Part shown: positions 1 to 64,000 of the stretch, piece by piece
How the letters are laid out: each line of letters starts with the position of its first letter
How positions within the stretch are numbered: the stretch's first letter is position 1
Assembly: GCA_963775425.1 (NCBI GenBank)
Contig: CAVZJB010000009.1
Coordinates: 272,616-336,615 of the forward strand
Reading direction: 5' to 3'
Origin: an uncultured delta proteobacterium
GTDB lineage: Bacteria > Myxococcota > UBA727 > VGSZ01
Length of the DNA: 64,000 bases
Notes under the pieces: generated by a model
What the model was told of the DNA's origin: nothing
The model's database searches: none
Seen by the model: the letters and a program-made list of their open reading frames with translations, nothing else
Position numbers and translations under genes: made by a program

Positions 1-1412
1 CGTGCACCCTGCCGCAGCTCGCCGAGATCGCGCGCAGCGGCGCGTTCCTCAACCGCGTCACCCTGTTCGGGAGCGAGGCGGCGGCGCGCGGCGTGTTCGC
101 CGCCATCCTCCTGCTGTTCGCGGGCGGGCTGCTCTACTACCTCTGGCGCGCCGGGCGCGATCCGCTCCTGCACGCGGCCGCCATCCTCTTCGCGCTCTCC
201 ACGCTCGCCAAGGGCCCCGTCGGCGTCGGCGTCTGCGGCCTCACGCTCCTGTGCACCATCGCCGTGCTCGGCGAGTGGGAGCGGATGCTGCGCCCGGCCG
301 CCGTCTCGTGCACCGCGCTGTTCCTCGCCATCTGCGCGCCGTGGCCCATCGTGATGACGTTCTTCACCGGGCTCGACGAGGAGCGAAAGACCTGGGTGCA
401 GCGCTTCATCTTCTACGACCTCCTCGGCCGCATCGGCCCCGGCGCCCACGGCGACCGCGGCTCGTTCAACTATTATGTGGAATACGCCGGCTTCGGCATG
501 TTCCCGTGGACGGGCCTGGTCCCGCCCGCGCTGTTCTCCGCCGCGGGCGCCCGCGCCGCGCCGCGAAACAAGGGCGAGCGCTTCACGGTGCTCGTCGCGC
601 TGTGGGCGGTGATCACCTTCGCCTTCTTCGCCGCCACGACGACCAAGTTCCACCACTACATCTTCCCGCTGTGCGTCCCCTGCGCGCTGCTCATCGGGCG
701 CTACCTCGACAAGCTGGTGTCCGAGCCCAAGCTGCGGGTGGCGCCGGTGGTGGCGTTCTTCGCGGTGACGCTGGCGGCGCTCATCGGCCGGGATCTCGTC
801 ACGGAGCCCTGGCAGCTCATCGACCTCTTCACCTACCACTACAAGAGCTACAAGCCTGCCTATTACTTCCCTTCAGATGAGGAGTGGCGGGTCGGTCTCA
901 GCATCGCGTGTTTTGGCGCCACCCTCGTCGTGGCCGCCGGCGCGGTGTGGGACATGGTGCGTCCGCCGCCGGAGGGCGAGCACAAGACCTGGCTCGGCTC
1001 GCTGGTCTTTTCCCGTCGCTGCGCCAGCGAGGGCTTCATCACCGCCTATCTCGCGGCTGCGATCTTGTTTGCGGTGTTTGCGGTGCAGGTCCACTTCAAC
1101 CGCGCCTCGCAGCACTGGAGCCAGCGCGAGATCTTCGATACCTACTATTCGATGAGAAAGGGTGACGAGCCCATCATCGCTTTCCAGATGGATTGGAAGG
1201 GTGAGACCTTCTACGGGAAGAACCAGGACATCCAGATCAAGCGCTCCGGCAGCGAGCTGAAGAAGGCCGTCGAGCGCCCGGGGCGCGAATTCGTCCTCGT
1301 CCAGACCGATCGCTACGGCAGCTTGAAGAGCGCGCTCGGCAAGGACTACGAATCACGCATCAAGGTCGTCGATCGAAGCAATCAAAAATGGTACCTGGTG
1401 CTGGTCGAGTGA
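1..1412 (+). CDS. Glycosyltransferase family 39 (ArnT/PMT-like) membrane protein, C-terminal part; the 5' end lies outside the window
   Basis: Frame 3 is open from base 3 into ORF 93..1412. It has multi-pass hydrophobic segments (LLLFAGGLLYYLW, FGMFPWTGLVPPALF, ITFAFFAATTTKFHHYIFP) followed by a soluble tail, as in ArnT/PMT_2 proteins. GC3 is high. Confidence 0.6.
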   Translation, partial: CTLPQLAEIARSGAFLNRVTLFGSEAAARGVFAAILLLFAGGLLYYLWRAGRDPLLHAAAILFALSTLAKGPVGVGVCGLTLLCTIAVLGEWERMLRPAAVSCTALFLAICAPWPIVMTFFTGLDEERKTWVQRFIFYDLLGRIGPGAHGDRGSFNYYVEYAGFGMFPWTGLVPPALFSAAGARAAPRNKGERFTVLVALWAVITFAFFAATTTKFHHYIFPLCVPCALLIGRYLDKLVSEPKLRVAPVVAFFAVTLAALIGRDLVTEPWQLIDLFTYHYKSYKPAYYFPSDEEWRVGLSIACFGATLVVAAGAVWDMVRPPPEGEHKTWLGSLVFSRRCASEGFITAYLAAAILFAVFAVQVHFNRASQHWSQREIFDTYYSMRKGDEPIIAFQMDWKGETFYGKNQDIQIKRSGSELKKAVERPGREFVLVQTDRYGSLKSALGKDYESRIKVVDRSNQKWYLVLVE

Positions 1413-1422
1413 CGGGCCGCGC

Positions 1423-2106
1423 TCAATACGGCATGGCTTGCGCGTCGGGGTGGCCGGGGGAGAGGAAGCCGGGCGCGCCGGTGCCGTCGTCGCCGTCGTG
1501 CTTCTTCTCGGCGGTGAGGGCGTAGGAGACGGGGACGGCGGCGACGCCGACGGCCGCGACGGCGGCGCCGGCCACGACGAGCCCGTAGAGCGCGGGATCG
1601 CCGGCGCCGCCGCCGCCGCCGCCGGCGAGGAGGGTGTAGAGCGTGGCGGCGCTGACGACGCCTGCGACGGCGGCGACGTACGACGCGACGACGGGCCAGA
1701 GCGCGGGCGCGCGGCTCGGGCCGAGCCGATCGCCGAGGATGGTGGCGGCGTAGCCGCTGGCGGCTGGCAGCAGGCACGCGACGCAGGCGCCGCCGGGCAC
1801 CACGGCGGCGATGATCAGCGCGCAGGGCATGCCGACGACGCTGACGCTGCAGGGCACGAGCGCTTGCAGGCACCCCACGAGGACGGGGTCGAGGGGCGCC
1901 GGCGCTCTCCGCTCGTCCGGCCGCACGGGCCGCGGCCGCGGTGTCGGTGTCGGTGTCGGTGTCGACGCCGGCGGCGGGGCGCGCGCCGCGGGGACGCGCT
2001 CCGAAGACCCATCGAGCAACGGCGGCGGCGGCGGCAGTGGATCGACCGGGGTCGCTCCGACCGGGGCCTGGGCCAACGCGGCGACCGTGACGACCAGCCC
2101 GAGCAC
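1423..2106 (-). CDS. Hypothetical secreted/membrane protein
   Basis: 227-aa ORF. It has a signal-like N-terminus (MLGLVVTVAALAQA) and a poly-Pro plus (TP)4 tract encoded by a cggtgt hexamer repeat near 1938-1962. Gly/Ala-rich hydrophobic segments follow. No family recognised. Confidence 0.4.
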   Translation of the reverse strand: MLGLVVTVAALAQAPVGATPVDPLPPPPPLLDGSSERVPAARAPPPASTPTPTPTPRPRPVRPDERRAPAPLDPVLVGCLQALVPCSVSVVGMPCALIIAAVVPGGACVACLLPAASGYAATILGDRLGPSRAPALWPVVASYVAAVAGVVSAATLYTLLAGGGGGGAGDPALYGLVVAGAAVAAVGVAAVPVSYALTAEKKHDGDDGTGAPGFLSPGHPDAQAMPY

Positions 2107-2198
2107 GGCGCCACTCTACCTGCCTGCGCGCCATGGCGCCCGTCACTACGACCTTCCGACGCCGCGGCTATCATCGAGCGACGTCCGCGAGGTTCTTC

Positions 2199-3140
2199 AT
2201 GAGCGACCAGAGATGTGAAAACTGCGGCTGTGGGCTCGGCGACGCCGCTGCGTGTCCCGCGTGTGGCCTCGCGCGCATCGGCGCCAGCGTCGGCGCCGTC
2301 GCCGAGAGGCGCTACGACGTCGCGCCGCTCCCCGCCGGCCCCTACGAAGTGGAGCTCGGCATCGGCGACACGCTCTCGTGGACGTTCAAGATGTGGTGGG
2401 ACAACCTGCCGCGCCTCATGGCGCTCGGCTTCGTGCCGTACGCCCTCATGTTGCCGTTCGTCATCCTGGGCGGCGGGCTCGCGCTCAGCCCGCGCTGGGC
2501 CGAAGAGCTGTTCAGCCCGCAAAACCTCGTGTGGCTGGTGCCCGCGGGCTGCGTGCTCTTCGTGGTCTTCATCGTCGCCGGCCTGAGCGCGGCGGGGGGC
2601 GTCGTGCACCTGGTCGACGAGCAGCAGCACGGGGTGCGCGTCGGCGCCTTCGCCGCGCTCCTGACGGGGGCCCGCCACGTCGGGTGGCTCGGCCTCGGGT
2701 GGCTGCTCTTCTCGGCGCTCATGATCTTCGCCGTGGCCGGCCCCGCGCTCCCCATCGCCGTCGCCCTGGATCGCTCGGAGGCGCAAACGGCGCTGTTCGC
2801 GCTCCCGGGTCTCGCCACCGTCGTCGTCGCCATGGTGATCGGCGCGCGCCTCGCGCCCGCGTTCCCGGCGATCATCGTCGAGGACATCGGGCTCGGGCAG
2901 GCGATGTCGCGCGCCTGGTCGTTGACGCGCGGCCGCACGCTGACCGTGCTCGGCGCGTCGGTGCTGTTCATGGTGGCCTACTTCGCCATGAGCATGACGG
3001 CCGGCCTGGTGGGCATCGTGCCCATCCTCGGGCTGGTCGCGCAGCTCGCCATCTCGGCGATGATGGCGCCGCTCACCTACGTCTTTCCGTTCGCCGTCTA
3101 CGCCGGCTGCGTCCGCGCCGAGCAGCGCGCTCAGCGGTAG
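2199..3140 (+). CDS. Zinc-ribbon membrane protein (hypothetical)
   Basis: Start chosen at MSDQRCENCGCGLGDAAACPACG (CxxC...CxxC zinc ribbon). Several predicted TM helices follow. The upstream part of the track ORF (from 2133) is Arg-rich and less convincing. Confidence 0.5.
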   Translation: MSDQRCENCGCGLGDAAACPACGLARIGASVGAVAERRYDVAPLPAGPYEVELGIGDTLSWTFKMWWDNLPRLMALGFVPYALMLPFVILGGGLALSPRWAEELFSPQNLVWLVPAGCVLFVVFIVAGLSAAGGVVHLVDEQQHGVRVGAFAALLTGARHVGWLGLGWLLFSALMIFAVAGPALPIAVALDRSEAQTALFALPGLATVVVAMVIGARLAPAFPAIIVEDIGLGQAMSRAWSLTRGRTLTVLGASVLFMVAYFAMSMTAGLVGIVPILGLVAQLAISAMMAPLTYVFPFAVYAGCVRAEQRAQR

Positions 3141-3562
3141 ATCGCCGCCCAGCCCGCCGGGTCCTTGAACAGCCGCACGCAGCGGATGGTCTTTTTGTCC
3201 GTGAGCTCGAAGCGGTGGTGTTTGCCCTTGGGGACGACGATCAGGTCGCCGGGCTCCACCACCACGCGCATCCACCTGTCGTCGTTGCTGCGGATGTCGA
3301 AGACGCCCTCGCCCTCGAGGACGAAGCGCACCTCGTCATCGTCGTGGTGGTGCTCCGGATCGAACTTGGCGAGCAGGCCCTCGAGGTTCGCCGTGTCGGG
3401 GCGCAGGGCCACCTCGTCCTGCGTGATGTAGCCGCGGCGCTTGGTGAGCTCGTCGAGCGCGGGCTGGTGCGCGCCGAGGGGCAGGTCGCGATAGATGACA
3501 CCGTTTTCCTCGAGGAGGTTCCCGTCGATGGCCTCGTTGGTGTCGCGGAAGAAGGCTCTCAT
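3131..3562 (-). CDS. mtnD: Acireductone dioxygenase (ARD, methionine salvage)
   Basis: The true start is at MRAFFRDTNEAIDG; the 273-aa track ORF carries an Arg-rich spurious extension. Cupin motif: FDPEHHHDDDEVRFVLEGEGVFDI...PKGKHHRF...FKDPAGW. The ATGA overlaps the mtnB stop. Confidence 0.85.
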   Translation of the reverse strand: MRAFFRDTNEAIDGNLLEENGVIYRDLPLGAHQPALDELTKRRGYITQDEVALRPDTANLEGLLAKFDPEHHHDDDEVRFVLEGEGVFDIRSNDDRWMRVVVEPGDLIVVPKGKHHRFELTDKKTIRCVRLFKDPAGWAAIYR

Positions 3563-4242
3563 GGCTGCGTCTCCGAGGGGTGACGTCGCATGTGTACGGC
3601 GACGTCGAAGAGGTAGTCGTAGCACTCGGCGTGGCGCTTGGCTTCGCGCCAGTCCGCGCCCCACACGTAGACCCCGTGGCGGCGCACGAGGACCGCGTGC
3701 GCGTCGGGGTATCCGGCGACGGCGGCGCTCAGGGAGTCCGCCAGGTCGCACTCGCGGGCCGTGTTTTCGATGACGGGCACGCGGTGGACGTCGTCGTAGC
3801 CGACGCCGCGCAGGCCCTTCATCATCTCGAGCTTCGTGAGCACGACCTCGCGATCGAACGCGAGGGTGGCGAAGAGCGCGCGCTTGCTGTGTGTGTGGAT
3901 GACGGCGCCGGCGCCGCGGAGCTTCATGGCCGCGAGGAACAGCGGGCGGCACTGCGAGACGGTGAAGCCCGACGACGCCGGCGGCCCCGCCTTCACCTCA
4001 CCGTCGTCGTCGAGCTCGAAGATGACGTCGGGCGTGAGCAGCTCCTTTTGCACCCCCGACGGCGCCATGAAGGTGCGCCCGTCGTGGCGGATGGAGATGC
4101 CGCCGCCGGTGCCGCTCACCCAGCCCTGCGTATAGAAGCGCCGGCCGAGCGCGCAGATGACGCGCTTGGCGTCGTCCGCGGAGCCGACCGGCTTGTCCTC
4201 GAGGTCCACACGGAGAGCTTGCCCGGCCGCCGCGCGCCCCAC
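3559..4242 (-). CDS. mtnB: Methylthioribulose-1-phosphate dehydratase (class II aldolase/adducin family)
   Basis: Motifs FYTQGWVSGTGGGISIR, AVIHTHS and VLVRRHGVYVWG are typical of MtnB. It is translationally coupled to mtnD. Confidence 0.85.
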   Translation of the reverse strand: MGRAAAGQALRVDLEDKPVGSADDAKRVICALGRRFYTQGWVSGTGGGISIRHDGRTFMAPSGVQKELLTPDVIFELDDDGEVKAGPPASSGFTVSQCRPLFLAAMKLRGAGAVIHTHSKRALFATLAFDREVVLTKLEMMKGLRGVGYDDVHRVPVIENTARECDLADSLSAAVAGYPDAHAVLVRRHGVYVWGADWREAKRHAECYDYLFDVAVHMRRHPSETQP

Positions 4243-4259
4243 AAGCCGGCCCGCGGGCC

Positions 4260-6701
4260 CTATTGCACGACGGCGGCGAGGTTGTCGGTGCAGGCGTAGC
4301 TGTCGTCGAAGCTGCTCTGGTCGTAGGTCGGGTTCAGGCCGCCGCCCACCGAGAGGGTGTCGCCGTCGACGGTGATGGTCCCCGAGATCTGGTTGGTGAC
4401 GCCGTCGAGGCTGCCGTTGACGGCGCTCAGGTCGGTGTCGGGGATCTCGATCTCGAAGGTCTTGCCCTGCGCCTCGAGCGTGGCGTGGGCGTTTCGCAGG
4501 TGCACGTTGGAGATGCGCGCCACCGGCGTCGGCACGTCGAAGGTCTGGGTGTCGTCGGCGCGGGCGCCGGTCGCGGGCTCCACCGTCGCCGACAGCGTGC
4601 CGTCGTGGATGGTGAGCTTGCCGATGGGCTCGCTCTCGCCCGCCGCCAACGGATACGTAACGAACTCGTGGAGCGCCGTGTTGTCGAGCCAGATGGTCAC
4701 GCTCTCGTCGTTGCGCGGCTCGATGGCGTCGATGATCAGGAACTGGGTGGTGCGCTCGCCGAGGACGGTGCGCGTGGCGTTCACGTCAGCGGTGCCCTGG
4801 TAGAACGTCGCGCCGCCGCTGCAGTCCTCGCTGAGCGTCTGCAGGTTCGGGTCGCCGACGGTGCAGCCGGAGACGTCCCACGTCATCGAGCCCATGTCTC
4901 CCGGGTTGCCCTGAACGTCGCTCGGGAAGATCAACACGCCGAGCTGGTCCTCGAAGCCGCAGTTGCTGTCGCCGTTCACCATGGTCGCCACCGTGCCCAC
5001 CGTCTGGATCACCAGGCGCGCGGCGCCGTCGGCGATGACCTGGTGGAAGTTGCACTGCGCGTCGCTCGCCGGCACCGCCATGTTGGGCGTGCAGGCGTAG
5101 CTCGCGTTGAACGCGGCGGCGTCGTAGTTGGGGTCGAGGATGGGGGCGCCCTCGAGGGGGATCTGGTAGTCGGTGCCGTTGACGGTGATGTCGCCGGCGA
5201 GCTTGTTCTCCACGCCGTCCTTGTTGCCGTTTTGCGCCGAGAGGCTGCTGCCGTCGATGTCGATGCGCAGCGCGTTGCCCGCGGCGCGCACGATGCCCAC
5301 CGCGCCGGGCTGCCACGCCAGGTCGTCGAACGTGGACACGGGCGTGGGGATGCTGCACGCGCCGGTGAGCGTGTCCTGCGCCATGCGCGGCTCCATCCGT
5401 CCGTCGATGCCGCCCTCGACGACCTCGAGGGATTGGTCGGAGACGCTGTCGGTGACGCGAAAGTTCTGGAAGTCGATGTGGAACGTGAACGACGCAGGGT
5501 CGCGTGACGTCGGGATCACCGGCTGCGACGGGTCGCCGCTCAGGCGGCCGCGCAGGCGCATGGTCCCCGTGATGAGCGCGGTGCCCTCGGCGTAGGTGGT
5601 CTTGCCCGAGCAATCGCGCGCGACCTCGGTGGGCGTGGGGAACACCAGCGCGCAGGGTTGATCGATGCGGAACACGGCCTCGCCGCCCTCGTGGCCGACG
5701 TCGCCGGTGATCTGGGCGTTCGCGATGACGCCGGGGCTCATGAAGCCGCAGCGGGTGTCGGCGGCGGCGACGGAGATCACGTTGCCCACGTTGTTCACCG
5801 TGAGCTTGGCGGCGCCGTCGGCGAGCTGCGGCGTGAGGTCCTTGCAGACGTACTCCACGGGCAGCTTGAGGTCGTCGACGCAGGCGAACGAGTTGGCGAA
5901 CTCGTCGGCCTTGTAGTCCGGGTCGAGCACGTGGTCGTCGTTGAGGTCGACGTCGCTGTCCCAGACCGTGATCTTGCCCTCGAGGTAGTTCTCGAAGTCG
6001 CCGTAGACGCCGAGCTGCGCCTTCTCCTCGAGCGACGGGACGTCGACGTCGAAGATGTGGCCGTCGTCGTCGACGGTGTAGGTGGCGTCCGTGACCTTGA
6101 TGCTGTTGAGCGTGACGTCGCTGGTGGGGACGCCGCAGACGCCGAGCGAGATGTTCTGCGCGAGGTGGATGCTCGCGCTCTCGTCGACGTGGCCCGTATG
6201 CATGGTCAGGCCGGTGGTCTTGTCGCTCAAGCGGATCTGGTAGTCCTGCACGTCGGCGCTGACGGTGATGGCGACGGCGTCCGGGGACGACGGGATCACG
6301 GGGTTTTCGGGGTTGCCGGTGAGGGTGCCGGTGACGGTGCGGGTGGCGCTCAAGGTGACCTTGCCGCTCACCGTGGTCTTCTCCCCGTTGCAGTCTTCGC
6401 TGGGGGCCCCGCCCGGGACCAGCGTGTCGCCGAAGTCCATGACGCAGTTGTCGACGGTCCAGGTGACGGTGCCGGGGCCGCCGAGCTCACCGTCCTCGAC
6501 GTAGTTGTCCTGCACGTGCTTCGAGGAGAAGCCGCAATTCGTGTCGGCGTCGGCGAGCGCGATGAGCTTCACCGCGTTTCGCACCGTGAGGCGCGCGGCG
6601 CCGGCGCCGACGTCCTTGGGAAAGAATTGCTCGATCTCGCACCCGCCGCCGAGCGCCACGGCGGAGAAGGTGAAGACCAGGATGATGCAGCGCGTAAGCA
6701 T
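4260..6701 (-). CDS. Large probable lipoprotein built from three tandem repeats of about 260 aa (unknown family)
   Basis: Start at MLTRCIILVFTFSAVALGGGC (signal peptide ending in Cys). The rest of the 1578-aa track ORF upstream is Arg-rich junk. Repeat units are at about 5814-6599, 5025-5813 and 4263-5024. Each begins AA(R/K)L(T/V)... with D(A/S)(D/N)xxCGF and ends LDP(D/N)Y...(F)(A/D)xSYAC...ADG. Confidence 0.7.
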   Translation of the reverse strand: MLTRCIILVFTFSAVALGGGCEIEQFFPKDVGAGAARLTVRNAVKLIALADADTNCGFSSKHVQDNYVEDGELGGPGTVTWTVDNCVMDFGDTLVPGGAPSEDCNGEKTTVSGKVTLSATRTVTGTLTGNPENPVIPSSPDAVAITVSADVQDYQIRLSDKTTGLTMHTGHVDESASIHLAQNISLGVCGVPTSDVTLNSIKVTDATYTVDDDGHIFDVDVPSLEEKAQLGVYGDFENYLEGKITVWDSDVDLNDDHVLDPDYKADEFANSFACVDDLKLPVEYVCKDLTPQLADGAAKLTVNNVGNVISVAAADTRCGFMSPGVIANAQITGDVGHEGGEAVFRIDQPCALVFPTPTEVARDCSGKTTYAEGTALITGTMRLRGRLSGDPSQPVIPTSRDPASFTFHIDFQNFRVTDSVSDQSLEVVEGGIDGRMEPRMAQDTLTGACSIPTPVSTFDDLAWQPGAVGIVRAAGNALRIDIDGSSLSAQNGNKDGVENKLAGDITVNGTDYQIPLEGAPILDPNYDAAAFNASYACTPNMAVPASDAQCNFHQVIADGAARLVIQTVGTVATMVNGDSNCGFEDQLGVLIFPSDVQGNPGDMGSMTWDVSGCTVGDPNLQTLSEDCSGGATFYQGTADVNATRTVLGERTTQFLIIDAIEPRNDESVTIWLDNTALHEFVTYPLAAGESEPIGKLTIHDGTLSATVEPATGARADDTQTFDVPTPVARISNVHLRNAHATLEAQGKTFEIEIPDTDLSAVNGSLDGVTNQISGTITVDGDTLSVGGGLNPTYDQSSFDDSYACTDNLAAVVQ

Positions 6702-6749
6702 GCAGGAATCCCTCCCGGGAACGACTTGGGTCATGTATCGCACCTGCAT

Positions 6750-7934
6750 ATGCGACCGTTGCCTACATGGTCTGACCATCGGGCGTTTGACCGAGATCTG
6801 CGCGAGATCTCGTCGACGACGCAGGGGCGCGCGGCCCCGGCGTCGGGCGCCCCCTCCCCGGCGGGCCGCGGGGTCACGCGCCGCTTCTACTGGGAGCTGG
6901 TCTCGCTGCGGCGATCCGGGGGCCCGCAGGCGGCGGCGGTGCTCGCGGACCGGCGCATGGACGTGGCCCTCTCGGCGCTGCGCGCGGCCCGGCCGGAGGA
7001 GCCGCTGCGCATCGCCTGCGTGCTCGAGCTCGCCGACGAGATGGACGTGGCGCCGCTGTTGCGCGCGCGCGCGGCCCTGGCCCGCCACGAGATCGCGCTC
7101 GATCTCTGGCCGCAGCTCGCCGGCGCCGAGCGCTTCCTGAACACGGGCACCGCCGAGATCTTCCAGCAGCGGTTGCTGCCGCTCCTCGACGTGCTCGCCC
7201 GCAGCGACGATGGCTGCGACATCGGCGTCGCCCTCGACCTCGAGCCCAACGAGGCGCTCGCGCGGGCGGCGTGGGAGATGCGGGCGCCGGGCTCCTCGCT
7301 CTTCGAGCGCGCGCGCGCGCTCGGTCGCATCGCGAGGAGCGTGGGCGGCAGCGTGGCCATGGCGCGCCAGGGGCGCCGGGACCTCGCCGAGCTCGCGCGC
7401 GACCTGCAGGCGCGCGATCTCCCGGTGCACGTCGCGGTGATGCCGCCGCTGTCGTCGTCCACGAGTGACACGCTGCGCGCGTGGGCGCTCGGCTGCCCCG
7501 CCGTCGACGACGACGGCCGGCCGCTCTTCGGCCTTCAGGCCGCCATGTGCTACGCGTCGCTCACCCGGCGGCTGCCGGAGCGCCTGCGCGCCAGGGTGGA
7601 CCCGCGGCCCCTCGACGACGACGACGACGACGCGCGCGACGCGGACCGCCGCCGCGACAAGGACACGCTCGCCTTGTGGGCGGCCCGCCACCGCACCGCC
7701 TTCGACGCCGTCGTCGTCGGCATGACCGCCACCGGCATCCTCGGCGACGAGCCCGTCTACGAAGACCCCGCGGTGCTCGCCGAAGACGTGCGCGCCATGG
7801 AGGCCCTCGGCTTCTCGGACGTCGCCCTCTACGCGCTCGAGGGCCTGTTCTTCGGCCCCGCCGGCCCCGGCGACGACCTTGCGCTCCGCCCCGACGTCGA
7901 GCGCTGGCTCGGCGCCGCGTTCGGCGAGGCCTGA
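6750..7934 (+). CDS. Hypothetical protein
   Basis: Only the 3' third of track ORF 5658..7934 has protein-like composition and high GC3. Candidate starts are ATG 6750, GTG 6939 and ATG 6957. It has an acidic DDDDDDARDADRRRD tract. No family recognised. Confidence 0.45.
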   Translation: MRPLPTWSDHRAFDRDLREISSTTQGRAAPASGAPSPAGRGVTRRFYWELVSLRRSGGPQAAAVLADRRMDVALSALRAARPEEPLRIACVLELADEMDVAPLLRARAALARHEIALDLWPQLAGAERFLNTGTAEIFQQRLLPLLDVLARSDDGCDIGVALDLEPNEALARAAWEMRAPGSSLFERARALGRIARSVGGSVAMARQGRRDLAELARDLQARDLPVHVAVMPPLSSSTSDTLRAWALGCPAVDDDGRPLFGLQAAMCYASLTRRLPERLRARVDPRPLDDDDDDARDADRRRDKDTLALWAARHRTAFDAVVVGMTATGILGDEPVYEDPAVLAEDVRAMEALGFSDVALYALEGLFFGPAGPGDDLALRPDVERWLGAAFGEA

Positions 7935-7948
7935 GGAGACGGCCGCAC

Positions 7949-8890
7949 CTACGGGCCGATGGACCAGGCGGCGAACGAGTCGAACGACGTCACCATGCGG
8001 TTGGACCGGAGCACGACGCCGCCGGCGGGCGTGGCGGTGGCGTCGACGACGGTGGCCACGCCCTCGAGCTGGCACTGCAGCGAGCCGTCGAGCACCGCGC
8101 GCAACAAGAGCGTGGGTCCGACGATCTGATCGGGGCTCGCGAGGTCGCTCGACGCGCGGAATTCGCTGGCGTCGTTGTTCACCAGCCCGTCGATGACGAG
8201 CGCCTGCGCGCCGTCGCCGATGACGGGGAAGCACATCACGCCGTCGGCGTCGCCGGTCATGCCGACGCCGATGCCCGCGCTCGCCGTGTTGAACTGGCCG
8301 CCGAGCTCGAAGCTCTCCACGGTGAAGCGGAGCTCGACGACGATGTGGTCGGTGGGGGCGATGTCGGTGCGCCGCAGGATCTCGGCGTCGGCGGTGGCCG
8401 TGTGATGAAGCTGATCGTTCGAGAGGCTCCATGAGCCGGCGCCGGTCCACGCCGACGAGAGCACCACGCCGTCGAACGCGTCGAACGCGATGAGCACGTC
8501 GCCGCCCTGGTCGGGCCGTGGGTCGCACGCGTCGCCGACGCCGTCGCCGTCGCTGTCGGCCTGGGCCGCGTCCGAGGTGGTGGGGCAGTCGTCGCAGCGG
8601 TCGGCGACGCCGTCGTTGTCCTCGTCGTGGGTGCCGCAGGGATCGCCTTCGCCTTCGCCCTCGCCGCCTTCGCCCTCGCCCTCGCCCTCGCCGAAGTCGG
8701 TGATGCAGTGTCCGTCGCGGCAGACGTGGCCTACGAAGCAGTCGCTGTCGGCGTTGCAGATGACGCCGCTGTCGTCGGGCGGGCAGCCGCTCGTCGCCAC
8801 GATCGCCACGAACACGAGCGCGGCGCGCGCGAGCGCCGCTACGGGCGCGGTGGCGAGGCCGGAGACCGGGGGGCGGCGCATGCGCCGAGG
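7949..8890 (-). CDS. Probable lipoprotein with a (Gly-Glu)n linker, thrombospondin type-3-like Ca-binding repeats and a LamG/concanavalin-like C-terminal domain
   Basis: Start at MRRPPVSGLATAPVAALARAALVFVAIVATSGC. Followed by a Cys-rich knot (CNADSDCFVGHVCRDGHC) and GEGEGEGEGGEGEGEG. Then DEDNDGVADRCDDCP...DSDGDGVGDACD. The beta-rich tail ends SFDSFAAWSIGP. Confidence 0.7.
   Translation of the reverse strand, partial: PRRMRRPPVSGLATAPVAALARAALVFVAIVATSGCPPDDSGVICNADSDCFVGHVCRDGHCITDFGEGEGEGEGGEGEGEGDPCGTHDEDNDGVADRCDDCPTTSDAAQADSDGDGVGDACDPRPDQGGDVLIAFDAFDGVVLSSAWTGAGSWSLSNDQLHHTATADAEILRRTDIAPTDHIVVELRFTVESFELGGQFNTASAGIGVGMTGDADGVMCFPVIGDGAQALVIDGLVNNDASEFRASSDLASPDQIVGPTLLLRAVLDGSLQCQLEGVATVVDATATPAGGVVLRSNRMVTSFDSFAAWSIGP
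8644..8694. repeat. In-frame (GGCGAG)n-type hexanucleotide tract encoding (Gly-Glu)n
   Basis: The plus strand reads cgccttcgccttcgccctcgccgccttcgccctcgccctcgccctcgcc, which is the coding complement of GEGEGEGEGGEGEGEG. Confidence 0.8.
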
Positions 8891-8946
8891 ATAGCGCGCC
8901 GCAGGCGGGGTCGCCGTCTCCGTCGAGAGCCCTACGCGGCCGCGGT

Positions 8947-9300
8947 TCACTTGCAGGCGGCTTCGACCTTGTCGAGCGTCCACGTGTCGGGGCCATAGCG
9001 GCCGAGCACCACGCCGTCGGCGTCGATGAGCCACGCGCCCTTCACGCCGACCTTCACCATGTAGCCGGCCTCGGGCTTCCGGGCGGTCACGGTGGCGCCG
9101 TCGAGCGTGCCCCGCAGGACGCGCGCGACGTCGAGCACCAGCTCCTGTGAGGGGTTCAGCGTCCCCTTGTCGCTCCACGTCGCCGGTTTGTCGGGCGGCG
9201 GCGGCGTCGGCCCCGTGGCGGTGACCTCTTTGACCGTGGCTTCGACGACGAGCGTGGCGAGCGGGATGATCTCGTGGAGGGGCTCGGGGGGCTTGGCCAT
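8947..9300 (-). CDS. Small hypothetical protein downstream of the calpain-like protease
   Basis: 117-aa ORF (MAKPPEPLHEIIPLATLVVEATVKEV...) with good GC3. It starts 20 nt after the protease stop, so it is probably co-transcribed. No family recognised. Confidence 0.5.
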   Translation of the reverse strand: MAKPPEPLHEIIPLATLVVEATVKEVTATGPTPPPPDKPATWSDKGTLNPSQELVLDVARVLRGTLDGATVTARKPEAGYMVKVGVKGAWLIDADGVVLGRYGPDTWTLDKVEAACK

Positions 9301-9319
9301 GCCGGACGTTATCCCGTCG

Positions 9320-11119
9320 TCAGGACACGCTCCACAGGACCGAGTACCACTTGGGCATGTCGTCGAGCTTGAGCTCGAAGATGCCGTCGTTCTTCCCGTT
9401 GCCGCGCGGCTCGGACTCGCCCCAGGGGTTCCTGAGCTTCACCATCTTCACGCCGTTTTTCTCGTAGGCGTCGACGACGGTGTAGGTGTGGTCGCCGTAG
9501 ACGCCGGTGTTGGCGAACAGCGCCTCGTGGCCCGCGTCGTCCTTGGTGCCGAGGCACACCGGGAGCTTGTGCGCGAGCTTGTCCTTGATGATGCGGAAGC
9601 ACGCGTCCTTGTTGCGCGCCGAGAAGTCCTTCTCGAGCGCCGGCCGGCCGAGGACCGCTTCGAAGAGGTCGGCGGAGCTGCCGCCGTCGCCGATGTCGTT
9701 GTAATCGCCGTTGAGCTGCGCCCACGCTTTCTCGAAGAGCGGGAACCACAGCTCCATCTTGTCGCGCGCGGTGGAGTTGGCCGACGAGCCGTACAGCGGG
9801 CCGCCCCAGGAGCGCGTGTAGAGGTCGGCGTCGACGGCCTCAAGGTGCTTCTTCGCGTACCCGTCGCGGTCACGCTTGAGCTCGACGACGTAGAACGTGC
9901 CGTTCGCCGGCAACGGCGGCTCGCCGCGCTTCTTCCTGTCCGCGTTCACGGTCTTCCGGTCGGCGTCGGTGGCCACGCGGATGATCTGCGTGAGCAGGTC
10001 GGGGCGCACGAGCGCGAGCGCCGCCGCCCCCGCCGGCGTGTAGCAGTCGCCGAGGTTGCCCTGCACCACGTCTTCCATGGCGGCGCCGTCCTTGAACAGC
10101 GGCCCCGTGTAGTTCTTGAGGTCGTAGCGCGAGCTGCCGTCGGGCTTGCGATCGTCCTTGTGCGGCTTGGGATCTTCGATCTCCACGGGAGCGCCCGTCG
10201 CGCCGCCCGCGCCGAGCACCGCCGAGGTGCCGGCGATCTCCTTGAAGTCCGTGTTGTTGCGGCCGTCGGTGGCCGCCACCTGGAACGTGTCGCCGGGCTT
10301 GCCGTTCAGCTTGGGGACGCCGGGGAAGCGCCCGGTGTCGTCCATGGTGATGTCGGTCTTTTCGCCGGTGCGCTCATTTTCGAAGCGCAGCACCGCGTAG
10401 GGCTCCGAGATCGGGCGGGAGTTGTTGTTGTTGGCGACGGCGATCTTGCCGCGTCCGGCGTCGGACAGCTCGATGCGCATGAGCGCCACTTCGGCGCCGC
10501 GCTTGTCGGCGCCGAGCTGGTCGGCGCGGATCACCATCCAGGCCGAGGCGTTGCCGTGCGCGTCCCGGGTGCGCACGCGCAGCCAGTCGCCGCCCTTCAG
10601 GTCGGTGGTGCCGGTGAGCCGGCCGGTGGCGTCGGTCTTTCCGAGGACGAAGGTGTCGTCGTCGTGAAGGCGCATCGCGGGGATGGCCGAGAGGTTCAGC
10701 GCCTCCACCGTCACGTTCGGCCCGGCGCTCCCTTCGATCTTCACCTTGCCGCGCACGAGCCTCATGTCGGTGATGTTGACGGGGCCGCTTTGCGGGTTCA
10801 CCGGCGCGCGGCCGACGAGCTGCTCGAGGAAGCGCTGCGCGTCGTCGGCGAGGGGGACGGCGCCGCCGTCGAGGATGGCCTCGACGTCCTTCTTCTCACG
10901 CTTGCTCAAGCCCTCGCGCACGATGGACATGAGCTCCTGCTTGGACACCGCGTTGTCGAGCTGGTCCCGCGCGCTCGTCATCGCGAGGCCGCTGCGGTCG
11001 GCGATGTCGGCGAGGAGGGCCTTCAGATCGTCGAGGCCGGCCTTCTTCGAGCCCGTGAAGGCGCGCGCGAGCTTGTCGACCTCGGCGCGGATGGAGCGGT
11101 CGCGGATGGTGACGGGCAT
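9320..11119 (-). CDS. Calpain-like cysteine protease (peptidase family C2) with a long N-terminal region of unknown function
   Basis: Catalytic motifs occur in calpain order: QGNLGDCY (Cys), GDHTYTVVD (His), VKLRNPWG (Asn). Start chosen at ATG 11119 (MPVTIRDR), which sits 5 nt after a GGAG. No signal peptide. Confidence 0.8.
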   Translation of the reverse strand: MPVTIRDRSIRAEVDKLARAFTGSKKAGLDDLKALLADIADRSGLAMTSARDQLDNAVSKQELMSIVREGLSKREKKDVEAILDGGAVPLADDAQRFLEQLVGRAPVNPQSGPVNITDMRLVRGKVKIEGSAGPNVTVEALNLSAIPAMRLHDDDTFVLGKTDATGRLTGTTDLKGGDWLRVRTRDAHGNASAWMVIRADQLGADKRGAEVALMRIELSDAGRGKIAVANNNNSRPISEPYAVLRFENERTGEKTDITMDDTGRFPGVPKLNGKPGDTFQVAATDGRNNTDFKEIAGTSAVLGAGGATGAPVEIEDPKPHKDDRKPDGSSRYDLKNYTGPLFKDGAAMEDVVQGNLGDCYTPAGAAALALVRPDLLTQIIRVATDADRKTVNADRKKRGEPPLPANGTFYVVELKRDRDGYAKKHLEAVDADLYTRSWGGPLYGSSANSTARDKMELWFPLFEKAWAQLNGDYNDIGDGGSSADLFEAVLGRPALEKDFSARNKDACFRIIKDKLAHKLPVCLGTKDDAGHEALFANTGVYGDHTYTVVDAYEKNGVKMVKLRNPWGESEPRGNGKNDGIFELKLDDMPKWYSVLWSVS

Positions 11120-11151
11120 CGGGACTCCCGGACGAGATGCCCCGTTATCGG

Positions 11152-12372
11152 TCACATGTGGGATACGGTGCTACATCCCCGCGCGGCCCGCGCCGCGGGG
11201 AGCACCTTGGCGCCAACCGCGCGGATCTCCGCGACTTCCGCGCTGTGACCGGCCTCCCACGCCAGGAAGCGGGTGCGGATCGCGGCGGCGCGATCGGGGC
11301 CGGCGACCCAGGCCGCGGCGGCGGCGTCGCCGCGCAGGAGCGCATCGAGCACGCGCTCCCCGAGCAGCGCCTTGGCGTGAGACGACTCCCACCACGAGCC
11401 TGCGTCGGGCGCCTCGTCGAAGGCGAGGCCCTGGAAGTCGAGCAGCACGACGTCGAGGCCCTCGCGGCGCTCTTTGTCGACGATGCGCTCGATGGTGGCC
11501 TTCCACCGATCCTGCGCGTCGAGCAGCCCGGCCTGCTCGATGACCTCGAGGTGACGCGCGTGCACCGGCGAGAAGTAGAGGCGCACGCGGGTGTGTCCGC
11601 GCCGCGCGAGCTCGAGCAGGCGCGCGAGGTCGCGGAGCCCGCGCGTGTCCTCGACGGGCTCGCCGTGGATGGCGAGCGGGTTCGCGCAGGAGTAGTTGCC
11701 GAAGTAGTCCTTCTCCGACGCGCGGAAGTACGCGAGCGGGCCGCCGGCGCGCGCGCGATCGCGCTCCTGGAAGCGCGGGTCGCGTTGGCCGAGCTGCGTG
11801 AAGTAGCTCGGGTCGTGGCGGCGCCGGAGGGTGGACAGCGACGAGCGCAGCGCGTCTTCGGACAGGACGGTGGAGCCGAAGTCGCTCCAGGCGGACCAGC
11901 GCTGCGGCGCGCCGCTGCTGTCCACGGCGTAGCGGGCCTCGTCGAGCGTGGCGGGGATCTTGGCGGCGGCGTCGAACGCCAGGAGATCGAGGCCGACGAC
12001 GATGAGCTTCTGCGGGACGAGGGCGTTCGCGTGTTGGTACAGGCGCACCCAGTCGTAGGGCTGCGAGCCGTTGACGGCGGCGTTCACCACGTGGAGGCCG
12101 CCGAACGCGGGGCTCTGTGGATCGAGCATCACCTGCGCGCGCGACGTCCCGAGGATGATCCCCTCGGGCTTCTCGCTGCGCACCAGGTGGACCTTGAAGA
12201 GGCGATCGTGTCCCTCCTGCGCCGGGCGGTTGGGGAGCCAGGGCGTGTGAACGATGCGCAGGACGTCGTAGGGATCGATGACGACGTTGATGCCGGCGAC
12301 GACGCCGACGCCGAAGAGCAGCAGCGCGACGAACGCGAGCAGGAAGCGCTCCGGCTGGTGCAGGCGAATCAC
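11152..12372 (-). CDS. N-terminally membrane-anchored hypothetical protein
   Basis: 406-aa ORF with a single TM helix (FLLAFVALLLFGVGVVAGINVVI) followed by a soluble domain. High GC3. No confident family assignment. Confidence 0.6.
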   Translation of the reverse strand: MIRLHQPERFLLAFVALLLFGVGVVAGINVVIDPYDVLRIVHTPWLPNRPAQEGHDRLFKVHLVRSEKPEGIILGTSRAQVMLDPQSPAFGGLHVVNAAVNGSQPYDWVRLYQHANALVPQKLIVVGLDLLAFDAAAKIPATLDEARYAVDSSGAPQRWSAWSDFGSTVLSEDALRSSLSTLRRRHDPSYFTQLGQRDPRFQERDRARAGGPLAYFRASEKDYFGNYSCANPLAIHGEPVEDTRGLRDLARLLELARRGHTRVRLYFSPVHARHLEVIEQAGLLDAQDRWKATIERIVDKERREGLDVVLLDFQGLAFDEAPDAGSWWESSHAKALLGERVLDALLRGDAAAAAWVAGPDRAAAIRTRFLAWEAGHSAEVAEIRAVGAKVLPAARAARGCSTVSHM

Positions 12373-12635
12373 GCGGCCAGCGTAGCCCGCCTCCGCCGCG
12401 GACGACGAGCGCTTCCGGCACGGGATCGTCTCGAGTCACGACGTCTGTGCGCGCCCACGCGAGCGCGCCGGCGTCCGCACCGCGCGCGCCATGTTCGTGC
12501 CGTGACCGTGCGAGGGCACCTGGCCCCGTTCGCCGCGCTGCTCCTGTGCGGCTGCCCGCTCGACGTGTCCCTGCAGGGGAAGCCGTGCGACGCCGGCCAC
12601 GCCTGCGCCGGCGGCTTCCGCCTGGCGCCGTAGGG

Positions 12636-14304
<1,669 letters not shown>

Positions 14305-14482
14305 GGCGGCGCTTTTACTGCGATTCGCACGGCGTGACGACCGGCTGCTGCGGCGCCGGCGCGCGAGGCATGAGCGAGAAGGCGCTGTGCGAAATCGCCG
14401 GCTGTCTCACGACGATGAGGTGGGTTTCTGCGTGCTACTGCCGAGATGAACGACCGCGCGCATCGCGCGCCACGAGGATTCG

Positions 14483-15691
<1,209 letters not shown>

Positions 15692-15739
15692 AAGGCTGAC
15701 GAAAAGCAAGGCTCGTAGCAGCACTCGGCGAAGCCGCCC

Positions 15740-16200
15740 ACAAGGTGGCTCGCCGCGCGGAGTACGTGGCGAGGCACGTCGGCGCGCAAGAACCGCTTCG
15801 CGCCGCTTGTGTCACGCGCCTTCGCGGCGCGGGCCGCGTGCGCCGCATCGGAGATCTCCGGATTGTCGGCATCGGCGAGCACCGCGAGGACATCGGTGAG
15901 GAGCTTGTCGAACGCGGCGCGGTGATCGACGCGGAACCTGGCGAGGACGTCATGACTCGGGCGCAGATCGCCGACGATAAAACGGAAGGCGTCGTCGTTC
16001 GTCGTCAGCCGCGCGATCTCCCGGCCGCTCCCGATCCCTTGGCCTATCGCGTACAGCCACAGCGTCAGGAGCATCCGCGGGCTCGTCATCGGGCGCCCAC
16101 GTGAACCCGTCGAGGTCGAGCACACGGTCGATCAGGCGAGCCGGGTGCTCGGGGCCGATGAGGTCGTCCACGGCCTGGGTCTTCAGCTTGGGCGCTCGGA
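15740..16200 (-). mobile_element. Relic of an IS5/IS1182-type transposase gene (N-terminal domain only, frameshifted, no DDE domain)
   Basis: Two minus-strand frames together read ...VDDLIGPEHPARLIDRVLDLDGFTW / GRPMTSPRMLLTLWLYAIGQGIGSGREIARLTTNDDAFRFIVGDLRPSHDVLARFR. This matches the conserved N-terminal transposase domain. Similarity ends before any catalytic domain, and no terminal repeats were seen. Confidence 0.55.
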
Positions 16201-16413
16201 ATCAGCGAAGGCGAGACAACGTCGCCACCGCCGGAGCTCCTTTCCGCTCCGCCGTGTGGCCGTAGCACCGGCCCCTTCCGGGTGGCTCGGATCAACACGT
16301 TACGCGTCAGCCCTGAGCCGAGCGGCGCTACGACATCCGGTGCGCCCGGATCGACCGGCGGTCCACGGCGGGGTGAGACGCCAGGCTTGCGTTGTTCCGC
16401 AACGGGAGCTCGC

Positions 16414-17763
16414 ATGCGCACGCGCGTCGTCGCAGTCGTCTTCGCCACCGTCGTCGTCGCCGGTGTCACGCTCGGCGCCACCGATCCGCCGCCGACGCGG
16501 ATCGCGCCGCACGGCGCGCAGGTCATGGCCGATCAGATCGCGGCGTTCGACGCGCTGAAGACCGACGTCACGGGCGAGGTGATCCCCACCGACCGGGCCT
16601 ACTGGAACACGCTCGTCCCCGAGGACAACGCCGCCACGCCCGCGCGCATCGCCCTCGGCAAGAAGCTCTACTTCGACCCGCGGCTGTCGCGCGACGGCAC
16701 CGTCGCGTGCGCGACCTGCCACGACGTCAGCCGCGGCTTCACCGACCGGCGCCCCGCGTCCGAGGGCATCGGCGGGCGCATCGGACGCAGAAACGCGCCC
16801 ACCACGTTGAACGCGGCGTTCTTCTCGTCGCAGTTCTGGGACGGGCGCGCCAAGACCCTGGAGGACCAGGCGAGGCTGCCGCCGCTGAACCCCGTCGAGA
16901 TGGGACAGCCCAACGGGGACGCGGTCGTCGCCGTGCTCACAGCGGACGCCGACTACCCGCGGCTGTTCCACGAGGCCTACGGACACCCGCCCAACTACGA
17001 AGACTTCGGCCGCGCCATCGGCGCCTTCGAAAGGACGCTCATCTTCCTCGACGCGCCCTTCGACCGCTTCATGAACGGACAGGTGGACGCCATCGACGAC
17101 GACGCCAAGGCCGGCATGGTGCTCTTCTTCGGCAAGGCGCGCTGCGCCTCGTGCCACACCCTGAGCGCCGTGAACCCCGTCGGCACCGACAACCGCTTCC
17201 ACAACATCGGCGTCAGCGCGCGGCACCAGGACTTCGAGAAGCTCGCGCGGCAGGCGGTGGCGGCGCTCGACAAGACGGGCGGCGGGGACCGCGCCGTCGA
17301 CGAGCTCGCGCTCTCCAGCGATCTCGCCGAGCTCGGCCGCTTCGTCGTCACCAAGCACCGAAGCGACATCGGGGCGTTCAAGACGGAGCAGTTGCGCAAC
17401 GTCGGGCTCACGCCGCCGTACATGCACGACGGCTCCATGCAGACGCTCTGGGACGTCGTCGACCACTACAACAAGGGCGGCGAGGCGAACCCGTACCTCG
17501 ACGGCGGCATCGAGCCCCTCGACCTGAGCGAGCAGGAGGTGAACCAGCTCGTCGCCTTCATGTTCACGCTCACCGACGCGCGCTTCGCCGATGACAACCG
17601 CACGCAATTCAATGAGCAGCGGGCGAAGGCGCAGAAGTCGCGCCCGTTCCGCGACGACGAGCTCGCGCACAGGACAGTGCTGCCGTTTCAGCAACGCCTG
17701 GCACGCGAGGACCGCGCGGCGGGCTCCGTCGACGGCGGGACGCGAGGGAAGGGGGCGCCATGA
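16414..17763 (+). CDS. Di-haem cytochrome c peroxidase (CCP/MauG family)
   Basis: Start MRTRVVAVVFATVVVAG after GGGAG. Two CxxCH motifs (CATCH, CASCH). Further motifs: RNAPTTLNAAF, FWDGRA, PPYMHDGS. Confidence 0.85.
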   Translation: MRTRVVAVVFATVVVAGVTLGATDPPPTRIAPHGAQVMADQIAAFDALKTDVTGEVIPTDRAYWNTLVPEDNAATPARIALGKKLYFDPRLSRDGTVACATCHDVSRGFTDRRPASEGIGGRIGRRNAPTTLNAAFFSSQFWDGRAKTLEDQARLPPLNPVEMGQPNGDAVVAVLTADADYPRLFHEAYGHPPNYEDFGRAIGAFERTLIFLDAPFDRFMNGQVDAIDDDAKAGMVLFFGKARCASCHTLSAVNPVGTDNRFHNIGVSARHQDFEKLARQAVAALDKTGGGDRAVDELALSSDLAELGRFVVTKHRSDIGAFKTEQLRNVGLTPPYMHDGSMQTLWDVVDHYNKGGEANPYLDGGIEPLDLSEQEVNQLVAFMFTLTDARFADDNRTQFNEQRAKAQKSRPFRDDELAHRTVLPFQQRLAREDRAAGSVDGGTRGKGAP

Positions 17764-18872
17764 AGGGCTGGAAGAGCGTTGAGACCAGGTACCTCGAGAA
17801 GCGCGAGCGCGCGTTGCGCGCGCTGGCCGGCCTAAACCGCCGCGGCTTCCTCAAAGCGTCGGCCGCGGCGGCCGCGGCGGCGGCGGGGCTCGTGTACCCG
17901 CGCAGCTTCCAGCCCATCGCCATCGCGCGCGCCGCGGAGCTCGACGGTGCGCCCTTCCGAATCGCGTACATCTCGGACTCGCACCTGTACGAGACCAGCC
18001 TCAACCCGCGCTTCGTCAACGCCATCATGCGCGCCGTCGACGACGTCAACGCGCTCGATCCGCAGCCGGACTTCGTCATCTTCGGCGGCGACCTGGCGCA
18101 GCTCGGCCAGGCCAAAGAGCTCGAGCTGGGCGCGCAGATCTTGAAGGAGCTGAAGGCGCCGCTGCACGTCATGGTGGGCGAGCACGACTGGTACTTCGAC
18201 CTGGGCGAGAAGTGGCGCGACCTGTTCGGCGAGCCCACCTACTCGTTCGACCACCGCGGCGTGCACTTCGTGGTGCTCAACAGCGTCATCGAGGACGACT
18301 TCTGGACCGCGCGCAAGCTCACGCCCATGGAGCGGATGCGCACCGTGGCCGGGCTCGACGACAAGATCCAGTCGCGTTTCCAGGTCGGCGCGAAGCAACG
18401 CGCGTGGCTCGAGAAGGACCTGGCCCACCTGCCGGCGTCGACGCCGCTCGTCGTCTTCTCGCATTCGCCGCTCTACAAGCTCTACCGCCCCTGGAACTTC
18501 TGGACGGAGGACGCCGAAGAGGTGCAGGCGCTCCTCAAGCGCTTCTCGCACGTGAGCGTCATCCACGGGCACACGCACCAACTTCTCTTGAATCACGTCG
18601 ACAACATCAACTTCTACGGGATGCTGTCGACGGCGTGGCCCTGGCCGTACGCGCCCGAGGGGCTGCCGCCGCTCACCGTGCAGATGGGCCGCGCCGATCC
18701 ATTCGATCCGCAGGACGGCTGCGGCGACGGCACGTTCTCCCTGTCCGACGACGGCGTGGTCGAGAGCATCTACGACCTCTGGAATCGGAACCCGATCACC
18801 GTGCGCGCGAGCTACCTGTCGTCGAACGGCAAGGTCGACGTCCCGCCCGCGCCTGCTCTCGTCAGCTACTGA
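17760..18872 (+). CDS. Tat-exported metallophosphoesterase (calcineurin-like)
   Basis: Twin-arginine signal NRRGFLKASAAAAAAAAG. Motifs: ISDSHL, GGDLAQ, GEHD, FSHSP, HGHTH. The ATGA overlaps the ccp stop. Confidence 0.8.
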   Translation: MKGWKSVETRYLEKRERALRALAGLNRRGFLKASAAAAAAAAGLVYPRSFQPIAIARAAELDGAPFRIAYISDSHLYETSLNPRFVNAIMRAVDDVNALDPQPDFVIFGGDLAQLGQAKELELGAQILKELKAPLHVMVGEHDWYFDLGEKWRDLFGEPTYSFDHRGVHFVVLNSVIEDDFWTARKLTPMERMRTVAGLDDKIQSRFQVGAKQRAWLEKDLAHLPASTPLVVFSHSPLYKLYRPWNFWTEDAEEVQALLKRFSHVSVIHGHTHQLLLNHVDNINFYGMLSTAWPWPYAPEGLPPLTVQMGRADPFDPQDGCGDGTFSLSDDGVVESIYDLWNRNPITVRASYLSSNGKVDVPPAPALVSY

Positions 18873-18897
18873 ACGTCGCGCCGCGCAGGGGGTCTTC

Positions 18898-19557
18898 ATG
18901 TCGCGTCAGCGTCTCTTCATCGTCACCGCGCTCGCCGGCGCCGTCTCCGTCTGCGCCACGCTCGCGGGTTGCCGCGCGCCCCCGCCGCCGCCGCCGGCCG
19001 GCAAGGAGGGCGTCGAGGTGCTCCTGTGCGACGGAAAGACGAAGACCGTGATGCCCACGGGTACGCCCGGCACGGCCATCGCGGGCGCGCTGATGAGCCA
19101 GTGGCTGCGCAATAACCCCACGAAGGACTGGGACGTGGCGGAGGCCGACGCGCACACCCTCGTGCCCGCGTACGACAACGCGTCGCTCGTCGGCGATCCG
19201 CAGGGCGCGACGTACGGCGGCGTCACCAAGGACGACGTCGCCCTGTGGAAGAGCGAGAGCGAACGCTTCGCGCGCGCCGGCTCACGCGTGTTCCACAGCG
19301 CCGATGAGCTCGGCAGCACCATCGGCGTCTCCTGCGACATGTGTCACCCGAACGGATCGAACACGCACCCGGAGACCTTCCCGAAGTACGAGCCGCAGGT
19401 CGGCCGCGTCACCCTGCTGCGCGACATGATCAACTGGTGCATCGAGCACCCGGTGAAGGGCAAGGCGCTCGCGGGCGACGACCCGCGCATGCGCGCCCTC
19501 GAGGCGTACATCCTCGCGCAGCGCTCCGGCGTGCCGCTCGCCTACGGCAAGCGCTGA
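18898..19557 (+). CDS. Mono-haem c-type cytochrome lipoprotein
   Basis: Lipobox ATLAGC. Single CDMCH haem motif, followed by INWCIEHPVKGKAL...ALEAYI. Confidence 0.65.
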   Translation: MSRQRLFIVTALAGAVSVCATLAGCRAPPPPPPAGKEGVEVLLCDGKTKTVMPTGTPGTAIAGALMSQWLRNNPTKDWDVAEADAHTLVPAYDNASLVGDPQGATYGGVTKDDVALWKSESERFARAGSRVFHSADELGSTIGVSCDMCHPNGSNTHPETFPKYEPQVGRVTLLRDMINWCIEHPVKGKALAGDDPRMRALEAYILAQRSGVPLAYGKR

Positions 19558-19598
19558 TCGCGCCGCGCGGTCGCGGCGCTCGTCGGCGCCGCGCGTCT

Positions 19599-20090
19599 TC
19601 AGTTGAGGTCGATGTCGGGGACGGGGATCTTGGCGAACGGCACGCCCTCGTCGACGAGGCGCTGCTCTTCCTCGGCGGTGGACGTGCCGTGGATGGGCCG
19701 CGCCTCCTCCTCGCCGTGGTGGATGGCCAAGGCGCGGCTGGCGAACGTGTCGCCGACGTCCTCGGCGTGGGTCCGCACGGCGCGGAGCAGGCGGGAGAGC
19801 GCGCGCTGCACCTCCAGCGGCATCGTCGCGTCGGGCACCGGCCGCTGCGCGTCGGGCGCCGGCCGCGGCGCGTCGGGGGCCGGCGCGGGGGTCTTGTCCG
19901 GCGCCGTCGAGCCCCGCGTGGCGATGCCGCGGAAGCTCGGGCGCTGCGCGACGTCGCCGCTGCCACACGTGGGGCAACAGAGCTCACCGCCGTCGCGCGC
20001 GCCTTCGAAGGCGGCGGCGTTGTCGTACCACCCCTCGTAGAGGTGTCCGGCGGCGCAGGCGAGGTCCACGACGAACATCGGTACGAGCAT
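19599..20090 (-). CDS. DUF1178-type zinc-ribbon protein
   Basis: The N-terminus MFVVDLACAAGHLYEGWYDNAAAFEG...CPTCGS is typical of this family. The start may be ATG 20078 rather than 20090. Confidence 0.65.
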   Translation of the reverse strand: MLVPMFVVDLACAAGHLYEGWYDNAAAFEGARDGGELCCPTCGSGDVAQRPSFRGIATRGSTAPDKTPAPAPDAPRPAPDAQRPVPDATMPLEVQRALSRLLRAVRTHAEDVGDTFASRALAIHHGEEEARPIHGTSTAEEEQRLVDEGVPFAKIPVPDIDLN

Positions 20091-20124
20091 ACGGTTCGCG
20101 ACCCCGGCGCGACCACCGGGGGCG

Positions 20125-21036
20125 TCACAGCATGCGGCGCCACAGCACGTTGCCGGCGTGCACGTCGACGGCGAGGACCCCCGCGCCCGCCGCCTCGCGC
20201 GCGACGACGAGGATCAGGCTGTCGCCCTCGAGGTGCGCGGCGGCGAGCGCCGCGCCCGGCAGGTCGGGTGCCAGGACCACGTCCCACAGCCGCGCGCCGT
20301 CGGCGGTGCGCACGCCGGCCACGGCCTGCTGCGAGGCGTGGCCCTTGCGGTCCATCTTGTCGTCGTGCCGGAAGAACGCGATGGCGCCGTCGTCCGCCGT
20401 GAGCTGCGCGCTGCTCGCGGCGTCGCCGACGACCTTGGCGTGGATGTACTCCTCGTCGCCGTAGGGCTTCTCCTCGCCCCCGGGCCCGCGCAACAGCCGC
20501 GCGCGCGCCTCGTGACCGGGCTCCACGAGCTCGCCGCCGGGCATCTCGAGGGAGTCGCGGTCAAAGCGCGGCGGCGCCCGGGTCACCCGCACCGCCGACG
20601 TCCGCACCTGCTCGGCGCGTCCGGTGCCGTCCACGCGCCAAGAGGTGCCGCCGGTGGTGGCGTAGTACGCGGCGCCGGTGTCGTCGTCGACGATCGGCGC
20701 GTGGTCCATGAGGTCCTCGAGGTGCACGCCGCGCTGCGCGAGGGTGTCGTCGTCGACGGCGACGGCGCGGGTGGCCGTGGAGAGCGCGTACACCGCGTCC
20801 TTGCGATCCTTGCACCACACGAGCCCGCGCGCCGGGCGGCTGCACTTGAGCGCCGCGGGGATGACGACGGCCACAGGCGCGCTTCGCCCGTCGAGCGGCA
20901 CGAACGATACGCGCGTGGCGTTGCGGCCGGAGCGGCCGAAAGGCTGGTCGCCGGAGCGAACGTGCTCGACGACCGTCGCGAGCGGCGGGTCCTCGGTGAA
21001 CCAGACCGCCTGGACGCGTCCGTGCAGGTGGAACAC
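20125..21036 (-). CDS. Hypothetical protein (N-terminus unresolved)
   Basis: 303-aa ORF from GTG 21036 with good GC3. The same frame stays open upstream and encodes a TM-like helix, but without a canonical start codon (see findings). Confidence 0.5.
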   Translation of the reverse strand: MFHLHGRVQAVWFTEDPPLATVVEHVRSGDQPFGRSGRNATRVSFVPLDGRSAPVAVVIPAALKCSRPARGLVWCKDRKDAVYALSTATRAVAVDDDTLAQRGVHLEDLMDHAPIVDDDTGAAYYATTGGTSWRVDGTGRAEQVRTSAVRVTRAPPRFDRDSLEMPGGELVEPGHEARARLLRGPGGEEKPYGDEEYIHAKVVGDAASSAQLTADDGAIAFFRHDDKMDRKGHASQQAVAGVRTADGARLWDVVLAPDLPGAALAAAHLEGDSLILVVAREAAGAGVLAVDVHAGNVLWRRML

Positions 21037-21154
21037 GCGCGTCTCCCAGCCGAACGGCGCGAAGTTCCACGCGGCGGCGGCGACGATGCCGAGCAGCAGC
21101 AGCGCCGGACCGCCAATCGCAGCTTGTCGGCGAGATCCCCGCGTCCCGCGTTGC

Positions 21155-22690
21155 TCACGGGCCGACCTCGACGGCGCCCGCGGTGCACGACGACGCCTCG
21201 CGCGGGTGCCCGAGCGCGTCCGCCGCGGGGCAGTCCGCGCCCGCGCCGACGGCGGGGGAGCCCGCGGCGGGCGCGCGCACGGGGACGACGCCGCTGTCGT
21301 CGATGTCGCTGAGGGTGACGTCCTTTACCGTGACGTCCGGTGCGCACAGCGCGTCGGGGTCGTCGCTGCCGCCGCCGCTGCGCTCGACGGGGAACTGGAA
21401 GCTGCCGGCGCCGCCGTCGAGGGCGGTGGTGCAGCTCACGGGGTTGAAGCCGTTGCCCGCGACCGAGTCGAGGACGAGCGTGTTCCTCATCGTCACGCCG
21501 GCGCCGTTGCCGACGATGGCGCCGCCGAACGCGACGTCGCCGGGTGCGGCGTTGCCGGCGAAGGTGCAGTTGACCACGGCGCCGCCGAGGACGCCGTCGA
21601 GGAAGACGCCGCCGCCAAGGCCGGCGCTGGCGGTGTCGTCGAGGAAGCTCGTGTTTTCGAGGTTCACCGTGGCGCCCGGGCCGAAGTACGCGCCGCCGGC
21701 GGCGCGCGCGGTGCAGCCGACGACGGTGGAGGCGCTCATGGTGACGACGGTGCCCTGCAGGTAGAGGCCGCCGGCCATGGAGGGGTCGTGGTCGTCGATG
21801 ACGGCGCCATCGACGACGGTGCGGTCGATGTCGGTGGGCTCGGTGAAGTCGTACGCGACGCGAAAGACGGCACCGCCGAAGGCGTTTGCCCTGGAGCGCG
21901 TGATGTGGACGCCGCAGAGCGTGACGCTGCGGCCCTCGCCGTCGATGGAGAGGGTGCCGCCGTTGCCGCCGTCGCCGGGGTTTCCGCCGGTGCCGGTGGC
22001 CTGGTTGTCGTCGAAGTCGGAATTGACGACGACGAGGTCGTTGCCGAGGTTGCCGAGCGCCCCGCCGTTGCTGCAGCGGTTGCCCGAGAAGGTGGTACCG
22101 ACCACGGTGGTGAAGCCGCCGCCCTCGGAGAAGATGGCGCCGCCCGCGGTGTCCTGGCCGTCGACGTTGCCGACGTCGTCGACGAAGGAGCAGGCGATGA
22201 CGTCGAGGGTGCCGCCGACGCGGGCGATGGCCGCGCCGCCGCCGCCGAGGTCGGTGCCGGACGCGCTGCCGTCGGCGAAGCCGAGGCGCTGGACGACGAC
22301 GTGGGGCGTGTCGCGGTCGAAGGTGGAGTCGATGCGCAGGATGCGCGTGCTGCCGCCGCCGGAGAGCGTGACGGTGCCGCCGCCGTCGATGACGACGTCC
22401 TCGGTGAGGACCTTCTCGGCGGTGACGGTGACGGTGACGGGGGCGGGGCCGCAGTCGAAGCGGATCTTGGCGGCGTGCTGCCCGAGGGCGGCGTCGAGGG
22501 CGGCCTCGGTGCAGGAGGCTGCGCCGCCGTCGCCGACGACGACGGCGTCGCCGACCTCGACGGGCTCGAGCGGGGCGGGACAGACGACGGCGGCCCCCGC
22601 GCCCGGCGAAGGCGGAGGCGAAGGCGCCGGCCCGCAGGCGATTGCGAGGGCGGTGGCGAGCAGGCCGGCGGCGGAGCGGGCGAGCGGCAT
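21155..22690 (-). CDS. Probable lipoprotein with right-handed parallel beta-helix / Pmp-like repeats
   Basis: Signal peptide MPLARSAAGLLATALAIAC. Repeated GGAI/GGAL...F.GN motifs (GGAIFSEGGG, FSGNRCSNGGALGN, FGGAVF, GGGVFL, FAGN). Confidence 0.7.
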   Translation of the reverse strand: MPLARSAAGLLATALAIACGPAPSPPPSPGAGAAVVCPAPLEPVEVGDAVVVGDGGAASCTEAALDAALGQHAAKIRFDCGPAPVTVTVTAEKVLTEDVVIDGGGTVTLSGGGSTRILRIDSTFDRDTPHVVVQRLGFADGSASGTDLGGGGAAIARVGGTLDVIACSFVDDVGNVDGQDTAGGAIFSEGGGFTTVVGTTFSGNRCSNGGALGNLGNDLVVVNSDFDDNQATGTGGNPGDGGNGGTLSIDGEGRSVTLCGVHITRSRANAFGGAVFRVAYDFTEPTDIDRTVVDGAVIDDHDPSMAGGLYLQGTVVTMSASTVVGCTARAAGGAYFGPGATVNLENTSFLDDTASAGLGGGVFLDGVLGGAVVNCTFAGNAAPGDVAFGGAIVGNGAGVTMRNTLVLDSVAGNGFNPVSCTTALDGGAGSFQFPVERSGGGSDDPDALCAPDVTVKDVTLSDIDDSGVVPVRAPAAGSPAVGAGADCPAADALGHPREASSCTAGAVEVGP

Positions 22691-22825
22691 GGGACGACGC
22701 TACTGCGCGGCCGGGGCGACCGGGATCACAGGCCGGACCCGGCCGACACGGATCCGGGCGGGTGGCGCCAAGCCCCGGGCAAGTCCGCGCGGCAGCCCCG
22801 CGCCAACCCCCATGAGGTCCTTTCC

Positions 22826-23614
22826 ATGTCCATGAACGTCCTCGGCCAAAGCGAACGCCCGGCAGGCGCCCTGGCGCTCCCGCTGGCCATCACCGCCCTG
22901 CTCGCGCTCGCCGCTTTGTCGGCCCCCGGCTGCATCGTCTACGACGACCGCGGCGGCGGCAACGACTGGAGCTGGAACGGCGGCGACTGCGGCGCGTGCA
23001 CCGCGAGCGACGACGCCGACGGCGACGGCCTGCCGGACGCCGACGAGCCCGGGTGCAACCTCGACCCCAACAACCCCGACACCGACGGCGACGGCGTCCT
23101 CGACGGCGACGAGGACCTCGACGGCGACGGCTTCACCACGTCGCAGGAGCTGGCCTTCGGCTCCAACTGCGCCGACGGCAGCGACTTCCCCGGCAGCGCC
23201 GGCGAAGGCGAGGGCGAGGGCGATGTCGACGGAGACGTCGACCAGGACGGCGACGGCATGACGGCGAGCGAAGAGGACGAGTGCGGCACGAGCGACTGGT
23301 TCTCGGACAGCGACAACGACGGCGTGCTCGACGTCGACGAGGACCTCGACGGCGACGGCTACAGCAACGCCTGGGAGATCGCGGCCGGGACGAGCTGCTG
23401 GGATCCGACGAGCCACCCGCCGGCGGGCAGCCAGCCCCCCGACGGCGTCGACCCGCCGCCCGCGGACAGCGACCAGGACGGCGTGTCCGACGCCGACGAG
23501 GCCGCCCGCGGCACCGACCCCAACAACCCCGACACCGACGGCGACGGCCAGTGCGACGCCGCCGAGATCGAGTGCGGCAGCTCTCCGCTCGACCCGTTCA
23601 TCACCTGCACCTGA
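22826..23614 (+). CDS. Probable lipoprotein composed of thrombospondin type-3-like Ca-binding repeats
   Basis: Start MSMNVLG after GAGG. Signal peptide ends LSAPGC. Repeats include DADGDGLPDADE, NPDTDGDGVLDGDEDLDGDG and DSDNDGVLDVDEDLDGDG. A GEGEGEG tract is present. Only the last 263 codons of the 978-aa track ORF are credible. Confidence 0.7.
   Translation: MSMNVLGQSERPAGALALPLAITALLALAALSAPGCIVYDDRGGGNDWSWNGGDCGACTASDDADGDGLPDADEPGCNLDPNNPDTDGDGVLDGDEDLDGDGFTTSQELAFGSNCADGSDFPGSAGEGEGEGDVDGDVDQDGDGMTASEEDECGTSDWFSDSDNDGVLDVDEDLDGDGYSNAWEIAAGTSCWDPTSHPPAGSQPPDGVDPPPADSDQDGVSDADEAARGTDPNNPDTDGDGQCDAAEIECGSSPLDPFITCT
23201..23224. repeat. Short in-frame (GGCGAG)n tract
   Basis: ggcgaaggcgagggcgagggcgat encodes GEGEGEGD. 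Confidence 0.6.
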
Positions 23615-23680
23615 CCCGGGCGGGCCGCGCCCCGCGAACAGACCGAGCGCCAGCCGCCAGCCGCCAGCCGTCAGCCGTCG

Positions 23681-24023
23681 TCACCGGCGGCGGCGGCGGC
23701 GGCGCATGGCGTCGACGTCGCGCAGGGCGGCGGCGAGGACCTCGGGATCGCCGGCGACGAGCCGCAGCCGGCGGGCCCGATCGAGCTTCTTCAGGGCGAC
23801 CTCGAGGCGGCGCGCCTTGGTCTCCGAGCGCAGCGGGTGCGCGAACGCGAGGGCGACCGGCCGCCGGCACCGCGTGTACGAGCCGCCGCGCCCCGCGTTG
23901 TGGGTGGCGAGGCGCTTGTCGAGAATCGTTGGTGACGCCGACGTAGAGCGAGTCGTCGGCGCAGCGTACGAGGTAGACGGTCCACACGCGCGCGGCGCTA
24001 GCGTCCTCGTCCCCGGCCCACAA
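23681..24023 (-). pseudogene. GIY-YIG nuclease family protein (YhbQ/UPF0213-like), interrupted by a +1 frameshift (or a sequence error)
   Basis: Frame 1 reads VWTVYLVRCADDSLYVGVTND. After 23922-23927 the continuation LDKRLATHNAGRGGSYTRCRRPVALAFAHPLRSETKARRLEVALKKL is found one frame over and stops at 23681. Confidence 0.7.
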
Positions 24024-24056
24024 GGCACGCCGCGCGGTTCACGCAAGAGACGGGCG

Positions 24057-27000
24057 TCAGGCCGCGGAGACGTCGACGCGGCTCTTGCCGCCGCCGAGCG
24101 GGACCACGCGGACCTGCGCGCCGATGCGCTCGGCGAGCGCGGGCAGGTGCGAGATGACGCCGATCTGCCGGCCGGTGGCGCGCAGCGCCTCGAGCGCCGC
24201 CAGCGCCGCCTCGAGGGTCTCCGGGTCGAGGCTCGAGAAACCCTCGTCGATGAACAGGGACTCCACCGGCGTCCGCGCCGCCGACAGCGCCGACAACCCC
24301 AGCGCCAAGGACAGCGACACCAAGAAGGTCTCTCCGCCCGACAGCGAGCCCACCGCGCGCGGCTCGTCGCCGCTTTCGCAATCGACGACGACGAGATCGA
24401 GGTCGAAGCGCGCGCGCTTGTCGCCGCCGCCGGCGCGCTCGAGGCGGTAGCGCGGCGCGAGCATCGCGAGCTGCGCGTTGGCGTGCACGAGCAGCGCGTC
24501 GAGCGTGAGGCTCTGCGCGAACACGCGGAAGCGCGCGCCGTCGGCGGAGCCAATCACGTCGCTCAAGCGCTCCCAGGTGAGCGCCCGTGCGCGCTGCGCC
24601 TCGAGCCTCGGGAGGAGCAGCCCCGCGCGCCGCCGCGCATCGTCGTCGCGCGCGAGCGCCGCGCGGGCGCCGGCCCAGCGCTCGGTCGCGACGGCGAGCG
24701 CCGCCCGCGCGTCGTCGACGGTGTCCGGCGCCTGCGCCGGCGCGCCCTCGCCGTGCGCCTGCGCCGCCGACGCGCGCTCCGCGAGCACGGCCTCCGCGCG
24801 GGCGACGGCGTCGTCGAGCGCGCGCACCGCGGCGCGGGCGCGCTCGAGGGCGCCGTCGTCGAGAGCGCAGGCGCGGGCGAGCGCGTGATCGTCGTCGACG
24901 TCGCTGACGTCGCTGACGTCGCTGACGCGCGGCCCGGCGGCGCCGAGGCCCCCGTCGGGGACGGCGGGCCCCCCTCGGGCGAGCCGCCCACCGGGGCGCG
25001 CCGCGCGGCGGGCCGCCTCGAGCGCGGCGCGGGCGTCGTCGTGCGCGCGGCGGGCGCGCTCGTCGCCGTCGAGGGCGCCGGCGCGCCCGGCCTCGGCCTG
25101 GCCGCAGCGCACCTCGGCGGCGGCCAGGGCGACGGCGGCCTCGGCCGCGGCGGCGCGCGCCTCGTCGAGGGCGGCGGTCAGGCGCCCGCGGACCTCGGCG
25201 ACCGACGCGCCGTCGAACAGCGCCGCGCGGGCCCGCAACAGCTCCGCCTCGTGCGCCCGCGCCTCCGCCGCGCGTGACGCCAGCGACGCCTCGCGCTCGG
25301 CGGCGGCGGCGCGGCGCTGCTCGAGCGCGCGCAGGGCGGGCTCGCTGTGCGCGAGCGCGGCCCGGGCGCGCAGCGCGATCTGCTGTTGCGCGCGCAGCCC
25401 CTCGACGCGCGGCTGCAGCGCGCGCAGCAAGGCGCGCGGCGAGGCGAGCGCATCGGCGGACGCGGCGCGCGCGTCCCCCTCCGCGCCGCCGTGCGGATCC
25501 AGGCGCGCGCGCAGAGACGCCGCGCGCTCGTCGCGGGCGACGACGCGGCCCTCGACGTCGTGCACGCGCAGGGCGAGGGCCTGCTCGTCCGCGGCGACCG
25601 CGGCCCCGGCGTCTGCCAACGCGCGCTCCATCGATCGGACGCGCTCGTCCGCGGCGCGCGCCCGGGCGAGCGCCGCGCGGCCGCGGGCGAGGGCGTCTTC
25701 GTCGAGGGCCGGCCCGCGCCGCTCGGCTTCGAGCCGCGCGACGTCCTCGTCGACGCGCGCCTGCTCGCCCGCCGCGTGCGCCAGCGCGCGCTCGATCTCG
25801 GCGGCGCGCGCCCGGGCCGCCGCGGCGCGCTCGCCCTGCCCACGCGCCGCGTCCTCGAGCGCCTCCAGCGGCGCGGCGGGCGCGTCGACCGCGGCGTCGT
25901 CCATCGGCGCGCCGTCGACGGCGGGGTGCGCGCGGCTCCCGCACAGCGGACACGGCTCGCCGTCGCGCAGCCGCGCGCGCCGCGCGCACGAGAGCGCCTC
26001 GCTCGCGCGGGCGCGCGCCTCGTCCGCGGCGCGCGCCTCGTCGACGGCGGCCGCGCGATCTGCGCGCAAGGCCGCGGCGCGGCTGAGCACACGCGCCCGC
26101 TCGGCGTCGAGCGCGCGGCGGTGCATCAAATCGGCCGCGGCCCCGGCGAGGATGCCGGCGGCGTCGTCGACGTCGCCGTCGCCCACCACCGCCGCGAGCG
26201 CCGCGCGCGCCTGGCCCAGCTCCGCGCCGGCGGCCGCGAGGCTCGCCGCCGCTTCGTCGCGCGCCGCGCGGGCCTCGTCCCGGTTGCGGGCCGCCGCGGC
26301 GGCGAACGCGCGCGCGCCCTCGAGCTCGGTGTCGAAGCGCGCGAGCTTGTCGAGGTCTGCCGCCAGCGCCTCCCACGACGGGATCAGCGCCACCAACGAC
26401 GGCTCGCGGGCGAGCACCTCTTCGGCGCGGTGGAGATCGCCGGCCGCCACCGCGCGGCTGACGGTCAGCTCGGCGAGCTCGCGCTCCACGCCGGCGAGCT
26501 CGTCCGCGGCGCGCGCGTGCGCGTCGACGGCGGCGGCGGTGCCGGCGCGCACGATCTGTTCGTCGAGCCGCAGCGCGCGCTCGAGCTCCGGCTCCGCGTC
26601 GGCGAGCACGCGGGCATGGTGGACGAACGCCTCGTCGGCGCGTGCGCGCCGCTCGCGCGCGCTGGCGACGTCGCCGCGCGCCCGTCGCTCGTCGTCACGC
26701 GCGCGCTCCGCCGCCCGCGCCGCACGCTCCGCCGCCGCCCGCGCCGCGCGCTCCGCCGCCGCGGGCGCCCGCAGCGGCCACACCCGCTCGAGCTCCGCGA
26801 GCTCCTGCGCCGCGGGGGCGCTCGCGCGGGCGCGCCGGGCGGCGTCGACGTCGACGGCCGCGGCTGCGGCGGCGCGCTCGAGCTCCAGCGCGCGCTCGTC
26901 GTGCCGCCGGCGCGCCTCGGCCGCCTCGAGCGCCCCTGCGGCGGCGGCGCGCGCGGCGTCGGCGTCGGCGTCGGCGCTCTCGAGGCACCGGCGCTCGTCG

Positions 27001-27687
27001 TCGCCGGCCGGCGGCATGGCGCGCAGCTCGTCCTCGAGGGAGCGCAGCGCGCGCGCCTCCTCCTTGCTGCGCTCGTGGGCCTGCACGGAGAGCGTCGAGT
27101 ACAGATCCGTGCCCGTGATCTTTTCGAGGAGCGCCGCGCGGTCGTCGGCGCGCGCCTTCAAGAAGCTCGCGAAGCCGCCCTGGGCGAGCAGCACCGAGCG
27201 GCAGCACTCGTCGAAGGTGAGGCCGAGGCGGGCGCGGATGTGCTCGAGCGTGTCCTCCTTGCCGTCGCCGGCGCGCTCGCCGGTGACGACGTCATGAAGC
27301 GTGAGCACCTCTTCCTGCAGGCGGCCGAAGGCCTGGCCGCGGGCGCGCCGCACCGTCCAGCGCGCGCGCCACACGCGCCCGTCGACGCCGCTGAAGTCCA
27401 CCTCGGCGAACGCGGTGGCGGCCATCCGGCGCACGAGGCTCTTGGGATCGTTGGCGCGCAGCGACGCGCCGTCCTTCTTGAGCGGAGATCCGCCGCGCCC
27501 CGACAGCCGCGGCGTGCGGTTGAAGAGCGCGAGGCACATCGCGTCGAGGAGCGTGGACTTGCCCGAGCCGACGGGGCCGGCGATGGCGAACAGGCCGAGG
27601 TGGCACAGCGGCGGCTGCGCGAGAATCGACGGCGAAGCCGCCCTTGAGCGACGCGAGGTTGGCGCCGCGGATGGCGAGGATCCTCAC
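24057..27687 (-). pseudogene. sbcC: SbcC-type exonuclease ATPase subunit, N-terminus displaced by a +1 frameshift (or a sequence error)
   Basis: The GTG start overlaps the sbcD stop (GTGA). It reads VRILAIRGANLASLKGGFAVD, the frame breaks at 27622-27627, and it continues LAQPPLCHLGLFAIAGPVGSGKSTLLDAMCLALFNRTPRL (Walker A). A very long Ala/Arg/Glu coiled coil follows, with a CPLCGS zinc hook. C-terminal motifs: LSGGETFLVSLSLALGLS and LFIDEGF. Confidence 0.85.
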
Positions 27688-28973
27688 GGCCGCTCCCCCT
27701 CGTCGGCGGCCCTCGCCGGCACGGTGGACGGCGGCACCGTGGACGGCGGCACCGTCGACGACGGCGCGACGGCCTCCATCAGCTCGAAGAAGGCGCCGCG
27801 GATGTCGTCCGGGACGGCGCCGCCGTAGGTGCGCTCGTAGAGCCGCTCGAGCACGTGAACGGGCTCGATGTCCTGCAGCGAGGCGGCGGCGGCGACGTCG
27901 GCGAGGGGGCCGCCGTCGCCGGCGAGCGCCCGGTGCACGCGCACGAGCCGCACCGGCTTCCCCTCGAGCGCCGCCTCCACGCGCGCGCGCAGGTCGGGGC
28001 ACGGGGCGTCGAGCTTGACGCGCACCTCGAGGAGCGGCCGCGCGTCGACGGGGGCGTCCGGGAGATCGAGCGCGCGCAGGCGGGCGAGGACGTCGTCGAC
28101 GCCGGCGGCGGCCTCGGGGACGCGCAGCAGGTCGACGGCGCGCGGGACGAAGAGCGGGCGGACGCGGGCCTCGGGGAGGTCGACGACGAGCACCTGGTGG
28201 CGGTAGGCGCGCTCGGTCATCGACAGCGGGATGGGCGAGCCGCTGTAGCGGACGTTGTCGCGGCCGGCGACGTCCTGCGCGAGGTGGAGGTGGCCGAGCG
28301 CGACGTAGTCGACGTCGTCGGGGAAGATGTCGGCGGGGAGCGCGTGGACGTTGCCGAACACGGGGCGCTCGCTGTCCTCCGTGAGGCGCCCGCCCTGCAT
28401 GTGGCAGTGCCCGAGCGCGACGAGCGACTGCCCGGGGTGGCGCCGCGCGCGCGCGTGGTCCAGCACGCGGGCGTAGGCGTCGGCGACGCCGGCGACGACG
28501 GCGTCGCTGACGTCGGCGGGCTGGGGCGCGAGGTCCGCCATGCGCAGGAAGGGCAAGGCGGCGCACCACGCCTCGACGTCGCCGCCGTCACCGGTGAGCG
28601 GAACGACGCAAGACGCCGCGTCCACCTCGCCGGACGCGCGGGGCAGGGCCCCAACGACGTGCACGTCGAGCTCGCGCAGGATGGGGCCGGGCGCATCGAG
28701 GCGCGGCGCGGCGTCGTGGTTTCCGCCGATGACGACGATGTCGAGCCGCGGGAAGCGGCGCCGCGCCTCGGCGAGCCAGCGGTAGTACTGCGACTGCGCG
28801 GACGCGGGGGCGTTGCCGGTGTCGAAGACGTCGCCGCAGACGACGACGGCGTCGGCGCGCTCGTCCTCGATGCGATCGAGCAGCCACGCCATGAAGCGCT
28901 GGTGCTCCACGGCCCGCGAGAAGCCGCCGAGGGTCTGCCCCAGGTGCCAGTCGCCGGTGTGGATCAGCCGCAA
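27684..28973 (-). CDS. sbcD: SbcD/Mre11-type nuclease subunit
   Basis: Motifs: MRLIHTGDWHLG, VVCGDVFD, IGGNHD, GHCHMQGG, ALGHLH. The C-terminus carries a 15-bp x3 repeat (STVPP x3) at 27718-27762. Confidence 0.9.
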   Translation of the reverse strand: MRLIHTGDWHLGQTLGGFSRAVEHQRFMAWLLDRIEDERADAVVVCGDVFDTGNAPASAQSQYYRWLAEARRRFPRLDIVVIGGNHDAAPRLDAPGPILRELDVHVVGALPRASGEVDAASCVVPLTGDGGDVEAWCAALPFLRMADLAPQPADVSDAVVAGVADAYARVLDHARARRHPGQSLVALGHCHMQGGRLTEDSERPVFGNVHALPADIFPDDVDYVALGHLHLAQDVAGRDNVRYSGSPIPLSMTERAYRHQVLVVDLPEARVRPLFVPRAVDLLRVPEAAAGVDDVLARLRALDLPDAPVDARPLLEVRVKLDAPCPDLRARVEAALEGKPVRLVRVHRALAGDGGPLADVAAAASLQDIEPVHVLERLYERTYGGAVPDDIRGAFFELMEAVAPSSTVPPSTVPPSTVPARAADEGERP

Positions 28974-29106
28974 CGCGCCCTCCTATGAGGACATCCGCGC
29001 GACCCCCTCGAAATTTGCGCCGGATCCGCCACAGCGCCTGTAAATCTGATCCACGCCGCTCATTTTTGGAAGCGTGAAAGTGACCGGCGGGCTACCGGCG
29101 CCCGGC

Positions 29107-30258
29107 TCACCGCTCGTTCCAGTCCTTGGTGCCGTCGTCGGCGACGGCCCAGGTGCCGACCCAGCGCTTGCGCGCCTCGTCGATGACGCTCAGGTACTGC
29201 TCCGACTCTTCCTCCACCTGCCGCAGCACGGCGACGCTGCCGCTTTGGCGATCGCGGACGACGGTGAGGAGGCCCTTGTTGTCGAGCCGCGTGATGCTCG
29301 AGCCGGAGTTGTCGCGCACGGCGTGCAGCAGGGTCTTGGCGCCCGGGATGGAGCGGAGCTCGGCCACCGAGAGCTTCTCGAGGGAGCCGTCCTTGAGGCC
29401 CTTGTCGAGGTCAAAGGCGCCGTCGGCCCTCGAGAAGCGCTTGCCCCACGCGCTGCGGACCGCCTTGGTCTTGGTCGACGGCTGCTTGCCCGCGTCGCCG
29501 TAGTCGTTGACCTCGTCGAGGGTGACGTCGAGGGTGAGGAAGGGCTTTCGGGCGTTGCCCTTGACGAGCCCGATCTTCTCCGTACCCGCGCGCAACAGCG
29601 AGCCCGCGTCCGCCGACGAAAAGCCGCTCATCCCGTTGTCTCGTTGGATCCACGTGTCCGCGGGGAGCTTGCCCTCGCGCGGCGAGACCACGAGCCAGTA
29701 GGGCGGCAGGTCGGGGCGCGCGAGCGGCGGATCGAGGCGCGACGCGGTGATCATCACCTTGTCGGTGAGCGCGAGGACGACGTCCTTGGCGGTGGCGCCG
29801 GCGAGCGCCTCCTTGAAGTCGATGTCGACGGCGACGTGCCCGCGCGACTCCTTCACCGTCACGCCGGACACCGCCGTGCCCGCCTTCGACGGGATCTTGA
29901 GGCCCGTGATGCGCTCGTAGTCCGCGCGAAAGGCCTGCGGCAGGAAGCGGGCGGACTGCGGCGTCAAGACGCCGCCCGTCGCCTTGGCCGCCTGCTCCGC
30001 CGCCTCCGTCGCCAGCGCCGCGTCGGTGTCGTACGCCTTCGACAGCGGGAGCGCGCCGCGCGCGGTGTCCTCGATGGCCTTGAGGTTGTCGAAGATGAGC
30101 GCGACGTCGGGATCGCGCTGCTTCGCCGACGCCTCGAAGTGCAGCTTGCTCGACAGCGATCGCGCGCCGACGCCCTGCGCGAGCGGCCCGACGATGCCTT
30201 CGAAGAGCTGCCGGTGGGCCTGGCCGAACGCGGAAGGGGAGAGAGACTTCAGACCCAT
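29107..30258 (-). CDS. Hypothetical cytosolic protein (orphan)
   Basis: Start at ATG 30258 (MGLKSLSP), 8 nt after GGAGG. 383 aa, Lys/Asp/Glu-rich. No signal peptide and no family recognised. Confidence 0.6.
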   Translation of the reverse strand: MGLKSLSPSAFGQAHRQLFEGIVGPLAQGVGARSLSSKLHFEASAKQRDPDVALIFDNLKAIEDTARGALPLSKAYDTDAALATEAAEQAAKATGGVLTPQSARFLPQAFRADYERITGLKIPSKAGTAVSGVTVKESRGHVAVDIDFKEALAGATAKDVVLALTDKVMITASRLDPPLARPDLPPYWLVVSPREGKLPADTWIQRDNGMSGFSSADAGSLLRAGTEKIGLVKGNARKPFLTLDVTLDEVNDYGDAGKQPSTKTKAVRSAWGKRFSRADGAFDLDKGLKDGSLEKLSVAELRSIPGAKTLLHAVRDNSGSSITRLDNKGLLTVVRDRQSGSVAVLRQVEEESEQYLSVIDEARKRWVGTWAVADDGTKDWNER

Positions 30259-30382
30259 GGAATGTGCCTCCGGGACGTACATGTAGGTCTTCGGAGCAAA
30301 TCTTCCGAAGTTGCGCGATCCCGGGGATTTCCCCTGCTGCGTCGGACGCTTGGACGATGTCTTGCCCGCCGGCGCCGCCTGG

Positions 30383-31381
30383 TCAGATGCGGTAGCCGAA
30401 CGCCCGCAGGACGTCGACGTGGTAGGTGTGCCGCGACTCGGCGGCGCCCTTCTTCACGACGTAGCGGCCGCCGTCGGCGGGGTCCCAGCGCACGCTGTCG
30501 ATGTCGTGGCCGCCGCGCTTGAGCGCGTTTTCGATGAGGAATGCCGCGAGGACGTCGGGCTTGTCGTAGTGCTGCACGCTGCCGCCGACGTCGAGCTTGT
30601 AGCGTCCCGCGTCGAACGACACCGGCCACGGCAGGCTCAAGGTCTCCCGGGAAAAGAGGTTGAGCACGTGCGAGCCGCGCAGCGTGCAGGGGCGGCCGCG
30701 GTTGAGCTCGAGGTCTTCCTTGTAGTGCACGCCGACGTGGCGATAGGTCTCCTCGGCCGCCGCCTGCATCGCCTCGAAGCCGCCCGCCGCGTAGTCGGAG
30801 CGCTTGGTGGTCTGGGCCCAGTAGCTGAGCTGGTAGGTGTCGTAGGGGTGGTCGCCGGCGCCGACCTTGAGCGCGCGCACCTCGTCGGCGGTGACGTTGC
30901 CGCGGCGGAGCAGCTCGCGCATGGCGTGGTCGATGTCGATGCTGCGGTTCGTCGAGAAATTCGCGAGCGCGGCCTTGGCGTCAGGCGTGGTCCTGGCCGC
31001 GAGCAGCGCGGCGAAGACGCTCACGCGCTGCTTGCCCGAGACCCCGCTGCCCTTGCCCACCTCGCTCAGCACGGCGAGCGCGTCCTTGAGGTCGACGATG
31101 CCGTCGTCCTTCTCGAGCTTGTCGAGGAGCTTGGCGGGCTTGCCGCGCAGCGCGGTGAGGAACACCTCGAGCGCCTCCTTGTCCTTGGGCGCGCCCGCCT
31201 GCGTCTTCACGCCCTCGAACGTGTCGAACAGGTCCTTGCGATCGGTGTCGCTCAAACGGCCGATGTCGCCGACGAGCCCGGCGACCTCGGACGTGCTGTT
31301 CTTCCCGTCGGCGACCATCTCGCGCGCGCGGCGCAAAACGTCGACCACAGGCGGGCTCAGCGAAGAAGGGATCTGGGACAC
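30383..31381 (-). CDS. Hypothetical cytosolic protein (orphan)
   Basis: Start at GTG 31381 (VSQIPSSLSPP), 5 nt after GGAGG. 332 aa. The upstream part of the 500-aa track ORF is Arg-rich junk. No family recognised. Confidence 0.6.
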   Translation of the reverse strand: MSQIPSSLSPPVVDVLRRAREMVADGKNSTSEVAGLVGDIGRLSDTDRKDLFDTFEGVKTQAGAPKDKEALEVFLTALRGKPAKLLDKLEKDDGIVDLKDALAVLSEVGKGSGVSGKQRVSVFAALLAARTTPDAKAALANFSTNRSIDIDHAMRELLRRGNVTADEVRALKVGAGDHPYDTYQLSYWAQTTKRSDYAAGGFEAMQAAAEETYRHVGVHYKEDLELNRGRPCTLRGSHVLNLFSRETLSLPWPVSFDAGRYKLDVGGSVQHYDKPDVLAAFLIENALKRGGHDIDSVRWDPADGGRYVVKKGAAESRHTYHVDVLRAFGYRI

Positions 31382-31433
31382 ATCTACCTCCGGGGCTCGA
31401 GCGTAGGTCGCGTGGCCGCGCCCCGTCGACGGG

Positions 31434-32897
31434 TCAATACGAGCACGCGTCACCTTCGGCGACGAGCAGCGTGGAGCCGCCGATGTCGGCGCTCGCGTCG
31501 AAGTGCACGGTGCAGCCGACGATGGCCGAGACGCCCGGCTCGACGGGGACGCAGCGGTCGCCGTCGAGCGTGCACACCAGCGCGTCGTTCGGCGTGCACG
31601 CCGGCACAAAGACCTCGTCGAGCGGCTGCAGGATGCGCGCGGCGACGGCGGCGAGGACGTCGCCGCGGCCGGCGAAGTCGCATATGGAGCCGGACACGCC
31701 GAAGTTGGCGTCGACCACCGACTGCACGGCGCCGTCGACGCCGGAGGGAGAGCAGTCCTCGTTGGGGCCGGCGTTGGCGAGGGCGTGGACGCGGACCGAG
31801 AGCGTGCGCCCGTCGACGACGAGCTGGTCGAGCGCCGTCTGCGCCTGCGACGGCGTGAGGTTCGGGGTCTGGTCGGGGCTGTCACCGATGTACACGATGT
31901 GCAGTTGCGCGTCGGGCCGCAGGAACTCCCCGGTGTCGGTGGGGTACGCGGGCGCCGAGAAGTAGCCCGTCATGGAGCCGAGCGGCGTCTCGGTGCCGGA
32001 GCCGGCGAAGCTGCCGGCGTCCCAGAGCTGGCTCACGGCGCAGTCGAGATCCGTGCGAGCGTCGCTGGAGGTCTCGTCGACGAAGGGGGTGTTGCACAGC
32101 CGCGGGTCGCCGAAGGGGCCGACGGCGGCGTTGTTGAAGTCGTCGGTGTCGGTGACGGCGAAGCGCAGGTCGGCGCTGCGGGCGAAGACCGCGTCGAAGT
32201 GCGCGCCGATGGTGCCGATGATGTTGCCCTTGTCCGACATGGAGCCGGAGGCGTCGAGCACGTACAGCACGTCGTGACGCGCGCTGGGCGGCACGTTGAT
32301 CAGCACCGACGACGACGTGCTCACGCTGAAGTGGACGGGGATGGCGAAGTTGCCGCCGCCGACGTTGTCGTGGACGAGGACGCTGCCGGTGACGCCGGGC
32401 GGCGCGCCGACCTCCCAGGTGACGTTGAGCGTGGCGCCGCCCCCCTGGGCCAGCGCGAGGGTGGCGGGGGACACGCCGAGCACGGCGCGTGACGTCGTCA
32501 ACGTGAGGTCGACGTCGGCGAGCGCGGTGACGGCGACGCCGACCGAGAACGTGTGGCCCGCGCACATCGCGGGCTGCGCGGCGGCGGTGATCTCGGCGAC
32601 CGTGTCGATGAGGTCGACGGGCGGCTCGCCCTCTCCCTCGCCCTCGCCCTCGCCCTCGCCCTCTCCCTCGCCCTCGCCCTCGCCCTCGCCCTCGCCCGGC
32701 TCGCCCTCTCCCTCGCCGGGCTCGCCCTCCCCCTCGGCGCGGTCGCGGCACAGGCCGCCGTGGCAGATGCCGAAGCCTACGCAGTCGCCGTCGTCGGCGC
32801 ACTCGACCTGGCCGCGCAGCAGGCGGCACCCGGCGCCGCCGGCGACCAAGCACGCCAGGAGCAGGAGCGCGACCCCGGGGAGCAGCTCGCGGGTCAC
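31434..32897 (-). CDS. Probable lipoprotein with a (Gly-Glu)n linker and a von Willebrand factor A (VWA) domain
   Basis: GTG start in a GTGA overlap with the upstream gene. Signal peptide LLLLACLVAGGAGC, then a Cys knot (CADDGDCVGFGICHGGLC) and about 35 aa of GE repeats. MIDAS motif: DVLYVLDASGSMS. Confidence 0.75.
   Translation of the reverse strand: MTRELLPGVALLLLACLVAGGAGCRLLRGQVECADDGDCVGFGICHGGLCRDRAEGEGEPGEGEGEPGEGEGEGEGEGEGEGEGEGEGEGEPPVDLIDTVAEITAAAQPAMCAGHTFSVGVAVTALADVDLTLTTSRAVLGVSPATLALAQGGGATLNVTWEVGAPPGVTGSVLVHDNVGGGNFAIPVHFSVSTSSSVLINVPPSARHDVLYVLDASGSMSDKGNIIGTIGAHFDAVFARSADLRFAVTDTDDFNNAAVGPFGDPRLCNTPFVDETSSDARTDLDCAVSQLWDAGSFAGSGTETPLGSMTGYFSAPAYPTDTGEFLRPDAQLHIVYIGDSPDQTPNLTPSQAQTALDQLVVDGRTLSVRVHALANAGPNEDCSPSGVDGAVQSVVDANFGVSGSICDFAGRGDVLAAVAARILQPLDEVFVPACTPNDALVCTLDGDRCVPVEPGVSAIVGCTVHFDASADIGGSTLLVAEGDACSY
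32624..32737. repeat. In-frame (GGCGAG)n hexanucleotide array (complement shown on the plus strand)
   Basis: The plus strand reads ctcgcc/ctctcc units for about 110 bp. These encode EGEGEPGEGEGEPGEGEGEGEGEGEGEGEGEGEGEGE. Confidence 0.85.
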
Positions 32898-33718
32898 GAT
32901 CCCCCCAGCAGCGCGCCGGCGCCGGCGAGCGCGAGGCCGACGACGGCGGCGCCGCCCGCGACGGCGGCGGTGAAGACGACGGGCGGGCCGATGTCGAGCG
33001 CCTGGCGCTTGTCGCTCGGCGTGGCGCCGCTCCCCGCGGCGAGGCGGTCGTCGAGGACGAGGGCGAAGACGCCGGCGCCGACGGCGGCGAGGCCGGCCAC
33101 CCCGGCGAGGCCGCCGCCGCCGACGAGGAGCACGCCGGGGAGCACCGGCGCGTCGCCGCCGGCCGGCTTGGCGGGCGCGGCGCTCGAGGCCACCGACGCC
33201 GGCACCAGCGGGTGGAGCACGCGGGCGGCGAGCTCTCCCAGGCGCGGCGTGAGCGCGCCCGCCGAGGGCGCCGTGACGCTCGCGCGCTCCAGCGTCTGGC
33301 TGCCGCCGACGTCGAAGAGCCACACCTGCAAGACGCGCTCGTCGCCGAGCTTGCCGAGCGTGCCGGTGACGACGTAGTGAGCGCCGAACGCACCGGCGAT
33401 CTCGGCGAGGCAGCCGGCGTCGTTGCAGCCGGCGGCGGCCTTGTTGGCCTCGAGCGTGATGAGCGTGCGGATGTCGTTGCCGGTGGCGACCTTCGGGCGC
33501 GCCGCCGCCGGCCACCCCTTCACCGCCGTGCCCACCGCCTCGGCGAACAGCCCGTCGACGACGCGCGCCTCGTCCTCGTCGACGCCGACCGGCTTGAGGT
33601 CGAGCACGAGCAGGTCCGCCGCGCCGGCGCTCTCCGCGCCGGCGCTCTCCGCGACGACGGGCGACCCGGGGCCGGGGGCGCCGGCGGCGAGCAGGGCGGC
33701 GAAAGTGGCGGGCAGCAT
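32894..33718 (-). CDS. Secreted/anchored protein with a TolB-N/LpoB-like domain and Gly/Ala-rich C-terminal TM helices
   Basis: Start MLPATFAALLAAGAPG. Central region: LLVLDLKPVGVDEDEARVVDGL...CNDAGCLAEIAGAFGAHYVVTGTLGKLGDERVLQVWLFD. Two hydrophobic C-terminal segments. The function is only a fold-level guess. Confidence 0.5.
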   Translation of the reverse strand: MLPATFAALLAAGAPGPGSPVVAESAGAESAGAADLLVLDLKPVGVDEDEARVVDGLFAEAVGTAVKGWPAAARPKVATGNDIRTLITLEANKAAAGCNDAGCLAEIAGAFGAHYVVTGTLGKLGDERVLQVWLFDVGGSQTLERASVTAPSAGALTPRLGELAARVLHPLVPASVASSAAPAKPAGGDAPVLPGVLLVGGGGLAGVAGLAAVGAGVFALVLDDRLAAGSGATPSDKRQALDIGPPVVFTAAVAGGAAVVGLALAGAGALLGGS

Positions 33719-33802
33719 CGGGGCGACCTTAGCGCGGCACCGTGGGTCTTCCTGCAACCTTGATCACAGCGGCGTGCCCGACGACGACGGCGGCGCGGCG
33801 GA

Positions 33803-34126
33803 TCACGAGCCGCGGTAGGTGGAGTAGCCGAAGGGCGACAGCAGGAGCGGCACGTGGAAGTGCTGGGCTGCGTCCTTCACCACGAACGTGATCTGGGCGT
33901 GGGGATAGAACGTGTCCTGCCCGCTCTTTGCGTAGTGCGCGCCGACATCGAACGTCAGGCGGTGCGTCCCGGCGCCGACCTCGGCGAACGTCTTCACGCG
34001 GCCGTCGTCGTCGGTGACGGCGCTCTGCCTGTCCCCGAGCGTTGCGCCGCTCTCCAGCGTGACGGCGACGCCGGCGGCGGGCTGGCCGCGCGAGATGTCG
34101 AGGACGTGGGTGGTGATGCGGGCCAT
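33803..34126 (-). CDS. uraH: 5-hydroxyisourate hydrolase (transthyretin-like)
   Basis: MARITTHVLDISRGQPAAGVAV...HFHVPLLLSPFGYSTYRGS (the C-terminal YSTYRGS signature). The longer track ORF is a spurious extension. Confidence 0.85.
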   Translation of the reverse strand: MARITTHVLDISRGQPAAGVAVTLESGATLGDRQSAVTDDDGRVKTFAEVGAGTHRLTFDVGAHYAKSGQDTFYPHAQITFVVKDAAQHFHVPLLLSPFGYSTYRGS

Positions 34127-34247
34127 GCGTCGTCTCCGGTCCGTGGTGATGGTGCCGACAAGAGTGCCTCGACGGGACGATAGCGCGCCGGCAAGCTCGA
34201 GCGGACGGTCCGGCGTCGCGCGCGTCCCCCTCGTTGGCCTCGAGGCG

Positions 34248-35163
34248 ATGCGAGGCGCGTGCGCCGCACCCTGCGTGCTCAAGCAGCGCACCGCGCTCAT
34301 CGGCGTGGCCGCCTGGTGCATCGCCGCGTGGTGCGGGTGCGACCGCCCCGCGCACGGGGGCGCCTGCAACGAGGACTCGGATTGCGCGGGCGCCTCCTGC
34401 GTCCTCGGCGCGTGCGTGGTCCCGGCCGTGGTGTGCGGAGACGGCAAGCTCGACGCGGGCGAGCAGTGCGACGACGGCGCGCGCGCAGCCGGTGACGGCT
34501 GCGACGCCCGCTGCCTGATCGAGGCGGGCTGGGACTGCGGCGGCGCGCCGAGCGTCTGCCAGCGCTGTGGCGACGGGGTGCAACAGGGCACCGAGGCGTG
34601 CGACGACGGCGGGCTCGCGCCCGGCGACGGCTGCACCGCGGCGTGCTCCGTCGAGAGCGGCTACGCCTGCGCCGGCGCGCCGAGCGCGTGCGCCCCGGTG
34701 TGCGACGACGGCACGGCGACGCCGGCGACGGCTGCGACGAGAGCTGCGCGGTCGAGACGGGCTTTGCCTGCGACGACGGCGAGCCCTCGACGTGCATGGC
34801 CGTCTGTGGCGACGGGCTCGTGCGCGGCGCCGAGGGCTGCGACGACGCCAACGCCGCCGCCGGCTGCGACGCCGGCTGCACCCCGACCGTCGGCTTCGCG
34901 TGCGACGCCTCCGAGCCGTCGGTCTGCCGGACCTTGCAACGGGCGCGACCGCCTTGCACGGCGTCGACGCGAGCGAGCTTGTGCTCACGCCGACGGGCGC
35001 AACGCGATCCCCCCTCCCCGCGGTGGTCGCCGCCGCCGGTGCGCACGAGAGCCCTCCACACCGCTGCGAAGTCGCCACAGCGACACCGCTCCCAATTCCG
35101 TTTCGACTATTCCGCTATGCGGATCACTTCTCTAGGCGAGCCTGGCCAACCGAAGCGCGGTGA
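34248..35163 (+). pseudogene. Myxococcus-type cysteine-rich repeat (CGDG...CDDGN..GDGC) secreted protein, broken by at least two single-base deletions; 3' end unresolved
   Basis: Signal-like start MRGACAAPCVLKQRTALIGVAAWCIAAWCGC. Repeats: CGDGKLDAGEQCDDGARAAGDGCDARC and CGDGVQQGTEACDDGGLAPGDGCTAAC. After CDDG (about 34713) the motif continues one frame over: GDAGDGCDESCAVETGFAC...CGDGLVRGAEGCDD. A second shift lies near 34927. Only 34248 to about 34930 is supported by motifs. Confidence 0.55.
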
Positions 35164-36652
35164 TCCTCTTCTGCTCCTCGGCCGCGTTCTTGATCTCGGC
35201 GTCGCGGTCGTTCTTCACGCGCTCCTCGAGGATGGCGAGCATCTCCGCCGCCGACTTCCCCGACGCCATCACGATGAAGATGAAGCCGTGCTTGGCGAAA
35301 TACGCGTCGTTTTGCGCGGCGAGGCGCGCCTTGACGTCGTCGACGGCGCCGCCGACGGCGCGCTGCTCGTCGTCGGACCACGCGCGGGACGCTGCCGTCG
35401 CTGCCGCGGCCGCTCCGCCGCCGATGCGCGGGTGCGCCGCGAAAGCCTCGAGCCAGTCGTCGGTGACGAGGGCGTTGAACGCGGCGCGCACCGACTCGTC
35501 CAAGGCGCTCGGCGCGAGGAACGGCCGCGCCGCCAGCATCTTCTTCGCCCACGTGCATGAGCCGCAGCAGGAGAGGAACGCCGCCTCCGCCTCGGCGGGC
35601 GGCATGGCGTTCAGGCGCTTGACGCGCAGGGCCGCGCGCTCGTCGTCGTCGACGCGGGCGAACACGCGGAAGCGCGCGACGCCGCCGTCGGGGTGGACGC
35701 GGAGGCGAACGTGCGACACCGCCGGTTGCGCGCCCGACAAGGGGAACACGTGCCGCGTGTGCGGCCGCAGTTGCGTGCGCGGGAACAGCTCGCGCCACTC
35801 GCCGTCTGCGGAGCTGCCGGCGTCGACCGCGAAGCTCTCGGGGCAGTTGCCCTTGAAGTGCGACGTGTCGACGACGAGCCGCGTGGGCGTCGACCGCGCG
35901 CCGAGCTTCACGACGGCCCAGTCGTAGCCCGCGCGGCGCGCGCGGCGGGTCTCCCACCCGTCGTGCATGCCGCCGCTGTGCCCGGGGAAGAGCAGGTTGT
36001 GGCGGGAGCCGAAGAACATGTCGCTGCAGGCGAGGACGACGCCACCGAGCTCGGCGCCGGACACCTCGAGCTCGCCGTCGAGGCCGCCGTGGAGACGGAA
36101 GTCGGGCAGGGGCTCGCCGTACACACGCAGCCGCGCGACGCCGCCGTCGGGGAAGATGCGCAGGCGCACGTGGGTGAAGCGGTACGGCGACGACACCGCG
36201 AAGTCGTTCTTGGCGTTGCCGAGGAGGGGCGAGCGCGGCAACAGCGGGAACCACTCCGCGTGCTTGGCGATCTCTTGCGCGCTCGGGTAGCCGTCCACGC
36301 TCGTGCCCTCGAGCGCGCAGTGCGACGGGAAGTTGCCGCGGAAGAACGCGGTGTCGACGACGACGCCGCGGATGACGCCCGGTGCCCCGAGCCGCACCAC
36401 GCAGAAGTCCTCGTGCCACTCACCGTCGCGCGCGCCGCTGTTCTCGCGGTGGCTGCGCCGGCTCTCCCAGCCGTCCATCCACTTGCCGCGGTCGGTGTAC
36501 GCGTCCTCGTCCCAGACGGGCTCCTTGGCCTTCACGAGGTTTTCCATGCCGGCGAAGAAGTCGTCGCTGCACACCACGGCGGCGCCGCCGAGCCGCTCGT
36601 TGGCCAGGTCGACGAGGTCCTCGAACGAAGCGATGGCGTGCGTCGTCGTCAT
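35132..36652 (-). CDS. Bifunctional allantoicase / OHCU decarboxylase fusion
   Basis: The N-terminal 330 aa or so contain two allantoicase repeats (SDDFFAGMENL...GKWMDGWESRR and SDMFFGSRHNL...HDGWETRR). The C-terminal 165 aa or so form an OHCU decarboxylase (FLSCCGSCTWAKKMLAARPF...AAHPRIGG...YFAKHGFIFIV). Confidence 0.8.
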   Translation of the reverse strand: MTTTHAIASFEDLVDLANERLGGAAVVCSDDFFAGMENLVKAKEPVWDEDAYTDRGKWMDGWESRRSHRENSGARDGEWHEDFCVVRLGAPGVIRGVVVDTAFFRGNFPSHCALEGTSVDGYPSAQEIAKHAEWFPLLPRSPLLGNAKNDFAVSSPYRFTHVRLRIFPDGGVARLRVYGEPLPDFRLHGGLDGELEVSGAELGGVVLACSDMFFGSRHNLLFPGHSGGMHDGWETRRARRAGYDWAVVKLGARSTPTRLVVDTSHFKGNCPESFAVDAGSSADGEWRELFPRTQLRPHTRHVFPLSGAQPAVSHVRLRVHPDGGVARFRVFARVDDDERAALRVKRLNAMPPAEAEAAFLSCCGSCTWAKKMLAARPFLAPSALDESVRAAFNALVTDDWLEAFAAHPRIGGGAAAAATAASRAWSDDEQRAVGGAVDDVKARLAAQNDAYFAKHGFIFIVMASGKSAAEMLAILEERVKNDRDAEIKNAAEEQKRITALRLARLA

Positions 36653-36709
36653 GGCCGGGTTGTCGGCCGCGCCGGGGGAAATGACAAGGCACTATCGCGT
36701 GCGGACGGG

Positions 36710-38164
36710 TCAACCGCGGCCGAGGATCAGCCGGCCGTCGCGCGCGGTGACGTCGTCGCCGCGGCGAAAGACCTGTTGCCCGCGCAGCCACGTGGAGCGC
36801 ACCACGCCGAACAGCTCGCGGCCGTGGTACGGCGTGAGCTTGTTCTTGTGCGCGAGCTTCTCCTGGTCGACGACGAAGGTCGCGTCGGGGTCGATGACGG
36901 CGAAGTCGGCGTCCTTGCCCTTGGCGATGCTCCCCTTGCGAGAGAGCCCCGCGAGGAGCGCGGGCTCTTCGCTCATCCAGCGCGCCACGTCGACGAGCGT
37001 CCGTCCGCGGGCGCGCGCGCCGGTCCACGTGGCGGGCAGCGTGAGCTGGAGCGAGGAGATGCCGCCCCACGCGGCGTCGAAGTCGCCGCGCTCGACCTGC
37101 TTGAGAGCGACGGTGCACGGCGAGTGGTCGCTGACCACGCTGTCGAGGACGCCGCGGGCGAGCGCGTCCCAGAGGGCGTCCTGGTTTTCGCGCTCGCGGA
37201 TGGGCGGCGTGCACTTGAACCAGGTGGCGCCGTCGTCGATCTCCTCGGCGCAAAACGACAGGTAGTGCGGGCAGGTCTCGACGGTGAGCGGCAGGCCGTC
37301 GTCGCGCGCGTCCTCCAGCAGGGCCAGGGCCTCCGACGACGAGTGATGCACGATGTGCACGGGCCCACCGCGGGCGCGACACATGCGGACCATGAGCTCG
37401 ACGGCGGCGTTCTCCGACGCCTTGGGCCGGCTCTCGAGGTGGAAGCGATAGCTCCGCCGCGACAAGGCGCCGGAGGCGAGGGCGGCCTCGAGCGCGTGCG
37501 CGGCCTCGTCGATGGGCCCCTGCAATTCGGCGTGGGCGAGCAACGGGGCGCGCGCGTCCCGCAGGATCCCGAGGGAGCGATCCAGGTCCGCCTCGGAGAC
37601 GTTCTTGAACTCGGGGACGCCCGAGTCGATGAGGAAGCACTTGAAGCCGAGCACGCCGCGCTCGACCAGCGGGACCAGGTCCTCGTGGTTCCCCGGCACC
37701 ACGCCGCCCCAGAAGCCGACGTCGACGGCGAGCTGGTTCTTGGCGGCGTCGAGCTTGTCCTCGAACGCGGCGACGCTCGTGGTGGGCGGCAGGGAATTGA
37801 GCGGCATGTCGACGAGGGTGGTGACGCCGCCGCGCGAGGCCGCTTGCGTGGCGGTGGCGAACCCCTCCCACGCCGTGCGCCCGGGCTCGTTCACGTGCAC
37901 GTGGCTGTCGACGAGGCCGGGCATCACGAGCGAATCGAGGAAGTCCACGACGTCGACGCCGACGGGCACGCGGCCGCGCTCAACGACGTCTACGATCGCG
38001 CCGCCGTCGTCGACGAGCACCGCCGCCGGCCGCACGGCGCCGCCGGTGACCACGCGCGTCGACGTGAACGCCCGCGCGATCCCCCCGGCGGGCGCGCCGC
38101 CGCGCCACGCCGAGCGACCCTCGTCGTGGCGTGGGGGCTTGTTGTCGCTCGCCCCCGTCGTCAC
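36710..38164 (-). CDS. allB: Allantoinase (cyclic amidohydrolase)
   Basis: Motifs: PGLVDSHVHVNEPGRTAWEGF, GFKCFL, VHIVHHSS, VSDHSPC. The GTG start at 38164 lies in a GTGA overlap with the upstream stop. A later internal start is also possible, because the N-terminal 35 aa or so are not conserved-looking. Confidence 0.85.
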   Translation of the reverse strand: MTTGASDNKPPRHDEGRSAWRGGAPAGGIARAFTSTRVVTGGAVRPAAVLVDDGGAIVDVVERGRVPVGVDVVDFLDSLVMPGLVDSHVHVNEPGRTAWEGFATATQAASRGGVTTLVDMPLNSLPPTTSVAAFEDKLDAAKNQLAVDVGFWGGVVPGNHEDLVPLVERGVLGFKCFLIDSGVPEFKNVSEADLDRSLGILRDARAPLLAHAELQGPIDEAAHALEAALASGALSRRSYRFHLESRPKASENAAVELMVRMCRARGGPVHIVHHSSSEALALLEDARDDGLPLTVETCPHYLSFCAEEIDDGATWFKCTPPIRERENQDALWDALARGVLDSVVSDHSPCTVALKQVERGDFDAAWGGISSLQLTLPATWTGARARGRTLVDVARWMSEEPALLAGLSRKGSIAKGKDADFAVIDPDATFVVDQEKLAHKNKLTPYHGRELFGVVRSTWLRGQQVFRRGDDVTARDGRLILGRG

Positions 38165-39807
38165 GGCGCCCCCGCGGCCGCGGGGCCGAAGGCGAAGTCG
38201 GCGGTGACCTCGCCGCCGGCGGGCACCGTCACGTGCACCGTCTTCTTGCCGCCGGCGTCGCTCCACGCGGTGAGCTCGACGTCGCCGGCGGGGACGCCGT
38301 CGAGGACGAAGGCCCCGTCGTCCTTGGTGACGGCGAACCACGGGTCGTCGACGACGCCGATGTGGTTGATCATCCACGGGTGGATGTCGCAGCGCGTCTC
38401 CACCATCAGCTCGGGCGCACGGAACACCTTGGTGTCCCGCTGCCCCTGCGCGGGCTGGTTGATGCTGAAGGTGTCGTTGTTTTGCGCCACCGAGCGGATG
38501 TTGTGAAAGACCGGGTCGGTGTTCACGAAGGTGACGGGCTGTCCCACGCGCACGCCGCTCACGCGCGGCTGGTAGAGGCACCCCTTCTGCTCGACGGTGA
38601 CCTCGCCCTGCGGCGCGGGGATGGCGTACTTGTCGACGCCGCCGGTGACGGCGACGAACGCCTCCGCGAGCTTTCCGTCATGAACGACCGCGGCGGGGAT
38701 GGACAGCGGCCCGTCGTGGCCGGCCTCACAGCCGCCGTAGAGCGCCACCTCGCGTGGCGCGGGGACGTCCCCCTGCCATGTGACGCTGCCGCGGATGCGG
38801 CCGGTGGCCGTGATGGGCGTGCCCGTCTTGGCTGCGTTCACGACGGGCGCGGCGCGGTCGTGGTCCGAGGCCAGCGTGCCCGCGACGGACGCGACGATGG
38901 TGACGACGACGAGCGTGCCGAGGAAGCCGAGCATGACCGTGGCCGGCGGGTCCACCTTGTTCATCCACCACTTCACGCCGGCGCCGGCGCAGCAGACCAC
39001 GACGAGGATCACCCAGTTCCACCCGATGGTGGTGCCGGCCACGTGGGCGGCGGCGCCGTAGGTGAACGGGAAGTGGTTGGAGATCATGATGAAGATGACC
39101 GGGTAGGTCATGTAGTGGTTGTGCTTGCTGCGGCGCTTGGCCGAGTACGCCTTGGCCGCGTCGGGCTCCTTGCCCGTCTTCACGCTCTCGACGAGGTTTC
39201 GCTGCGCCGGGATGATGCGCATCCAGACGTTGGCCACCATGCACGTGCCCATCACCGCCGCGGTGTGGATGTACGCCGCGCGGCCCGACAGGAGGTGCGT
39301 GAACGCGAAGGCGATGGCCGCGAGGCCGATGACCGAGATGGCCACCGTGAGCGGCGGGTTCTGCGACGCGGCGCCGGCGAGCCGGGAGGACCACAGGAGG
39401 TCGTAGGCGACCCAAGCGACGACGAGCGTGCCCATGCAGATGGCGGTGGCCACCTGATGCGAGACCACCGGGTGAGCGGCGTCGACGAGGAGGACGCCGC
39501 CGCCGAGGTGGTAGAGCACGATGAGGAGGAAGAAGCCGGTCATCCAGGTGAACGCGGCCTCCCACTTGAACCAGTGAAGCGTCGACGGCAGCGCGCTCGG
39601 CGCCACCAGCTTCTTTTCGACCTCGTAGAAGCCGCCGGAGTGCACCATCCACAGGACTCCCTCGAGCCCCTCCCGCTTCTCCTTGGGCTTCTCCATGTGG
39701 CTGTCGAGCCAATGGAAGAAGATGGACGAGCCGATCCACATGATGCCGGCGATGAGGTGCGCCCAACGCAGGACGAGGTTCAAGCCTTCACTGACGAGCG
39801 GATTCAT
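38161..39807 (-). CDS. puuD: Membrane urate hydroxylase (PuuD-type N-terminal domain) fused to a cupredoxin-like domain and a carboxypeptidase-regulatory-like domain
   Basis: The N-terminus LNLVLRWAHLIAGIMWIGSSIFFHWL plus about 8 TM helices match the PuuD/urate-oxidase-N family. The C-terminus has type-1 copper ligand spacing (VFHNIRS ... CDIHPWM = C-x2-H-x2-M). No CxxCH haem motif anywhere. Confidence 0.75.
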   Translation of the reverse strand: MNPLVSEGLNLVLRWAHLIAGIMWIGSSIFFHWLDSHMEKPKEKREGLEGVLWMVHSGGFYEVEKKLVAPSALPSTLHWFKWEAAFTWMTGFFLLIVLYHLGGGVLLVDAAHPVVSHQVATAICMGTLVVAWVAYDLLWSSRLAGAASQNPPLTVAISVIGLAAIAFAFTHLLSGRAAYIHTAAVMGTCMVANVWMRIIPAQRNLVESVKTGKEPDAAKAYSAKRRSKHNHYMTYPVIFIMISNHFPFTYGAAAHVAGTTIGWNWVILVVVCCAGAGVKWWMNKVDPPATVMLGFLGTLVVVTIVASVAGTLASDHDRAAPVVNAAKTGTPITATGRIRGSVTWQGDVPAPREVALYGGCEAGHDGPLSIPAAVVHDGKLAEAFVAVTGGVDKYAIPAPQGEVTVEQKGCLYQPRVSGVRVGQPVTFVNTDPVFHNIRSVAQNNDTFSINQPAQGQRDTKVFRAPELMVETRCDIHPWMINHIGVVDDPWFAVTKDDGAFVLDGVPAGDVELTAWSDAGGKKTVHVTVPAGGEVTADFAFGPAAAGAP

Positions 39808-40372
39808 CGACGATCTCTTTCGCGCTGAAGGTGTTGTCTGCCCAGGTATGCACGGGCACGCGGCGCGCGTCGAGGAGCGCGGTGCGCACCGGGTGGGCGA
39901 TGGCGCCGTCGGCGCCCGCGACGCCGTAGACGTTGAAGAGCGACGCGAACGCCTCCACCACGTCGGGCGCGCCCGTGGCGAGGGTGAACCCCGCGTCGCC
40001 GGCGACCGCGAAGCGCGCCGCGTACGCGCGCAGCGCCGCCGGCGTGTCCCGCGCCGGATCGAGCGTGACGACGAGGACGCGGGCGCCGTCGCGGCGTGCC
40101 TCGGCGAGCTTCTTCATGGTGAGCGGACACATGGTCTCGACGGGGCAGTGCGTATAGACAAAGCCCACGGCGACGGGCCCGGCGACGTCACCAAGCTCGA
40201 ACGCTTGCCCGTCCTGGTCGACGAGCGGAAACGACGGCACCGGTTGTCCGGGCCGCCACGCGGCGACGTCGGCGCGCCAGGCGTCGTGGCTGCGACAGGA
40301 CGTGAGCGCGAGCGCGGCGCCGAGGAGCGCGGCGCACACCGTCGGCCACGAGGCACGTTCGTCAGGGCGCAC
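39788..40372 (-). CDS. SCO1/SenC-family copper chaperone (thioredoxin fold), probable lipoprotein
   Basis: Motifs: LALTSC lipobox and VGFVYTHCPVETMCP (the CxxxCP copper site). The start is uncertain (GTG 40372 chosen; the track ORF starts at 40495). It overlaps the puuD start by 20 nt. Confidence 0.7.
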   Translation of the reverse strand: MRPDERASWPTVCAALLGAALALTSCRSHDAWRADVAAWRPGQPVPSFPLVDQDGQAFELGDVAGPVAVGFVYTHCPVETMCPLTMKKLAEARRDGARVLVVTLDPARDTPAALRAYAARFAVAGDAGFTLATGAPDVVEAFASLFNVYGVAGADGAIAHPVRTALLDARRVPVHTWADNTFSAKEIVDESARQ

Positions 40373-40560
40373 CTGGGGGCCAATAGCGGCGATGACGGCG
40401 GGTGCCAACGGCGGGGGCGCGCGGCGCCGTGAGGTCGGAGGCAACACGAGCGCGCCCACGCTGTGACGGTAGCGCGCCCGAGCGGGCGTGGGCATTGACG
40501 GTCCGTCCGGCGGGAAGGAAACGGGCTGATGATCCTCTGCACGCCTTCCCCGGTCGGCCC

Positions 40561-41922
40561 ATGAGCAACACGTCGCTGCCCCCCACGTTCCTCGCCGAGA
40601 CCACCGCGCGCCTGCGGGCCGCCAACGAGCCCGTCACCCGTCGCTTCGTCGGCGAGAGCGCCTCACGCCAGCCGGTGCACACGGTCTACGGCGGGGCGCA
40701 GCTCTTCAAGAAGGACGCGGCGTGGAAGCTCGGCCGCGGCGCGCTCAAGGCGCTCGACGAGTACGCGCCCTCGGCGGACGTGTTCGCGCGCGCCGCGGGC
40801 ATCCGCGCCGACGTCGCCGGCGTCGTGTACGAGCGCGTGCGCGAGAAGCTCGTGCGCGAGCCCGTCGAGGACATGCGCATCGACTTCGAGGACGGCTACG
40901 GCAACCGCCCCGACGACGAAGAAGACGCCGAGGCGGTGCGCTGCGCGCACGAGGTGGCCGCCGGCATGAAGGATCCGCGCGCGCCGGGCAGCGGGCTGCC
41001 GCCGTTCATCGGCATTCGCATCAAGACCTTCTCGGACGAGCTGTTCGCGCGCGCGGTGCGCACCCTCGACCTTTTCGTGAGCGCGCTCGTCAAAGACACC
41101 GGCGGTAAGCTGCCGGACGGCTTCGTCATCACGCAGCCGAAGATCACCACGGCCGAGCACGTCGCCGTCCTCGCCGACGTCCTCGAAGCGCTGGAGGAGC
41201 GCCTCGGCCTGTCGTCGGGGGCGTTGCAGCTCGAGGTGATGATCGAGGCGACGCAGTCCATCCTGGACATCGACGGCAGGATCGCCCTGCCCAGGATCCT
41301 CGACGCCGCGCGCGGCCGCTGCGTGGCCGCGCACTTCGGGACCTACGACTACACCGCGTCCAACAACATCACCGCCGCGTACCAGTCCATGGAGCACGCG
41401 GTCTGCGACTTCGCCCGCACCTTCATGTTGCAGGCGTACGCGGGCACGGGCGTGTGGCTCAGCGACGGAGCCACCAACGTGATGCCGGTGCCGGTGCACC
41501 GCGCGGCCGACGGCCACGCGCTCACCGCCGCGCAGGTCGCCGAGAACGTGTCGGTGGTGCACGCGGCGTGGGCGCTGCACGTGCGCCACATCCGCCACTC
41601 GCTGGAAAACGGCTACTACCAGGGCTGGGACCTCCACCCCGCGCAGCTCCCCACGCGCTACGGCGCGCTCTACGCGTTCTTCCTCGAGGCGCTCCCCGCG
41701 GCGAGCGAGCGCCTGAAGAACTTCGTGCAGAAGGCCGCGCAGGCCACGCTCGTGGGCGACGTCTTCGACGACGCCGCCACGGGCCAGGGCCTGTTGAACT
41801 TCTTCCTGCGCGGCATCAACTGCGGCGCCCTCAAGGAGGACGAGGCCCTCGCCACGGGCCTCACCCTCGACGAGCTGCGCGGCCGCAGCTTCGTCAAGAT
41901 CTTGAAGAACCGTCGGGGTTGA
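40561..41922 (+). CDS. HpcH/CitE-like (aldolase / citrate-lyase beta superfamily) TIM-barrel protein
   Basis: Start MSNTSLPP. Motifs: RIDFEDGYG (compare the DLEDAV motif of CitE), FIGIRIKTF, LQLEVMIEATQSI, HFGTYDY. The assignment is at superfamily level only. Confidence 0.55.
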   Translation: MSNTSLPPTFLAETTARLRAANEPVTRRFVGESASRQPVHTVYGGAQLFKKDAAWKLGRGALKALDEYAPSADVFARAAGIRADVAGVVYERVREKLVREPVEDMRIDFEDGYGNRPDDEEDAEAVRCAHEVAAGMKDPRAPGSGLPPFIGIRIKTFSDELFARAVRTLDLFVSALVKDTGGKLPDGFVITQPKITTAEHVAVLADVLEALEERLGLSSGALQLEVMIEATQSILDIDGRIALPRILDAARGRCVAAHFGTYDYTASNNITAAYQSMEHAVCDFARTFMLQAYAGTGVWLSDGATNVMPVPVHRAADGHALTAAQVAENVSVVHAAWALHVRHIRHSLENGYYQGWDLHPAQLPTRYGALYAFFLEALPAASERLKNFVQKAAQATLVGDVFDDAATGQGLLNFFLRGINCGALKEDEALATGLTLDELRGRSFVKILKNRRG

Positions 41923-41932
41923 AGGCAGCGGC

Positions 41933-42943
41933 ATGCCCGTCGCCAATCCGGTCCAGTTCGCCGTGGTGCGCGAGGATCCCGTCGTCGAGCTCTCGCTCCT
42001 CGCGGACGTCCGGCGCGGCGCTTCGACCGCGGCGCTGCTCATCGCCTCGGGCGGCTGCACGGCGCTCACGGTCGCGGCGGCGCGCCCCGACGTGGCGCTC
42101 ACGCTGCTCGATGCGAACCCCGCCCAGCTCGCCCTCGTCGAGCGAAAGCGCGCCGCGCTCGCCGCGCACGCGCCGGGGTCGGCCGCGCGGCGGCGCACCT
42201 TCGGCGTCGACGCGGACGACGCGGCGTCCCTGTCGGGGTGCGGCAACTTCGAGTCGCTGTTTCGCGGGCTGCGCGCCGTGCTCGATGACCTGGTGATGCC
42301 GGCGGCCGAGCGGCGCGCGCTCCTCGCGGGCGACGGCGGCGCGGGCGCGCTCACCGGCAACAGGTACTGGCCGGTGGCGTTCGAGATGTTCTTCTCCGAC
42401 GCCATGCTCGAGGCCATGTTCGGGCCCGAGGCCACGCAGCACGCGGACAAGGGCTCGTACCCGGCGTACTTCCGCCGCGTCGTCGAGCGCGCCCTCGCCG
42501 GCGGCGCGGGGGGAGCGCCGGCGCGCGCGAACCCGTATCTTCACCACGTGTTGCTCGGCCACTACCTCGACGGCGCTCTGCCGGCGTTCCTGGAGCGCAT
42601 GACATGCGCGCAGGCGGAGGGCGCGCGCTTCAATCTCGTCGAGGGGAGCGTGACGCGGGGGCCGTCCTTCTCGGCGTTCGACCTCGTGTCGCTGTCGAAC
42701 CTCTTCGACTGGATGAGCGACGACGACGTGGCCGCGACGTGCGCGCGCCTCGCCGCCGAGTCCAAGCCCGGCGCCGTCGTGGTCTTGCGCCAGCTCAACA
42801 ACCGCGCTCCGGTCGAGCGCTTCTTCGGCGACGCGTTCCGCTTCGACGACGCACGCGCCGCGGCGCTCCTCGCCCGCGACCGCAGCATGTTCTACGAGCG
42901 CCTCGTGGTCGGCACGCGGGTCGCCGGCGGGGGTGGCGCATGA
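41933..42943 (+). CDS. BtaA-like (DUF3419-type) class I SAM-dependent enzyme
   Basis: Motifs: FAVVREDP, LLIASGGCTALT, LLDANPAQLALVE, YWPVAFEMFFSD, NPYLHHVLLGHY, SLSNLFDWMSDDD. It starts 10 nt after the upstream stop. Confidence 0.55.
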   Translation: MPVANPVQFAVVREDPVVELSLLADVRRGASTAALLIASGGCTALTVAAARPDVALTLLDANPAQLALVERKRAALAAHAPGSAARRRTFGVDADDAASLSGCGNFESLFRGLRAVLDDLVMPAAERRALLAGDGGAGALTGNRYWPVAFEMFFSDAMLEAMFGPEATQHADKGSYPAYFRRVVERALAGGAGGAPARANPYLHHVLLGHYLDGALPAFLERMTCAQAEGARFNLVEGSVTRGPSFSAFDLVSLSNLFDWMSDDDVAATCARLAAESKPGAVVVLRQLNNRAPVERFFGDAFRFDDARAAALLARDRSMFYERLVVGTRVAGGGGA

Positions 42944-43689
42944 GCGCGGCGGCGCCCCCGGAGAGCGCGGGTCGCTCGGCTGCCTCGCCGGAGCTCGTGC
43001 GGCTCATCGACGACGTGCTCGCCGACGTCGACTACGCCGAGAACCCCTACTTCACCGCGCTGCGCGACGGGAGCTTTTCGCGCGAGGACTTCCTCGAGAC
43101 GCAGCTCCAATTCCACGCGGCGGTGACGTTCTTCTCGCGGCCCATGGCGGCGCTGGCGGCCAAGATCCCGTCCGCGGAGCTGCGCGTGGAGATCGTGCGC
43201 AACGTGTGGGAGGAGCACGGCGAGGGCGATCCCGCGCGCATGCACGGCGCCACCTTCGTCGAGCTCCTGGCGCGCCTCACCGGCGGCGCCGCCGACGAGG
43301 TGCGGCGGGAGATCGAGCGCCGCCCCCTCTGGCCGGAGGTGCGCGCGTTCAACACCCTCCTCGCCGGCGTCTGCGTGCTCGACGAGTACCTCGTGGGCGT
43401 CGGCTGTATGGGCATCGTCGAGCGGATGTTCGCCGAGATCTCCGGCTGGATCGGAAACGCCATCGTCGCCCGCGGGTTCCTGCCCGCCGACCGGATGATC
43501 CACTACAGCCTTCACGAGTCCCTCGACGTCAAGCACGCGTCCGACTTCTTCGCCGTGCTCGACGCCGCCTGGGGCGCCGCCGACGAGCGCTACCGCATCG
43601 AGCAAGGCCTGCGCATGGGCGCCATCGCGTTCGACCAGCTCTACGCGCGCCTGTACCGCTGCCGCGACCGCCGCTGGGTGCGCCCGTGA
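42940..43689 (+). CDS. Heme-oxygenase-like diiron (iron-containing redox enzyme family) protein
   Basis: ATGA overlap with the upstream stop. Motifs: NPYFTALRDGSFSREDFLETQLQFHAAVTFF, VWEEHGEGDPARMHGATF, HESLDVKHA (helical E/H-rich ligand pattern). Confidence 0.6.
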   Translation: MSAAAPPESAGRSAASPELVRLIDDVLADVDYAENPYFTALRDGSFSREDFLETQLQFHAAVTFFSRPMAALAAKIPSAELRVEIVRNVWEEHGEGDPARMHGATFVELLARLTGGAADEVRREIERRPLWPEVRAFNTLLAGVCVLDEYLVGVGCMGIVERMFAEISGWIGNAIVARGFLPADRMIHYSLHESLDVKHASDFFAVLDAAWGAADERYRIEQGLRMGAIAFDQLYARLYRCRDRRWVRP

Positions 43690-44846
43690 CGCGCCCGCGT
43701 CGTCGACCGCGCGCGGGGCGCCCGCCCACGGGCCGGTGGGCCGCCGCGCCCGTCACCGCCCTCGTCCTCGCCGTCACCGGCGCGCTCGCGGGCTGCCCCG
43801 CGCCGGCGAGCGAGGATCCGTTCGAGCTCGTCATCGCCGCCAAGAAGGCGGCCGCCGACGTGCGCGCCGACGGCGCCCGCGTCGCCTACACCGACGGCCT
43901 GGAGGCGAGCAGCGACGGCCAGGGGGTCGGGGTCGACGTCGTCGTCGCCGAGCGCGGCGAGGAGATCCTGCGCGCGCCGGCCGACGTCGCCGTGCGCGGG
44001 ATGGCGCTCGGCAAGACCTCCGTGGCCACGCTCGAGCTCGCCGAGGCCGCCGCCGTCAATCAGCACGTGGTCATCCGTCCCCTCGACGGCGGCGACGCCA
44101 TCGATGTCCCTCGCACGGACGCGCCCCTCGCCCTCGCCGCCGTCGACGACGGCGCCGGCTACCTCTGGATCGAAGCGCGCCTCGACGGCACCGACGACAC
44201 CGGCGGCGGCGTCGACGGCCTCTATGTGCTCACGCTCGTCGAGGCCGGCGAGGACGGTGTGGTGACCAGGCGCACGCCCTTCGACGCCGGAGAGATCCGC
44301 GCCCCCGCCGCCGTCCTCGAGCTGTTCCCGCGCCCCTTCGGCGTGCTCGTCGCCGGTGACGACGTCTACTTCGGCTGGGACTCCGACCTCTGCCGCGGCG
44401 GCTCCGTGCTCTACCGCGTGAGCCGCGCCGACGGCCACGGCGTCGCGGAGTGGCGCGGGCGCGTCGCCGCCGTCGGCCCCGTCGACGGCACGACGTGCGA
44501 GTGCGACACCACCGTCGCCGACAACGTCACGGACCGCGGCCAGGCCGTCGCGCTGGACGCGGGGACACCGGTGGTGGTGGGCGGTGTCTTCGACTGCGCC
44601 TCCGTGAGCGCGGAGCGCGGCTTCGTGCGTGACGGCGAGGACAGCGCCGAGGTCGAAGACGCGCTCCGCTTCGCGGGCTTCTCGTCGAGCGGCGTCACGG
44701 CCACCACGCCCACGGGAGTGGTGAAGCTCGTCGGCGTCGGCGAGGGCGCCGTCGTGAACGCCCACTCGCGCGTGACCGGCCTCGCGGTGGACGGCGGCGA
44801 CGTGTTCTTCAGCCTCGAGGACGGCGTCTACCGCCTCACGCCGTGA
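43686..44846 (+). CDS. Probable lipoprotein, unknown function
   Basis: GTG start in a GTGA overlap. Signal peptide WAAAPVTALVLAVTGALAGC. The remainder is beta-rich. No family recognised. Confidence 0.55.
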   Translation: MTRPRRRPRAGRPPTGRWAAAPVTALVLAVTGALAGCPAPASEDPFELVIAAKKAAADVRADGARVAYTDGLEASSDGQGVGVDVVVAERGEEILRAPADVAVRGMALGKTSVATLELAEAAAVNQHVVIRPLDGGDAIDVPRTDAPLALAAVDDGAGYLWIEARLDGTDDTGGGVDGLYVLTLVEAGEDGVVTRRTPFDAGEIRAPAAVLELFPRPFGVLVAGDDVYFGWDSDLCRGGSVLYRVSRADGHGVAEWRGRVAAVGPVDGTTCECDTTVADNVTDRGQAVALDAGTPVVVGGVFDCASVSAERGFVRDGEDSAEVEDALRFAGFSSSGVTATTPTGVVKLVGVGEGAVVNAHSRVTGLAVDGGDVFFSLEDGVYRLTP

Positions 44847-44906
44847 CGCGGCGGTCCGGCCGCCGTTGACCGCGAGCGCCCGGCGCGGTCTCACTGCACC
44901 CAGGGC

Positions 44907-45707
44907 ATGCGCTTCTTCAAGATCACCCGCGAGATCCTGCCGCGCTGGCAGGAGAAGCTCGAGGCGCTCGAGCAACTGAGCGTCTATCCCCTCGGCGCCG
45001 ACGCCTTTCGCCTCACGCACGGCGCGGACTACTTCGCGTTCTTCGAGCGCATGGGCGAGGTCCACTACTACGCGATCGAGGAGGGCGGCGCGCTCGCCGC
45101 GGTCGCTTGCGGCGTGTTGCGGCCGGCGTCGGTGCGGGCGCCGCGTCGCTGGTACGCCGCGGACCTGAAGGTGCACCCGGCCTTTCGTGGGAGACACCTG
45201 CCGATCACGCTGCTCCGCCGCGCGTTCCTCCAAAACTGGCTCCGCTGCGGGCGCGGGTACGCGGTGGCGATGGACCCGTCCGACGGGCGCGTGCCTCCGG
45301 GGGTGCGGCTGATGGCGCACTTCAAGTGGATCCCGATGTCATTGATGGCGCTCGCCAAGATCGACGTCTACGCCGCCGACGAGCACGGGATGAAGCGCGC
45401 CGCGCCGCTCATCGCGCGTGGAGGCGTGCGGCCTCGATACGTATCGCTCGCAGGGGTCAAGGACCTCGTGCTCGAGAGCTCCAAGGCGCCGCTCGATCTT
45501 CTTCACGTGTCGTTTGCGCCCACCGGCGACGACCGGGTCTACGAGGCGCCGCAACGCGGGGCCACGCACATGTGGTGCGTGCCACGTGAGCACGCGCTGG
45601 CCGGCGCGCTCGCCGCCGAGGGCTTCACGCCCACGGCGAGCGCGACGCTCTTGCACCACCGGCTCGCGCGTATGGATTGGGCGACGCTCGAGACCTGCGA
45701 GATCTGA
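44907..45707 (+). CDS. Hypothetical protein, possibly GNAT-like acyltransferase
   Basis: 266-aa ORF. YAADLKVHPAFRGRHLPITLLRRAF resembles the GNAT acyl-CoA-binding motif. The assignment is weak. Confidence 0.45.
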   Translation: MRFFKITREILPRWQEKLEALEQLSVYPLGADAFRLTHGADYFAFFERMGEVHYYAIEEGGALAAVACGVLRPASVRAPRRWYAADLKVHPAFRGRHLPITLLRRAFLQNWLRCGRGYAVAMDPSDGRVPPGVRLMAHFKWIPMSLMALAKIDVYAADEHGMKRAAPLIARGGVRPRYVSLAGVKDLVLESSKAPLDLLHVSFAPTGDDRVYEAPQRGATHMWCVPREHALAGALAAEGFTPTASATLLHHRLARMDWATLETCEI

Positions 45708-45709
45708 AC

Positions 45710-47662
45710 GTGTGCGGCATCGTCGCCGTCCTGCGCCTCGGCGAGCGTCCGCTGCCCGGGGACGACGCGGTACGCGCGATGACCCGAGCCATCGCTCACC
45801 GCGGCCCCGACGGCGAAGGCTTCCATCGCGACGACGACGTCGCGCTCGGCGTGGTGCGGCTGGCGGTCGTCGACGTCGGGCACGGGCGGCAGCCGGCGCG
45901 CGGCTGCCGCGGCGCCGGGCCCGTGTCCGTCGTGAACGGCGAGCTCTACGAGCACCGCCCGCTGCGCGCGGAGCTCGCCGCGCGGCACGAGATCGTCGAC
46001 GCGTGCGACGCCACGCTGCTGCCGCATTTGTACGAGGACCACGGCGCCAACATGGTGCTGCACATGCACGGCATGTTCGCCTTTGCGCTGTGGGACCGGC
46101 GCGAGCGCACGCTGCTCCTCGGCCGCGACCGCCTCGGCATCAAACCGCTCTTCTTCGCCGTCACGCCCGACTTCCTCGTTGCTGCGTCGGAGGCAAAGGC
46201 GATCTTCGCCTCCGGCCTCGTCCAGCCGCGCATCGATCGCGACGCCGTCGACGACCTCTTCTCCCTGGGGTACCCGTGCCCGCCGCGCACGATGTTCGCC
46301 GGCGTCACTGCGGTGCCCCCGGGGCACACGGTGACGGCTCGCGCGGGCGGCGGCGCACAGCGAGGCCGCGTCGACGCCGCTCGCCGCTACTGGCGCGCGC
46401 CGCTGTCTCCGCCGGCGCACACCGGCCAACGAGGGTCGCCCGCGGGGTCGGCCGCCGACGTCCACGACGCCCTCGCCGCCGCCTTGCGCACGCACCTCGA
46501 CGCCGACGTCCCCGTGGCCACGTGGCTGTCCGGAGGGCTCGACTCGTCCGCGGTCTCGGCGCTCGCGCGCGAGGCCGCCGGCGCGCCGCTCCCCGCGTTC
46601 GCGCTCACGTTCCCGGGAGACCCCGAGGGGCTCGACGAGAGCGCACCCGCGCGCGCCGTCGCCCGCTTCCTCGGCGCGGACCTGGACGAGGTGCCCATGG
46701 GAGCTCCGGCGGCTTCGTTGCTCGAGCGCATGACGTGGCACCTCGAGCTCCCGCTCCTCGTCCCCGGCGCGCTCGGCGGCCTCCTGCTCTCCGAGCGGCA
46801 GCGCGCGCGAGGCTTCAAGGTCACGCTCACCGGCGACGGTGCCGATGAGGTGCTCGGCGGCTACGACGTGTTTCGCGCGAGCCGCGCGCGCCGGCTCCTC
46901 GGGGCGCGCGCGTTCTCCGCCGCCGTCGTCGCGGGCGACGCGCTCGGCCTCCTCTCGCCGCGCGGCATCGGTGCGTTCCTCGCGCAAAACGCCCGCGCGC
47001 CACGGACGGACATCGTCGCCCGCGCGTACGGCGGCGTGCGCCCACCCTGGCTCGAGCAGTGGGCGCTCCTCGACGTCGAGCGCGCGGCGCTCCTGTCGCC
47101 CGACGGCAGGCGCGTGCGCCCGATCGAAGAGGCGCCCGCGGGCTTCGCCGCTTTGGTGCGCGAGGACGCCGTCGCGCTCGATCCGCTCGACGCCGAGATC
47201 GCGCTGGAGCTGGAGACGCGCCTGCCCGCGTGGATCCTGGTCATCGGTGATCGCTCATCGATGGCCCACGGGGTCGAGGCCCGCTTGCCGTTCCTCGACG
47301 ACGACGTCGTGCGCACGCTCCTCGCCGTCCGGCCGGCGCTGAAGATGCGCGGGATGCGCGAGAAGGCCGTGCTGCGCGACGCCGTCGCGGGGCTGCTGCC
47401 GCGCGCCATCGTGCGGCGCAGGAAGCAGCCGTTCATGACGCCGATCGCGCCGTGGTTCTTCCCGCCGGGAGCTACGCCGCCCGCCCTGACGCGCGCGCGG
47501 CTCGAGGACGCCGGGCTGTTCGACGCCGCCGTCGTCGCGCGGCTCCTCACGCGTCTGCACACCTCGCGCCCCGGGACGCTCGAGCGCGTCCGGCTGGAGA
47601 TGGTGCTGATGCTCGTCCTCGGGACGCAGCTCCTGCACGCGTCTTTCGTGGCCAGGGCTTAG
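45710..47662 (+). CDS. Asparagine synthetase B-like glutamine amidotransferase / adenylating enzyme
   Basis: The GTG-TGC start gives the N-terminal nucleophile (M)CGIVAV. Motifs: GELYEH, RDRLGIKPLFF, SGGLDSS (PP-loop), LTGDGADEVLGGY. It starts 2 nt after the upstream stop. Confidence 0.85.
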   Translation: MCGIVAVLRLGERPLPGDDAVRAMTRAIAHRGPDGEGFHRDDDVALGVVRLAVVDVGHGRQPARGCRGAGPVSVVNGELYEHRPLRAELAARHEIVDACDATLLPHLYEDHGANMVLHMHGMFAFALWDRRERTLLLGRDRLGIKPLFFAVTPDFLVAASEAKAIFASGLVQPRIDRDAVDDLFSLGYPCPPRTMFAGVTAVPPGHTVTARAGGGAQRGRVDAARRYWRAPLSPPAHTGQRGSPAGSAADVHDALAAALRTHLDADVPVATWLSGGLDSSAVSALAREAAGAPLPAFALTFPGDPEGLDESAPARAVARFLGADLDEVPMGAPAASLLERMTWHLELPLLVPGALGGLLLSERQRARGFKVTLTGDGADEVLGGYDVFRASRARRLLGARAFSAAVVAGDALGLLSPRGIGAFLAQNARAPRTDIVARAYGGVRPPWLEQWALLDVERAALLSPDGRRVRPIEEAPAGFAALVREDAVALDPLDAEIALELETRLPAWILVIGDRSSMAHGVEARLPFLDDDVVRTLLAVRPALKMRGMREKAVLRDAVAGLLPRAIVRRRKQPFMTPIAPWFFPPGATPPALTRARLEDAGLFDAAVVARLLTRLHTSRPGTLERVRLEMVLMLVLGTQLLHASFVARA

Positions 47663-47828
47663 GGCCCCCGAATGAACAACTCGATCGCCCTCGCGGCCGA
47701 TCCATCGCCGCTGGCTTCGTTGCTCGTCGGTCACGTGGCGACGGCCACGCTCCCTCCTCGCGCCTCGCCATCGGCGCGCCTCGACCGCGATCATCGACCG
47801 ACTTGTTCATTCGAGGGCCCTTAGCCCT
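47654..47828. repeat. 175-bp element bounded by 34-bp imperfect inverted repeats, located exactly between two convergent stop codons
   Basis: Left arm 47654-47687: agggcttagggcccccgaatgaacaactcgatcg. The reverse complement of 47795-47828 is agggctaagggccctcgaatgaacaagtcggtcg (30/34 identical). The asnB-like stop (47660-62) lies inside the left arm. The NRPS stop (47829-31) abuts the right arm. Confidence 0.6.
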
Positions 47829-50800
47829 CTAGATCGCGTCGGCCGCGCCGACGTCGGCCTGCGGGGCGGCGGCGAGGGAGCGCGGACGCGCGGGGCGCTT
47901 GTCGACGACCTCGTCGATGAGGCCCGTGATGCACGTGGCCATGCGCTCGATGTTCTCGCTCCGAAACAGCTCGAGGTGCGAGCCCTTCACCGTGACGACG
48001 TCGATGCGACCCTTGACCCAGCGGCGCCAGCCGTTGGTGGGATCGTCCATGCGCGTGGCCGGCCAGCGGAAGGGATGCTCGGCGACAAAGAGCAGGAGCG
48101 GCGCCGTCTCTCCGTTCTGTTTGGGCATGTACGCGAGCTGGGCCTGCGTGAGGATGGCCCAGATCTGCTTCATGCGATCTTCGCGCTCACGGTCGGCGCC
48201 GTCGACGGCGGGCGCGAGCAGCTCGCCGAGGCCGAGCTTGAAGAGCAAGCGGCGGCGCACGTTGTCGATGCGATCCTTCACGTAGTTGAAGCGGCCCAAG
48301 GCGTCACGCCTGCGCAGCTCCTCGACATGCGCGAGCGCGCGCTCCATGCGCGGAAGCTTCTCGGGATAGCCGGGCGCGAAGGCGTCGAACGCGACGATGG
48401 CGCCGACGTTCTTCCCGCGCCGGCGCAGCCGGTGCGCGAGCTCGTAGGCGACCATGGCCCCGAAGCTGTAGCCGCCGACGACGAGCTGCTGCCCCGACAG
48501 CCCGCGCGCGTCGAGCTCGCGCTCGTAGGCCGCGGCGATCTCCTCGACCGACTCGCGTGGCAGGTCTTCGCCGTCGGCGCCGATGGCGGTGAAGGCGTAG
48601 ACGGGTTGATCGGGCCCGAGCCGCTGCGCGAGCTCGCGAAAGATGAACACCTGGCCGCCCGCGCCGGACACGATGAGCAGCGGCGGGCGCGTCCCGTGCG
48701 CGTTCAACACGACGAGGTGGCTCTGCGGCTCGGACGTCGCGCGCTCGCCGTCGCCGAGGCTCTGCGCGAGCGCGGCGATGGTGGGCTTCGCCAGGATGCG
48801 CGACAGCGGGACGTTGATGCCCAGCTCCTTCTTCAGCCGCGACACCACCACGACCGCGAGCAGCGAGTGGCCGCCCATGTCGTCGAAGAAGTCGTCGTGA
48901 ACACCCACCGGCGCGCGCAAGACGTCGCTCCACAGGGCGACGAGCTTCTCCTCGAGCGGGGTGCGCGGTGGGGACAGCGCGCGCCGCTCGAGGACGAGCG
49001 CCGGATCAGGGAGCGCCGCGCGGTCGAGCTTGCCGTTGGAGGTGACCGGCAGGCGGTCGAGCCGCACCAGGGCCGAAGGCACCATGAAGTCCGGCAGCGC
49101 CGCAGCCACCGCCGCCTTCAACGACGGCGCGTCGAAGGGCTGCGCCGCATGGAGCGGCACGACGTACGCCACCACGGCCTTCGCGCCGGAGGCGTCGGGG
49201 CGCGCGACGCACACGACGTCGCGCACGCCGGGCTGCTTGCGCAGCACGGCTTCGATCTCGCCGAGCTCGACGCGGAAGCCGCGCACCTTCACCTGGAAGT
49301 CGGCGCGCCCGAGGAACTCCATGGTGCCGTCGTCCCAGAAGCGCGCGAGGTCGCCCGTCTTGTAGATGCGCTCGCCCGGGAGGAACGGATCGGGGAGGAA
49401 CCGCTCGGCGGTGAGCTCCTCGCGGTTGAGGTAGCCGTCGGCGAGGCAGAGGCCGCCGATGTAGAGGTCGCCGGCGATGCCGGTGGGCGCCGGGCGCATG
49501 TGGCGATCGAGGATGTAGTAGCGGGCGTTGTCGATGGGACGGCCGTAGGGGATGGAGCGCCACGACGGGTCTACGTGGCCGATGCGGTGGAAGTTCGACC
49601 AGATGGCGGCCTCGGTGGCGCCGCCGAACGACACGGGTTCCACACCCTCGAACACCTCGCGCAGGTGGTCGGGCAGCTTGACCGGGATCCAGTCGCCGGA
49701 CATGAGCGCGAGCCGCAGCGTCGACGACGGCGCGCGCGCCGGAAAGAACGGCGCGAGCCGCGCCAGCGCCGGCGGCGCGGAGTCCCAGATGGTGATGCCG
49801 GGCGCGGTGAGCTTCTTCACCAGGAGCTCCGGCTCGCGCAGCGTCTCCACCGAAGCGATCTCGACGACGGCGCCGGCGCCGAGCGCGCCGAAGACGTCGT
49901 AGACGGACAGGTCGAAGCTCGGGGACGTGACGAACAAGAGCTTGTCGCGCGGGCCGACGCTGAAGGTGCGGTTCACCCACTGCAGCGTGTTCGTCACCGC
50001 GCGGTGCGTGAGCACCACGCCCTTGGGCCTGCCGGTGCTGCCCGACGTGTAGATGGCGTAGCTCACGTCCCTCGAGGCGGCGACGCGCGCGGGCCGGGTG
50101 TCGGGAGCGCCCTGCACGTCCGCGCCGTCGACGCCCAGGATGGGGATGCCCGGCGGCGGCGCGCCGTCGCCGTGGCCCCACGGCAGCGACGACGACGTCA
50201 CCACCGCCACCGCTCGCGCGTCTTCGACCATGAAGCGCGCGCGCTCTTCGGGGTAGCCCGGGTCCACGGGCACATATGCCGCACCGGACTTGGCGATGCC
50301 GATCATCGTGGTGACGAGGTCGAAGTTGCGGTCGAGCAGGAACGCCACGTATTGGCCGGGCTTCACCCCGCGGGCGCGCAGCGCGTGGGCGAGGCGGTTG
50401 GCGCGCCGCTCCACCTCGGCGAAGGTGAGCGTCTCTCCCTCGAATTCCAGGGCGACGTCGTCAGGCCGCGCGTCCACCTGCTCCTCGAAGAGCGTGTGGA
50501 TGAGGATCTCGTCTGAAAACGGCGCGGCCGTGTCGTTCCAGCCGAAGACCTGCCGCTTGCGGGTCTCGTCGTCGAGGAGGTCGACGCGCGCGAGGGGCTT
50601 TTCGGGATCCGCCGCGACCTGCGCGCACACCGCGGAGATCTGCTCCACCAGCGCGCGCACGCGGGGCGTGTCGACCGCGCCTTCGTCGACGACGAGCGAC
50701 GCCTGTCCGCCGCTCAGGCGCAGCGCCAGGACCGCGCCCGGCGGGAGGGCCTCGCCGTCGTCGAGCAGGACGGCCACGCACGACAGCGCGCTCGTCTGGA

Positions 50801-52202
50801 GCGCGCGGCTGGGGGAGAGCACAGGGGTACGCGCGACGAGGTCGACGAGGTAGCCGCCGCGGCGGCGGAGCTCGTCGAGGTCCTTTCGCACCGCGCGCAC
50901 CAGCTCCGCGAAGCCGCGCCCCGCGTCCAGGCCGACGAACAACGGGACGGTGGGCGCCAACAAGGCCGAGGCGGCTTCGAAGCGCTTGCGCACGGGGCCG
51001 TCTACGAGGGCGACGCACAGCTCGTCGCGGTCGCACAGCGTGGCCATGGCGAAGGAGAACGCGGCGGTGGCTGCGGCCTCGATGTCATCGGCGAAGCGCG
51101 AGCGCAGCTCGGGCAGGGGGAGCGAGTGCACCGACGTTTGTCCCGGCGGCCCCGCCGCCGACAAGAACGGCACCGCCGGCGACTCCGCGCGCGCGAGGCG
51201 CTTGACGAAGAACGGCTCGGCCTCGGCGATCTCGCGGGTGATCGCCGCGCGGCCCTCGCGTCCGGGATCGACGATCTGTCCACCGGGCTTGAGTCCCAGG
51301 TAGTGCAGCGCCTCCTCGACGGAGATCTCGACTCCGCTCAGGAGCGACGTCCGCTCCACGCGCAGCGCCCCCTGGGCGCACGCCACCACGAAGGAGCGGG
51401 CGTCGGCCTCGAGGACGGTGCCCGGGCCCCCGCCCGCGCCGGACACCGACGCCTCACGCACGACCACCGCGCGCTCCCCCGCCGACGTCTTGTGCACGAG
51501 CTTGGCGAGGGCGAAGCGGTTGATGTACGGGCCCCAGTCGCAGGCGCGCACGAGCCGGTCGAGCTCGGCGGCCGTCTGGCTCCAGTCGAGAGTGGCCAGG
51601 GCCGCGGGGCGATCGTGACGCGAGAAGATCAGCCGCTCGCCGCCGGGGTTCGTCCCCTTCGGCTGGGGGATGCCCGGCGGCGCGCCGTGCTCGAGCTTCT
51701 CGACGAGAGACTTGAAGGCGTCGAGCGCGAGCGCGGCGTTCTTGATGTTGAGGGAGACGGAGCTCTCGCGCTCCTCGATGTCGACGTCGCGGCGCTCGAG
51801 GATGTCGCCGGTGTCGATGCCGTCGGCGAGGCGATGCCACACCACGGCGTGCGTGCGCTCGCCGCGCAGGAGCGCCCACGCCGAGCCGTGAATGCCCGCG
51901 TAGCGGGGCAGCGGTCCGTCGTGGAAATTGACGGCGTCGATGCGCGCCTTGGTGAAGTGCTCGGCCTTGAGGATGGCGGGGTACGTGATGGACAAGAGGA
52001 CGTCGATGTCGCCGGCGGCCATGAGCTCACCGATGCGCGCGCGCCCGTAGACCGGCACGTCCTTGCCCCGCGCCCACTCGGCGAGGGCCGGGTTGAGCGT
52101 GACGAGGCCGGCGAGGGCGTGCCCCCGCTCCAGGAGGAGCTCGCCGCACGAGACGGCGAGCGGCTCTTCTCCGAGGACGAGGCAGCGAAGGTGCGCGGGC
52201 AC
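47829..52202 (-). CDS. Single-module NRPS: formyltransferase domain, C-domain remnant, adenylation domain, PCP, thioesterase
   Basis: Fmt-like N-terminus: NFHDGPLPRYAGIHGSAW...GIDTGDIL (His codon 51921-23). A C-terminal half of a condensation fold follows, with no HHxxxDG. A-domain motifs: YAIYTSGSTGRPKGV, FDLSVYD, MSGDWIP, FGGATEAAIW, YKTGDLAR, GRADFQVKVRGFRVELGEIE, NGKLDR. PCP: FFDDMGGHSL (Ser codon 48864-66). TE: GYSFGA (Ser codon 48465-67). Confidence 0.9.
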   Translation of the reverse strand: MPAHLRCLVLGEEPLAVSCGELLLERGHALAGLVTLNPALAEWARGKDVPVYGRARIGELMAAGDIDVLLSITYPAILKAEHFTKARIDAVNFHDGPLPRYAGIHGSAWALLRGERTHAVVWHRLADGIDTGDILERRDVDIEERESSVSLNIKNAALALDAFKSLVEKLEHGAPPGIPQPKGTNPGGERLIFSRHDRPAALATLDWSQTAAELDRLVRACDWGPYINRFALAKLVHKTSAGERAVVVREASVSGAGGGPGTVLEADARSFVVACAQGALRVERTSLLSGVEISVEEALHYLGLKPGGQIVDPGREGRAAITREIAEAEPFFVKRLARAESPAVPFLSAAGPPGQTSVHSLPLPELRSRFADDIEAAATAAFSFAMATLCDRDELCVALVDGPVRKRFEAASALLAPTVPLFVGLDAGRGFAELVRAVRKDLDELRRRGGYLVDLVARTPVLSPSRALQTSALSCVAVLLDDGEALPPGAVLALRLSGGQASLVVDEGAVDTPRVRALVEQISAVCAQVAADPEKPLARVDLLDDETRKRQVFGWNDTAAPFSDEILIHTLFEEQVDARPDDVALEFEGETLTFAEVERRANRLAHALRARGVKPGQYVAFLLDRNFDLVTTMIGIAKSGAAYVPVDPGYPEERARFMVEDARAVAVVTSSSLPWGHGDGAPPPGIPILGVDGADVQGAPDTRPARVAASRDVSYAIYTSGSTGRPKGVVLTHRAVTNTLQWVNRTFSVGPRDKLLFVTSPSFDLSVYDVFGALGAGAVVEIASVETLREPELLVKKLTAPGITIWDSAPPALARLAPFFPARAPSSTLRLALMSGDWIPVKLPDHLREVFEGVEPVSFGGATEAAIWSNFHRIGHVDPSWRSIPYGRPIDNARYYILDRHMRPAPTGIAGDLYIGGLCLADGYLNREELTAERFLPDPFLPGERIYKTGDLARFWDDGTMEFLGRADFQVKVRGFRVELGEIEAVLRKQPGVRDVVCVARPDASGAKAVVAYVVPLHAAQPFDAPSLKAAVAAALPDFMVPSALVRLDRLPVTSNGKLDRAALPDPALVLERRALSPPRTPLEEKLVALWSDVLRAPVGVHDDFFDDMGGHSLLAVVVVSRLKKELGINVPLSRILAKPTIAALAQSLGDGERATSEPQSHLVVLNAHGTRPPLLIVSGAGGQVFIFRELAQRLGPDQPVYAFTAIGADGEDLPRESVEEIAAAYERELDARGLSGQQLVVGGYSFGAMVAYELAHRLRRRGKNVGAIVAFDAFAPGYPEKLPRMERALAHVEELRRRDALGRFNYVKDRIDNVRRRLLFKLGLGELLAPAVDGADREREDRMKQIWAILTQAQLAYMPKQNGETAPLLLFVAEHPFRWPATRMDDPTNGWRRWVKGRIDVVTVKGSHLELFRSENIERMATCITGLIDEVVDKRPARPRSLAAAPQADVGAADAI

Positions 52203-52237
52203 GTCGTCGGATTATCACGACCTGCGGCGCCCGCGCA

Positions 52238-54094
52238 TTATCGGTAGCCACGTGCCTGCAGATCGAACATCTCGGCGTAACGACCGCGCTTGCTCATGAG
52301 CGTGTCGTGCGTGCCGCGCTCGACGACCCGGCCCCTCTCGAGCACGACAATCTGATCTGCCGTGCGCACCGTGGAGAACCTGTGCGAAATCACGATGCCG
52401 ATTCGCCCGCGCAACAGACCGCGCAGCTCGGCGAAGATTTCTGCCTCCGCGGCCGGGTCGAGGTTCGCCGTGGGCTCGTCGAGGACCCACACGTCGGCGT
52501 CGCGGTAGATGAGGCGTGCGAGCGCGAGGCGTTGCCATTGGCCCCCGCTCAAGTCGTGCCCTCCCTCGAACAAGCGGCCGACGACGGACCCCAGTCCGTG
52601 CCCGATCTCGTCGACGATGCCGTCCGCGCGCGCGGACGCGAGCGCGCGTTCCGCCCGCTCCCGGTCGAACGGCAAGGAGATCCGGCCGAAGCGCAAGACG
52701 TCCTGCACCTCGAGCTCGTAGGCGCCGTAGTCTTGGAACAGCACCCCGATCCTGTCGCGCAGGCGCTCGGGGTCGGCGGCGCGCGCGTCGACGGCGACGT
52801 CGACGCCGTCGACGGGGCCCGAGAAGACGATCCGCCCCTCGTCGGGATCGAAGAAGCGGCACAGGAGCTTCACCAGGGTGCTCTTGCCGGCGCCGTTTTC
52901 GCCCACCAGCGCGAGGATCTCGCCGGCGCGCACCTCGAGGTCGACGCCGGCGAGCGCGCCCCGCTCCTCGTCGTGGCCCGGGTACCGGAACGACACGTTC
53001 TCGAGCGCCACCCGCGTGATGCGCTCGGGGAGGGCCTTCGCGACGGCCGGGGCGCGAACGGTGGGCTCGATGGCGAGGAAGCTGAAGTAGTCGTCGATGA
53101 ACTGCGCGTGCTCGTCGACGGTGACCAGCGAGCCGAGCGTGGCGCCGAGGTTGCTCGTCAGGGCGGTGAAGGCGCCGAAGATCGCGGCGACGTCGCCGAT
53201 GCTGAGGGTGCCGCGGGTGCCGGCGCCGGCGATGAAGATGTAGGCGACCAACAAGAGCGAGGCGGAGCCGGCGCCGCCGAGGAGGTCGAGGACGTTGGCG
53301 TCGCGGTAGAGCCGCCGCTTTTGCTCGAGCCGATCGAGCGACATGGCCTTGGCCCGGTCGACCACGTGCTGCGCCAGGCCGAACGCGCGCACGTCCTTGG
53401 CGAAGTGCGGCTCCGACGCCACCTGCACCATGTAGTCGTGCTCGCGCTCGCGGCGGGTGGTGCGCCAGAAGAGCTCGTAGAAGCGGCGGTTGGTGCGGAG
53501 CTTCATCAACGCCACCGGCAGCACGGAGAGCACGCCGAGGGGGACGAGCCGCGCGTCCAGGACGAACAGCGCGGAGCACAGGGTGACGAGCGTGATCGTC
53601 GACGAGAAGATGTGGATGAGCGTGAGCGTGAGGTTGTACGGGCGCCAGCCCACGTCGGCGCGGGCGCGCTGCAGCCTGTCGTGCCACGCGGGGTCGTCGA
53701 GGAGCGCGAGGTCGGCGGTGGCGACGTGCAGGAGGAACTTCTTGTGGGCGGACATCCAGACGCGGTCGGAGAACACGTCGTGGACGCGCCCGGTGAACGC
53801 CTGCAGCGATTGATTGAGGACGGCGAGGCCGCCGAGCGCGAGCACCGGGAAGAGCACCCGGTGATCCCGCCACGACGACGGGTGCGCCGCGATGCCGTCG
53901 ATGAGCCTGCCCGTGGCGAGGAGCGTCAGCGGCGTCAGCACGGCGCTCACCACGGTGAGCGCGAGGACGGTGCCCATCTGCCGCGGCGCCGCCTCCCAGG
54001 CGAGCGCCAGCGTGGCGCGCACGTTCCGCCAGATGCGCGCGGGTCGCGGCAGCATCTTGCGCACGGGCGGCGTCTCCTGGGCAGGCGCGGTCAT
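52238..54094 (-). CDS. ABC transporter, fused permease/ATPase (exporter type)
   Basis: Six-TM N-terminal half. Walker A GENGAGKST, signature LSGGQWQR, Walker B VWVLDEPTANLD. Its ATG overlaps the upstream stop (TGATG). Confidence 0.85.
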   Translation of the reverse strand: MTAPAQETPPVRKMLPRPARIWRNVRATLALAWEAAPRQMGTVLALTVVSAVLTPLTLLATGRLIDGIAAHPSSWRDHRVLFPVLALGGLAVLNQSLQAFTGRVHDVFSDRVWMSAHKKFLLHVATADLALLDDPAWHDRLQRARADVGWRPYNLTLTLIHIFSSTITLVTLCSALFVLDARLVPLGVLSVLPVALMKLRTNRRFYELFWRTTRREREHDYMVQVASEPHFAKDVRAFGLAQHVVDRAKAMSLDRLEQKRRLYRDANVLDLLGGAGSASLLLVAYIFIAGAGTRGTLSIGDVAAIFGAFTALTSNLGATLGSLVTVDEHAQFIDDYFSFLAIEPTVRAPAVAKALPERITRVALENVSFRYPGHDEERGALAGVDLEVRAGEILALVGENGAGKSTLVKLLCRFFDPDEGRIVFSGPVDGVDVAVDARAADPERLRDRIGVLFQDYGAYELEVQDVLRFGRISLPFDRERAERALASARADGIVDEIGHGLGSVVGRLFEGGHDLSGGQWQRLALARLIYRDADVWVLDEPTANLDPAAEAEIFAELRGLLRGRIGIVISHRFSTVRTADQIVVLERGRVVERGTHDTLMSKRGRYAEMFDLQARGYR

Positions 54095-55056
54095 CAATAT
54101 CCCGCGGCGACGTCGACCACGCCGAGGAGCGGCTCCCGCGCGGCGTAGCGGCGGACGTTGTCGCGCACGCGCTCCTTCAGGAGCGGCACCGCCATCTCGG
54201 GCGTGTTCCCGACGTGCGGCGTGATGACGCAGCGCTCGCTGCGCCACAGGGGGTGATCCTCCGGGAGCGGCTCGGGATCGGTGACGTCGAGCGCGGCGCC
54301 GCCGATGACGCCGCGCGCGAGCGCGTCGACGAGGGCGCCGGTGTCGACGAGGGCGCCGCGCGCGACGTTCACGAGCCAGGCGTGCCGGGGCATGCACGCG
54401 AGCTCCGCGGCGCCGATCATCCCCCGCGTCTCCGGCGTCAGCGCCGCGGCGAGGAACACGACGTCCGCCCCGGCGAACGCCTCGCGCCGCGCTTCGAACG
54501 TCACCGTCCGCACCAGACCGTCGCCGCCGGCGAACGGGACGCTCCGGCGCCTGACGACGGTGAGCGCGCAGCGAAACGGCGCCAGCAGCGCGACCAGGCT
54601 CCGGGCGATGCCGCCGGCGCCGACGATGACGACCTTCCCGCCGAGGAGCGAGAGCCCATCCGCGGGCCCGCCGTTCGGCCGCACCCAGGAGCGCGCGAGC
54701 GCGCGTGCCTTCAGGTTGCGCAGCCCGGCGAGCGCCAGGGCGAGCGCGTGCTCGGCGACGGGGGCGGCGTACACGCCCTGTCCCGCGGTGAAGCGGTGGT
54801 TGTCGTCGAGGACGCTGAGGAACGGCTCGATGCCCGCCCACGGCAACTGCACCCAGCGGATGTTGTCGTGCAGATCGAGGAGGGCGCGCAGGTCGGCGGC
54901 CCCCGTCGAGCTCGCCCAGACGAGACCCTCGGCGTCCTCGGGGGAAGCGAGCGCGGCGCCGCCTTCGACGACGGCGTCCTCGAGGAACGGGCGCACGCCC
55001 TTCGGCGCCACGCAGACCTTCAGCGCGCTCACGGCGCCGATGATGCACGGCGCCAC
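54094..55056 (-). CDS. D-isomer-specific 2-hydroxyacid dehydrogenase family protein
   Basis: Motifs: GKVVIVGAGGIARSL (NAD site), LVNVARGALVD, LDVTDPEPLP, ITPHVG. Confidence 0.8.
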   Translation of the reverse strand: MAPCIIGAVSALKVCVAPKGVRPFLEDAVVEGGAALASPEDAEGLVWASSTGAADLRALLDLHDNIRWVQLPWAGIEPFLSVLDDNHRFTAGQGVYAAPVAEHALALALAGLRNLKARALARSWVRPNGGPADGLSLLGGKVVIVGAGGIARSLVALLAPFRCALTVVRRRSVPFAGGDGLVRTVTFEARREAFAGADVVFLAAALTPETRGMIGAAELACMPRHAWLVNVARGALVDTGALVDALARGVIGGAALDVTDPEPLPEDHPLWRSERCVITPHVGNTPEMAVPLLKERVRDNVRRYAAREPLLGVVDVAAGY

Positions 55057-55138
55057 CGGCCGCGGGAAGCGCGGAAGCGAAAGCGCGCCCCACGGGGGGC
55101 GCGCGCAGATCAGCGACCGGAGGGAGCGGCCGCGCAGA

Positions 55139-57064
55139 TCACAGGGTCTTGAGGAACGCGACGAGGTCGGCCTTGTCCTGGAAGGACAGGTTGGAGCCGT
55201 GGCCCATCTTGTCGGTGGCCACCAGGCGCTCGACGACGTCCTCGAGCGTGGCCGCGGAGCCGTCGTGCAGGTACGGCGCGCTCTCGATGAGCCCGTGCAG
55301 CACCGGCGTGGCGAACTCCGAGGACCAATCGAGGTTGTCGCCGCCGGTGCCGACGCTGTGGGTGAGGTTGTCGGTGAAGGCGTCGCCGGCGTGGCACTGG
55401 CCGCAGCCGGCGCTGCCGTAGAACAGCTCCTCGCCGTGGGCGACGGCCTGCGCGTCGAGGCCGCTCGGCGGCATGGGTGCCGGGATCTGGTCGAGGAATT
55501 TGCCGACCTTGTTCATGGCGGTGGCGTCGAGGCCGTTGCCGCCCATGCGGCCCACGATGGTGACGTCGCTGATGCCGGCCATGTTCGGCACGCTCTGATC
55601 CCAGTGGAAGGGCTCGGTGCCGAGGATGCCGCCCCACAGCGCGGGCGCGTTGCGCGGGCCCTCGGCGAAGTGCCAGGTGGTGCCGTCGGGGCCGCCGCCC
55701 GGGTGGCAGGAGTCGCAGGAGATGGCGCCGAACTTCGTGAGGTCGTCGTTGACGCTGTAGAAGAGCACGCGGCCCTCACGCACGTCGGCGGGCAGCACGG
55801 GCGCCGCAACGGTGAACGTGTTGTCGACGGAGATCTTCTTGAGCGCGCCGGCGCTGCCCCCGGCGTAGCGAGACTTGGCCGAGGCGTCGGCCGGCACCGC
55901 GAAGCTCGAGATGGTGTCGTCGAAGGCGTTGTAGACGTACGCCGTGGTCCCGTCGGGGGAGACCTGGATGGACTCGACGCCGACCTTCAGCGGCACCACC
56001 GCGACGATGGACGGCTCGCCCTCGCCGATCACCGGCCGGCGCACGATGACGTTGCCCGAGCCGCGCGCGACCACGAGCTGGAGCTTGCCGCCGTCGACGG
56101 TGGCGATCTCCTGCGGCCCGTTGAAGGTCTCGTCGTGCAGGAGGTTGCGGTTGAGCGCGTCGACCACGGGCGCGGCGTCACCGGCGTGCTCGGGGGCGCT
56201 GCCGTTGGCCTCCTCGAGGGGCCGGTTCTCGTCGGACAAGAGCGAGCCCGACGCCGGGTCCACGCGGCTGACGGCCGGGTTCACCGCCGGGTAGCCCGTG
56301 GGGCCGTCGACGTAATACGTGACCGAGGGCTGACCGGCGAAGTTGGTGCCGCCGAGGAACTGGGCCGGGTCGTTGTTGCACTCGACGTGGGGGACGACGA
56401 CGCCGTCGCCGTCCGCGCTCGCGGTGATGCTCCCCATCTGGTTGGGGAAGAAGAACTGCTTGGAGGGCAGGTGCATGTCGACGTCGGCCGCGACGTTGTC
56501 GCCGTCGATGATGGACACGTAGCCCGCGGTGAAGTGGGTGACGGCGACGCGGCCGTCCTCGAGGCGCACGATGCCGCGCGGGTCGCCGTGGTGGAGCGTG
56601 ATGCGCGAAGCGACGCGCGTCGGATCCGCGAGGTCGATGCGCGCGAGGTCGCCCTCGCCGGCGACGGCGACGAGCACGGCGTGACCGACCTGAACGAGGC
56701 CGAAGGGATCGCTGCCGACGTCGGCGGTGCCGTCCACGGTGCCCTTCTCGACGTTCACCACCGAGACGGTGCCGGCGTAGCGCGCGCTCACGGCGACGCG
56801 GCCGTCGTCGAGGACGGTGAGGCGGTGGGGATACCCGGGCACCGCGACCTCGCCGAGCTTGGCGCCGCTGTGGGCGTCGACGGCGCGCACCAGGTCATGG
56901 TCGGCGAGGGCGACGTAGAGAGTCTTTCCGTCCTTGGAGATCTGCATGCGGCCGGTCTGCGGCGCGCTCGCCGGACCGATCTTCACGTCGGGCTCGCAGC
57001 CCGATGCCAGCGAGAGGGAGAGCAGCGCGATGGGTACGGCGACGGCGAGGTGTCGAACGAGCAT
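55139..57064 (-). CDS. Probable lipoprotein: beta-propeller (YVTN-like) domain fused to a di-haem cytochrome c peroxidase-like domain
   Basis: Signal peptide LLSLSLASGC. The N-terminal 400 aa or so contain repeated ...DG..(L/A)YVA/V... blades. The C-terminus has CDSCH and CGQCH haem motifs and PYLHDGS. Confidence 0.75.
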   Translation of the reverse strand: MLVRHLAVAVPIALLSLSLASGCEPDVKIGPASAPQTGRMQISKDGKTLYVALADHDLVRAVDAHSGAKLGEVAVPGYPHRLTVLDDGRVAVSARYAGTVSVVNVEKGTVDGTADVGSDPFGLVQVGHAVLVAVAGEGDLARIDLADPTRVASRITLHHGDPRGIVRLEDGRVAVTHFTAGYVSIIDGDNVAADVDMHLPSKQFFFPNQMGSITASADGDGVVVPHVECNNDPAQFLGGTNFAGQPSVTYYVDGPTGYPAVNPAVSRVDPASGSLLSDENRPLEEANGSAPEHAGDAAPVVDALNRNLLHDETFNGPQEIATVDGGKLQLVVARGSGNVIVRRPVIGEGEPSIVAVVPLKVGVESIQVSPDGTTAYVYNAFDDTISSFAVPADASAKSRYAGGSAGALKKISVDNTFTVAAPVLPADVREGRVLFYSVNDDLTKFGAISCDSCHPGGGPDGTTWHFAEGPRNAPALWGGILGTEPFHWDQSVPNMAGISDVTIVGRMGGNGLDATAMNKVGKFLDQIPAPMPPSGLDAQAVAHGEELFYGSAGCGQCHAGDAFTDNLTHSVGTGGDNLDWSSEFATPVLHGLIESAPYLHDGSAATLEDVVERLVATDKMGHGSNLSFQDKADLVAFLKTL

Positions 57065-57129
57065 GGTGTGAAGTCTCCCCAGATGACGAACGTCGGACGA
57101 ACAGAAGCCGGCAAGGCGCGCTCAGAGAA

Positions 57130-57144
57130 CCAAAACACGTGCCA
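57130..57144 (-). promoter_or_regulatory. Candidate sigma-54 promoter upstream of the propeller-peroxidase gene
   Basis: The minus strand reads TGGCACGtgttTTGGt against the consensus TGGCACG-N4-TTGC (one mismatch, in the -12 GC). It lies about 65-80 nt upstream of ATG 57064, in a 265-nt intergenic region of lower GC. Confidence 0.3.
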
Positions 57145-57331
57145 TGCGCTCGTGTGCTGTGCCACCGCGCACGGACGCGATCCTGGATCACCCCCCGGCG
57201 TGTGGGGCGAAATCCATGTGTGACAATTGTGTCGTGCGACGAAGATCTGTGGCGCGGATTCAATGGGTCGCGGGAGTGTCAGGTGCCGGTTCCCGGACGA
57301 GCTGCACGCAACCGTCGGGCGGCCGGTCGAA

Positions 57332-58552
57332 TCAGTCCGCCTGCGGCGGTTCCTCTTCGCTCGCCCGCCGCGTGCGCACCCAGGCGTCGGAGCGCTTCCA
57401 GGGACGGGCGACCACGAGCTTCCACAAGACGTACGCCGGCGCCGTCAGCAGAGCGAAGAGGCCGGCGACGCCGGTGCCGGAGAACGCCACGCCGCGCAGG
57501 ACGTAGGCCGCGAGCGACAGCGTCGACAGCGCCCACAGCGGCCACGCCGGCGACGGCCCGCCGGCGACGAAGACGTGGGCGCCCTCGACGGCGAGGCCGG
57601 CGACGACGACGAGCGCGGGGTACGAGATCGGCGGGACCATGAGGTCGCAGGCGAGATTGAAGAGCAGCAGCGAGCGCTGCGCCACCGCCGCCTTCAGCAC
57701 GCGCGGGAGGAGCGTGCGCATCAGGCCGAAGCGGCCGCCCTCCCAGCGGCGCCGCTGCGACAGCGCGGTCCCGGCGCTCACCGGCGCGTCGGAGCGGATC
57801 CACGTCTCCGGAGCGAACGCCACGCGGACGCCGTTCATCCCGAGCCGCACGCCGTACTCGACGTCCTCGACGACGCCGTACACCTCGTGCGGCACGCGCT
57901 CGAGGCACTCCCGTGAAAAGGCCATGCCCGTGCCGCGCAGCCCGACCGAGAGGCCGAGCCGCTCGCGCCCGAGCGAGCGCACGCCGTTGATCATCGCCAT
58001 CGCGATGGCCTGCAGGCGCGGCCGCCAGCCCGCGCCCGGGTTCTTCACGGCGTTTTCGACCTGCATCGCGAGGTCGCCGGCGACCACGCGGGCGCCCACC
58101 GCGCGCCAGAGGTTGCCGGCGACGATGGTGTCGGCGTCGACGACGATGACGCCCTCGACGCGCTCGTCGCCCTCGAGCGCCAGCGCGTGCGCGAACGCGG
58201 CCTCGAGCGCGTAGCCCTTGCCGCGGCGCACGTCGTCCCTGCGCTCGAGCACGCGGGCGCCGGCCTCGCGGGCGAGGGTGGCGGTGTCGTCGGTGCAGTT
58301 GTCGGCGACGACGAGGACGATCTTCTTGTCCGCGGGCGCGTCCGCGGCGAGCAGGCTCTTCACCGTGGCCGCGATGCCGTCCTTCTCGTTGTGCGCCGGC
58401 ACCACGCAGACGAGGCGCGGCGTGTCTGCGTCGGCGGGGGCCGGCGGAGGCCGCTTGCGCCACGACAGGAGCGTGAGGAACCCGAGGTACAGCCACACCG
58501 GCAACACGGCGACGGCGAGCACCCACGAGAGGACCTCGAGCGCCGCCGGCAT
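57332..58552 (-). CDS. Membrane glycosyltransferase family 2
   Basis: Start MPAALEVLSWVLAVAVLPVWLYLGF. Motifs: VVPAHNE, VVADNCTDDT, VVDADT, QRRRWEGG (QxxRW-type). C-terminal TM helices. Confidence 0.8.
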   Translation of the reverse strand: MPAALEVLSWVLAVAVLPVWLYLGFLTLLSWRKRPPPAPADADTPRLVCVVPAHNEKDGIAATVKSLLAADAPADKKIVLVVADNCTDDTATLAREAGARVLERRDDVRRGKGYALEAAFAHALALEGDERVEGVIVVDADTIVAGNLWRAVGARVVAGDLAMQVENAVKNPGAGWRPRLQAIAMAMINGVRSLGRERLGLSVGLRGTGMAFSRECLERVPHEVYGVVEDVEYGVRLGMNGVRVAFAPETWIRSDAPVSAGTALSQRRRWEGGRFGLMRTLLPRVLKAAVAQRSLLLFNLACDLMVPPISYPALVVVAGLAVEGAHVFVAGGPSPAWPLWALSTLSLAAYVLRGVAFSGTGVAGLFALLTAPAYVLWKLVVARPWKRSDAWVRTRRASEEEPPQAD

Positions 58553-58599
58553 CACCGCACGTTCTCGTCGAGGCCGTGTGCGCGCCGCATGGCGGGAGC

Positions 58600-59721
58600 A
58601 TGCCATCGGCCGGCGCGGCGCGGAAACGAGAAGCGCGCGGTGTCCGCGACGGCGGCGGGGCGTCGGGCACGGCGTGGTACGCTCGCGCGGTGGGGCACGG
58701 CACCGTCGTCGCGATCGTGGCCGTCGTCGTCGCCGGCGAGGGCTGCGCGGGCTGCAACGGCACGTTCACCCTGTCGTGCGCCGCCTCCACCGACTGCCCC
58801 GACGGCCTGTCCTGCGCCCCCGACGACATCTGCCGCCCCCATGACGCCGGCTCCGGCGACGGCGGCCCCCCCGTCGACACAGGCCCCACGGGCGACGGCG
58901 GCTCCCCCGGCGACGGCGGCCCCGTCGACGGCGGGCCCCCCGTCGACGGCGGCGAGGGCGAGGGAGAAGGAGAGGGCGAGGGGGAAGGCGAGCAGAGCGC
59001 CGCGAGCTGCGCCGCCGCGCTCGCCGCCGACCCGGCCGCGCCGAGCGGCATCTATCGCATCGGCGGCGCCGGCGTCGAGTGCGACATGACCACAGCGGGC
59101 GGCGGCTGGGCGCTCTTGTTCCGCTTCGACGCGCAGACGGACGACTGCCCCGCGGGGCTCGTCCGCGACGCCGCCAGCGGGGGCTGCGGACGCCCGCTGG
59201 ACGCGGCGCAGACGTCGCTGTTCCTGCCCGCGCCCGAGCCCTTCACGGAGCTGCGCGGCGAGGTCCGCGCGCTCGGCTTCGGCTCGCCCGACGCGTTCTT
59301 CGACACCGCGCCCACCATCGACGGCAACTACGGCGACGGCATCAGCTTCACCGTGGACTCGCCGCGCGTCCACGTCTTCACCCTCGCCCACGCCATCGCC
59401 GACGGCGCGAGCGGGTTCACCGTCCATCGCTGTCCGTGCGCGGGCGGAGATCCCCCGCCGGGCTTCGTCGGCACCGCCTACCTCTGCGAGGCGGCCACCA
59501 CCGCGTTCGTCGGCGGCGCGCGCACGCTCGACACCACCGACGTCCTGTGGGACGGGGCCGATCTCTTCCCGGGATGCGAAGGCGCGCCCGAGTCCGCGCC
59601 CGACTTCCAGGTCGCGCTCGCGGCCGAGGACCCCGGCCCCGTCGAGTTGCGCATCCTCCACAACGAGGTGAGCAGCGACGAGGACACGTACATCACCCGC
59701 GCGGAGCTCTGGGTGCGCTGA
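58600..59721 (+). CDS. Secreted/anchored protein with Pro/Gly-rich and (Gly-Glu)n spacers and a fibrinogen-related C-terminal domain
   Basis: Hydrophobic anchor VVAIVAVVVAG, a Cys knot and GEGEGEGEGEGEGE. Then SCAAALAADPAAPSGIYRIGGAGVECDMTTAGGGWALLFRF (FReD signature C...SG.Y.I....V.CDM...GGGW). The start is uncertain (GTG 58576, ATG 58600 or GTG 58690). Confidence 0.65.
   Translation: MPSAGAARKREARGVRDGGGASGTAWYARAVGHGTVVAIVAVVVAGEGCAGCNGTFTLSCAASTDCPDGLSCAPDDICRPHDAGSGDGGPPVDTGPTGDGGSPGDGGPVDGGPPVDGGEGEGEGEGEGEGEQSAASCAAALAADPAAPSGIYRIGGAGVECDMTTAGGGWALLFRFDAQTDDCPAGLVRDAASGGCGRPLDAAQTSLFLPAPEPFTELRGEVRALGFGSPDAFFDTAPTIDGNYGDGISFTVDSPRVHVFTLAHAIADGASGFTVHRCPCAGGDPPPGFVGTAYLCEAATTAFVGGARTLDTTDVLWDGADLFPGCEGAPESAPDFQVALAAEDPGPVELRILHNEVSSDEDTYITRAELWVR
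58951..58992. repeat. In-frame (GGCGAG)n-type tract
   Basis: ggcgagggcgagggagaaggagagggcgagggggaaggcgag encodes GEGEGEGEGEGEGE. Confidence 0.7.
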
Positions 59722-59989
59722 CATACGCGCGCTGCGCGGCCTGCGCCGACGACGCGCGGCCGAGCTGCTCCCGCAGCGTCCGCTCCGCCGCGCCGGCGGC
59801 GACGGTGCACGCGTGGACGAGCCGGAGCAGCACCGTCCGGTCCTCGAGCGTGAGGCGGCAGAGGCCGGCCTGCGCGCACGCGGTGGTCGCGGCCTCGAGC
59901 GCTTCGCCCGCACCGACGACGTCGCCCTCGGCGAGCTTCTGCTGTGCGTGCGCGAGCCGATCGCGCAGGTGCTCCTCGACGCGCGTCAT
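59693..59989 (-). CDS. Small hypothetical protein translationally coupled to fliS (FliT-like position)
   Basis: ATGA overlap with the fliS stop. 98 aa, helical and Ala/Leu/Glu-rich (MTRVEEHLRDRLAHAQQKLAEGD...). Its 3' end overlaps the convergent gene by 29 nt. The function is inferred from position only. Confidence 0.4.
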   Translation of the reverse strand: MTRVEEHLRDRLAHAQQKLAEGDVVGAGEALEAATTACAQAGLCRLTLEDRTVLLRLVHACTVAAGAAERTLREQLGRASSAQAAQRAYVSAPRAPRG

Positions 59990-60363
59990 GGTTGCGGTCG
60001 CCCGGCGCGCGCGACCGCCTCTTCGAACGCCTCGGCGATCGGGTTGAAGGTGCGACGCGCGTCGTCGAGGGCGGCGCGGTCGCCGCGCAACGAGACGTAG
60101 AGCCGGGTGAGAACGAAGCCGTAGACGTCGTCGAGCATGGTGCACAGCTCGGGGGCCTTCGACGGATCGAGCGTGGACCGGAGCTCGTGCACGATGTCGA
60201 TGGCCTTGCGCACCGGCGTCGCCGCCTGCGCGGCGCGACCGAGGGCGAGCTCGCCGTCGGCGAGGAACATCTGCTTGCGCGCACCCGCGAGCAAGAGGAG
60301 CAGCACGCGCTCCTTCGACGCAGTGGCCGTCTGAGTTTCTTGATAGCGCGCCGACGGCAACAT
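59986..60363 (-). CDS. fliS: Flagellar export chaperone FliS
   Basis: ARYQETQTATASKERVLLLLLAGARKQM...VRKAIDIVHELRSTLDP...LDDVYGFVLTRLY matches the FliS four-helix pattern. ATG 60363 lies 6 nt after GGAGG and overlaps the fliD stop. Confidence 0.8.
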   Translation of the reverse strand: MLPSARYQETQTATASKERVLLLLLAGARKQMFLADGELALGRAAQAATPVRKAIDIVHELRSTLDPSKAPELCTMLDDVYGFVLTRLYVSLRGDRAALDDARRTFNPIAEAFEEAVARAGRPQP

Positions 60364-61700
60364 CACCCACCTCCGTTGTTCTTGCTCGCGGTCTCCTGGC
60401 TGGTGAGGAAGTTGCCGATGGCCTTCAGGCCGCTCAGCACCTTCTCCATCGCCGCGAACTGCGCGACGAGTCGCGCGCGGTACTGATCCGCGCGGTCCTG
60501 CAGTTGCGTGATCTGATCGCCGACGCGCTTCTTCTTGTCCGCGAGGCCCTGGCTGCGCACCGTGAGCGCGCCGTTGACCGAGTCGGTGAACGCGTTGACG
60601 AGGTCGTCGGCGGCGGGCTTGAGCCCGGCGAGGATGCGATCGGCGGCGCCGGGATCCGACGCGACCGCCTTGTCGAACGCCGCGTCGTCGATGGTGACCT
60701 TGCCGTCGCGGTCGCTCTTGAGCCCCAGGTCCGCGAGCGTACGCATCCCGGTCGAGCCCACCGCCGTCGTCAACAGCGCCTGCATGCGCGCCTGCACCAG
60801 GCGCATGGTGGGGTCGCCGCCGAGGGTCTTCGTGCGGTCCGTGTTGGCGTGGATGTCGAGCTCACCCTGCACCGCGCCGACGATGGTGTTGTAGGCGTCG
60901 ACGAGCTTCTGCAGCGAGGCTTTGGTCTGGTCGCCGTCGTCGGCGATGACGATGTCCTCGGGACCGGTGCTGACCTGTTTGAGCGAAAGCGTGGCGCCGG
61001 GGAGGGCGTCGTCGATCTCGTTGGTGCGGCGCTCGAAGGCGAGGCCGTCGAGGGTGAGCTTGGCGTTTTGCGCCGTCACCACCGTCGAGAAGCCGAGCGC
61101 GTCGGCGGTGGTCCCCGAGAGCGTGAGGGCGCTGTCGGGCGTGGAGCCGACCTCGAAGCCCGACGTCGTGCGCGCCACGCTCAGGTAGTCGCTGGTGCCG
61201 TCGTTGAGGACGTTGGCGGTGACGGGCGCGCCGCTCGCGCGGATGGCGGAGGCGAGGTCACCGAGGCTCATGCCGTCGGTCACGTCGATGTCGTAGCCGG
61301 TGCCGTCGGCGTCGATGTGCAGCGTGCCTGCCGACAGGAGGGCCGACGTGCTCTGCGCCGCGCTCCGGCTCTTGGCCGCTTGCGCGAGCTGCGAGACCTC
61401 GAGGGTGGTGCGGCCGGCGCTCGCGCCGGGGGACGCGGTGACGTCGGCGGCGGCGGGCGCCTGCGCGACGCGCGCGCCGTGCGCGCCGGTGTCGACGAGA
61501 CCGTGGAGCGCGGTCTGGAAGGCGAGGAGGTTCGAGCGGAGCGACCCGATCGACGAGATCTGCACGTCGATGGCGGTCTGGCTCTGCTGGAGGGTGGCGA
61601 TCGGCTTGCTTTGCAGAGAGACGAGCTGATCCACGATGGACGCGGTGTCGATCCCGGACGCGAGGCCGCTCGCTTGGAATGACGGAATCGTCGTGGACAT
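60363..61700 (-). CDS. fliD: Flagellar filament cap protein FliD (HAP2)
   Basis: Start MSTTIPSFQASGLASGIDTASIVDQLVSLQSKPIATLQ. The C-terminus reads ...RLVAQFAAMEKVLSGLKAIGNFL. Confidence 0.85.
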   Translation of the reverse strand: MSTTIPSFQASGLASGIDTASIVDQLVSLQSKPIATLQQSQTAIDVQISSIGSLRSNLLAFQTALHGLVDTGAHGARVAQAPAAADVTASPGASAGRTTLEVSQLAQAAKSRSAAQSTSALLSAGTLHIDADGTGYDIDVTDGMSLGDLASAIRASGAPVTANVLNDGTSDYLSVARTTSGFEVGSTPDSALTLSGTTADALGFSTVVTAQNAKLTLDGLAFERRTNEIDDALPGATLSLKQVSTGPEDIVIADDGDQTKASLQKLVDAYNTIVGAVQGELDIHANTDRTKTLGGDPTMRLVQARMQALLTTAVGSTGMRTLADLGLKSDRDGKVTIDDAAFDKAVASDPGAADRILAGLKPAADDLVNAFTDSVNGALTVRSQGLADKKKRVGDQITQLQDRADQYRARLVAQFAAMEKVLSGLKAIGNFLTSQETASKNNGGG

Positions 61701-61729
61701 GGCGCTCTCCAAGAGGGGTGAACGAGGAC

Positions 61730-61770
61730 GAAGCCGCCGCACGGATCACCCGGGTCCGTGCGGCGGCTTC
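61730..61770 (-). terminator. Strong hairpin between fliC and fliD (terminator/attenuator candidate)
   Basis: Perfect 15-bp stem: gaagccgccgcacgg (61730-44) pairs with ccgtgcggcggcttc (61756-70), with an 11-nt loop. It starts 9 nt after the fliC stop. No clear U-tract. Confidence 0.55.
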
Positions 61771-61778
61771 AGGAGCGC

Positions 61779-62645
61779 TCAGCCGAGGAGCTTGAGGGCG
61801 AGCTGGGGCGCCTGGTTCGCCTGGGCGAGCACCGAGACGCCGGCCTGCACGAGGATCTGCGCGCGGCTCATCTCCGCCGTCTCCGAGGCGACGTCGACGT
61901 CGCGGATGCGGCTGTTGGCGGCGGACACCGACTCGGACGCGCTGGCGATGGTCGACAGCGCGCTCGTGAGGTGGTTGGCGGAGGCGCCGAGGTCGGCGCG
62001 GAAGCCGGAGACCTCGTTGATGGCCTGGTCGATGACCGCGAGCGCGGACTGCGACTGCGTCGCGCTGGTGGCGAGGTCGGCCGCGCCGCCCGTCTTCAGG
62101 GTCGCGATCGCCGAGCCGCCGCCGCCGGTGCCGAGGGCCGCCGTGGTGACCGCCATGCCGGTGGTGTCCACCTTGATGACGTCGTTGGCGGTGCCGCGGA
62201 TGCCGACCTGGAACTGGAACGCCGCCGCGGCGCCGTAGACCTTCACGCCGTTGAACTCGGTGGTGGCGCCGATGCGGTCCACCTCGGCGAGCAGCGAGTC
62301 CGCCTCGCTCTGGATGTAGCCCCGCTCGGTGGTGCCGATGCCGTCCGAGGCCGACTGCATGGCGAGCTCGCGGACGCGGGTGAGGATGTTGGTCACCTCG
62401 TTGAGCCCTGCCTCGGCGGTCTGCGTGACCGAGATGCCGTCGTTGGCGTTGCGCGAAGCCTGGTCATAGCTCTTGAGCTGCGCGGTCATGTTCGCGCTCA
62501 CGCCGAGGCCGGCTGCGTCGTCGGACGCCTTGGTGATGCGGTAGCCGGAGGAGAGCTTGGCGAGCGAGGAATCGAGCGAGCTCTGATTCATCATCAAGCT
62601 GTGCTGCGCGGCGAGGGACGAGAGGTTGCTGCGGATGGACATCAT
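61779..62645 (-). CDS. fliC: Flagellin (short, D0/D1-only type)
   Basis: N-terminus: MSIRSNLSSLAAQHSLMMNQSSLDSSLAKLSSGYRITKASDDAAGL. C-terminus: VASETAEMSRAQILVQAGVSVLAQANQAPQLALKLLG. GAAGGAG ribosome-binding site. Confidence 0.9.
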   Translation of the reverse strand: MMSIRSNLSSLAAQHSLMMNQSSLDSSLAKLSSGYRITKASDDAAGLGVSANMTAQLKSYDQASRNANDGISVTQTAEAGLNEVTNILTRVRELAMQSASDGIGTTERGYIQSEADSLLAEVDRIGATTEFNGVKVYGAAAAFQFQVGIRGTANDVIKVDTTGMAVTTAALGTGGGGSAIATLKTGGAADLATSATQSQSALAVIDQAINEVSGFRADLGASANHLTSALSTIASASESVSAANSRIRDVDVASETAEMSRAQILVQAGVSVLAQANQAPQLALKLLG

Positions 62646-62781
62646 GGCGGGGCTCCTTCTTTCTGCTGAGCATTTCGTTCGTGTGTGCTCACGGAGAGGT
62701 TCGTCACGGCGCGGGCCCTGATTAAGATCTGCGTCGCCGGATCAACCCGCGCGGACGAATTCGCCGCACAAAAGAGCGCAA

Positions 62782-62801
62782 GGACGGAGCGAGCCCCGTC
62801 C
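62782..62801 (-). terminator. Weak rho-independent terminator candidate after flgL
   Basis: The minus strand reads GGACGGggctcgctCCGTCC followed by ttgcgctcttttgtg (6-bp stem, T-rich tail). Confidence 0.35.
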
Positions 62802-62828
62802 TCATCACCGCGGCGCGGACCCGCGGGG

Positions 62829-63708
62829 TCACAGCTTGTCGAGGATGGTGAGCTGGAAGCTCTTGGCGCTCACGGTCAGCGCGGCGTCGAGCGAGCGCTC
62901 GGCGAACGCGAGAATCCGTCGCCGCCTTCGCGATGTCGGCGTCGGTCAGGCCGGCGCGCCTGCCGTCGGCCGCGTCCGCCACGTCGCCCGCGGCGGTCTG
63001 CGCGGCGTCCAGGCCGAGCTCGATGCCGCCGGCGTCGGCGCGGCCGGCGCCGACCTGCGCGATGCCCGAGCGCAGCGTGTCGATGCTCGCGCGCAGCCCC
63101 GTGGTGTCGTTGGTGGACAGCGCGGTGGCCAGGTCGCCGAGGGCCTGGAGGACGTCGACGCCGCCGCCGGCGCCCTTGATGACGACGTCGGCGCGCACGG
63201 ACACGCCCTGCACCACGCCGGGCGCGACCTCGATCTGCCGGACGCCGGCGTCGCCGGTGTAGCTGCCGTCGGCCTGGAACGGGGCCGCGTTGTCGACGGT
63301 GCCGCCCATGACGAAGCGGCCGCCGACGTCGATGTTCAACGCGCTCACGGCTTCGGCCAGCATCTGCGTCGCCTGGCTCGCGGCGCTCGCGCGATCCGCG
63401 CTGTTGTAGGTGCCGTTCGACATCTGGATCGCGAGCTGCTGCGCGCGCGAGAGCGTGTTGATCACCGACGACAGCGCGCCGTCGGCGGCGTTGACGTCGT
63501 CAAGCGCCCGTGACGTCGTGGTCGAGATGCCCGAAGCGCGCACCGCGGCGAAGCGCTCGCGCGCGATCTGCCCCGCGGAGTCCGTCTCCCAGGGGTGCCG
63601 CACGGAGACGCCGGTGGAGGCGCGGTCGGTGGCCTTCTCGTAGCGCTCGCGCGCGGTCTGCGTCGCGGCGTTCGCGTTGGCGAAGATGGAGCTATCAGTG
63701 ACGCGCAC
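62829..63708 (-). pseudogene. flgL: Flagellar hook-associated protein 3 (FlgL), C-terminus displaced by a +1 frameshift (or a sequence error)
   Basis: GTG start (VRVTDSSIF...). After ...GLTDADIAKAATD the frame breaks at 62911-62916. The shifted frame gives LAFAERSLDAALTVSAKSFQLTILDKL and stops at 62829 (conserved flagellin-like C-terminus). The track ORF end at 62722 is a read-through. Confidence 0.8.
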
Positions 63709-63711
63709 GGG

Positions 63712-64000
63712 CTACCTCAACTCCAGGAGGCCTTTGAGCATGTCGTCCGCCGTGGACAACACCTTGCCCACGGCGTCGAACACGCGCTGCGCCTTCGTCA
63801 TCTCGATCATCTCTTCGTCGATGGAGACACCCGACGCCGACTCGCGCAGGGACAACAGTTGATCGCGCGCGGCCGCCGACGCGTCGCGCTCGCTGAGCGC
63901 GCTCCTGGCGACGGCGCCGAAGTCGTCGATGGCGGAGGCGACCGTGCTCACGGTGGCGTCCTCGCCGGCGAGGAGCGCGAGCGCCTGGCTGCCGTCGCCT
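63712..64000 (-). CDS. flgK: Flagellar hook-associated protein 1 (FlgK), C-terminal part; the 5' end lies outside the window
   Basis: ...SLRESASGVSIDEEMIEMTKAQRVFDAVGKVLSTADDMLKGLLELR is the conserved FlgK C-terminus. The frame is open to the window edge. Confidence 0.8.
   Translation of the reverse strand, partial: GDGSQALALLAGEDATVSTVASAIDDFGAVARSALSERDASAAARDQLLSLRESASGVSIDEEMIEMTKAQRVFDAVGKVLSTADDMLKGLLELR

Follow-up and report, generated by a model that had tools for sequence, protein, structure and literature searches.

The window, the whole 64,000-nucleotide stretch of DNA analysed here, carries on its minus strand a gene for a calpain-type cysteine protease, a known kind of enzyme, directly followed by a gene for a 117-aa partner protein, and this two-gene linkage is conserved among homologous loci. 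The earlier note on this DNA had read the locus as a calpain-like protease with a small cognate partner, and that reading is supported. The pair may constitute a Myxococcota-specific module, in which the cytoplasmic partner binds the protease and inactivates it in the producing cell; this interpretation is given an even chance of being correct.

Gene layout and the calpain-type protease

The protease gene (minus-strand ORF 11119 -> 9320) encodes 599 aa counted from the ATG, and its start at 11119 is supported by homologues which align from residue 1. The 117-aa ORF (9300 -> 8947) begins 19 nt after the protease stop codon, just downstream as had been described, and the coordinates and strand given for both genes in the earlier note are correct. 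No terminator-like site lies between them on the coding strand, and they are presumably co-transcribed. As judged from sequence conservation, both are real proteins far beyond chance, the protease having more than 130 homologues of full length (573–607 aa; NCBI lists some as 'C2 family cysteine protease') and the partner having homologues in around 600 clusters. The features of the locus are as follows.

11125..11129, minus strand: GGGAG, Shine-Dalgarno-like, 5 nt ahead of the ATG at 11119 (sequence reading)
9320..11119, minus strand: calpain-type (MEROPS C2) protease gene, 599 aa, stop codon included (ORF list and sequence)
10805..11119, minus strand: N-terminal helical domain, residues 1–105 (AF2: six helices; conserved in the family)
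10526..10780, minus strand: first Ig-like beta-sandwich, residues 114–198 (AF2 strands; many invariant residues)
10220..10474, minus strand: second Ig-like beta-sandwich, residues 216–300 (AF2 strands; many invariant residues; holds the NNNN tract)
9323..10123, minus strand: calpain protease core, residues 333–599
10070–10072, minus strand: Asp350, equivalent of a calpain Ca2+ site-1 acidic ligand
10061–10063, minus strand: Gln353, oxyanion-hole residue before the Cys
10043–10045, minus strand: Cys359, catalytic, in QGNLGDCY
9752–9754, minus strand: Glu456, equivalent of a calpain Ca2+ site-1 acidic ligand
9488–9490, minus strand: His544, catalytic, in DHTYTV
9428–9430, minus strand: Asn564, catalytic, in RNPWG
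9301..9319, minus strand: spacer of 19 nt from protease stop to small-gene start (sequence)
8947..9300, minus strand: 117-aa partner gene, predicted NTR/TIMP-like OB fold
9280..9300, minus strand: partner codons 1–7, N-terminal peptide M-A-K-P-P-E-P
9061–9078, minus strand: second invariant patch of the partner, K75-P76...Y80 (invariant columns and model)
8986..9003, minus strand: partner codons 100–105, invariant G-R-Y-G-P-D after the last strand (invariant columns and model)

The Peptidase_C2 HMM (PF00648), proposed earlier as a check, matches the protease at 82.1 bits (E 4.8e-23, cut-off 23.8) as well as every protease homologue listed, and a phmmer search of the PDB retrieves calpain-1 at E 2e-12. 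The Cys/His/Asn motifs named in the earlier note were all found in the calpain order, where Cys359, His544 and Asn564 align to Cys115, His272 and Asn296 of calpain-1. These three residues and Gln353 are invariant in 30 homologues, the catalytic motifs occur in all 80 of 80 loci, and the predicted core adopts a two-subdomain protease fold which superposes on solved calpains. At Ca2+ site 1, Asp350 and Glu456 (equivalent to Asp106 and Glu185) are conserved, as is Gly345 (Gly101), while at site 2 Glu570 (Glu302) is kept, the loop after it is some 28 residues shorter and the other ligands have no clear equivalents. The active protease would probably need Ca2+. Calpain_III and EF-hand domains gave no match, and the protein stops about 35 residues beyond Asn564.

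The N-terminal part is beta-rich and includes an NNNN tract (VANNNNSRP, residues ~229–232), as previously reported. Its helical domain also opens P0348, a 538-aa protein with another C-terminal part, and is present twice in P0327 (998 aa), and can on this evidence be described as a portable module shared with other proteins. The domain has no Pfam family and no sequence relative in the PDB, and neither the protease N-terminal region nor P0348, P0327 and P0316 had a match in PDB, Pfam or NCBIfam. Short forms of the protease (450–480 aa) contain the C2 core preceded by the Ig-like pair alone. The Ig-like domains resemble those of adhesins, which suggests extracellular work. Neither protein shows a visible signal peptide or membrane helix, confirming the reported absence of a secretion signal; the Kyte-Doolittle 19-residue mean peaks at 1.2, both N-termini are conserved and hydrophilic, and no export route for the protease is evident.

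The partner family and its linkage to the protease

Residues M1, A2, P4, P5 and E6 of the partner are invariant among 56 sequences, with K3 and P7 in at least 90% of them, and in 48 loci the peptide M-A-K-P-P-E-P is preserved through synonymous codon change. Residues 1–3 have a pLDDT below 50, so the N-terminal segment is predicted to be flexible when the protein is alone. The predicted fold is an OB barrel of five strands with one helix on its N-terminal and one on its C-terminal side, the topology of NTR/TIMP domains, and NTR/TIMP fold matches rank above generic OB folds in two programs. None of the 56 members matches TIMP (PF00965) or NTR (PF01759) at E <= 1, and the family profile found no relative in the PDB. 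Remote sequence homology to TIMP-1 was rejected, as hhalign of the partner against the TIMP-1 N-domain reached E 0.23, which is not significant; its register (PPEP/PPHP, LVVEA/LVIRA, KP..GY/TP..CGY) is that of the structural match. The family contains no conserved cysteine and so lacks TIMP Cys1 and the six-cysteine disulfide pattern, the one cysteine near the C-terminus of the present partner not being conserved. A Roadblock/LC7 assignment was also rejected, since this Pfam match (E 0.01, 30 residues) is below the cut-off, is found in 5 of the 56 members and conflicts with the predicted all-beta barrel. By these searches the family has no name and no Pfam or NCBIfam model. Partner variants of 142–145 aa carry a 13-residue N-terminal extension which is probably a gene-calling artefact, as GGAG stands 6 nt before the internal ATG.

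The earlier note had made the pairing depend on conservation of the small ORF beside homologues, and it is so conserved: the partner lies directly downstream of the protease in 58/80 and 19/26 loci, or about 73% of long forms, with strictly clade-specific presence. Of the 48 homologous loci in which the spacer was measured, 40 have one of -1 to 31 nt, while all other neighbours vary between loci. Both proteins are conserved at 40–79% identity and they co-diverge, their identities being correlated with r = 0.88. There are two or three protease paralogues per genome, some of them in tandem, and one partner gene is an orphan. Since about 27% of long-form calpains (22/80 loci) have no partner nearby, including a clade of 15 members with intact catalytic motifs, the protease can occur with no inhibitor gene next to it. 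In the 22 loci without a partner, no consistent gene takes its place, and convergent change in the partner-less clades was limited to 10 scattered columns, none of them near the catalytic residues. Binding of the partner to the helical N-domain is weakened as a proposal, because the partner accompanies L119, which lacks that domain, and L112, which has a different N-terminal part, and is absent downstream of P0348, which has it.

Housekeeping genes surround the pair in the window and its counterparts at four homologous loci, with no secretion-system genes in these neighbourhoods. The upstream 406-aa gene (separated by 32 nt), the TSP3 lipoprotein gene downstream and the AMP-ligase gene each occur in 0 of 80 homologous loci; they are placed outside the module, and a larger operon including any of them was rejected. 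Anti-phage defence was likewise rejected, with PADLOC matching neither member of the pair and neither of the two genes flanking it.

The partner as a candidate inhibitor and other readings

In the proposed mechanism, the first gene would yield a protease whose C-terminal C2 core, with Gln, Cys, His and Asn all intact, follows the helical domain and the two Ig-like sandwiches, and the second would be translated off the shared message a few bases downstream. The partner would bind the protease one-to-one and hold it inactive in the producing cell. Its Met1 would be cut off by methionine aminopeptidase, and the freed proline-rich segment A-K-P-P-E-P would occupy the active-site cleft, where its prolines may make it hard to cleave, while the invariant loops K-P-x-x-G-Y and G-R-Y-G-P-D may support it. 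Separation of the two proteins would activate the protease, and could come about through signal-peptide-independent export, the route of PopC in Myxococcus, or through removal of the partner. Insertion of an N-terminal trunk into the protease is also how TIMPs and Inh, the inhibitor of serralysin, act. TIMPs inhibit zinc proteases via metal chelation, a mechanism ruled out here as the presumed target is a cysteine protease. The NTR fold by itself does not imply inhibition, since no inhibitory activity is reported for agrin NtA and the NTR module of PCPE-1 did not inhibit the metzincins tested. It is a tentative and rather doubtful proposal that the partner is the first endogenous inhibitor of a bacterial calpain and the first cytoplasmic, disulfide-free prokaryotic inhibitor of NTR/TIMP type, with A-K-P-P-E-P blocking a cysteine protease.

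The same linkage and co-divergence would fit equally a partner which binds the protease as a chaperone, export regulator or adaptor, mediating cytoplasmic retention or substrate presentation, instead of inhibiting at the active site. Most NTR modules are protein-binding without inhibitory activity, PopD is described as blocking the secretion of PopC (PMC6434023), and Cpi1 neutralises Cpe1 with the active site not occluded (PMC12136450). However, the strictest conservation of the partner lies in its free, flexible N-terminal peptide, which fits trunk-inserting inhibitors and is untypical of chaperones, and the partner also accompanies calpains devoid of the helical domain, the likeliest export or targeting module; this reading is considered unlikely. 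Very improbable is an unrelated OB-fold protein, such as a nucleic-acid binder, whose adjacency is incidental, as incidental neighbours would not be expected to persist in some three quarters of long forms at spacers of a few bases while all others change, nor to follow clade boundaries and co-diverge with the protease. The rank of NTR/TIMP above generic OB folds and the short, sub-threshold Roadblock match, unlike the predicted barrel, also stand against it.

The pair could instead be an interbacterial effector and its immunity protein, the protease being a toxin delivered by its helical and Ig domains into competitor or prey cells. The C-terminal position of the catalytic domain, the small gene directly downstream, the lack of a signal peptide in both proteins, the sharing of the helical domain with proteins of other C-terminal parts (P0348, P0327), the several, partly tandem paralogues and the orphan partner gene are consistent with this. 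Moreover, fusions to toxin or WXG100 domains exist among bacterial calpain homologues (PMC4631099), and the pairing of papain-like protease effectors with neighbouring immunity genes is established (PMC12136450). Nevertheless, Pfam and NCBIfam identify no PAAR, VgrG, Rhs, CdiA, WXG100, MIX or LXG domain in the protease, the inspected neighbourhoods hold housekeeping genes without secretion-system genes, and neither protein is hypervariable, the partner N-terminus being invariant. Whole clades of catalytically intact paralogues lack an adjacent immunity-like gene, and no partner lies downstream of P0348, despite its shared N-terminal module. The effector reading is also held to be improbable, and inhibition within the producer is preferred.

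Relation to known calpains and protease-inhibitor pairs

Unlike the eukaryotic calpains (calpain-1/-2/-9), the protease lacks both the CBSW domain (domain III) and the EF-hand (PEF) domain, its core is C-terminal after the helical and two Ig-like domains, and the shortened Ca2+ site 2 is uncertain. The partner is predicted to be a folded 117-aa barrel, in contrast to calpastatin, whose long multi-repeat chain is intrinsically unstructured. The Rawlings 2015 survey (PMC4631099) covers bacterial calpain homologues including Porphyromonas gingivalis Tpr, none of them firmly characterised biochemically; like the present protease, they have a C-terminal peptidase domain, lack EF-hands and are mostly without a signal peptide, and some retain site 1 alone. 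Its text mentions neither Myxococcota nor Deltaproteobacteria and describes neither the architecture of helical domain, two Ig-like domains and C2 core nor a conserved partner gene.

The partner shares the predicted five-stranded OB barrel with flanking helices with TIMPs and NTR modules (agrin NtA, PCOLCE NTR, meteorin and complement C345C), and like TIMPs it begins its domain at the extreme N-terminus, has a conserved Pro-rich segment there and is associated with a protease. The N-terminus of TIMP-1 is C-T-C-V-P-P-H-P, to which A-K-P-P-E-P is the counterpart. In contrast to TIMPs, which are secreted metazoan proteins targeting zinc proteases, the partner is bacterial and cytoplasmic with a cysteine protease as presumed target, and has no detectable sequence homology, no N-terminal Cys and none of the three conserved disulfides. 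The proteases of the staphopain-staphostatin, streptopain-Spi and serralysin-Inh (AprA-AprI) operons carry a signal peptide and a propeptide; the staphostatin fold is an eight-stranded lipocalin-like beta-barrel, while Inh is periplasmic and targets a metalloprotease. These pairs differ from the present one, which joins a family C2 protease to a predicted five-stranded OB/NTR barrel; no staphostatin is among the fold matches of the partner, whose model has five strands and two helices.

In PopC-PopD of Myxococcus xanthus, a small partner complexes the protease and bars its secretion until a signal (PMC6434023). PopC, from the same phylum, likewise lacks a signal peptide and carries its catalytic domain at the C-terminus behind an uncharacterised N-terminal part, but it is a subtilisin-type serine protease, and secretion, a feature of PopC, is only a proposal for the calpain-like protein. 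The resemblance of PopD to the partner is one of described function. In Cpe1-Cpi1 (PMC12136450), the product of an adjacent small gene neutralises a cysteine protease, as proposed here, and the two genes co-vary in identity as in the present pair; Cpe1 domains, however, are fused to PAAR, VgrG, Rhs or CdiA in T6SS/CDI loci, with no such domains or neighbours here.

The locus offers a testable pair of a protease and a candidate cognate inhibitor for the bacterial calpains, which have no described regulator in the Rawlings 2015 survey. If the partner inhibits, it would found a new inhibitor family and extend the NTR/TIMP fold, metazoan and extracellular in the literature retrieved, to the control of a bacterial cytoplasmic cysteine protease; the 'TIMP wedge' would then be far older than animals or have evolved twice. 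It would also place a calpastatin-like layer on bacterial calpains, governing non-classical release or activation in a phylum of social predators. The family has as many as three paralogues per genome and adhesin-like Ig domains, and may therefore bear on predation, development or cell-cell interaction, which would parallel PopC in Myxococcus xanthus. The protease family is expanded in uncultured Myxococcota.

Catalytic core and domain architecture of the protease

The two genes and the putative Shine-Dalgarno sequence lie on one strand of the window, which has a G+C content of about 71%:
11125-11129, minus strand: GGGAG ahead of the protease ATG, read from the sequence
11119 (ATG) to 9320-9322 (stop), minus strand: protease ORF, 599 aa
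9300 to 8947, minus strand: partner ORF, 117 aa

The protease adds a member to an established family, and some homologues already bear the generic NCBI name 'C2 family cysteine protease'. It matches the Pfam Peptidase_C2 profile (82 bits, E 4.8e-23; cut-off 23.8) and contains, in the order reported in the earlier note, the calpain motifs QGNLGDCY (Cys359), DHTYTV (His544) and RNPWG (Asn564), the three residues aligning by phmmer against the PDB with Cys115, His272 and Asn296 of calpain-1. The PDB matches are calpain-1, -2, -8 and -9 (best E 2e-12). Full-length homologues (573-607 aa) number more than 130, and all those with an organism name come from Myxococcota or 'Deltaproteobacteria' metagenome-assembled genomes (MAGs). 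Gln353, Cys359, His544 and Asn564 are unchanged throughout an alignment of 30 homologues, and the three catalytic motifs are kept in 80 of 80 genomic relatives. Asp350 and Glu456, which align with the side-chain ligands Asp106 and Glu185 of calpain-1 Ca2+ site 1, are likewise invariant among the 30, while Glu570 (Glu302 in calpain-1) is the sole assignable residue of site 2, because the loop after it is shorter. Calpain Ca2+ site residues are listed in the survey of Rawlings, where some bacterial homologues have site 1 only (PMC4631099).

Neither protein has a hydrophobic N-terminus, in agreement with the lack of a secretion signal noticed earlier, and no membrane helix is present in either (top 19-residue Kyte-Doolittle mean 1.2). 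Signal peptides occur in only 3 of 66 surveyed bacterial calpain homologues, and their absence here is therefore typical rather than special; none of the 66 is firmly characterised (PMC4631099). The pair opens a direct way to characterise a first bacterial calpain by experiment.

With residues 1-320 as query, a full HMMER scan retrieved 136 relatives, many of which are short forms of 450-480 aa that lack the helical domain and consist of the two Ig-like domains and the C2 core; others (about 650-750 aa) carry additional N-terminal sequence. The helical domain (window 10805-11119, minus strand) by itself also heads P0348, a 538-aa protein whose unrelated C-terminal part contains 'GLCHAWSW' and is possibly another Cys-His enzyme, and is found twice at the start of P0327, a beta-rich repeat protein of 998 aa; it is therefore a portable module. 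P0348 and P0327 (loci L083/L084) have no relative in Pfam, NCBIfam or PDB. In the literature searched, neither the helical-Ig-Ig-C2 architecture, nor its expansion in uncultured Myxococcota, nor a conserved calpain partner with predicted NTR/TIMP topology, which is the chief new element, is described.

Linkage and probable co-inheritance of the partner gene

The small ORF directly after the protease gene is confirmed, with a spacing of 19 bases after the stop instead of the 20 nt given earlier. A single-sequence search finds 106 homologues of its product, and a profile search 594 clusters; those among the matches listed are unnamed proteins of 108-145 aa without Pfam domains, and no Pfam or NCBIfam model covers the family. 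Among species-representative genomes, scanning confirmed 176 calpain relatives. The analysis covered the best 80 of these loci, which all come from MAGs, nearly all of them labelled Myxococcota. The partner profile matches in 58 of these 80 loci; the gene is directly downstream on the same strand in 57 and upstream in one (L007). None of the other neighbours in the window (a 406-aa gene 32 nt upstream, the downstream TSP3-repeat lipoprotein, the AMP-ligase) recurs in the 80 loci. Where the spacer from protease stop to partner start was measured (48 loci), it spans -1 to 31 nt in 40.

At 70% identity the partner is all-or-none per calpain clade (23/23, 9/9, 5/5, 3/3 etc. versus 0/15, 0/3, 0/2), and, by contig names, partnered and partner-less paralogues coexist within genomes. 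Pairwise identities of protease and partner correlate (r = 0.88), a pattern that fits inheritance and duplication of the pair as one unit. Seen from the partner genes instead, three of the four on long contigs directly follow a C2 gene (582, 593 and 736 aa), the fourth being an orphan. An independent metagenome scan (51 loci) placed the partner with 19 of 26 long forms (73%), the same frequency as in the genome set, and with two of nine forms lacking the canonical helical domain, namely L119, a true short form of 466 aa, and L112, which has a different N-terminal part; two further short forms lack the partner. As L119 and L112 are partnered and no small partner gene lies downstream in the P0348 loci, the partner accompanies the Ig-C2 part and not the helical module. 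Roughly one in four long-form calpains, their catalytic residues intact, has no adjacent partner, and the partner-less clades show no convergent changes marking a lost interface.

Tandem calpain paralogues occur at L081 (10001-14137), where a long form, its partner, another C2 gene in two pieces of 394 + 123 aa and a CxxCxxCC protein come in that order, at L095 (2680-6837), where only the second of two long forms is followed by a partner, and at L033 (2550-5044), a tandem pair with no partner. The orphan partner P0217 (L086, 4001-5551; 108 aa) misses the variable loop and adjoins a 387-aa protein without significant family match, with no calpain adjoining; the same MAG also carries a normal calpain-partner pair (L005).

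Partner sequence and possible modes of action

Across 56 partner sequences, M1, A2, P4, P5, E6, Q52, G64, K75, P76, Y80, G85, G88 and G100-R-Y-G-P-D105 are invariant, K3 and P7 are nearly so, and cysteine is nowhere conserved. The N-terminus over the 58 loci reads M-A-(K/I/L/V)-P-P-(E/D)-x, 48 of them matching M-A-x-P-P-E-P with Ala and Pro codons that differ synonymously, so selection acts on the N-terminal peptide. The first codons (window 9280-9300, minus strand; 48 loci) favour A/T-ending forms (CCT for Pro4 in 32/48 and for Pro5 in 27/48; GAA for Glu6 in 43/48) in genomes of about 70% G+C, a bias that may help coupled translation by leaving the translation start free of structure. Partner variants with an annotated length of 142-145 aa (P0219-P0226) pair with longer calpains (736 aa in L088, 2755-3186, the one locus inspected). 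The internal start at MAKPPEP, with a GGAG 6 nt ahead of its ATG, is likely the true one, and gene calling has probably added the 13 extra N-terminal residues in error.

Sequence methods detected no relationship of the partner to TIMP/NTR proteins, and hhalign against the TIMP-1 N-domain was not significant (E 0.23). Its register sets PPEP on PPHP, LVVEA on LVIRA and K-P..G-Y on T-P..C-G-Y, so that the partner's three invariant patches would fall on three TIMP elements, namely the N-terminal segment, C-D connector and E-F loop, which form the inhibitory ridge. The NTR fold by itself does not imply inhibition: none of the metzincins tested was inhibited by the PCPE-1 NTR, and inhibition by agrin NtA has not been reported.

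The pair fits an established arrangement, a protease encoded beside its own inhibitor or immunity protein, and the best-supported reading is a protease with a dedicated cytoplasmic inhibitor. Both proteins are probably co-translated from one message, given the short spacer and the lack of any terminator-like site between the genes on the coding strand. By the established specificity of methionine aminopeptidase, Met1 before Ala2 should be removed; the A-K-P-P-E-P segment would then be free and could sit in the catalytic cleft yet resist cleavage. The protease would be released by export without a signal peptide or by removal of the partner. A precedent from the same phylum is PopC of Myxococcus, a protease without a signal peptide that is complexed with PopD, which blocks its secretion until starvation (PMC6434023). 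The serralysin inhibitor Inh relies on its N-terminus for inhibition. TIMPs also rely on their own N-terminus (PMC2871463), but their zinc chelation cannot apply to this cysteine protease. Direct inhibition by the partner is put at even chances, and the N-terminal wedge geometry is a tentative, rather doubtful proposal.

Alternatively, the partner may bind and govern export or substrate choice while leaving the active site unblocked, for which Cpi1 and PopD, as described, are precedents. An interbacterial effector-immunity pair would accord with the C-terminal catalytic domain, portable N-terminal module, paralogy and orphan partner gene, and has precedents in Cpe1-Cpi1 (PMC12136450) and in bacterial calpains fused to toxin domains. 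However, no delivery domain or secretion-system linkage was found, and both proteins are highly conserved. The inspected neighbourhoods consist of housekeeping genes without T6SS, CDI, Rhs or mobile-element context, and no PADLOC model matched. That the partner is an unrelated OB-fold protein is unlikely, as the linkage is conserved, clade-specific and close-spaced.

Other features of the window

Near the pair, the one mobile-element trace observed is a DUF772-type transposase fragment (15559-16125, minus strand; 188 aa, E 6e-9), which lies about 4.4 kb away from the protease gene. Also near the pair, the products of 7949-8881 (minus strand) and 14483-15691 (plus strand) are predicted secreted proteins or lipoproteins in which the signal sequence is followed by long Gly-Glu (GEGEGE...) repeats. 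The former also has thrombospondin type-3 repeats and a weak MtsC-like match. In L001, a Gly-Glu repeat of this kind occurs downstream of the calpain gene. The 1578-aa ORF at 4260-8996 (minus strand) is largely a high-G+C artefact, within which the plausible gene starts near 6713 and encodes a lipoprotein of about 817 aa; its product has no Pfam match but contains a signal sequence with Cys after 'ALGGG' and internal repeats of about 250 aa. A stretch of about 4 kb at 24001-28000 has a G+C of 0.79-0.81, compared with 0.70-0.75 elsewhere, and overlapping ORFs of great length occur on both strands.

Follow-up and report, generated by a model that had tools for sequence, protein, structure and literature searches.

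PuuD is the least understood among the three known routes of urate oxidation, and no active form of it has ever been purified. In the only experimental paper on PuuD (Doniselli et al. 2015; PMC4562309), which describes it as the integral-membrane cytochrome c urate oxidase of Agrobacterium fabrum, all full-length PuuD are said to carry cytochrome c with a strictly conserved CXXCH. A purine locus in the window analysed here (the whole stretch of DNA, 64 kb) encodes a PuuD homologue of 548 residues from which CxxCH is entirely absent. A sequence-only reading of this locus had proposed a copper-based electron relay together with its own Sco1 chaperone. We found support on computational grounds (family, fold, ligands, topology and gene context) for a copper relay that would replace haem in PuuD, while the part attributed to Sco has to be narrowed.

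A translationally coupled purine-catabolism operon

The genes at the centre of this report are the following.

33803-34126, minus strand: 5-hydroxyisourate (HIU) hydrolase, 107 aa, start MARITTH (TIGR02962, E 8.2e-34, above cut-off; PF00576)
35132-36652, minus strand: allantoicase-OHCU decarboxylase fusion (PF03561, E 1.6e-92; PF09349, E 2.5e-41)
36710-38164, minus strand: allantoinase, allB (TIGR03178, E 2.7e-160, above the curated cut-off)
38161-39807, minus strand: puuD of the copper type, 548 aa, predicted membrane urate oxidase/hydroxylase homologue with a periplasmic copper tail
39788-40372, minus strand: Sco1/SenC-like lipoprotein (PF02630), GTG start at 40372, longest open reading frame to 40495
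40402-41922, plus strand, divergent: DUF6986 protein (PF22484, E 4.9e-180)

The minus-strand genes form a translationally coupled purine-catabolism operon in the order sco, puuD, allantoinase, allantoicase/OHCU decarboxylase and HIU hydrolase. The sco stop and the puuD ATG overlap by exactly 20 nt (ATGAATCCGCTCGTCAGTGA), which implies coupled translation, and the puuD stop overlaps the GTG start of the allantoinase gene by 4 nt (GTGA at 38161-38164, as read from the sequence). Both TIGR02961 and TIGR03180 match the allantoicase/OHCU decarboxylase fusion above their cut-offs. The same purine context recurs in five related loci (L081-L085), and in a survey of 84 puuD loci, which fall into three PuuD classes including 20 of the copper type and 44 of the cytochrome type, allantoicase and HIU hydrolase genes lie within 6 kb of copper-type puuD in 18/20 and 17/20 loci, respectively. 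The divergent DUF6986 gene adjoins the purine cluster in L081-L084 as well, so that this association is kept, and 19 of the 84 loci, spanning all three classes, have it no more than 6 kb from puuD.

The membrane domain belongs to the PuuD family

The PuuD protein, which begins with MNPLVSEGLNLVLRWAHLIAGIMWIGSS, can be divided as follows, all on the minus strand.

38854-39807: predicted membrane domain (DUF989/Urate_ox_N), residues 1-318, 8 helices, N- and C-terminus predicted outside
38737-38811: first strands of a transthyretin-like (CarboxypepD_reg) beta-sandwich, about residues 333-357
38578-38730: invariant tail cysteine pair, Cys360 (38728-38730) and Cys410 (38578-38580)
38347-38616: predicted amicyanin-like type-1 copper cupredoxin, about residues 398-487
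38371-38505: predicted copper ligands His435 (38503-38505), Cys473 (38389-38391), His476 (38380-38382) and Met479 (38371-38373)
38173-38346: C-terminal strands of the transthyretin-like beta-sandwich, residues 488-545

The proposed PuuD-type N-terminal domain is there at full length: PF06181 (Urate_ox_N) matches residues 6-305 with an E value of 3.7e-95 (profile positions 4-290 of 295), and the AlphaFold2 model of the whole protein (pLDDT 91.9) has 8 membrane helices. Lysine and arginine are enriched in loops I-II and V-VI, matching the published PuuD topology (PMC4562309); this bias in alternate loops and the even helix count predict an N-out/C-out arrangement with the tail in the periplasm. 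In an alignment of 118 homologues, the invariant residues of the membrane domain include R14, H17, H56, E83, R176, S227, N230 and H245. As in A. fabrum PuuD, a full-length 8-helix DUF989/Urate_ox_N domain with this predicted topology and a periplasmic C-terminal redox domain is thus encoded among purine-catabolism genes that include HIU hydrolase and OHCU decarboxylase.

Could the domain nevertheless do something else in this sub-family, such as transport or the oxidation of another purine intermediate, so that the relay would serve a different reaction? PuuD was assigned by genetics alone, in one organism and with no purified-enzyme assay (PMC4562309), the N-domains of copper-type proteins share only ~40-50% identity with those of cytochrome-type proteins, and none of the NCBIfam models matched the PuuD protein. 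However, PF06181 covers the full domain, no other uricase gene was found beside the HIU hydrolase and OHCU decarboxylase genes in the window or in syntenic loci, the association of copper-type puuD with purine genes in the 84-locus survey is equal to or stronger than that of the cytochrome type, and the complementation achieved with a soluble uricase in the published work speaks against a role of the family in transport (PMC4562309). We regard a function other than urate oxidation as very improbable.

The tail is predicted to be a cupredoxin nested in a beta-sandwich

The cupredoxin-like module proposed for the C terminus emerged from a family profile, a structural model and structural comparison. 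Pfam Copper-bind gave a marginal match (E 0.13), but an alignment of the family profile with amicyanin (E 1e-7) puts the four ligands in register, H435, C473, H476 and M479 falling on the ligands in PHNVH and CTPHPFM of amicyanin. Structure prediction of residues 320-548 with AlphaFold2 reached a pLDDT of 95.2, and Foldseek matched this model to cupredoxins with E values of 9e-7 to 1e-4 and TM scores of ~0.7 to amicyanin and plastocyanin. Profile search and modelling of the region from about residue 330 to 548 thus agree on a Greek-key cupredoxin fold with Cys, His and Met aligned with the amicyanin copper ligands. The type-1 spacing noted from sequence (VFHNIRS and CDIHPWM) is present, and its four ligands are invariant in the 118-homologue alignment. 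At least 118 full-length homologues have this architecture: C-x2-H-x2-M is kept in the tail of 118 of the 120 best homologues, among which a single outlier (P0042) has CxxCH.

The position of the carboxypeptidase-regulatory-like beta-sandwich needs correction. The sandwich exists, with CarboxypepD_reg matching residues 492-539 (E 6.8e-6, slightly under the Pfam cut-off), but it does not simply follow the cupredoxin as had been suggested; because its first strands (~333-357) come before the copper domain, the cupredoxin appears to be nested as an insertion within it. Cys360 and Cys410 are invariant in the 118 PuuD homologues and in 152 of 153 representatives of the module, and they likely form a periplasmic disulfide. 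The parallel with amicyanin from Paracoccus denitrificans is close in the His...Cys-x2-His-x2-Met set with its short loop, aligned residue for residue, and would extend to the periplasmic electron-carrier role of amicyanin and other single-domain type-1 copper proteins. It ends with the covalent fusion to a membrane enzyme, the nesting in a transthyretin-like sandwich, the extra cysteine pair and an identity of ~20-25%.

Copper and cytochrome c tails are mutually exclusive

Among the surveyed loci, CxxCH occurs in 0/20 copper-type tails and C-x2-H-x2-M in 0/44 cytochrome-type tails. Judged by these sequence signatures, the copper module and cytochrome c are mutually exclusive and occupy the same position in PuuD, so that in comparison with A. 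fabrum PuuD a type-1 copper module of ~215 residues stands in place of the CXXCH cytochrome c. Copper-type PuuD is a widespread variant, distinct from the cytochrome type, and we found no paper that describes it. Automated annotation already names this form "PuuD" or "plastocyanin". The third class consists of short proteins (270-290 aa) that have no redox domain at all, yet lie within purine clusters, which suggests that the membrane domain may not strictly need a fused carrier. The copper tail is not a workaround for missing haem maturation, since two CCP_MauG genes in the window indicate that the organism encodes c-type cytochromes.

The copper module belongs to a large family associated with aa3 oxidases

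The module (~210-215 residues) is not confined to PuuD. Among 1.84 billion representatives, 384 relatives of the tail were found at E<=1e-30 and 4,730 at E<=1e-10, most of them stand-alone lipoproteins of 250-270 aa, and at least 152 of 153 module representatives have all four copper ligands. The amicyanin model of NCBIfam scores these free modules far under its cut-off. The module is also fused to a PQQ-type beta-propeller and, in P0231 and L088 (7806-9311), to subunit II of cytochrome oxidase, in which the CuA motif is intact (CAEFCGIGHYRM). Stand-alone module genes lie directly upstream of CtaA/CtaB/DUF420 in two loci (L086 and L087), and in L088 between a Rieske/cytochrome b/multihaem operon and CoxB-CoxA-CtaA-CtaB. 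Because in these cases it is fused to aa3 oxidase, or encoded beside genes for this oxidase and for haem-A synthesis, the module is most likely a respiratory electron carrier. No oxidase genes were found in the 64-kb window, so that the acceptor proposed for PuuD is deduced solely from the behaviour of the module elsewhere.

These data bear on whether the copper module is the obligatory exit for electrons. They might instead pass to quinone or another membrane carrier, with the tail serving in docking, scaffolding or regulation, for instance as a tether to an oxidase supercomplex. This would accommodate the short PuuD of otherwise complete purine clusters, the transthyretin-like sandwich around the cupredoxin, a fold often used in binding, and the fact that DUF989 has no known cofactor or electron path (PMC4562309). 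It is harder to square with the four ligands, whose invariance in fused and free modules would be unexpected for a purely structural tail, with the exact substitution of the module for cytochrome c, or with its fusion to subunit II of an oxidase, an enzyme for which fused electron donors are an established design. We therefore consider this alternative unlikely, and retain the module as the probable exit.

A Sco-like gene is coupled to puuD in one sub-clade

The existence of a SCO1/SenC gene overlapping puuD and encoding CPVETMCP was confirmed, the open reading frame at 39788-40495 (minus strand) matching PF02630 (SCO1-SenC) above the cut-off with an E value of 4.7e-17. Starting from the GTG at 40372, the product has a lipoprotein signal peptide ending in LALTSC. 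Its key features, all on the minus strand, are as follows.

40295-40306: lipobox LTSC
40124-40147: Cx5C motif CPVETMCP
39893-39895: conserved His201 (numbered from the ATG at 40495)

Against Sco proteins in the PDB, the profile gives E values of 6e-14 to 1e-9, and both cysteines and the histidine align, with a 2-residue insertion. The canonical CxxxC is absent from this Sco, which has C-P-V-E-T-M-C instead, and Cx5C is found in all 11 relatives examined. The histidine, in IAHPV, aligns with that of 4hde and 4wbj and is invariant in the four puuD-linked Sco proteins (window, L081, L082 and L001). The protein therefore resembles Sco1/SenC chaperones (Bacillus subtilis Sco/YpmQ, Bradyrhizobium ScoI and human SCO1) in its thioredoxin-like fold family, its predicted membrane-anchored periplasmic location, and the alignment of two cysteines and a distal histidine with their copper ligands. 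It differs by its C-x5-C-P-L-T-M motif, where theirs is CxxxC, and by its coupling to the gene of a putative type-1 copper enzyme, rather than to an oxidase operon. This coupling, in this lineage, also sets the locus apart from that of A. fabrum PuuD.

Whether this Sco serves PuuD is a more delicate issue. It could be the general Sco of the organism, active either in CuA assembly of cytochrome oxidase or as a periplasmic thiol-disulfide reductase, and its co-transcription with the purine operon would then be incidental. A Sco gene lies within 6 kb of copper-type puuD in just 3/20 surveyed loci, and near none of the 10 Bdellovibrionota puuD loci with full 6-kb flanks (L002, L003, L006-L011, L013 and L028). 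The same Cx5C subfamily is found where puuD is not nearby, its neighbours being SurA-like isomerases in L091 and, in L094, a MopE-motif copper protein, while in L083 and L084 a WCxGC thioredoxin-like lipoprotein occupies the position equivalent to Sco, which fits a redox need better than metal delivery. Moreover, no need for Sco is known among type-1 copper proteins. On the other hand, the 20-nt overlap is kept in L081 and L082 at 64-69% protein identity, Sco directly precedes puuD in L001 and L089 too, and the protein keeps both cysteines and the histidine through which solved Sco proteins bind copper. An incidental, general Sco is thus a serious contender, which we rate at somewhat less than even. 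What is clear is that Sco adjacency is limited to a sub-clade of copper-type PuuD and is not a general feature: the notion of an "own Sco1 chaperone" holds as linkage in the window and its near relatives, but fails as a general trait, and the motif is Cx5C rather than CxxxC.

Discussion

The computed domain family membership, fold, ligand conservation, topology and gene context are best explained by a PuuD-family urate oxidase/hydroxylase in which a type-1 copper relay, in the place of cytochrome c, passes electrons on to the respiratory chain. We consider this full explanation likely; copper binding, the direction of electron flow, an oxidase as acceptor and the role of Sco are its inferred parts. 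PuuD would be the first enzyme of a pathway leading from urate through 5-hydroxyisourate, OHCU, allantoin and allantoate to ureidoglycolate. Urate oxidation would take place on the cytoplasmic side of the 8-helix domain; the electrons would then traverse this domain to reach the type-1 copper, and from there enter the aerobic respiratory chain, most probably at CuA of an aa3-type oxidase, an acceptor that would avoid the release of H2O2. The module would have been recruited from the large family of lipoprotein-anchored cupredoxins serving aa3 oxidases. In this lineage, the translationally coupled Sco-like lipoprotein probably supplies the cupredoxin with copper or keeps its cysteines reduced, which is the least certain part of the proposed mechanism.

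Fusing a mobile electron carrier to its partner enzyme is a design also seen in caa3-type oxidases and quinohaemoprotein dehydrogenases. There the fused carrier is a haem c domain, whereas here it would be type-1 copper, and in the subunit II fusion the module is N-terminal, unlike the C-terminal domain of caa3-type oxidases. Taken together, our observations raise a broader and more tentative idea, which has perhaps somewhat less than an even chance of being correct. In Acidobacteriota, Myxococcota, Bdellovibrionota and relatives, a very large, uncharacterised class of membrane-anchored respiratory carriers with type-1 copper (a cupredoxin in a transthyretin-like sandwich) may do the work of cytochrome c, linking dehydrogenases or bc-type complexes to aa3 oxidases; copper-type PuuD would wire purine oxidation directly into this copper-based respiratory branch; and in some lineages a Cx5C Sco would be dedicated to loading the type-1 site. 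If true, the latter would be a role for Sco that is so far undemonstrated.

For the study of urate oxidation, a single blue-copper centre in a PuuD variant would offer a strong optical and EPR handle on urate-driven electron transfer, and the copper-type form may be easier to express heterologously because it needs no cytochrome c maturation system. Beyond PuuD, the tail points to anchored cupredoxins that form a large and as yet unstudied family with ties to aa3 oxidases, which bears on how the respiratory chain is built, and on the copper demand, of abundant soil and predatory bacteria.

A putative urate hydroxylase with a predicted copper domain

The gene studied here, puuD, lies in a window of ~72% G+C, within the following group of genes.

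40402-41922, plus strand: DUF6986 protein (PF22484, E 4.9e-180)
39788-40495, minus strand: sco, open reading frame (ORF) with a likely GTG start at 40372, where the original finding ended, and a SCO1/SenC match (E 4.7e-17)
38161-39807, minus strand: puuD, ORF of 548 residues
Downstream of puuD: allantoinase (TIGR03178, E 2.7e-160)
Downstream of puuD, after allantoinase: allantoicase/OHCU decarboxylase fusion gene
Downstream of puuD, beyond an inserted plus-strand gene: 5-hydroxyisourate (HIU) hydrolase

The inserted gene (34014-35135, plus strand), on the strand opposite to the allantoicase/OHCU decarboxylase and HIU hydrolase genes that it separates, encodes an acidic, cysteine-rich protein of repeats (TIGR02232 myxo_disulf_rpt, E 1.2e-23). 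Together with named homologues, this repeat suggests that the window comes from a member of the Myxococcota. Residues 6-305 of PuuD cover almost the entire Pfam profile PF06181 (Urate_ox_N, formerly DUF989; E 3.7e-95), and no CxxCH occurs anywhere in the 548-residue protein. The sco stop and the puuD ATG overlap by exactly 20 nt, the puuD stop and the GTG start of allantoinase overlap by 4 nt, and the Sco signal is of the lipoprotein type, ending LALTSC. The descriptive part of the sequence-only reading, which had reported a PuuD-type N-terminal membrane domain, the absence of CxxCH and a SCO1/SenC gene directly upstream with a 20-nt overlap, is correct in every detail.

The PuuD tail is predicted to be a cupredoxin with a type-1 copper site. 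Searched alone, the tail gives no significant cupredoxin match in Pfam (best Copper-bind, E 0.13) and no match in NCBIfam, and CarboxypepD_reg matches residues 492-539 just below the cut-off, so that profile-to-PDB and fold comparisons were needed. First, 118 full-length homologues (38-74% identity) all have His435, Cys473, His476 and Met479, and C-x2-H-x2-M is kept in 118 of the 120 best homologue matches. Second, a profile built from these full-length homologues picks up amicyanin when run against the PDB (E about 1e-7), with the four PuuD residues falling on the amicyanin copper ligands (PHNVH, CTPHPFM). Third, an AlphaFold2 model of residues 320-548 (pLDDT 95.2) matches NirK cupredoxin domains, the Nitrosopumilus purple cupredoxin, amicyanin, pseudoazurin and plastocyanin in Foldseek (E 9e-7 to 1e-4, TM about 0.7 on target). 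These three independent tests, of conservation, profile and predicted fold, settle the fold question, and the proposal of a cupredoxin-like module with type-1 copper ligand spacing holds.

The same proposal placed a beta-sandwich after the cupredoxin. The sandwich is present; the order appears to differ. Residues 330-357 spliced to 488-548 align end to end with CarboxypepD_reg (positions 2-80 of 82), with a small gain in score. This points to an insertion: the cupredoxin, a few additional strands and an invariant Cys360/Cys410 pair would all sit within the beta-sandwich. The full-length AlphaFold2 model (pLDDT 91.9) has eight membrane helices, with Lys and Arg clustered in loops I-II and V-VI and none in the alternate loops. 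Model and charge pattern reproduce the N-out/C-out topology published for PuuD (PMC4562309), which would put the copper module in the periplasm. In characterised PuuD, a cytochrome c occupies exactly this spot.

Three classes of PuuD in purine gene clusters

We surveyed PuuD tails in 85 loci, which comprise the three classes below, one truncated and one unclassified locus.

Classes of PuuD by C-terminal region
Copper type: 20 loci; tail with C-x2-H-x2-M, without CxxCH
Cytochrome c type: 44 loci; tail with CxxCH, without C-x2-H-x2-M
Short type (270-290 aa): 19 loci; no redox domain

Copper and cytochrome tails are mutually exclusive across these loci. We found the copper type in Myxococcota and Bdellovibrionota, and also in a few Acidobacteriota, Candidatus Xenobia and other metagenome-assembled genomes. 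In neighbour-joining trees, which are too rough for domain swaps to be counted, neither the tail modules nor the N-terminal domains form clean single clades by architecture. It has been stated that purine-linked DUF989 proteins always carry cytochrome c (PMC4562309), a generalisation that the copper type contradicts. The short class, consisting of the membrane domain only (L040 5995-6819; also L039, L044, L048, L054 and others), contradicts it too and raises the question of which electron acceptor these forms use. Short puuD genes are found mostly in Pyrinomonadaceae and other Acidobacteriota, directly after allantoicase, OHCU decarboxylase and HIU hydrolase genes.

Is the copper type a urate enzyme? 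Gene context says yes. In two metagenomic near relatives (L081 and L082, 64-69% identity) the whole arrangement is kept, including the 20-nt overlap: a divergent DUF6986 gene, then Sco, PuuD, allantoinase, allantoicase/OHCU decarboxylase and HIU hydrolase. The same purine genes lie alongside copper-type genes of about 44-48% identity (L083-L085), with xanthine dehydrogenase also in L083 and L084. Allantoicase lies within 6 kb in 18 of 20 copper-type loci and HIU hydrolase in 17. Of the 44 cytochrome-type loci, 20 have allantoicase and 23 have HIU hydrolase within that distance. Bdellovibrionota copper-type loci have, after puuD and HIU hydrolase, one ORF of ~1,550 residues (L002 7874-12586; similar in L004, L006-L011, L013 and L028) with similarity to allantoicase and OHCU decarboxylase and much unassigned sequence, which may be a giant multi-enzyme purine-catabolism fusion.

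The DUF6986 protein, which has weak malate-synthase/HpcH-aldolase TIM-barrel similarity, has homologues in four of these loci.

L081, 5947-7332: DUF6986 homologue
L082, 6081-7418: DUF6986 homologue
L083, 5754-7199: DUF6986 homologue
L084, 5759-7207: DUF6986 homologue

It is found within 6 kb in 19 of 84 loci and accompanies purine clusters of all three PuuD classes. Our literature search found no description of it, and we regard it as a candidate enzyme for a late step that has no assigned gene, with ureidoglycolate or glyoxylate as its substrate.

An atypical Sco protein

The Sco encoded next to puuD differs from canonical Sco proteins in having C-x5-C-P-L-T-M in place of CxxxC. A profile of four puuD-linked Sco proteins matches solved Sco structures (E 6e-14 to 1e-9). 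Once a two-residue insertion is allowed, the two cysteines and the distal histidine align. The gene adjoins puuD in the window and in L081, L082, L001 and L089, and is close by in L095. It is absent beside the remaining copper-type puuD genes, those of all 10 fully flanked Bdellovibrionota loci among them. The gene linkage behind the idea that this PuuD has its own Sco1 chaperone is thus real in the window and its four counterparts and does not extend to copper-type PuuD in general; a universal partnership is rejected, Sco being absent beside most surveyed loci and present elsewhere. Weak "Sco" matches near short PuuD (L039, L040, L044) proved to be Bcp-type peroxiredoxins.

It is plausible that Sco matures the PuuD copper site in this lineage, a role that fits coupled translation. 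Nearly as likely, this is a general Sco that is merely co-expressed with puuD; the Cx5C subfamily also adjoins SurA-like isomerases and, in L094, a MopE-motif copper protein. There, the Sco gene (3842-4507) lies beside the gene for a 924-aa protein (4510-7284, minus strand) that carries five putative copper-binding motifs of the MopE type (PF11617, E 2.2e-37). In L083 (7231-7911, minus strand) and L084 (7250-7909, minus strand), Sco's position is taken by a divergently transcribed lipoprotein gene. Its product has a WCxGC thioredoxin motif, matches AhpC-TSA only weakly (E 0.0086) and may act in place of Sco as a periplasmic partner in redox reactions or maturation.

A wider family of anchored cupredoxins

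Searching the 229-residue tail against 1.84 billion representative proteins returned 384 relatives at E<=1e-30 and 4,730 at E<=1e-10. The best 150 matches are mostly not PuuD; they are stand-alone proteins of 250-270 residues with a lipoprotein signal and the complete module, named by NCBI only "carboxypeptidase regulatory-like domain-containing protein." At least 152 of 153 module representatives keep the copper ligands and the additional pair of cysteines. In P0231, a comparison protein, and in L088, the module is at the N terminus of cytochrome c oxidase subunit II (CoxB TIGR02866 above cut-off, COX2_TM and COX2 present, CuA motif CAEFCGIGHYRM intact); in P0265 it is joined to a PQQ-type beta-propeller, and in P0163 it is duplicated in tandem. 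In L086 and L087, a stand-alone module gene directly precedes CtaA, CtaB and DUF420. The order in L088 is a Rieske/cytochrome b/multihaem cytochrome operon, stand-alone module, module-CoxB, CoxA, CtaA and CtaB, the free copy (7001-7699) and the CoxB-fused copy (7806-9311) being side by side.

Because of these oxidase fusions and gene neighbourhoods, the module is best read as a membrane-anchored respiratory electron carrier feeding aa3-type oxidases. Its fusion to various enzymes parallels that of cytochrome c in caa3 oxidases and quinohaemoproteins. An electron-carrier role of the module supports the proposed copper relay from an independent direction and suggests an acceptor. We also considered whether the copper form is a workaround for a lack of c-type cytochromes. 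The window has two di-haem CCP_MauG-like genes (16162-17760, plus strand; 55142-57121, minus strand) with two CxxCH each, which means that the organism makes c-type cytochromes, and this explanation is rejected.

Other genes in the window

Downstream of the purine genes, 41933-52211 looks like a small biosynthetic cluster, with a DUF3419 methyltransferase-like gene, a haem-oxygenase-like iron enzyme (PF14518), an unassigned 661-aa ORF (45677-47662, plus strand) and a 1,460-aa formyltransferase/adenylation/carrier/thioesterase protein. The compositional extreme, up to 79-81% G+C at 24001-28000, lies inside a 1,208-codon ORF (24060-27683, minus strand) beside an SbcD-like gene (27687-28982, minus strand); from synteny with L081, this ORF is probably SbcC. 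A long ORF (31434-33515, minus strand) with a Gly-Glu(-Pro) repeat run (GEGEPGEGEGEP...GEGEGEGE) has no family match and overlaps several alternative ORFs, so that it is uncertain which of them is the real gene. Flagella are generally said to be absent from myxobacteria. In this otherwise myxobacterial-looking genome, a flagellar cap gene, FliD (60366-61745, minus strand, E 5e-43), with neighbouring ORFs to 63711, indicates that the lineage may be unusual.

A proposed electron path and its significance

We propose that urate oxidation would take place on the cytoplasmic side of the membrane domain, where the conserved residues His56, His78, Lys81 and Glu83 occupy loop I-II and the beginning of helix II. 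Electrons would then cross the membrane domain; invariant His17, Arg176 and His245 are in or at the ends of membrane helices, toward the periplasmic side by predicted topology. They would arrive at the type-1 copper, whose fold and ligands are those described here, the remainder of the path being what we infer, and would be handed to an aa3-type oxidase, an acceptor suggested by the module's fusions and neighbourhoods. The product, 5-hydroxyisourate, would pass to the hydrolase, decarboxylase, allantoinase and allantoicase of the operon, enzymes assigned by curated models.

Literature searches found no description of PuuD with a cupredoxin, plastocyanin or copper, nor of the nested module, and existing automated labels read "uncharacterized membrane protein/plastocyanin" (JGI) and "urate hydroxylase PuuD" (NCBI); the copper variant is thus new to the literature searched, though automated labels already register its copper domain. 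Judged by sequence, predicted fold and context, the original finding is real and was correctly interpreted: copper-type PuuD is a known enzyme family with a familiar swap of haem for copper. Some wider relevance comes from an atypical Sco and from a tie to a large and unstudied family of anchored cupredoxins that are associated with oxidases.

Follow-up and report, generated by a model that had tools for sequence, protein, structure and literature searches.

BtaA, the only characterized enzyme of the DUF3419 family, uses SAM to add a 3-amino-3-carboxypropyl group to diacylglycerol (PMC10491745; PMC6302742), and in betaine-lipid synthesis btaA is paired with btaB, whose product is an N-methyltransferase (PMC6302742). 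Heme-oxygenase-like diiron oxidases/oxygenases (HDOs), O2-dependent dimetal enzymes with a seven-helix heme-oxygenase fold, are defined by a set of three histidine and three carboxylate ligands on core helices 1–3; of their more than 10,000 members, a 2026 review lists only about a dozen whose function has been validated (PMC13108848). According to the same review, the ligand set does not reveal the type of reaction; HDOs often act in amino-acid tailoring, and one of them, UndA, acts on fatty acids (PMC13108848). In CADD, a self-sacrificing p-aminobenzoate (pABA) synthase, a Tyr27Phe mutation abolishes pABA formation (PMC9522330).

We analyzed a 64,000-nucleotide stretch of DNA (the window) from an uncultured delta proteobacterium, in which a DUF3419 gene and an HDO gene overlap within a packed array. 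The original prediction tentatively joined these two genes (g2 and g3) with the gene before them (g1), and with the lipoprotein gene that follows (g4), into one pathway that might make a non-proteinogenic amino acid used or modified by a neighboring NRPS and an asparagine synthetase B (AsnB)-like protein. Our analysis points to two independent modules instead, acting as proposed below, a reading to which we give a probability of roughly 80%: module A, formed by g1 and urate catabolism genes, and module B, formed by g2, g3 and a later gene, g5.

Gene layout of the array

All six genes of the array lie on the forward strand. The first, g1 (40561–41922), encodes a 453-residue DUF6986 protein, predicted to be a CitE/malate-synthase-like TIM barrel, and stops at TGA 41920–41922; a 10-nt spacer (AGGCAGCGGC) separates it from the ATG of g2 at 41933. 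The product of g2 (41933–42943) is a short, divergent SAM enzyme of the DUF3419 family (~320 residues). An ATGA at 42940–42943 is common to g2 and g3 (42940–43689, a 249-residue HDO), and a GTGA at 43686–43689 is common to g3 and g4 (43686–44846, a predicted lipoprotein of 386 residues). These junctions read exactly as first described, and a third-position G+C of 0.95–0.97 in all four ORFs is a strong coding signature. The packed array continues past g4: after 60 nt comes g5 (44907–45707), encoding a tandem-GNAT-like acyltransferase of 266 residues, and 2 nt past its stop is the GTG start of g6 (45710–47662), a glutamine amidotransferase of the AsnB family. With only the 10-nt spacer between them and a shared orientation, g1 and g2 are probably co-transcribed in this genome and, given that spacing, a functional link between g1 and the cassette particular to this lineage is still conceivable.

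Profile-HMM searches upheld the superfamily assigned to each of the first three proteins (DUF6986, CitE/malate-synthase-like, for g1; DUF3419 for g2; HDO for g3). The proposed pathway fared worse: g2 and g3 do share a pathway of the small-molecule type, while g1 was found with neither in any of 165 independent loci.

DUF6986 and urate catabolism

The best Pfam match of g1 is DUF6986 (E = 3e-180), and its homologues share ~56–65% identity across phyla. Its likeness to CitE, malyl-CoA lyase and malate synthase comes from weak Pfam matches, one to MS_TIM-barrel that barely exceeds the cutoff (26.7 bits against 26.4) and one to HpcH_HpaI that falls below it (22.3 bits against 25). The motifs DFEDG, MIE(A/T)T and GxYD are conserved in g1; we take them to resemble the metal and substrate motifs of CitE-type enzymes. 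Unlike those enzymes, g1 belongs to a family of its own and is genomically tied to urate catabolism. A sequence search of the PDB with g1 returned no relative.

We scored allantoicase/OHCU decarboxylase, allantoinase or urate oxidase as markers of purine catabolism near DUF6986 genes. Such urate/allantoin genes lie within 10 kb in 57 of 80 DUF6986 loci, spread over many phyla, whereas tblastn detected homologues of g2, g3, g4, g5 or g6 in none of the 80. The neighborhood of g1 is thus one of primary metabolism, rather than that of the small-molecule cassette to which it had been assigned. In the window, the genes for conversion of urate to allantoate occupy 33812–40495 on the reverse strand, divergent from g1, as identified with Pfam, tblastn and synteny. 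They encode an HIU hydrolase (33812–34126; tblastn, 61% identity) and, by Pfam, an allantoicase and OHCU decarboxylase (35132–36691), an allantoinase (36710 to about 38200), a membrane urate oxidase (38161–39807) and an SCO1/SenC-like protein (39788–40495). The three closest relatives of g1 (L087–L089; 76–84% identity) have the same divergent arrangement of urate genes.

In module A, g1 would be the divergent partner of an operon that takes urate through HIU, OHCU, allantoin and allantoate to ureidoglycolate. We infer that g1 most likely acts on the two-carbon end product of this route, by C-C chemistry of the glyoxylate or ureidoglycolate type. Some relatives of g1 carry the label 'phosphoenolpyruvate kinase' in NCBI records. 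This label does not fit the role proposed here; our literature search did not trace its origin and returned no paper on a DUF6986 module.

A cassette of DUF3419, HDO and GNAT-like genes

We examined 85 loci carrying homologues of g2. Where the sequence had room, an HDO gene is adjacent to the g2 homologue in 56 of 58 loci and a g5 homologue is present in 41 of 44; g1, g4 and g6 homologues were found by tblastn in none of the 85. Among the 29 loci of at least 8 kb, the three families recur in 29, 28 and 29, and the next real family in 4. Gene order varies (g2-g5-g3 in L096–98 and L139) with the same gene set, the flanks are directly occupied by unrelated housekeeping genes, and the host genomes, from very diverse bacteria, range from 26% to 73% G+C. 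Because g2 loci carry g3 and g5 but never g1, g4 or g6, the real cassette is g2-g3-g5, a self-contained unit that occurs on its own. Its third member is therefore neither g1 nor g4 but g5, which lies outside the three-gene span originally proposed. One gene model, P0319, joins HDO and g5 domains and looks fused or frameshifted; two further candidate HDO-GNAT fusions, P0320 (partial) and P0442 (with a different N-terminal part), are likewise weak evidence.

The g2 protein exceeds the Pfam threshold for DUF3419 (75.3 bits, cutoff 28.2), matching in two separate stretches, the better of which covers profile positions 184–384 of 385. A fold search placed it in the class I SAM-enzyme fold, to which a large helical insert is added; in the SAM-binding Rossmann core, motif I is of the GGC type and strand 2 is followed by an acidic residue. 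Its likeness to BtaA lies in the family profile and this core. Unlike BtaA, g2 is short and very divergent within DUF3419, and it is accompanied by an HDO and a GNAT; neither a BtaB-like methyltransferase nor any other fourth gene recurs in the 29 long loci. BLASTP between g2 and a fuller DUF3419 paralogue found no similarity, and a PDB sequence search with g2 gave no matches. Against the plasmid collection, g2 had no match, and the fuller paralogue matched solely unnamed DUF3419 proteins.

The g3 protein matches Pfam Haem_oxygenas_2 (PF14518) at 62.7 bits (cutoff 28.9). All six metal ligands are kept as a complete 3-His/3-carboxylate set: E92, H102, E161, H192, D196 and H199 do not vary among 29 homologues and line up with E81, H88, E142, H174, D178 and H181 of CADD. 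Profile searches of the PDB matched pABA synthase/CADD over nearly the full length (E = 1e-9), HrmI (1e-8) and BesC (1e-7). In contrast to the described HDOs, g3 shows similarly weak matches to N-oxygenases and to C-C-cleaving members, and its context of DUF3419 and GNAT genes was not found described in our literature search.

For g5, a GNAT/tandem-GNAT fold was found. The fold and the invariant C-terminus resemble N-myristoyltransferase, but sequence identity to tandem-GNAT and N-myristoyltransferase structures is ~10%, and the CoA-binding motif of GNATs, Q/RxxGxG/A, is degenerate in g5 (RGRHLP). The segment at this CoA pyrophosphate-binding motif, which reads FRGRHLP in g5 itself against a consensus of xRGRxLP, is only partly canonical. 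The N-terminal motif YPLGxDxFxxxHGxDYFAFFxRxG is below the threshold of every Pfam and NCBIfam model.

No transporter, receptor or regulator recurs with the cassette among its loci. Rfam scans of the window region and 20 cassette loci detected no riboswitch or other RNA element, and PADLOC models gave no defense-system match. A RiPP origin was considered and dropped, as no conserved small ORF that could be a precursor peptide adjoins the cassette. Literature searches on DUF3419, on HDO and GNAT contexts and on PF14518 returned no paper describing the cassette.

Candidate chemistry and alternative readings

By analogy with characterized relatives, module B may proceed in three steps. First, g2 would alkylate an acceptor with SAM, either by aminocarboxypropyl transfer as in BtaA, with release of MTA, or by plain methyl transfer. 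Second, g5 would N-acylate a free amine from acyl-CoA, its conserved C-terminus perhaps working as in N-myristoyltransferase. Third, g3 would activate O2 at the 3-His/3-carboxylate dimetal site and oxidize the amino-acid-like or acyl part, by N-oxygenation, desaturation or C-C cleavage. The lack of any conserved transporter, regulator, precursor peptide or riboswitch leads us to favor a product retained in the cell, whether a soluble metabolite or a lipid head group without phosphorus. A bolder reading, which we hold at clearly below even odds, is that g2-g3-g5 is a compact, horizontally mobile pathway of three enzymes to an undescribed SAM-derived metabolite or phosphorus-free lipid head group, an aminocarboxypropyl compound that is N-acylated and oxidized by the diiron enzyme, and that DUF6986 is a missing enzyme of urate/allantoin catabolism.

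A more specific reading places the cassette in membrane-lipid synthesis: g2 would convert diacylglycerol to a homoserine ether lipid as BtaA does, g5 would N-acylate or acetylate the amine of the head group, and g3 would hydroxylate or desaturate the product, yielding a phosphorus-free lipid. That BtaA is the sole characterized DUF3419 enzyme speaks for this, as do the resemblance of g5 to N-myristoyltransferase and the use of fatty acids by the HDO UndA. Like btaAB and other two-gene lipid cassettes, the cassette stands alone, and it requires neither exporter nor regulator. Genes for an acyl-CoA ligase, a PlsC-type acyltransferase or PhyH do occur near the cassette, but such lipid-related neighbors are found in just 3–4 of the 29 long loci, no lipid gene recurs with it any more than a btaB-like one does, and the shortness and divergence of g2 also tell against the lipid pathway. 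We regard this reading as plausible but unlikely, at perhaps one chance in four.

Slightly more doubtful is a secreted hydroxamate or other N-oxygenated molecule (a metallophore, signal or antimetabolite), for which g3 would N-hydroxylate an amine, g5 would acylate the resulting hydroxylamine and g2 would build or methylate the scaffold. The usual route to hydroxamates pairs an N-hydroxylase with a GNAT, N-oxygenation ranks among the main reactions of HDOs, SznF follows a SAM methyltransferase, and one of the best PDB matches of g3 is HrmI. Against this stand the lack of any transporter, receptor or regulator conserved with the cassette, and the nearly equal matches of g3 to CADD, HrmI and BesC, which favor no single reaction type.

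The one-pathway model of the original prediction is very improbable, and neighborhood data have already largely refuted it. In its favor are the tight co-directional spacing of g1 to g4 (10, −4 and −4 nt), the convergent NRPS gene ~170 nt beyond g6, and the frequency of amino-acid tailoring among HDOs (PMC13108848). The model had itself looked to co-occurrence of its three families elsewhere, and g1 was found with DUF3419 or HDO genes at neither the 80 DUF6986 loci nor the 85 DUF3419 loci. Its link to the NRPS and AsnB fails as well. A block of NRPS, ABC transporter, 2-hydroxyacid dehydrogenase and glycosyltransferase genes adjoins g1 in relatives that have no g2–g6, and in this genome g2–g6 lies between g1 and that conserved block. 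The three closest relatives all keep the urate operon, the 2-hydroxyacid dehydrogenase and the glycosyltransferase; two of them have the NRPS, and in the third the block is represented by its dehydrogenase, cytochrome and glycosyltransferase genes. Because g2–g6 is absent there in all three, a link between NRPS and cassette is unsupported; NRPS families do not recur across the 29 long cassette loci, and tblastn found an AsnB (g6) homologue in none of the 85.

The lipoprotein and AsnB genes are, by these comparisons, additions to the cassette particular to this genome, g4 being a lineage-specific insertion within it. The g4 N-terminus has a lipobox, LAGC, and its third-position G+C is 0.95; it matched nothing in Pfam, NCBIfam or PADLOC, and tblastn found no homologue in the 165 loci checked. 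The g6 protein scores 374.5 bits against TIGR01536 (cutoff 267.1), and its N-terminus, MCGIV from GTG 45710, supplies the N-terminal catalytic Cys position; its tight coupling to g5 is seen in this genome only. Spanning the gap between the convergent g6 and NRPS genes is a 34-nt inverted repeat (arms 47654–47687 and 47795–47828, 88% complementary, 107 nt between them), which occurs nowhere else in the window (chance expectation 0.03 matches) and is absent from 169 loci. It is either a hairpin resembling a bidirectional terminator or the scar of a junction.

A CADD-type self-sacrificing pABA synthase within a pABA-tailoring cassette is scarcely credible: 4-aminobenzoate synthases are the best PDB profile matches of g3, but g3 has a conserved Phe (F38) in place of the sacrificial Tyr27 of CADD, whose change to Phe abolishes pABA formation there, and Ile in place of the neighboring Lys152, the score against NCBIfam TIGR04305 is 19.9 bits against a cutoff of 200, and no folate genes occur in the cassette context.

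Returning to the two-module reading, the comparison sets right an inference from operon structure that was plausible but mistaken, and shows that close spacing by itself is not enough to define a pathway. With three fixed genes and no accessory genes, the cassette lends itself to cloning and expression in one piece and is a well-defined target for new function. If the bolder reading is right, it would assign an orphan HDO clade a new reaction and give DUF3419 its second known function. The tie of DUF6986 to urate/allantoin catabolism in many phyla offers a lead, open to test, on the last part of that pathway; on the bolder reading, DUF6986 would be a missing enzyme of it in bacteria.

A conserved g2-g3-g5 cassette

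Because the window has a G+C content of ~72%, third-position G+C was used to pick coding frames. The highest G+C of the window, ~80%, falls in a stretch holding an SbcC-like gene (24057-27683); there, the opposite strand carries a long ORF (25278-27647) that is probably a compositional shadow. Six closely packed genes, g1 to g6, lie on the plus strand at 40.5-47.7 kb. Profile searches matched g1 (40561-41922, 453 aa) to DUF6986 (E 3e-180) with weak malate-synthase and HpcH similarity, g2 (41933-42943, 336 aa) to DUF3419, and g3 (42940-43689, 249 aa) to Haem_oxygenas_2 (PF14518). The original prediction was thus right about the families of these genes, including the BtaA-like assignment of g2 and that of g3 as a heme-oxygenase-like diiron oxidase/oxygenase (HDO), and the 10-nt spacer, ATGA overlap and GTGA overlap that join g1 through g4 read in the sequence exactly as it claimed. 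The same searches gave no family for g4 (43686-44846, 386 aa), which has a lipobox, and a weak GNAT match for g5 (44907-45707, 266 aa), which follows after a 60-nt gap. After a further 2 nt comes g6 (45710-47662, 650 aa), scoring above the NCBIfam equivalog cutoff for the asparagine synthetase B family.

Three relatives of g2 (49-64% identity), set in unrelated flanks, share the order DUF3419, HDO and an unannotated ~265-aa protein, and this third protein is a homologue of g5, not of g4. Scanning metagenomes with the g2 alignment added 80 loci spanning 26-73% G+C. Over all 85 loci, where the locus left room, an HDO adjoined the g2 homologue in 56 of 58 cases and a g5 homologue was present in 41 of 44; homologues of g1, g4 and g6 were found in 0/85. 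Some loci have the order g2-g5-g3. When every ORF of the 29 cassette loci of at least 8 kb was clustered, only three families recurred, the cassette genes themselves (in 29, 28 and 29 loci), and the next genuine family reached 4/29. The genes next to the cassette are unrelated (glycyl-tRNA synthetase, SelO, a glycosidase, a Na/H exchanger and others). An Rfam scan returned no element upstream of the cassette, no conserved small ORF was found beside it, and defence-system models gave no match. The real cassette is therefore g2-g3-g5, which is conserved, portable and uncharacterised; no paper describing it turned up in the literature that could be searched. The g5 family is small, with 927 representatives at 50% identity (E <= 1e-3) among 1.84 billion proteins, 283 of them at E <= 1e-30.

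DUF6986 and urate catabolism

DUF6986, the family of g1, is large and strongly conserved, with more than 8000 clusters at 90% identity and ~56-65% identity between phyla. We sampled 80 genomic loci from Acidobacteriota, Myxococcota, Bdellovibrionota, Gemmatimonadota, Verrucomicrobiota, Bacteroidota and others. Homologues of g2, g3, g4, g5 or g6 occurred within 10 kb of DUF6986 in 0/80, so that the proposed g1-g2-g3 unit reduces to a juxtaposition: its g2-g3 half holds, g1 never joins either gene in the two sets of loci, and g1 belongs to a separate module. Allantoicase/OHCU decarboxylase, allantoinase or membrane urate oxidase (Urate_ox_N) was encoded within 10 kb in 57 of the 80 loci, and in 30/41 of those of at least 15 kb. 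All three closest relatives (76-84% identity) have g1 divergent from an operon for allantoinase, allantoicase/OHCU decarboxylase and HIU hydrolase, which in two of them also includes SCO1 and urate oxidase, and the window carries a matching set on the minus strand at 33.8-40.5 kb. DUF6986 is thus tied by genome context to urate/allantoin catabolism in many phyla, and may be an unassigned enzyme of it. Together with this context, the CitE-like motifs of g1 (DFEDG and MIExT) make it a candidate for C-C chemistry at the final stage of urate breakdown, with glyoxylate or ureidoglycolate as substrate. Some NCBI records name g1 relatives 'phosphoenolpyruvate kinase', a name whose basis we could not find.

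A SCO1/SenC-like gene (copper chaperone/thioredoxin fold; 39788-40495, minus strand) shares ~20 nt with the start of the membrane urate oxidase gene. The arrangement recurs in two of the three relatives described above, hinting that this oxidase needs copper or redox maturation.

Insertion of g2-g6 beside the NRPS block

The original prediction had also linked its trio to the neighbouring NRPS and AsnB-like genes. In the three closest relatives, the sequence downstream of g1 leads directly to the minus-strand block, which in the window is found past g6, so g2-g6 is an insertion relative to them; with g6 also absent from the g2 loci, that link finds no support. The block, partly conserved in relatives, includes the NRPS (47829-52211, minus strand), a single module with an N-terminal formyltransferase domain (formyltransferase-A-PCP-TE), whose orthologue in one relative (L088) is instead annotated with a condensation domain (C-A-PCP-TE). 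A possible ABC transporter, weakly similar to that of L088, a 2-hydroxyacid dehydrogenase homologue, a cytochrome-c-peroxidase-like protein and a glycosyltransferase follow. Between g6 and the NRPS gene, which converge on each other, the gap is occupied by an inverted repeat (34-nt arms at 47654-47687 and 47795-47828, 88% complementary, 107 nt apart) that extends over the stop codon of g6. This repeat is single-copy in the window, had no match in any fetched locus, and may serve as a bidirectional terminator hairpin or be a scar left by the insertion.

Proposed chemistry of the cassette

Six residues of g3 (E92, H102, E161, H192, D196 and H199) stay the same across 29 homologues and align with the ligands of CADD; they make up the 3-His/3-carboxylate set by which most HDOs are defined (PMC13108848). 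The family profile matches pABA synthase/CADD (1e-9), HrmI (1e-8) and BesC (1e-7) about equally. Unlike CADD, g3 has a conserved Phe in place of the sacrificial Tyr27 and Ile in place of Lys152, which rules out a CADD-type pABA synthase.

The only characterised DUF3419 member is BtaA (PMC10491745). Judged by sequence, g2 is a very divergent member. In one low-G+C cassette locus a second, fuller DUF3419 paralogue (L110:12546-13643, 365 aa, Pfam E 2e-37) follows the g5 homologue after 42 nt, and BLASTP found no similarity between it and g2. All 33 aligned g5-family proteins close with T-x-[E/D]-I at an identical position. N-myristoyltransferase has a catalytic C-terminal carboxylate, which this ending recalls, and by that analogy the fixed position suggests that the free C-terminus of g5 is functional.

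The data establish the modular architecture, and for the chemistry of g2-g3-g5 we infer a putative small HDO-containing tailoring pathway. In it, g2 would transfer a SAM-derived alkyl group to an acceptor, by family analogy aminocarboxypropyl but perhaps methyl; g5 would N-acylate a free amine with acyl-CoA as donor; and g3 would use O2 and its dimetal site to oxidize the amino-acid-like or acyl part. The cassette might alternatively be a lipid pathway or a secreted hydroxamate pathway. Since no transporter or regulator accompanies it, we consider a product retained by the cell, whether a lipid head group or a soluble metabolite, more likely than a secreted one. Two gene models of 487-540 aa (P0319 and P0320) unite an HDO part with a g5-type domain. 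P0319 lacks the HDO C-terminus and so may be a frameshift artefact; if genuine, such fusions would support physical coupling of the two enzymes.

Follow-up and report, generated by a model that had tools for sequence, protein, structure and literature searches.

The six genes at the far end of the window (the whole 64-kb stretch of DNA analysed here) appear to form the distal part of a flagellar cluster that is genuine, from an uncultured, high-GC member of the Myxococcota, with an artefactual frameshift in flgL, a reading to which we give a probability of roughly 0.8. Such clusters have been described in this phylum before, and the window adds another of known type.

A late flagellar gene set on the minus strand

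As the preliminary description had it, six late flagellar genes lie together on the minus strand (59693-64000): the C-terminus of flgK, flgL, fliC, fliD, fliS and a 98-aa gene. About 4.3 kb of the distal end of the cluster falls inside the window, which ends within flgK. The features are as follows.

63712..64000, minus strand: flgK (hook-filament junction protein 1), C-terminal ~95 residues only; the gene runs past the window end
62829..63708, minus strand: flgL (hook-filament junction protein 2), with a GTG start 3 nt past the flgK stop
62779..62804, minus strand: terminator-like hairpin followed by a T-run, 25 nt past the corrected flgL stop and within the spurious ORF extension
62700..62726, minus strand: motif resembling a sigma-28 (FliA) promoter, CTTAAT-N13-GTGACGAA, ahead of the fliC ATG by ~55-80 nt
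61779..62645, minus strand: fliC (flagellin, 288 aa; D0/D1 regions, short variable region)
61730..61771, minus strand: intergenic stem-loop (17 bp, perfectly paired) separating the fliC stop from the fliD start
60363..61700, minus strand: fliD (filament cap), 445 aa, true start at the ATG at 61700
59986..60366, minus strand: fliS, 126 aa (export chaperone for flagellin), with a start that overlaps the fliD stop
59693..59989, minus strand: orf98, the 98-aa gene, its ATG overlapping the fliS stop as ATGA (translationally coupled)

Pfam and NCBIfam support was strong for five of the six genes, with domain matches far above chance, the exception being the 98-aa gene. The FlgK C-terminus matched Flg_bbr_C (E = 2.8e-12, 46.4 bits; cut-off 23), and its best NCBIfam model was TIGR02492 flgK_ends (E = 1.1e-17, profile positions 361-436 of 437). 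FlgL matched Flagellin_N (E = 1.3e-8) and TIGR02550 flgL (E = 6e-29), and FliC matched both Flagellin_N (E = 3.7e-34, 118.2 bits) and Flagellin_C (E = 1.1e-24, 87 bits) well over the cut-offs. For FliD, matches to FliD_N (E = 1e-18, 67.9 bits), FliD_C (E = 5e-43, 147.7 bits) and Flagellin_IN were obtained, and for FliS a match to Pfam FliS (E = 1.1e-20, 74.5 bits; cut-off 26.7). When compared with their homologues, fliC, fliD, fliS and orf98 are intact and of full length. The 445-aa FliD product matches the deposited protein P0001 at 100% identity; a longer GTG-initiated ORF, starting at 61742, opens within the stem-loop.

Candidate control elements separate the genes. The hairpin at 62779..62804 is the sole terminator-like site found in 59300-64000, with a fold z-score of only -2.0, which is weak taken alone. 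The motif upstream of fliC may be regarded as a putative sigma-28 promoter: the pattern CTTAW-N13-16-GMCGAW, which was derived from the related loci and then counted in the same loci, occurs upstream of fliC in 11 of 28 of them, accounting for 11 of its 14 matches in 510 kb, and its single match in the whole window (0.08 expected) is the one upstream of fliC. Compared with a TAAA-like -35 and a GCCGATAA-like -10 element, the -10 element departs from the consensus. The stem-loop at 61730..61771 folds with -41.9 kcal/mol (z = -5.6; none of 200 shuffles was as stable) and probably acts as a terminator or attenuator. Transcription of flgK-flgL would thus stop at the terminator past flgL, fliC would have a separate promoter of FliA (sigma-28) type and be read up to a strong hairpin, and fliD-fliS-orf98 would be expressed as a run of overlapping genes with coupled translation. 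The predicted roles are hook-filament junction for flgK and flgL, filament subunit for fliC, cap for fliD, flagellin chaperone for fliS and, probably, FliT-like chaperone for orf98.

In enterobacteria, the late genes flgKL, fliC and fliDST (class 3) encode the junction proteins, a flagellin whose transcription depends on sigma-28, and a cap protein, with FliS and FliT encoded after the cap gene. By domain matches the window holds the same protein families, in what appears to be the same logic; it differs in that every gene lies collinearly on a single strand, the flagellin is without the large D2/D3 domains, and the similarity to FliT of the third gene, which comes after fliD and fliS, is remote and indirect.

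Single-base insertions at GATC and the reading frame of flgL

That flgL is out of frame as written had been pointed out before, and our analysis agrees: one extra base in the plus-strand sequence GAATC at 62912-62916 (GATC to GAATC) breaks the gene. The ORF as written extends to 62722, and its final 27 residues, ending in ...LAFAERSLDAALTVSAKSFQLTILDKL*, are read in another frame and form an Arg-rich tail, so that the N- and C-terminal flagellin-like helices do not share a single frame, the C-terminal one being off frame. Deletion of one base gives a 292-aa FlgL with its stop at 62831-62829, which can be aligned over its full length with the FlgL proteins of the nearest relatives L014 and L016 and of Anaeromyxobacter (59% identity over 292 aa to the 292-aa protein of L014, 50% to L016 and 46% to Anaeromyxobacter).

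The same kind of lesion was found elsewhere in the window. Four frame-breaking single-base insertions, all GATC to GAWTC, affect flgL, an acyl-CoA synthetase gene, a GIY-YIG nuclease gene and sbcC, and deletion of one base gives back homologue-like proteins at these lesions. They lie at 12714, 23923, 27623 and, in flgL, 62912. The deposited 622-aa ORF P0133 shows that the lesion is present in the public record. As the whole window contains only 21 GAWTC sites, four independent real frameshifts of this one form within 64 kb are implausible. Since an insertion of identical type breaks three unrelated genes, the flgL frameshift, judged from these sequences, most likely stems from a mistake in the public assembly and not from gene decay. 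A systematic miscalling or absence of GATC was rejected, as 305 intact GATC sites are left in the window. The papers found on methylation-linked nanopore errors deal with read errors and substitution bias, not insertions.

Several further candidate lesions were rejected. The GAWTC sequences at 37932 and 39801 are natural sites, the first or second being in frame and the other marking the start of a gene. The minus-strand region 9319-4260 was not accepted as one large gene with more frameshifts; its changes of phase fall where a small, complete ORF, a stop codon and a start of lipoprotein type are located. GC3 phase changes at 34.7 kb and 43.7 kb resemble gene boundaries. An unbiased GC3-phase scan of the window gave no further convincing frameshift.

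Host lineage, relatives and competing explanations

The host genome is placed in the Myxococcota, distant from every cultivated species, because homologues of two non-flagellar genes, acyl-CoA synthetase and sbcD, point there, in line with the myxobacterial host assumed earlier. Named acyl-CoA synthetase matches were from Myxococcota (73% identity), MAGs of Polyangiaceae (68-70%) and the genera Myxococcus, Cystobacter and Corallococcus (64-66%); among the top 120 matches listed, all named ones were Myxococcota except two Comamonas-labelled records, which we take to be mislabelled. The nearest named match of SbcD was a Myxococcota MAG with 62% identity, matches below this value (e.g. near 50%) being taxonomically mixed. 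The part of the window scanned by ORF showed neither rRNA nor ribosomal-protein genes. The extreme GC content noted in the preliminary description was found again (0.69-0.81 in 2-kb windows), and of the myxobacteria-type hallmarks that it listed, TSP_3 matches were recovered, weak as were those to MtsC-like proteins, whereas the Myxococcus cysteine-rich-repeat model gave no match in the subset of window ORFs scanned.

The nearest relatives of the block are loci of uncultured Myxococcota, L014 (JGI 3300036768) and L016/L017 (ENA ERZ272585xx). Related loci were compared by tblastn without composition correction; with correction, fliC was missed in most of them. Identity to L014 is 81% for FliC (full length), 59% for FlgL, 58% for the part of FlgK in the window, 57% for FliD, 52% for FliS and 42% for orf98. 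FliC is 67% identical to that of L016 and 53-56% to two Anaeromyxobacter flagellins, and FliS is 47-52% identical to the proteins of L014, L016 and Anaeromyxobacter. Order and spacing from flgK to the small ORF are the same in L014 and L016, including the overlapping fliD/fliS/small-ORF junctions. Their flgL, and that of L017, is intact (292-293 aa), unlike that of the window. Upstream of the block L014 and L016 carry fliA, a fliJ-like gene, flgF, flgG, flgH, flgI, an M23 peptidase gene, flgM and flgN. Downstream, L014 and L016/L017 have HDOD and oxidoreductase genes, whereas the window has genes for a fibrinogen-like-domain protein and a GT2 glycosyltransferase. A GT2 gene adjoins the Anaeromyxobacter flagellar cluster too. 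The GT2 neighbour was rejected as a conserved flagellin-modification partner, its homologues being absent from all compared loci.

Cultivated myxobacteria had been described beforehand as gliders without flagella, which does not hold for Anaeromyxobacter: A. dehalogenans 2CP-C has a 55.7-kb flagellar cluster, published in 2008, and strain K is reported to swim; swimming is rarely observed in 2CP-C (PMC2330069). Flagellar assembly genes are also known from uncultured Myxococcota MAGs (bioRxiv 10.1101/2021.07.06.451402), and FliD is already annotated in many NCBI records from Myxococcaceae, Archangiaceae and Myxococcota MAGs. In Anaeromyxobacter sp. PSR-1 (L098/L099) the order is flgF-flgG-x-flgH-flgI-M23-flgM-flgN-flgK-flgL-fliC-fliD, of which flgK-flgL-fliC-fliD is common to the window. 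Its flagellins are short as well (278-279 aa, compared with 288 in the window), and its FlgL has 294 residues, compared with 292 after correction. Beyond fliD the two differ: Anaeromyxobacter has an extra 117-aa ORF, a second flagellin copy and fliS after the latter, unlike the compact fliD-fliS-orf98 order of the window. Identity between the proteins is only 45-56%. The window host belongs to a different, uncultured lineage.

Among the three explanations offered earlier, a flagellated lineage is best supported. If the block were instead a relic or had recently become a pseudogene cluster, the flgL frameshift would be real, the C-terminal D0 helix would be gone, no filament would form on the hook and the block would be on its way to loss as in fruiting myxobacteria. 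The frameshift does stand in the sequence and swaps the last 27 residues of FlgL for an Arg-rich tail, and most cultivated Myxococcota are without flagella, which implies repeated loss in the phylum (PMC2330069). Nevertheless, this frameshift is the sole basis for calling the genes relics and is one of the four insertions of identical type, others of which hit sbcC and the acyl-CoA synthetase gene, and the remaining genes, the promoter motif and the terminator are still in place, so that decay appears unlikely. A use other than motility, in which the proteins would build a filament or secretion apparatus serving adhesion, predation or protein export, is the least probable of the alternatives considered. 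Myxococcota do have non-flagellar type III systems, some of them linked to predation (PMC12403147); FlgK, FlgL, FliC, FliD and FliS, however, are filament-specific and not injectisome parts, so that filament, junction, cap and chaperone genes leave the earlier suggestion of another secretion or filament role without support. Moreover, the block of the relatives is contiguous with fliA, flgM, flgN and rod and L/P-ring genes, and an Anaeromyxobacter strain has been seen to swim (PMC2330069).

A recent import from a flagellated donor outside the myxobacteria seems very improbable. Thomas et al. found the best matches of Anaeromyxobacter flagellar genes spread over several phyla, in a comparison that predates other known myxobacterial flagellar homologues (PMC2330069), and a peptide-pattern scan of genome contigs listed Thermoleophilia loci right after Myxococcota; as that scan needs exact peptide patterns, its list order is no ranking. 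After P0001 the next-best FliD matches are 47-57% identical, and among the 120 matches listed those named by organism are Myxococcota, 'Deltaproteobacteria' MAGs or Anaeromyxobacter (39-56%), with the named close relatives all from Myxococcota, whereas FliD of the Thermoleophilia and Phycisphaerae loci is only 27-32% identical. Gene order is identical to that of Anaeromyxobacter, and the GC (0.705-0.707) and GC3 of the block equal those of the rest of the window. The cluster is of a type common to Anaeromyxobacter and many uncultured Myxococcota, and vertical inheritance within the phylum, without recent import, is its simplest explanation. If the flgL frameshift is an assembly error, we predict that this organism can assemble a flagellar filament. 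The genes for its basal body, export gate, motor and FliA would lie outside the window, and a complete apparatus and motility are likewise predictions.

The orf98 family and flagella in the Myxococcota

Direct profile searches assigned orf98 to no Pfam or NCBIfam family, and its Myxococcota-type relatives likewise gave no FliT match; an 18-bit match to PExPT-CTERM was rejected as spurious. A phmmer search against 1.84 billion representatives returned 6 matches only, and a profile search of PDB sequences gave nothing beyond designed helical proteins and comparable noise. Conservation of position was more informative: an ORF of 88-115 aa lies either right at the fliS stop or up to 40 nt away from it in about 25 loci, about a dozen of which share the 4-nt overlap with fliS seen for orf98, and all aligned family members terminate in an R-A-x-x-A-Y-type motif. 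The 91-aa ORF located two genes past fliD in Anaeromyxobacter also belongs to this family (42.5 bits to profile A3). When the family was compared with a syntenic family of Thermoleophilia type, hhalign gave a probability of 86% (E = 4.9e-6). Pfam FliT (PF05400) was matched only by the Thermoleophilia-type syntenic ORFs and L096, with E-values of 2.6e-6 to 8.5e-3 that fall under the gathering score of 29.5. An AF2 model of orf98 showed a three-helix protein (pLDDT 76). As far as profile comparison and gene position tell, orf98 is part of a syntenic family that is remotely similar to FliT, and it is a probable divergent FliT-like export chaperone. It would be a candidate for the FliT reported missing in Anaeromyxobacter.

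The lesson for annotation is more useful than the biological gain. As the flgL 'pseudogene' belongs to a set of four GATC to GAWTC insertions within 64 kb, it is unsafe to call genes of this assembly relics until the motif-specific error has been corrected, and the same caution possibly extends to other assemblies made in the same way. For the phylum, the window represents one more deep-branching uncultured lineage with flagellar genes and supports the proposal of 2008 that the myxobacterial ancestor was flagellated. We tentatively propose two linked ideas, which taken jointly stand slightly below an even chance: that the 88-115-aa ORFs after fliS or fliD across the Myxococcota, including that of Anaeromyxobacter, are FliT-type FliD chaperones too divergent for current profiles, and that a complete sigma-28-regulated flagellar system is widely kept in uncultured high-GC Myxococcota. 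If true, swimming would go back to the ancestor of the Myxococcota and still be common among them, with losses mainly in the cultivated fruiting lineages.

Late flagellar genes, their relatives and their host

Six genes, all on the minus strand, lie in the final 4.3 kb of the window. They are the late flagellar set proposed in the preliminary description, and domain matches were obtained for five of its members:

63712–64000, minus: flgK, C-terminal ~95 residues (Flg_bbr_C, E=2.8e-12; flgK_ends, E=1.1e-17)
from GTG at 63708, minus: flgL (Flagellin_N, E=1.3e-8; TIGR02550, E=6e-29)
61779–62645, minus: fliC, 288 aa (Flagellin_N, E=3.7e-34; Flagellin_C, E=1.1e-24)
start ATG 61700, minus: fliD, 445 aa (FliD_N, FliD_C, Flagellin_IN)
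59986–60366, minus: fliS (E=1.1e-20)
59693–59989, minus: orf98, 98 aa, its ATG overlapping the fliS stop as ATGA

Translation of fliD from ATG 61700 gave a 445-aa product identical to the deposited protein P0001; this start was taken instead of the GTG of a longer ORF, since that GTG falls within a hairpin. Convergent with the block, and overlapping orf98 by 29 nt at its 3' end, lies a gene (58576–59721, plus) for a secreted Cys-rich protein in which a (GE)n linker occurs together with a YCDxxxxGGGW domain of the bacterial fibrinogen-like type (NF040941, E=2e-10).

A search with FliD led to 746 homologues, and among the matches listed every organism-named one was from Myxococcota: Myxococcaceae, Archangiaceae, Archangium, 'Myxococcota bacterium' and 'Deltaproteobacteria bacterium' MAGs, and Anaeromyxobacter sp. 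PSR-1 (45%). The closest loci were L014 (FliD 57%, FliC 81%) and L016/L017 from uncultured Myxococcota, in which an array of fliA, a fliJ-like gene, flgF, flgG, one further gene, flgH, flgI, an M23 peptidase gene, flgM and flgN continues into flgK, flgL (292–293 aa), fliC (276–315 aa), fliD, fliS and a small ORF of 93–95 aa. The order from flgF to fliD is the same in the cultivated Anaeromyxobacter sp. PSR-1, where a 117-aa ORF, a 91-aa ORF and a second flagellin gene precede fliS. Thermoleophilia and Phycisphaerae loci from the genome scan were just 27–32% identical. Therefore, from the named FliD relatives, the gene order and the low identity of outside loci, this is the Myxococcota type of flagellar cluster. 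Comparison of the block with the window and its relatives gave no signal of recent import in composition or similarity; GC is 69–81% across the whole window, as extreme as first described, and the block is not distinct in it.

The acyl-CoA synthetase (12436–14304) had, among the matches listed, named homologues from Myxococcota only (a Myxococcota MAG, 73%; Polyangiaceae MAGs, 68–70%; Myxococcus, Cystobacter, Corallococcus, Hyalangium, Archangium and Stigmatella, 64–66%), save two Comamonas-labelled records that are presumably mislabelled. For SbcD the nearest named relative was a Myxococcota MAG (62%), with mixed taxonomy among lower matches. As no relative exceeded ~74% identity in these protein searches, the host belongs to an uncultured lineage far from cultivated myxobacteria. 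The block is a genuine part of a late flagellar operon; its type was known from Myxococcota before, while the lineage is new and uncultured. Of the myxobacterial hallmarks suggested earlier, TSP3 lipoproteins found weak support, while no Myxococcus-type cysteine-rich repeat was found in the window ORFs scanned.

Other gene groups were also observed. At 33803–42943 lies a purine/urate degradation group with hydroxyisourate hydrolase, an allantoicase-OHCU decarboxylase fusion, an allantoinase-like amidohydrolase, a membrane urate oxidase (Urate_ox_N) with a CarboxypepD_reg tail, a DUF6986 protein similar to malate synthase/HpcH and a DUF3419 protein. A 1460-aa single-module NRPS-like protein (47829–52211, minus) combines an N-terminal formyltransferase with adenylation, PCP and thioesterase domains, and asparagine synthase and GNAT genes adjoin it directly upstream on the opposite strand. 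The 616-aa protein at 9320–11170 (minus) includes a cysteine protease domain of the calpain family (Peptidase_C2, E=5e-23), a type not often seen in bacteria.

The 183-nt flgL–fliC spacer holds CTTAAT-N13-GTGACGAA at 62726–62700, a putative, sigma-28-like promoter motif for fliC. CTTAW-N13-16-GMCGAW matched only here in the window (0.08 expected) and ≤160 nt upstream of fliC in 11/28 related loci, i.e. 11/14 matches in 510 kb, an enrichment that is indicative only as the pattern was derived from those same loci. More distant loci had ...GCCGAA, nearer the classical sigma-28 -10 element. Next after fliC, 3' of its stop, comes a perfect 17-bp stem (-41.9 kcal/mol, z=-5.6), which would fit strong transcription of the flagellin gene, partly insulated from fliD-fliS-orf98.

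Single-base insertions at GATC

FlgL as written ends in an Arg-rich tail, and its true C-terminus (...LAFAERSLDAALTVSAKSFQLTILDKL, then stop) lies in a different frame, which bears out the out-of-frame flgL reported before. The break is a single extra base in GGATTCTCG (minus-strand reading), where relatives imply GATC. Deletion of one base restored a 292-aa FlgL aligning end to end with those of L014 (59%), L016 (50%) and Anaeromyxobacter (46%); the corrected stop is at 62831–62829, with the region's only terminator-like hairpin within 25 nt 3' of it. The same lesion, GATC to GAATC or GATTC, breaks the frame of four unrelated minus-strand genes:

12714–12718, gene on minus: acyl-CoA synthetase (CAGAATCCC)
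23923–23927, gene on minus: small GIY-YIG nuclease
27623–27627, gene on minus: sbcC N-terminus
62912–62916, gene on minus: flgL (plus-strand GAATC)

Deleting one base restored a homologue-like protein in all four. The acyl-CoA synthetase has its conserved IPRTSTGKF motif in the shifted frame, and the corrected 555-aa query covered homologues at 98–100%; the deposited ORF P0133 has 622 aa with a shifted tail, compared to 531–576 aa in all homologues, so the lesion is present in the public assembly. The corrected nuclease matched Pfam GIY-YIG positions 1–75/78 across the 23923 site (E=1.1e-16), and the corrected start of sbcC, VRILAIRGANLASLKGGFAVDLAQPPLCHLGLFAIAGPVGSGKST, is 4 nt away from the stop of sbcD. 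sbcC itself (24057–27700, minus) has the GC maximum of the window (79–81%) and long spurious ORFs on the opposite strand.

All 21 GAATC/GATTC sites of the window were examined, and an unbiased GC3-phase scan recovered the same four lesions and no other convincing frameshift in the window; phase changes at 4260–9319 (minus) were rejected as frameshifts and attributed to gene boundaries. That region gave no strong family matches, only weak TSP_3 and MtsC-like repeat matches, and contains a complete ~115-aa ORF, two ORFs that share a frame and are divided by a stop codon at 7949, and, near 6700, a lipoprotein-type start. Intact GATC occurs 305 times in the window. As 4/4 lesions fall on a motif whose 21 sites of 5 nt make up ~0.16% of the 64,000-nt window, the coincidence is not due to chance.

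The lesions look like a consensus or basecalling error specific to this motif, in which GATC methylation may play a part. The literature describes nanopore errors at modified bases (e.g. PMC11610603); the reports found speak of mismatches and a substitution bias and not of insertions. The preliminary description had considered the flagellar genes possible relics because flgL is out of frame. This frameshift is poor evidence for decay, since the identical lesion affects three non-flagellar genes, and an assembly error is the best explanation for the apparent flgL pseudogene.

orf98 and flagella in Myxococcota

orf98 had no direct family match and just 6 matches in 1.84 billion representatives. 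An 88–115-aa ORF starts at or ≤40 nt from the fliS stop in ~25 fetched loci, about a dozen with the identical 4-nt overlap, and those that were aligned have two stretches in common, L..aL..gD near the N-terminus and an R-A-x-x-A-Y motif near the C-terminus. Syntenic Thermoleophilia-type members and L096 match Pfam FliT (E=2.6e-6 to 8.5e-3, below gathering score), and the Myxococcota-type profile matched the Thermoleophilia-type profile with 86% probability (E=4.9e-6, 95 columns). An AF2 model of orf98 has three helices (pLDDT 76); fold and PDB-sequence searches led to non-specific matches. On balance we slightly favour orf98 being a divergent FliT-like chaperone for FliD.

That cultivated myxobacteria lack flagella, as had been assumed, holds for the fruiting model species and not for the phylum: Anaeromyxobacter dehalogenans 2CP-C has a 55.7-kb flagellar cluster, swimming was reported for strain K, and a flagellated myxobacterial ancestor was proposed (Thomas et al., 2008; PMC2330069). 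Flagellar assembly genes were also reported in uncultured Myxococcota MAGs (Murphy et al., bioRxiv 10.1101/2021.07.06.451402). Not found in Anaeromyxobacter in 2008 were fliT, flgN, fliJ, flgA, flgJ and fliK (PMC2330069). Two genes past fliD, the Anaeromyxobacter 91-aa ORF (L098:11709–11984; NCBI GCA_049201065.1) matched A3, the profile of the orf98 family, over its full length (42.5 bits, with high compositional bias and a very small search set); the 117-aa ORF directly before it had no family match. As an orf98-family member in a genus listed as missing fliT, the 91-aa ORF is a candidate for this gene. Taken jointly, it is possible (probability roughly 0.45) that swimming has been widely retained in uncultured Myxococcota, accompanied by an unrecognised FliT family; if orf98 is FliT, one gap in the 2008 Anaeromyxobacter list would be filled.
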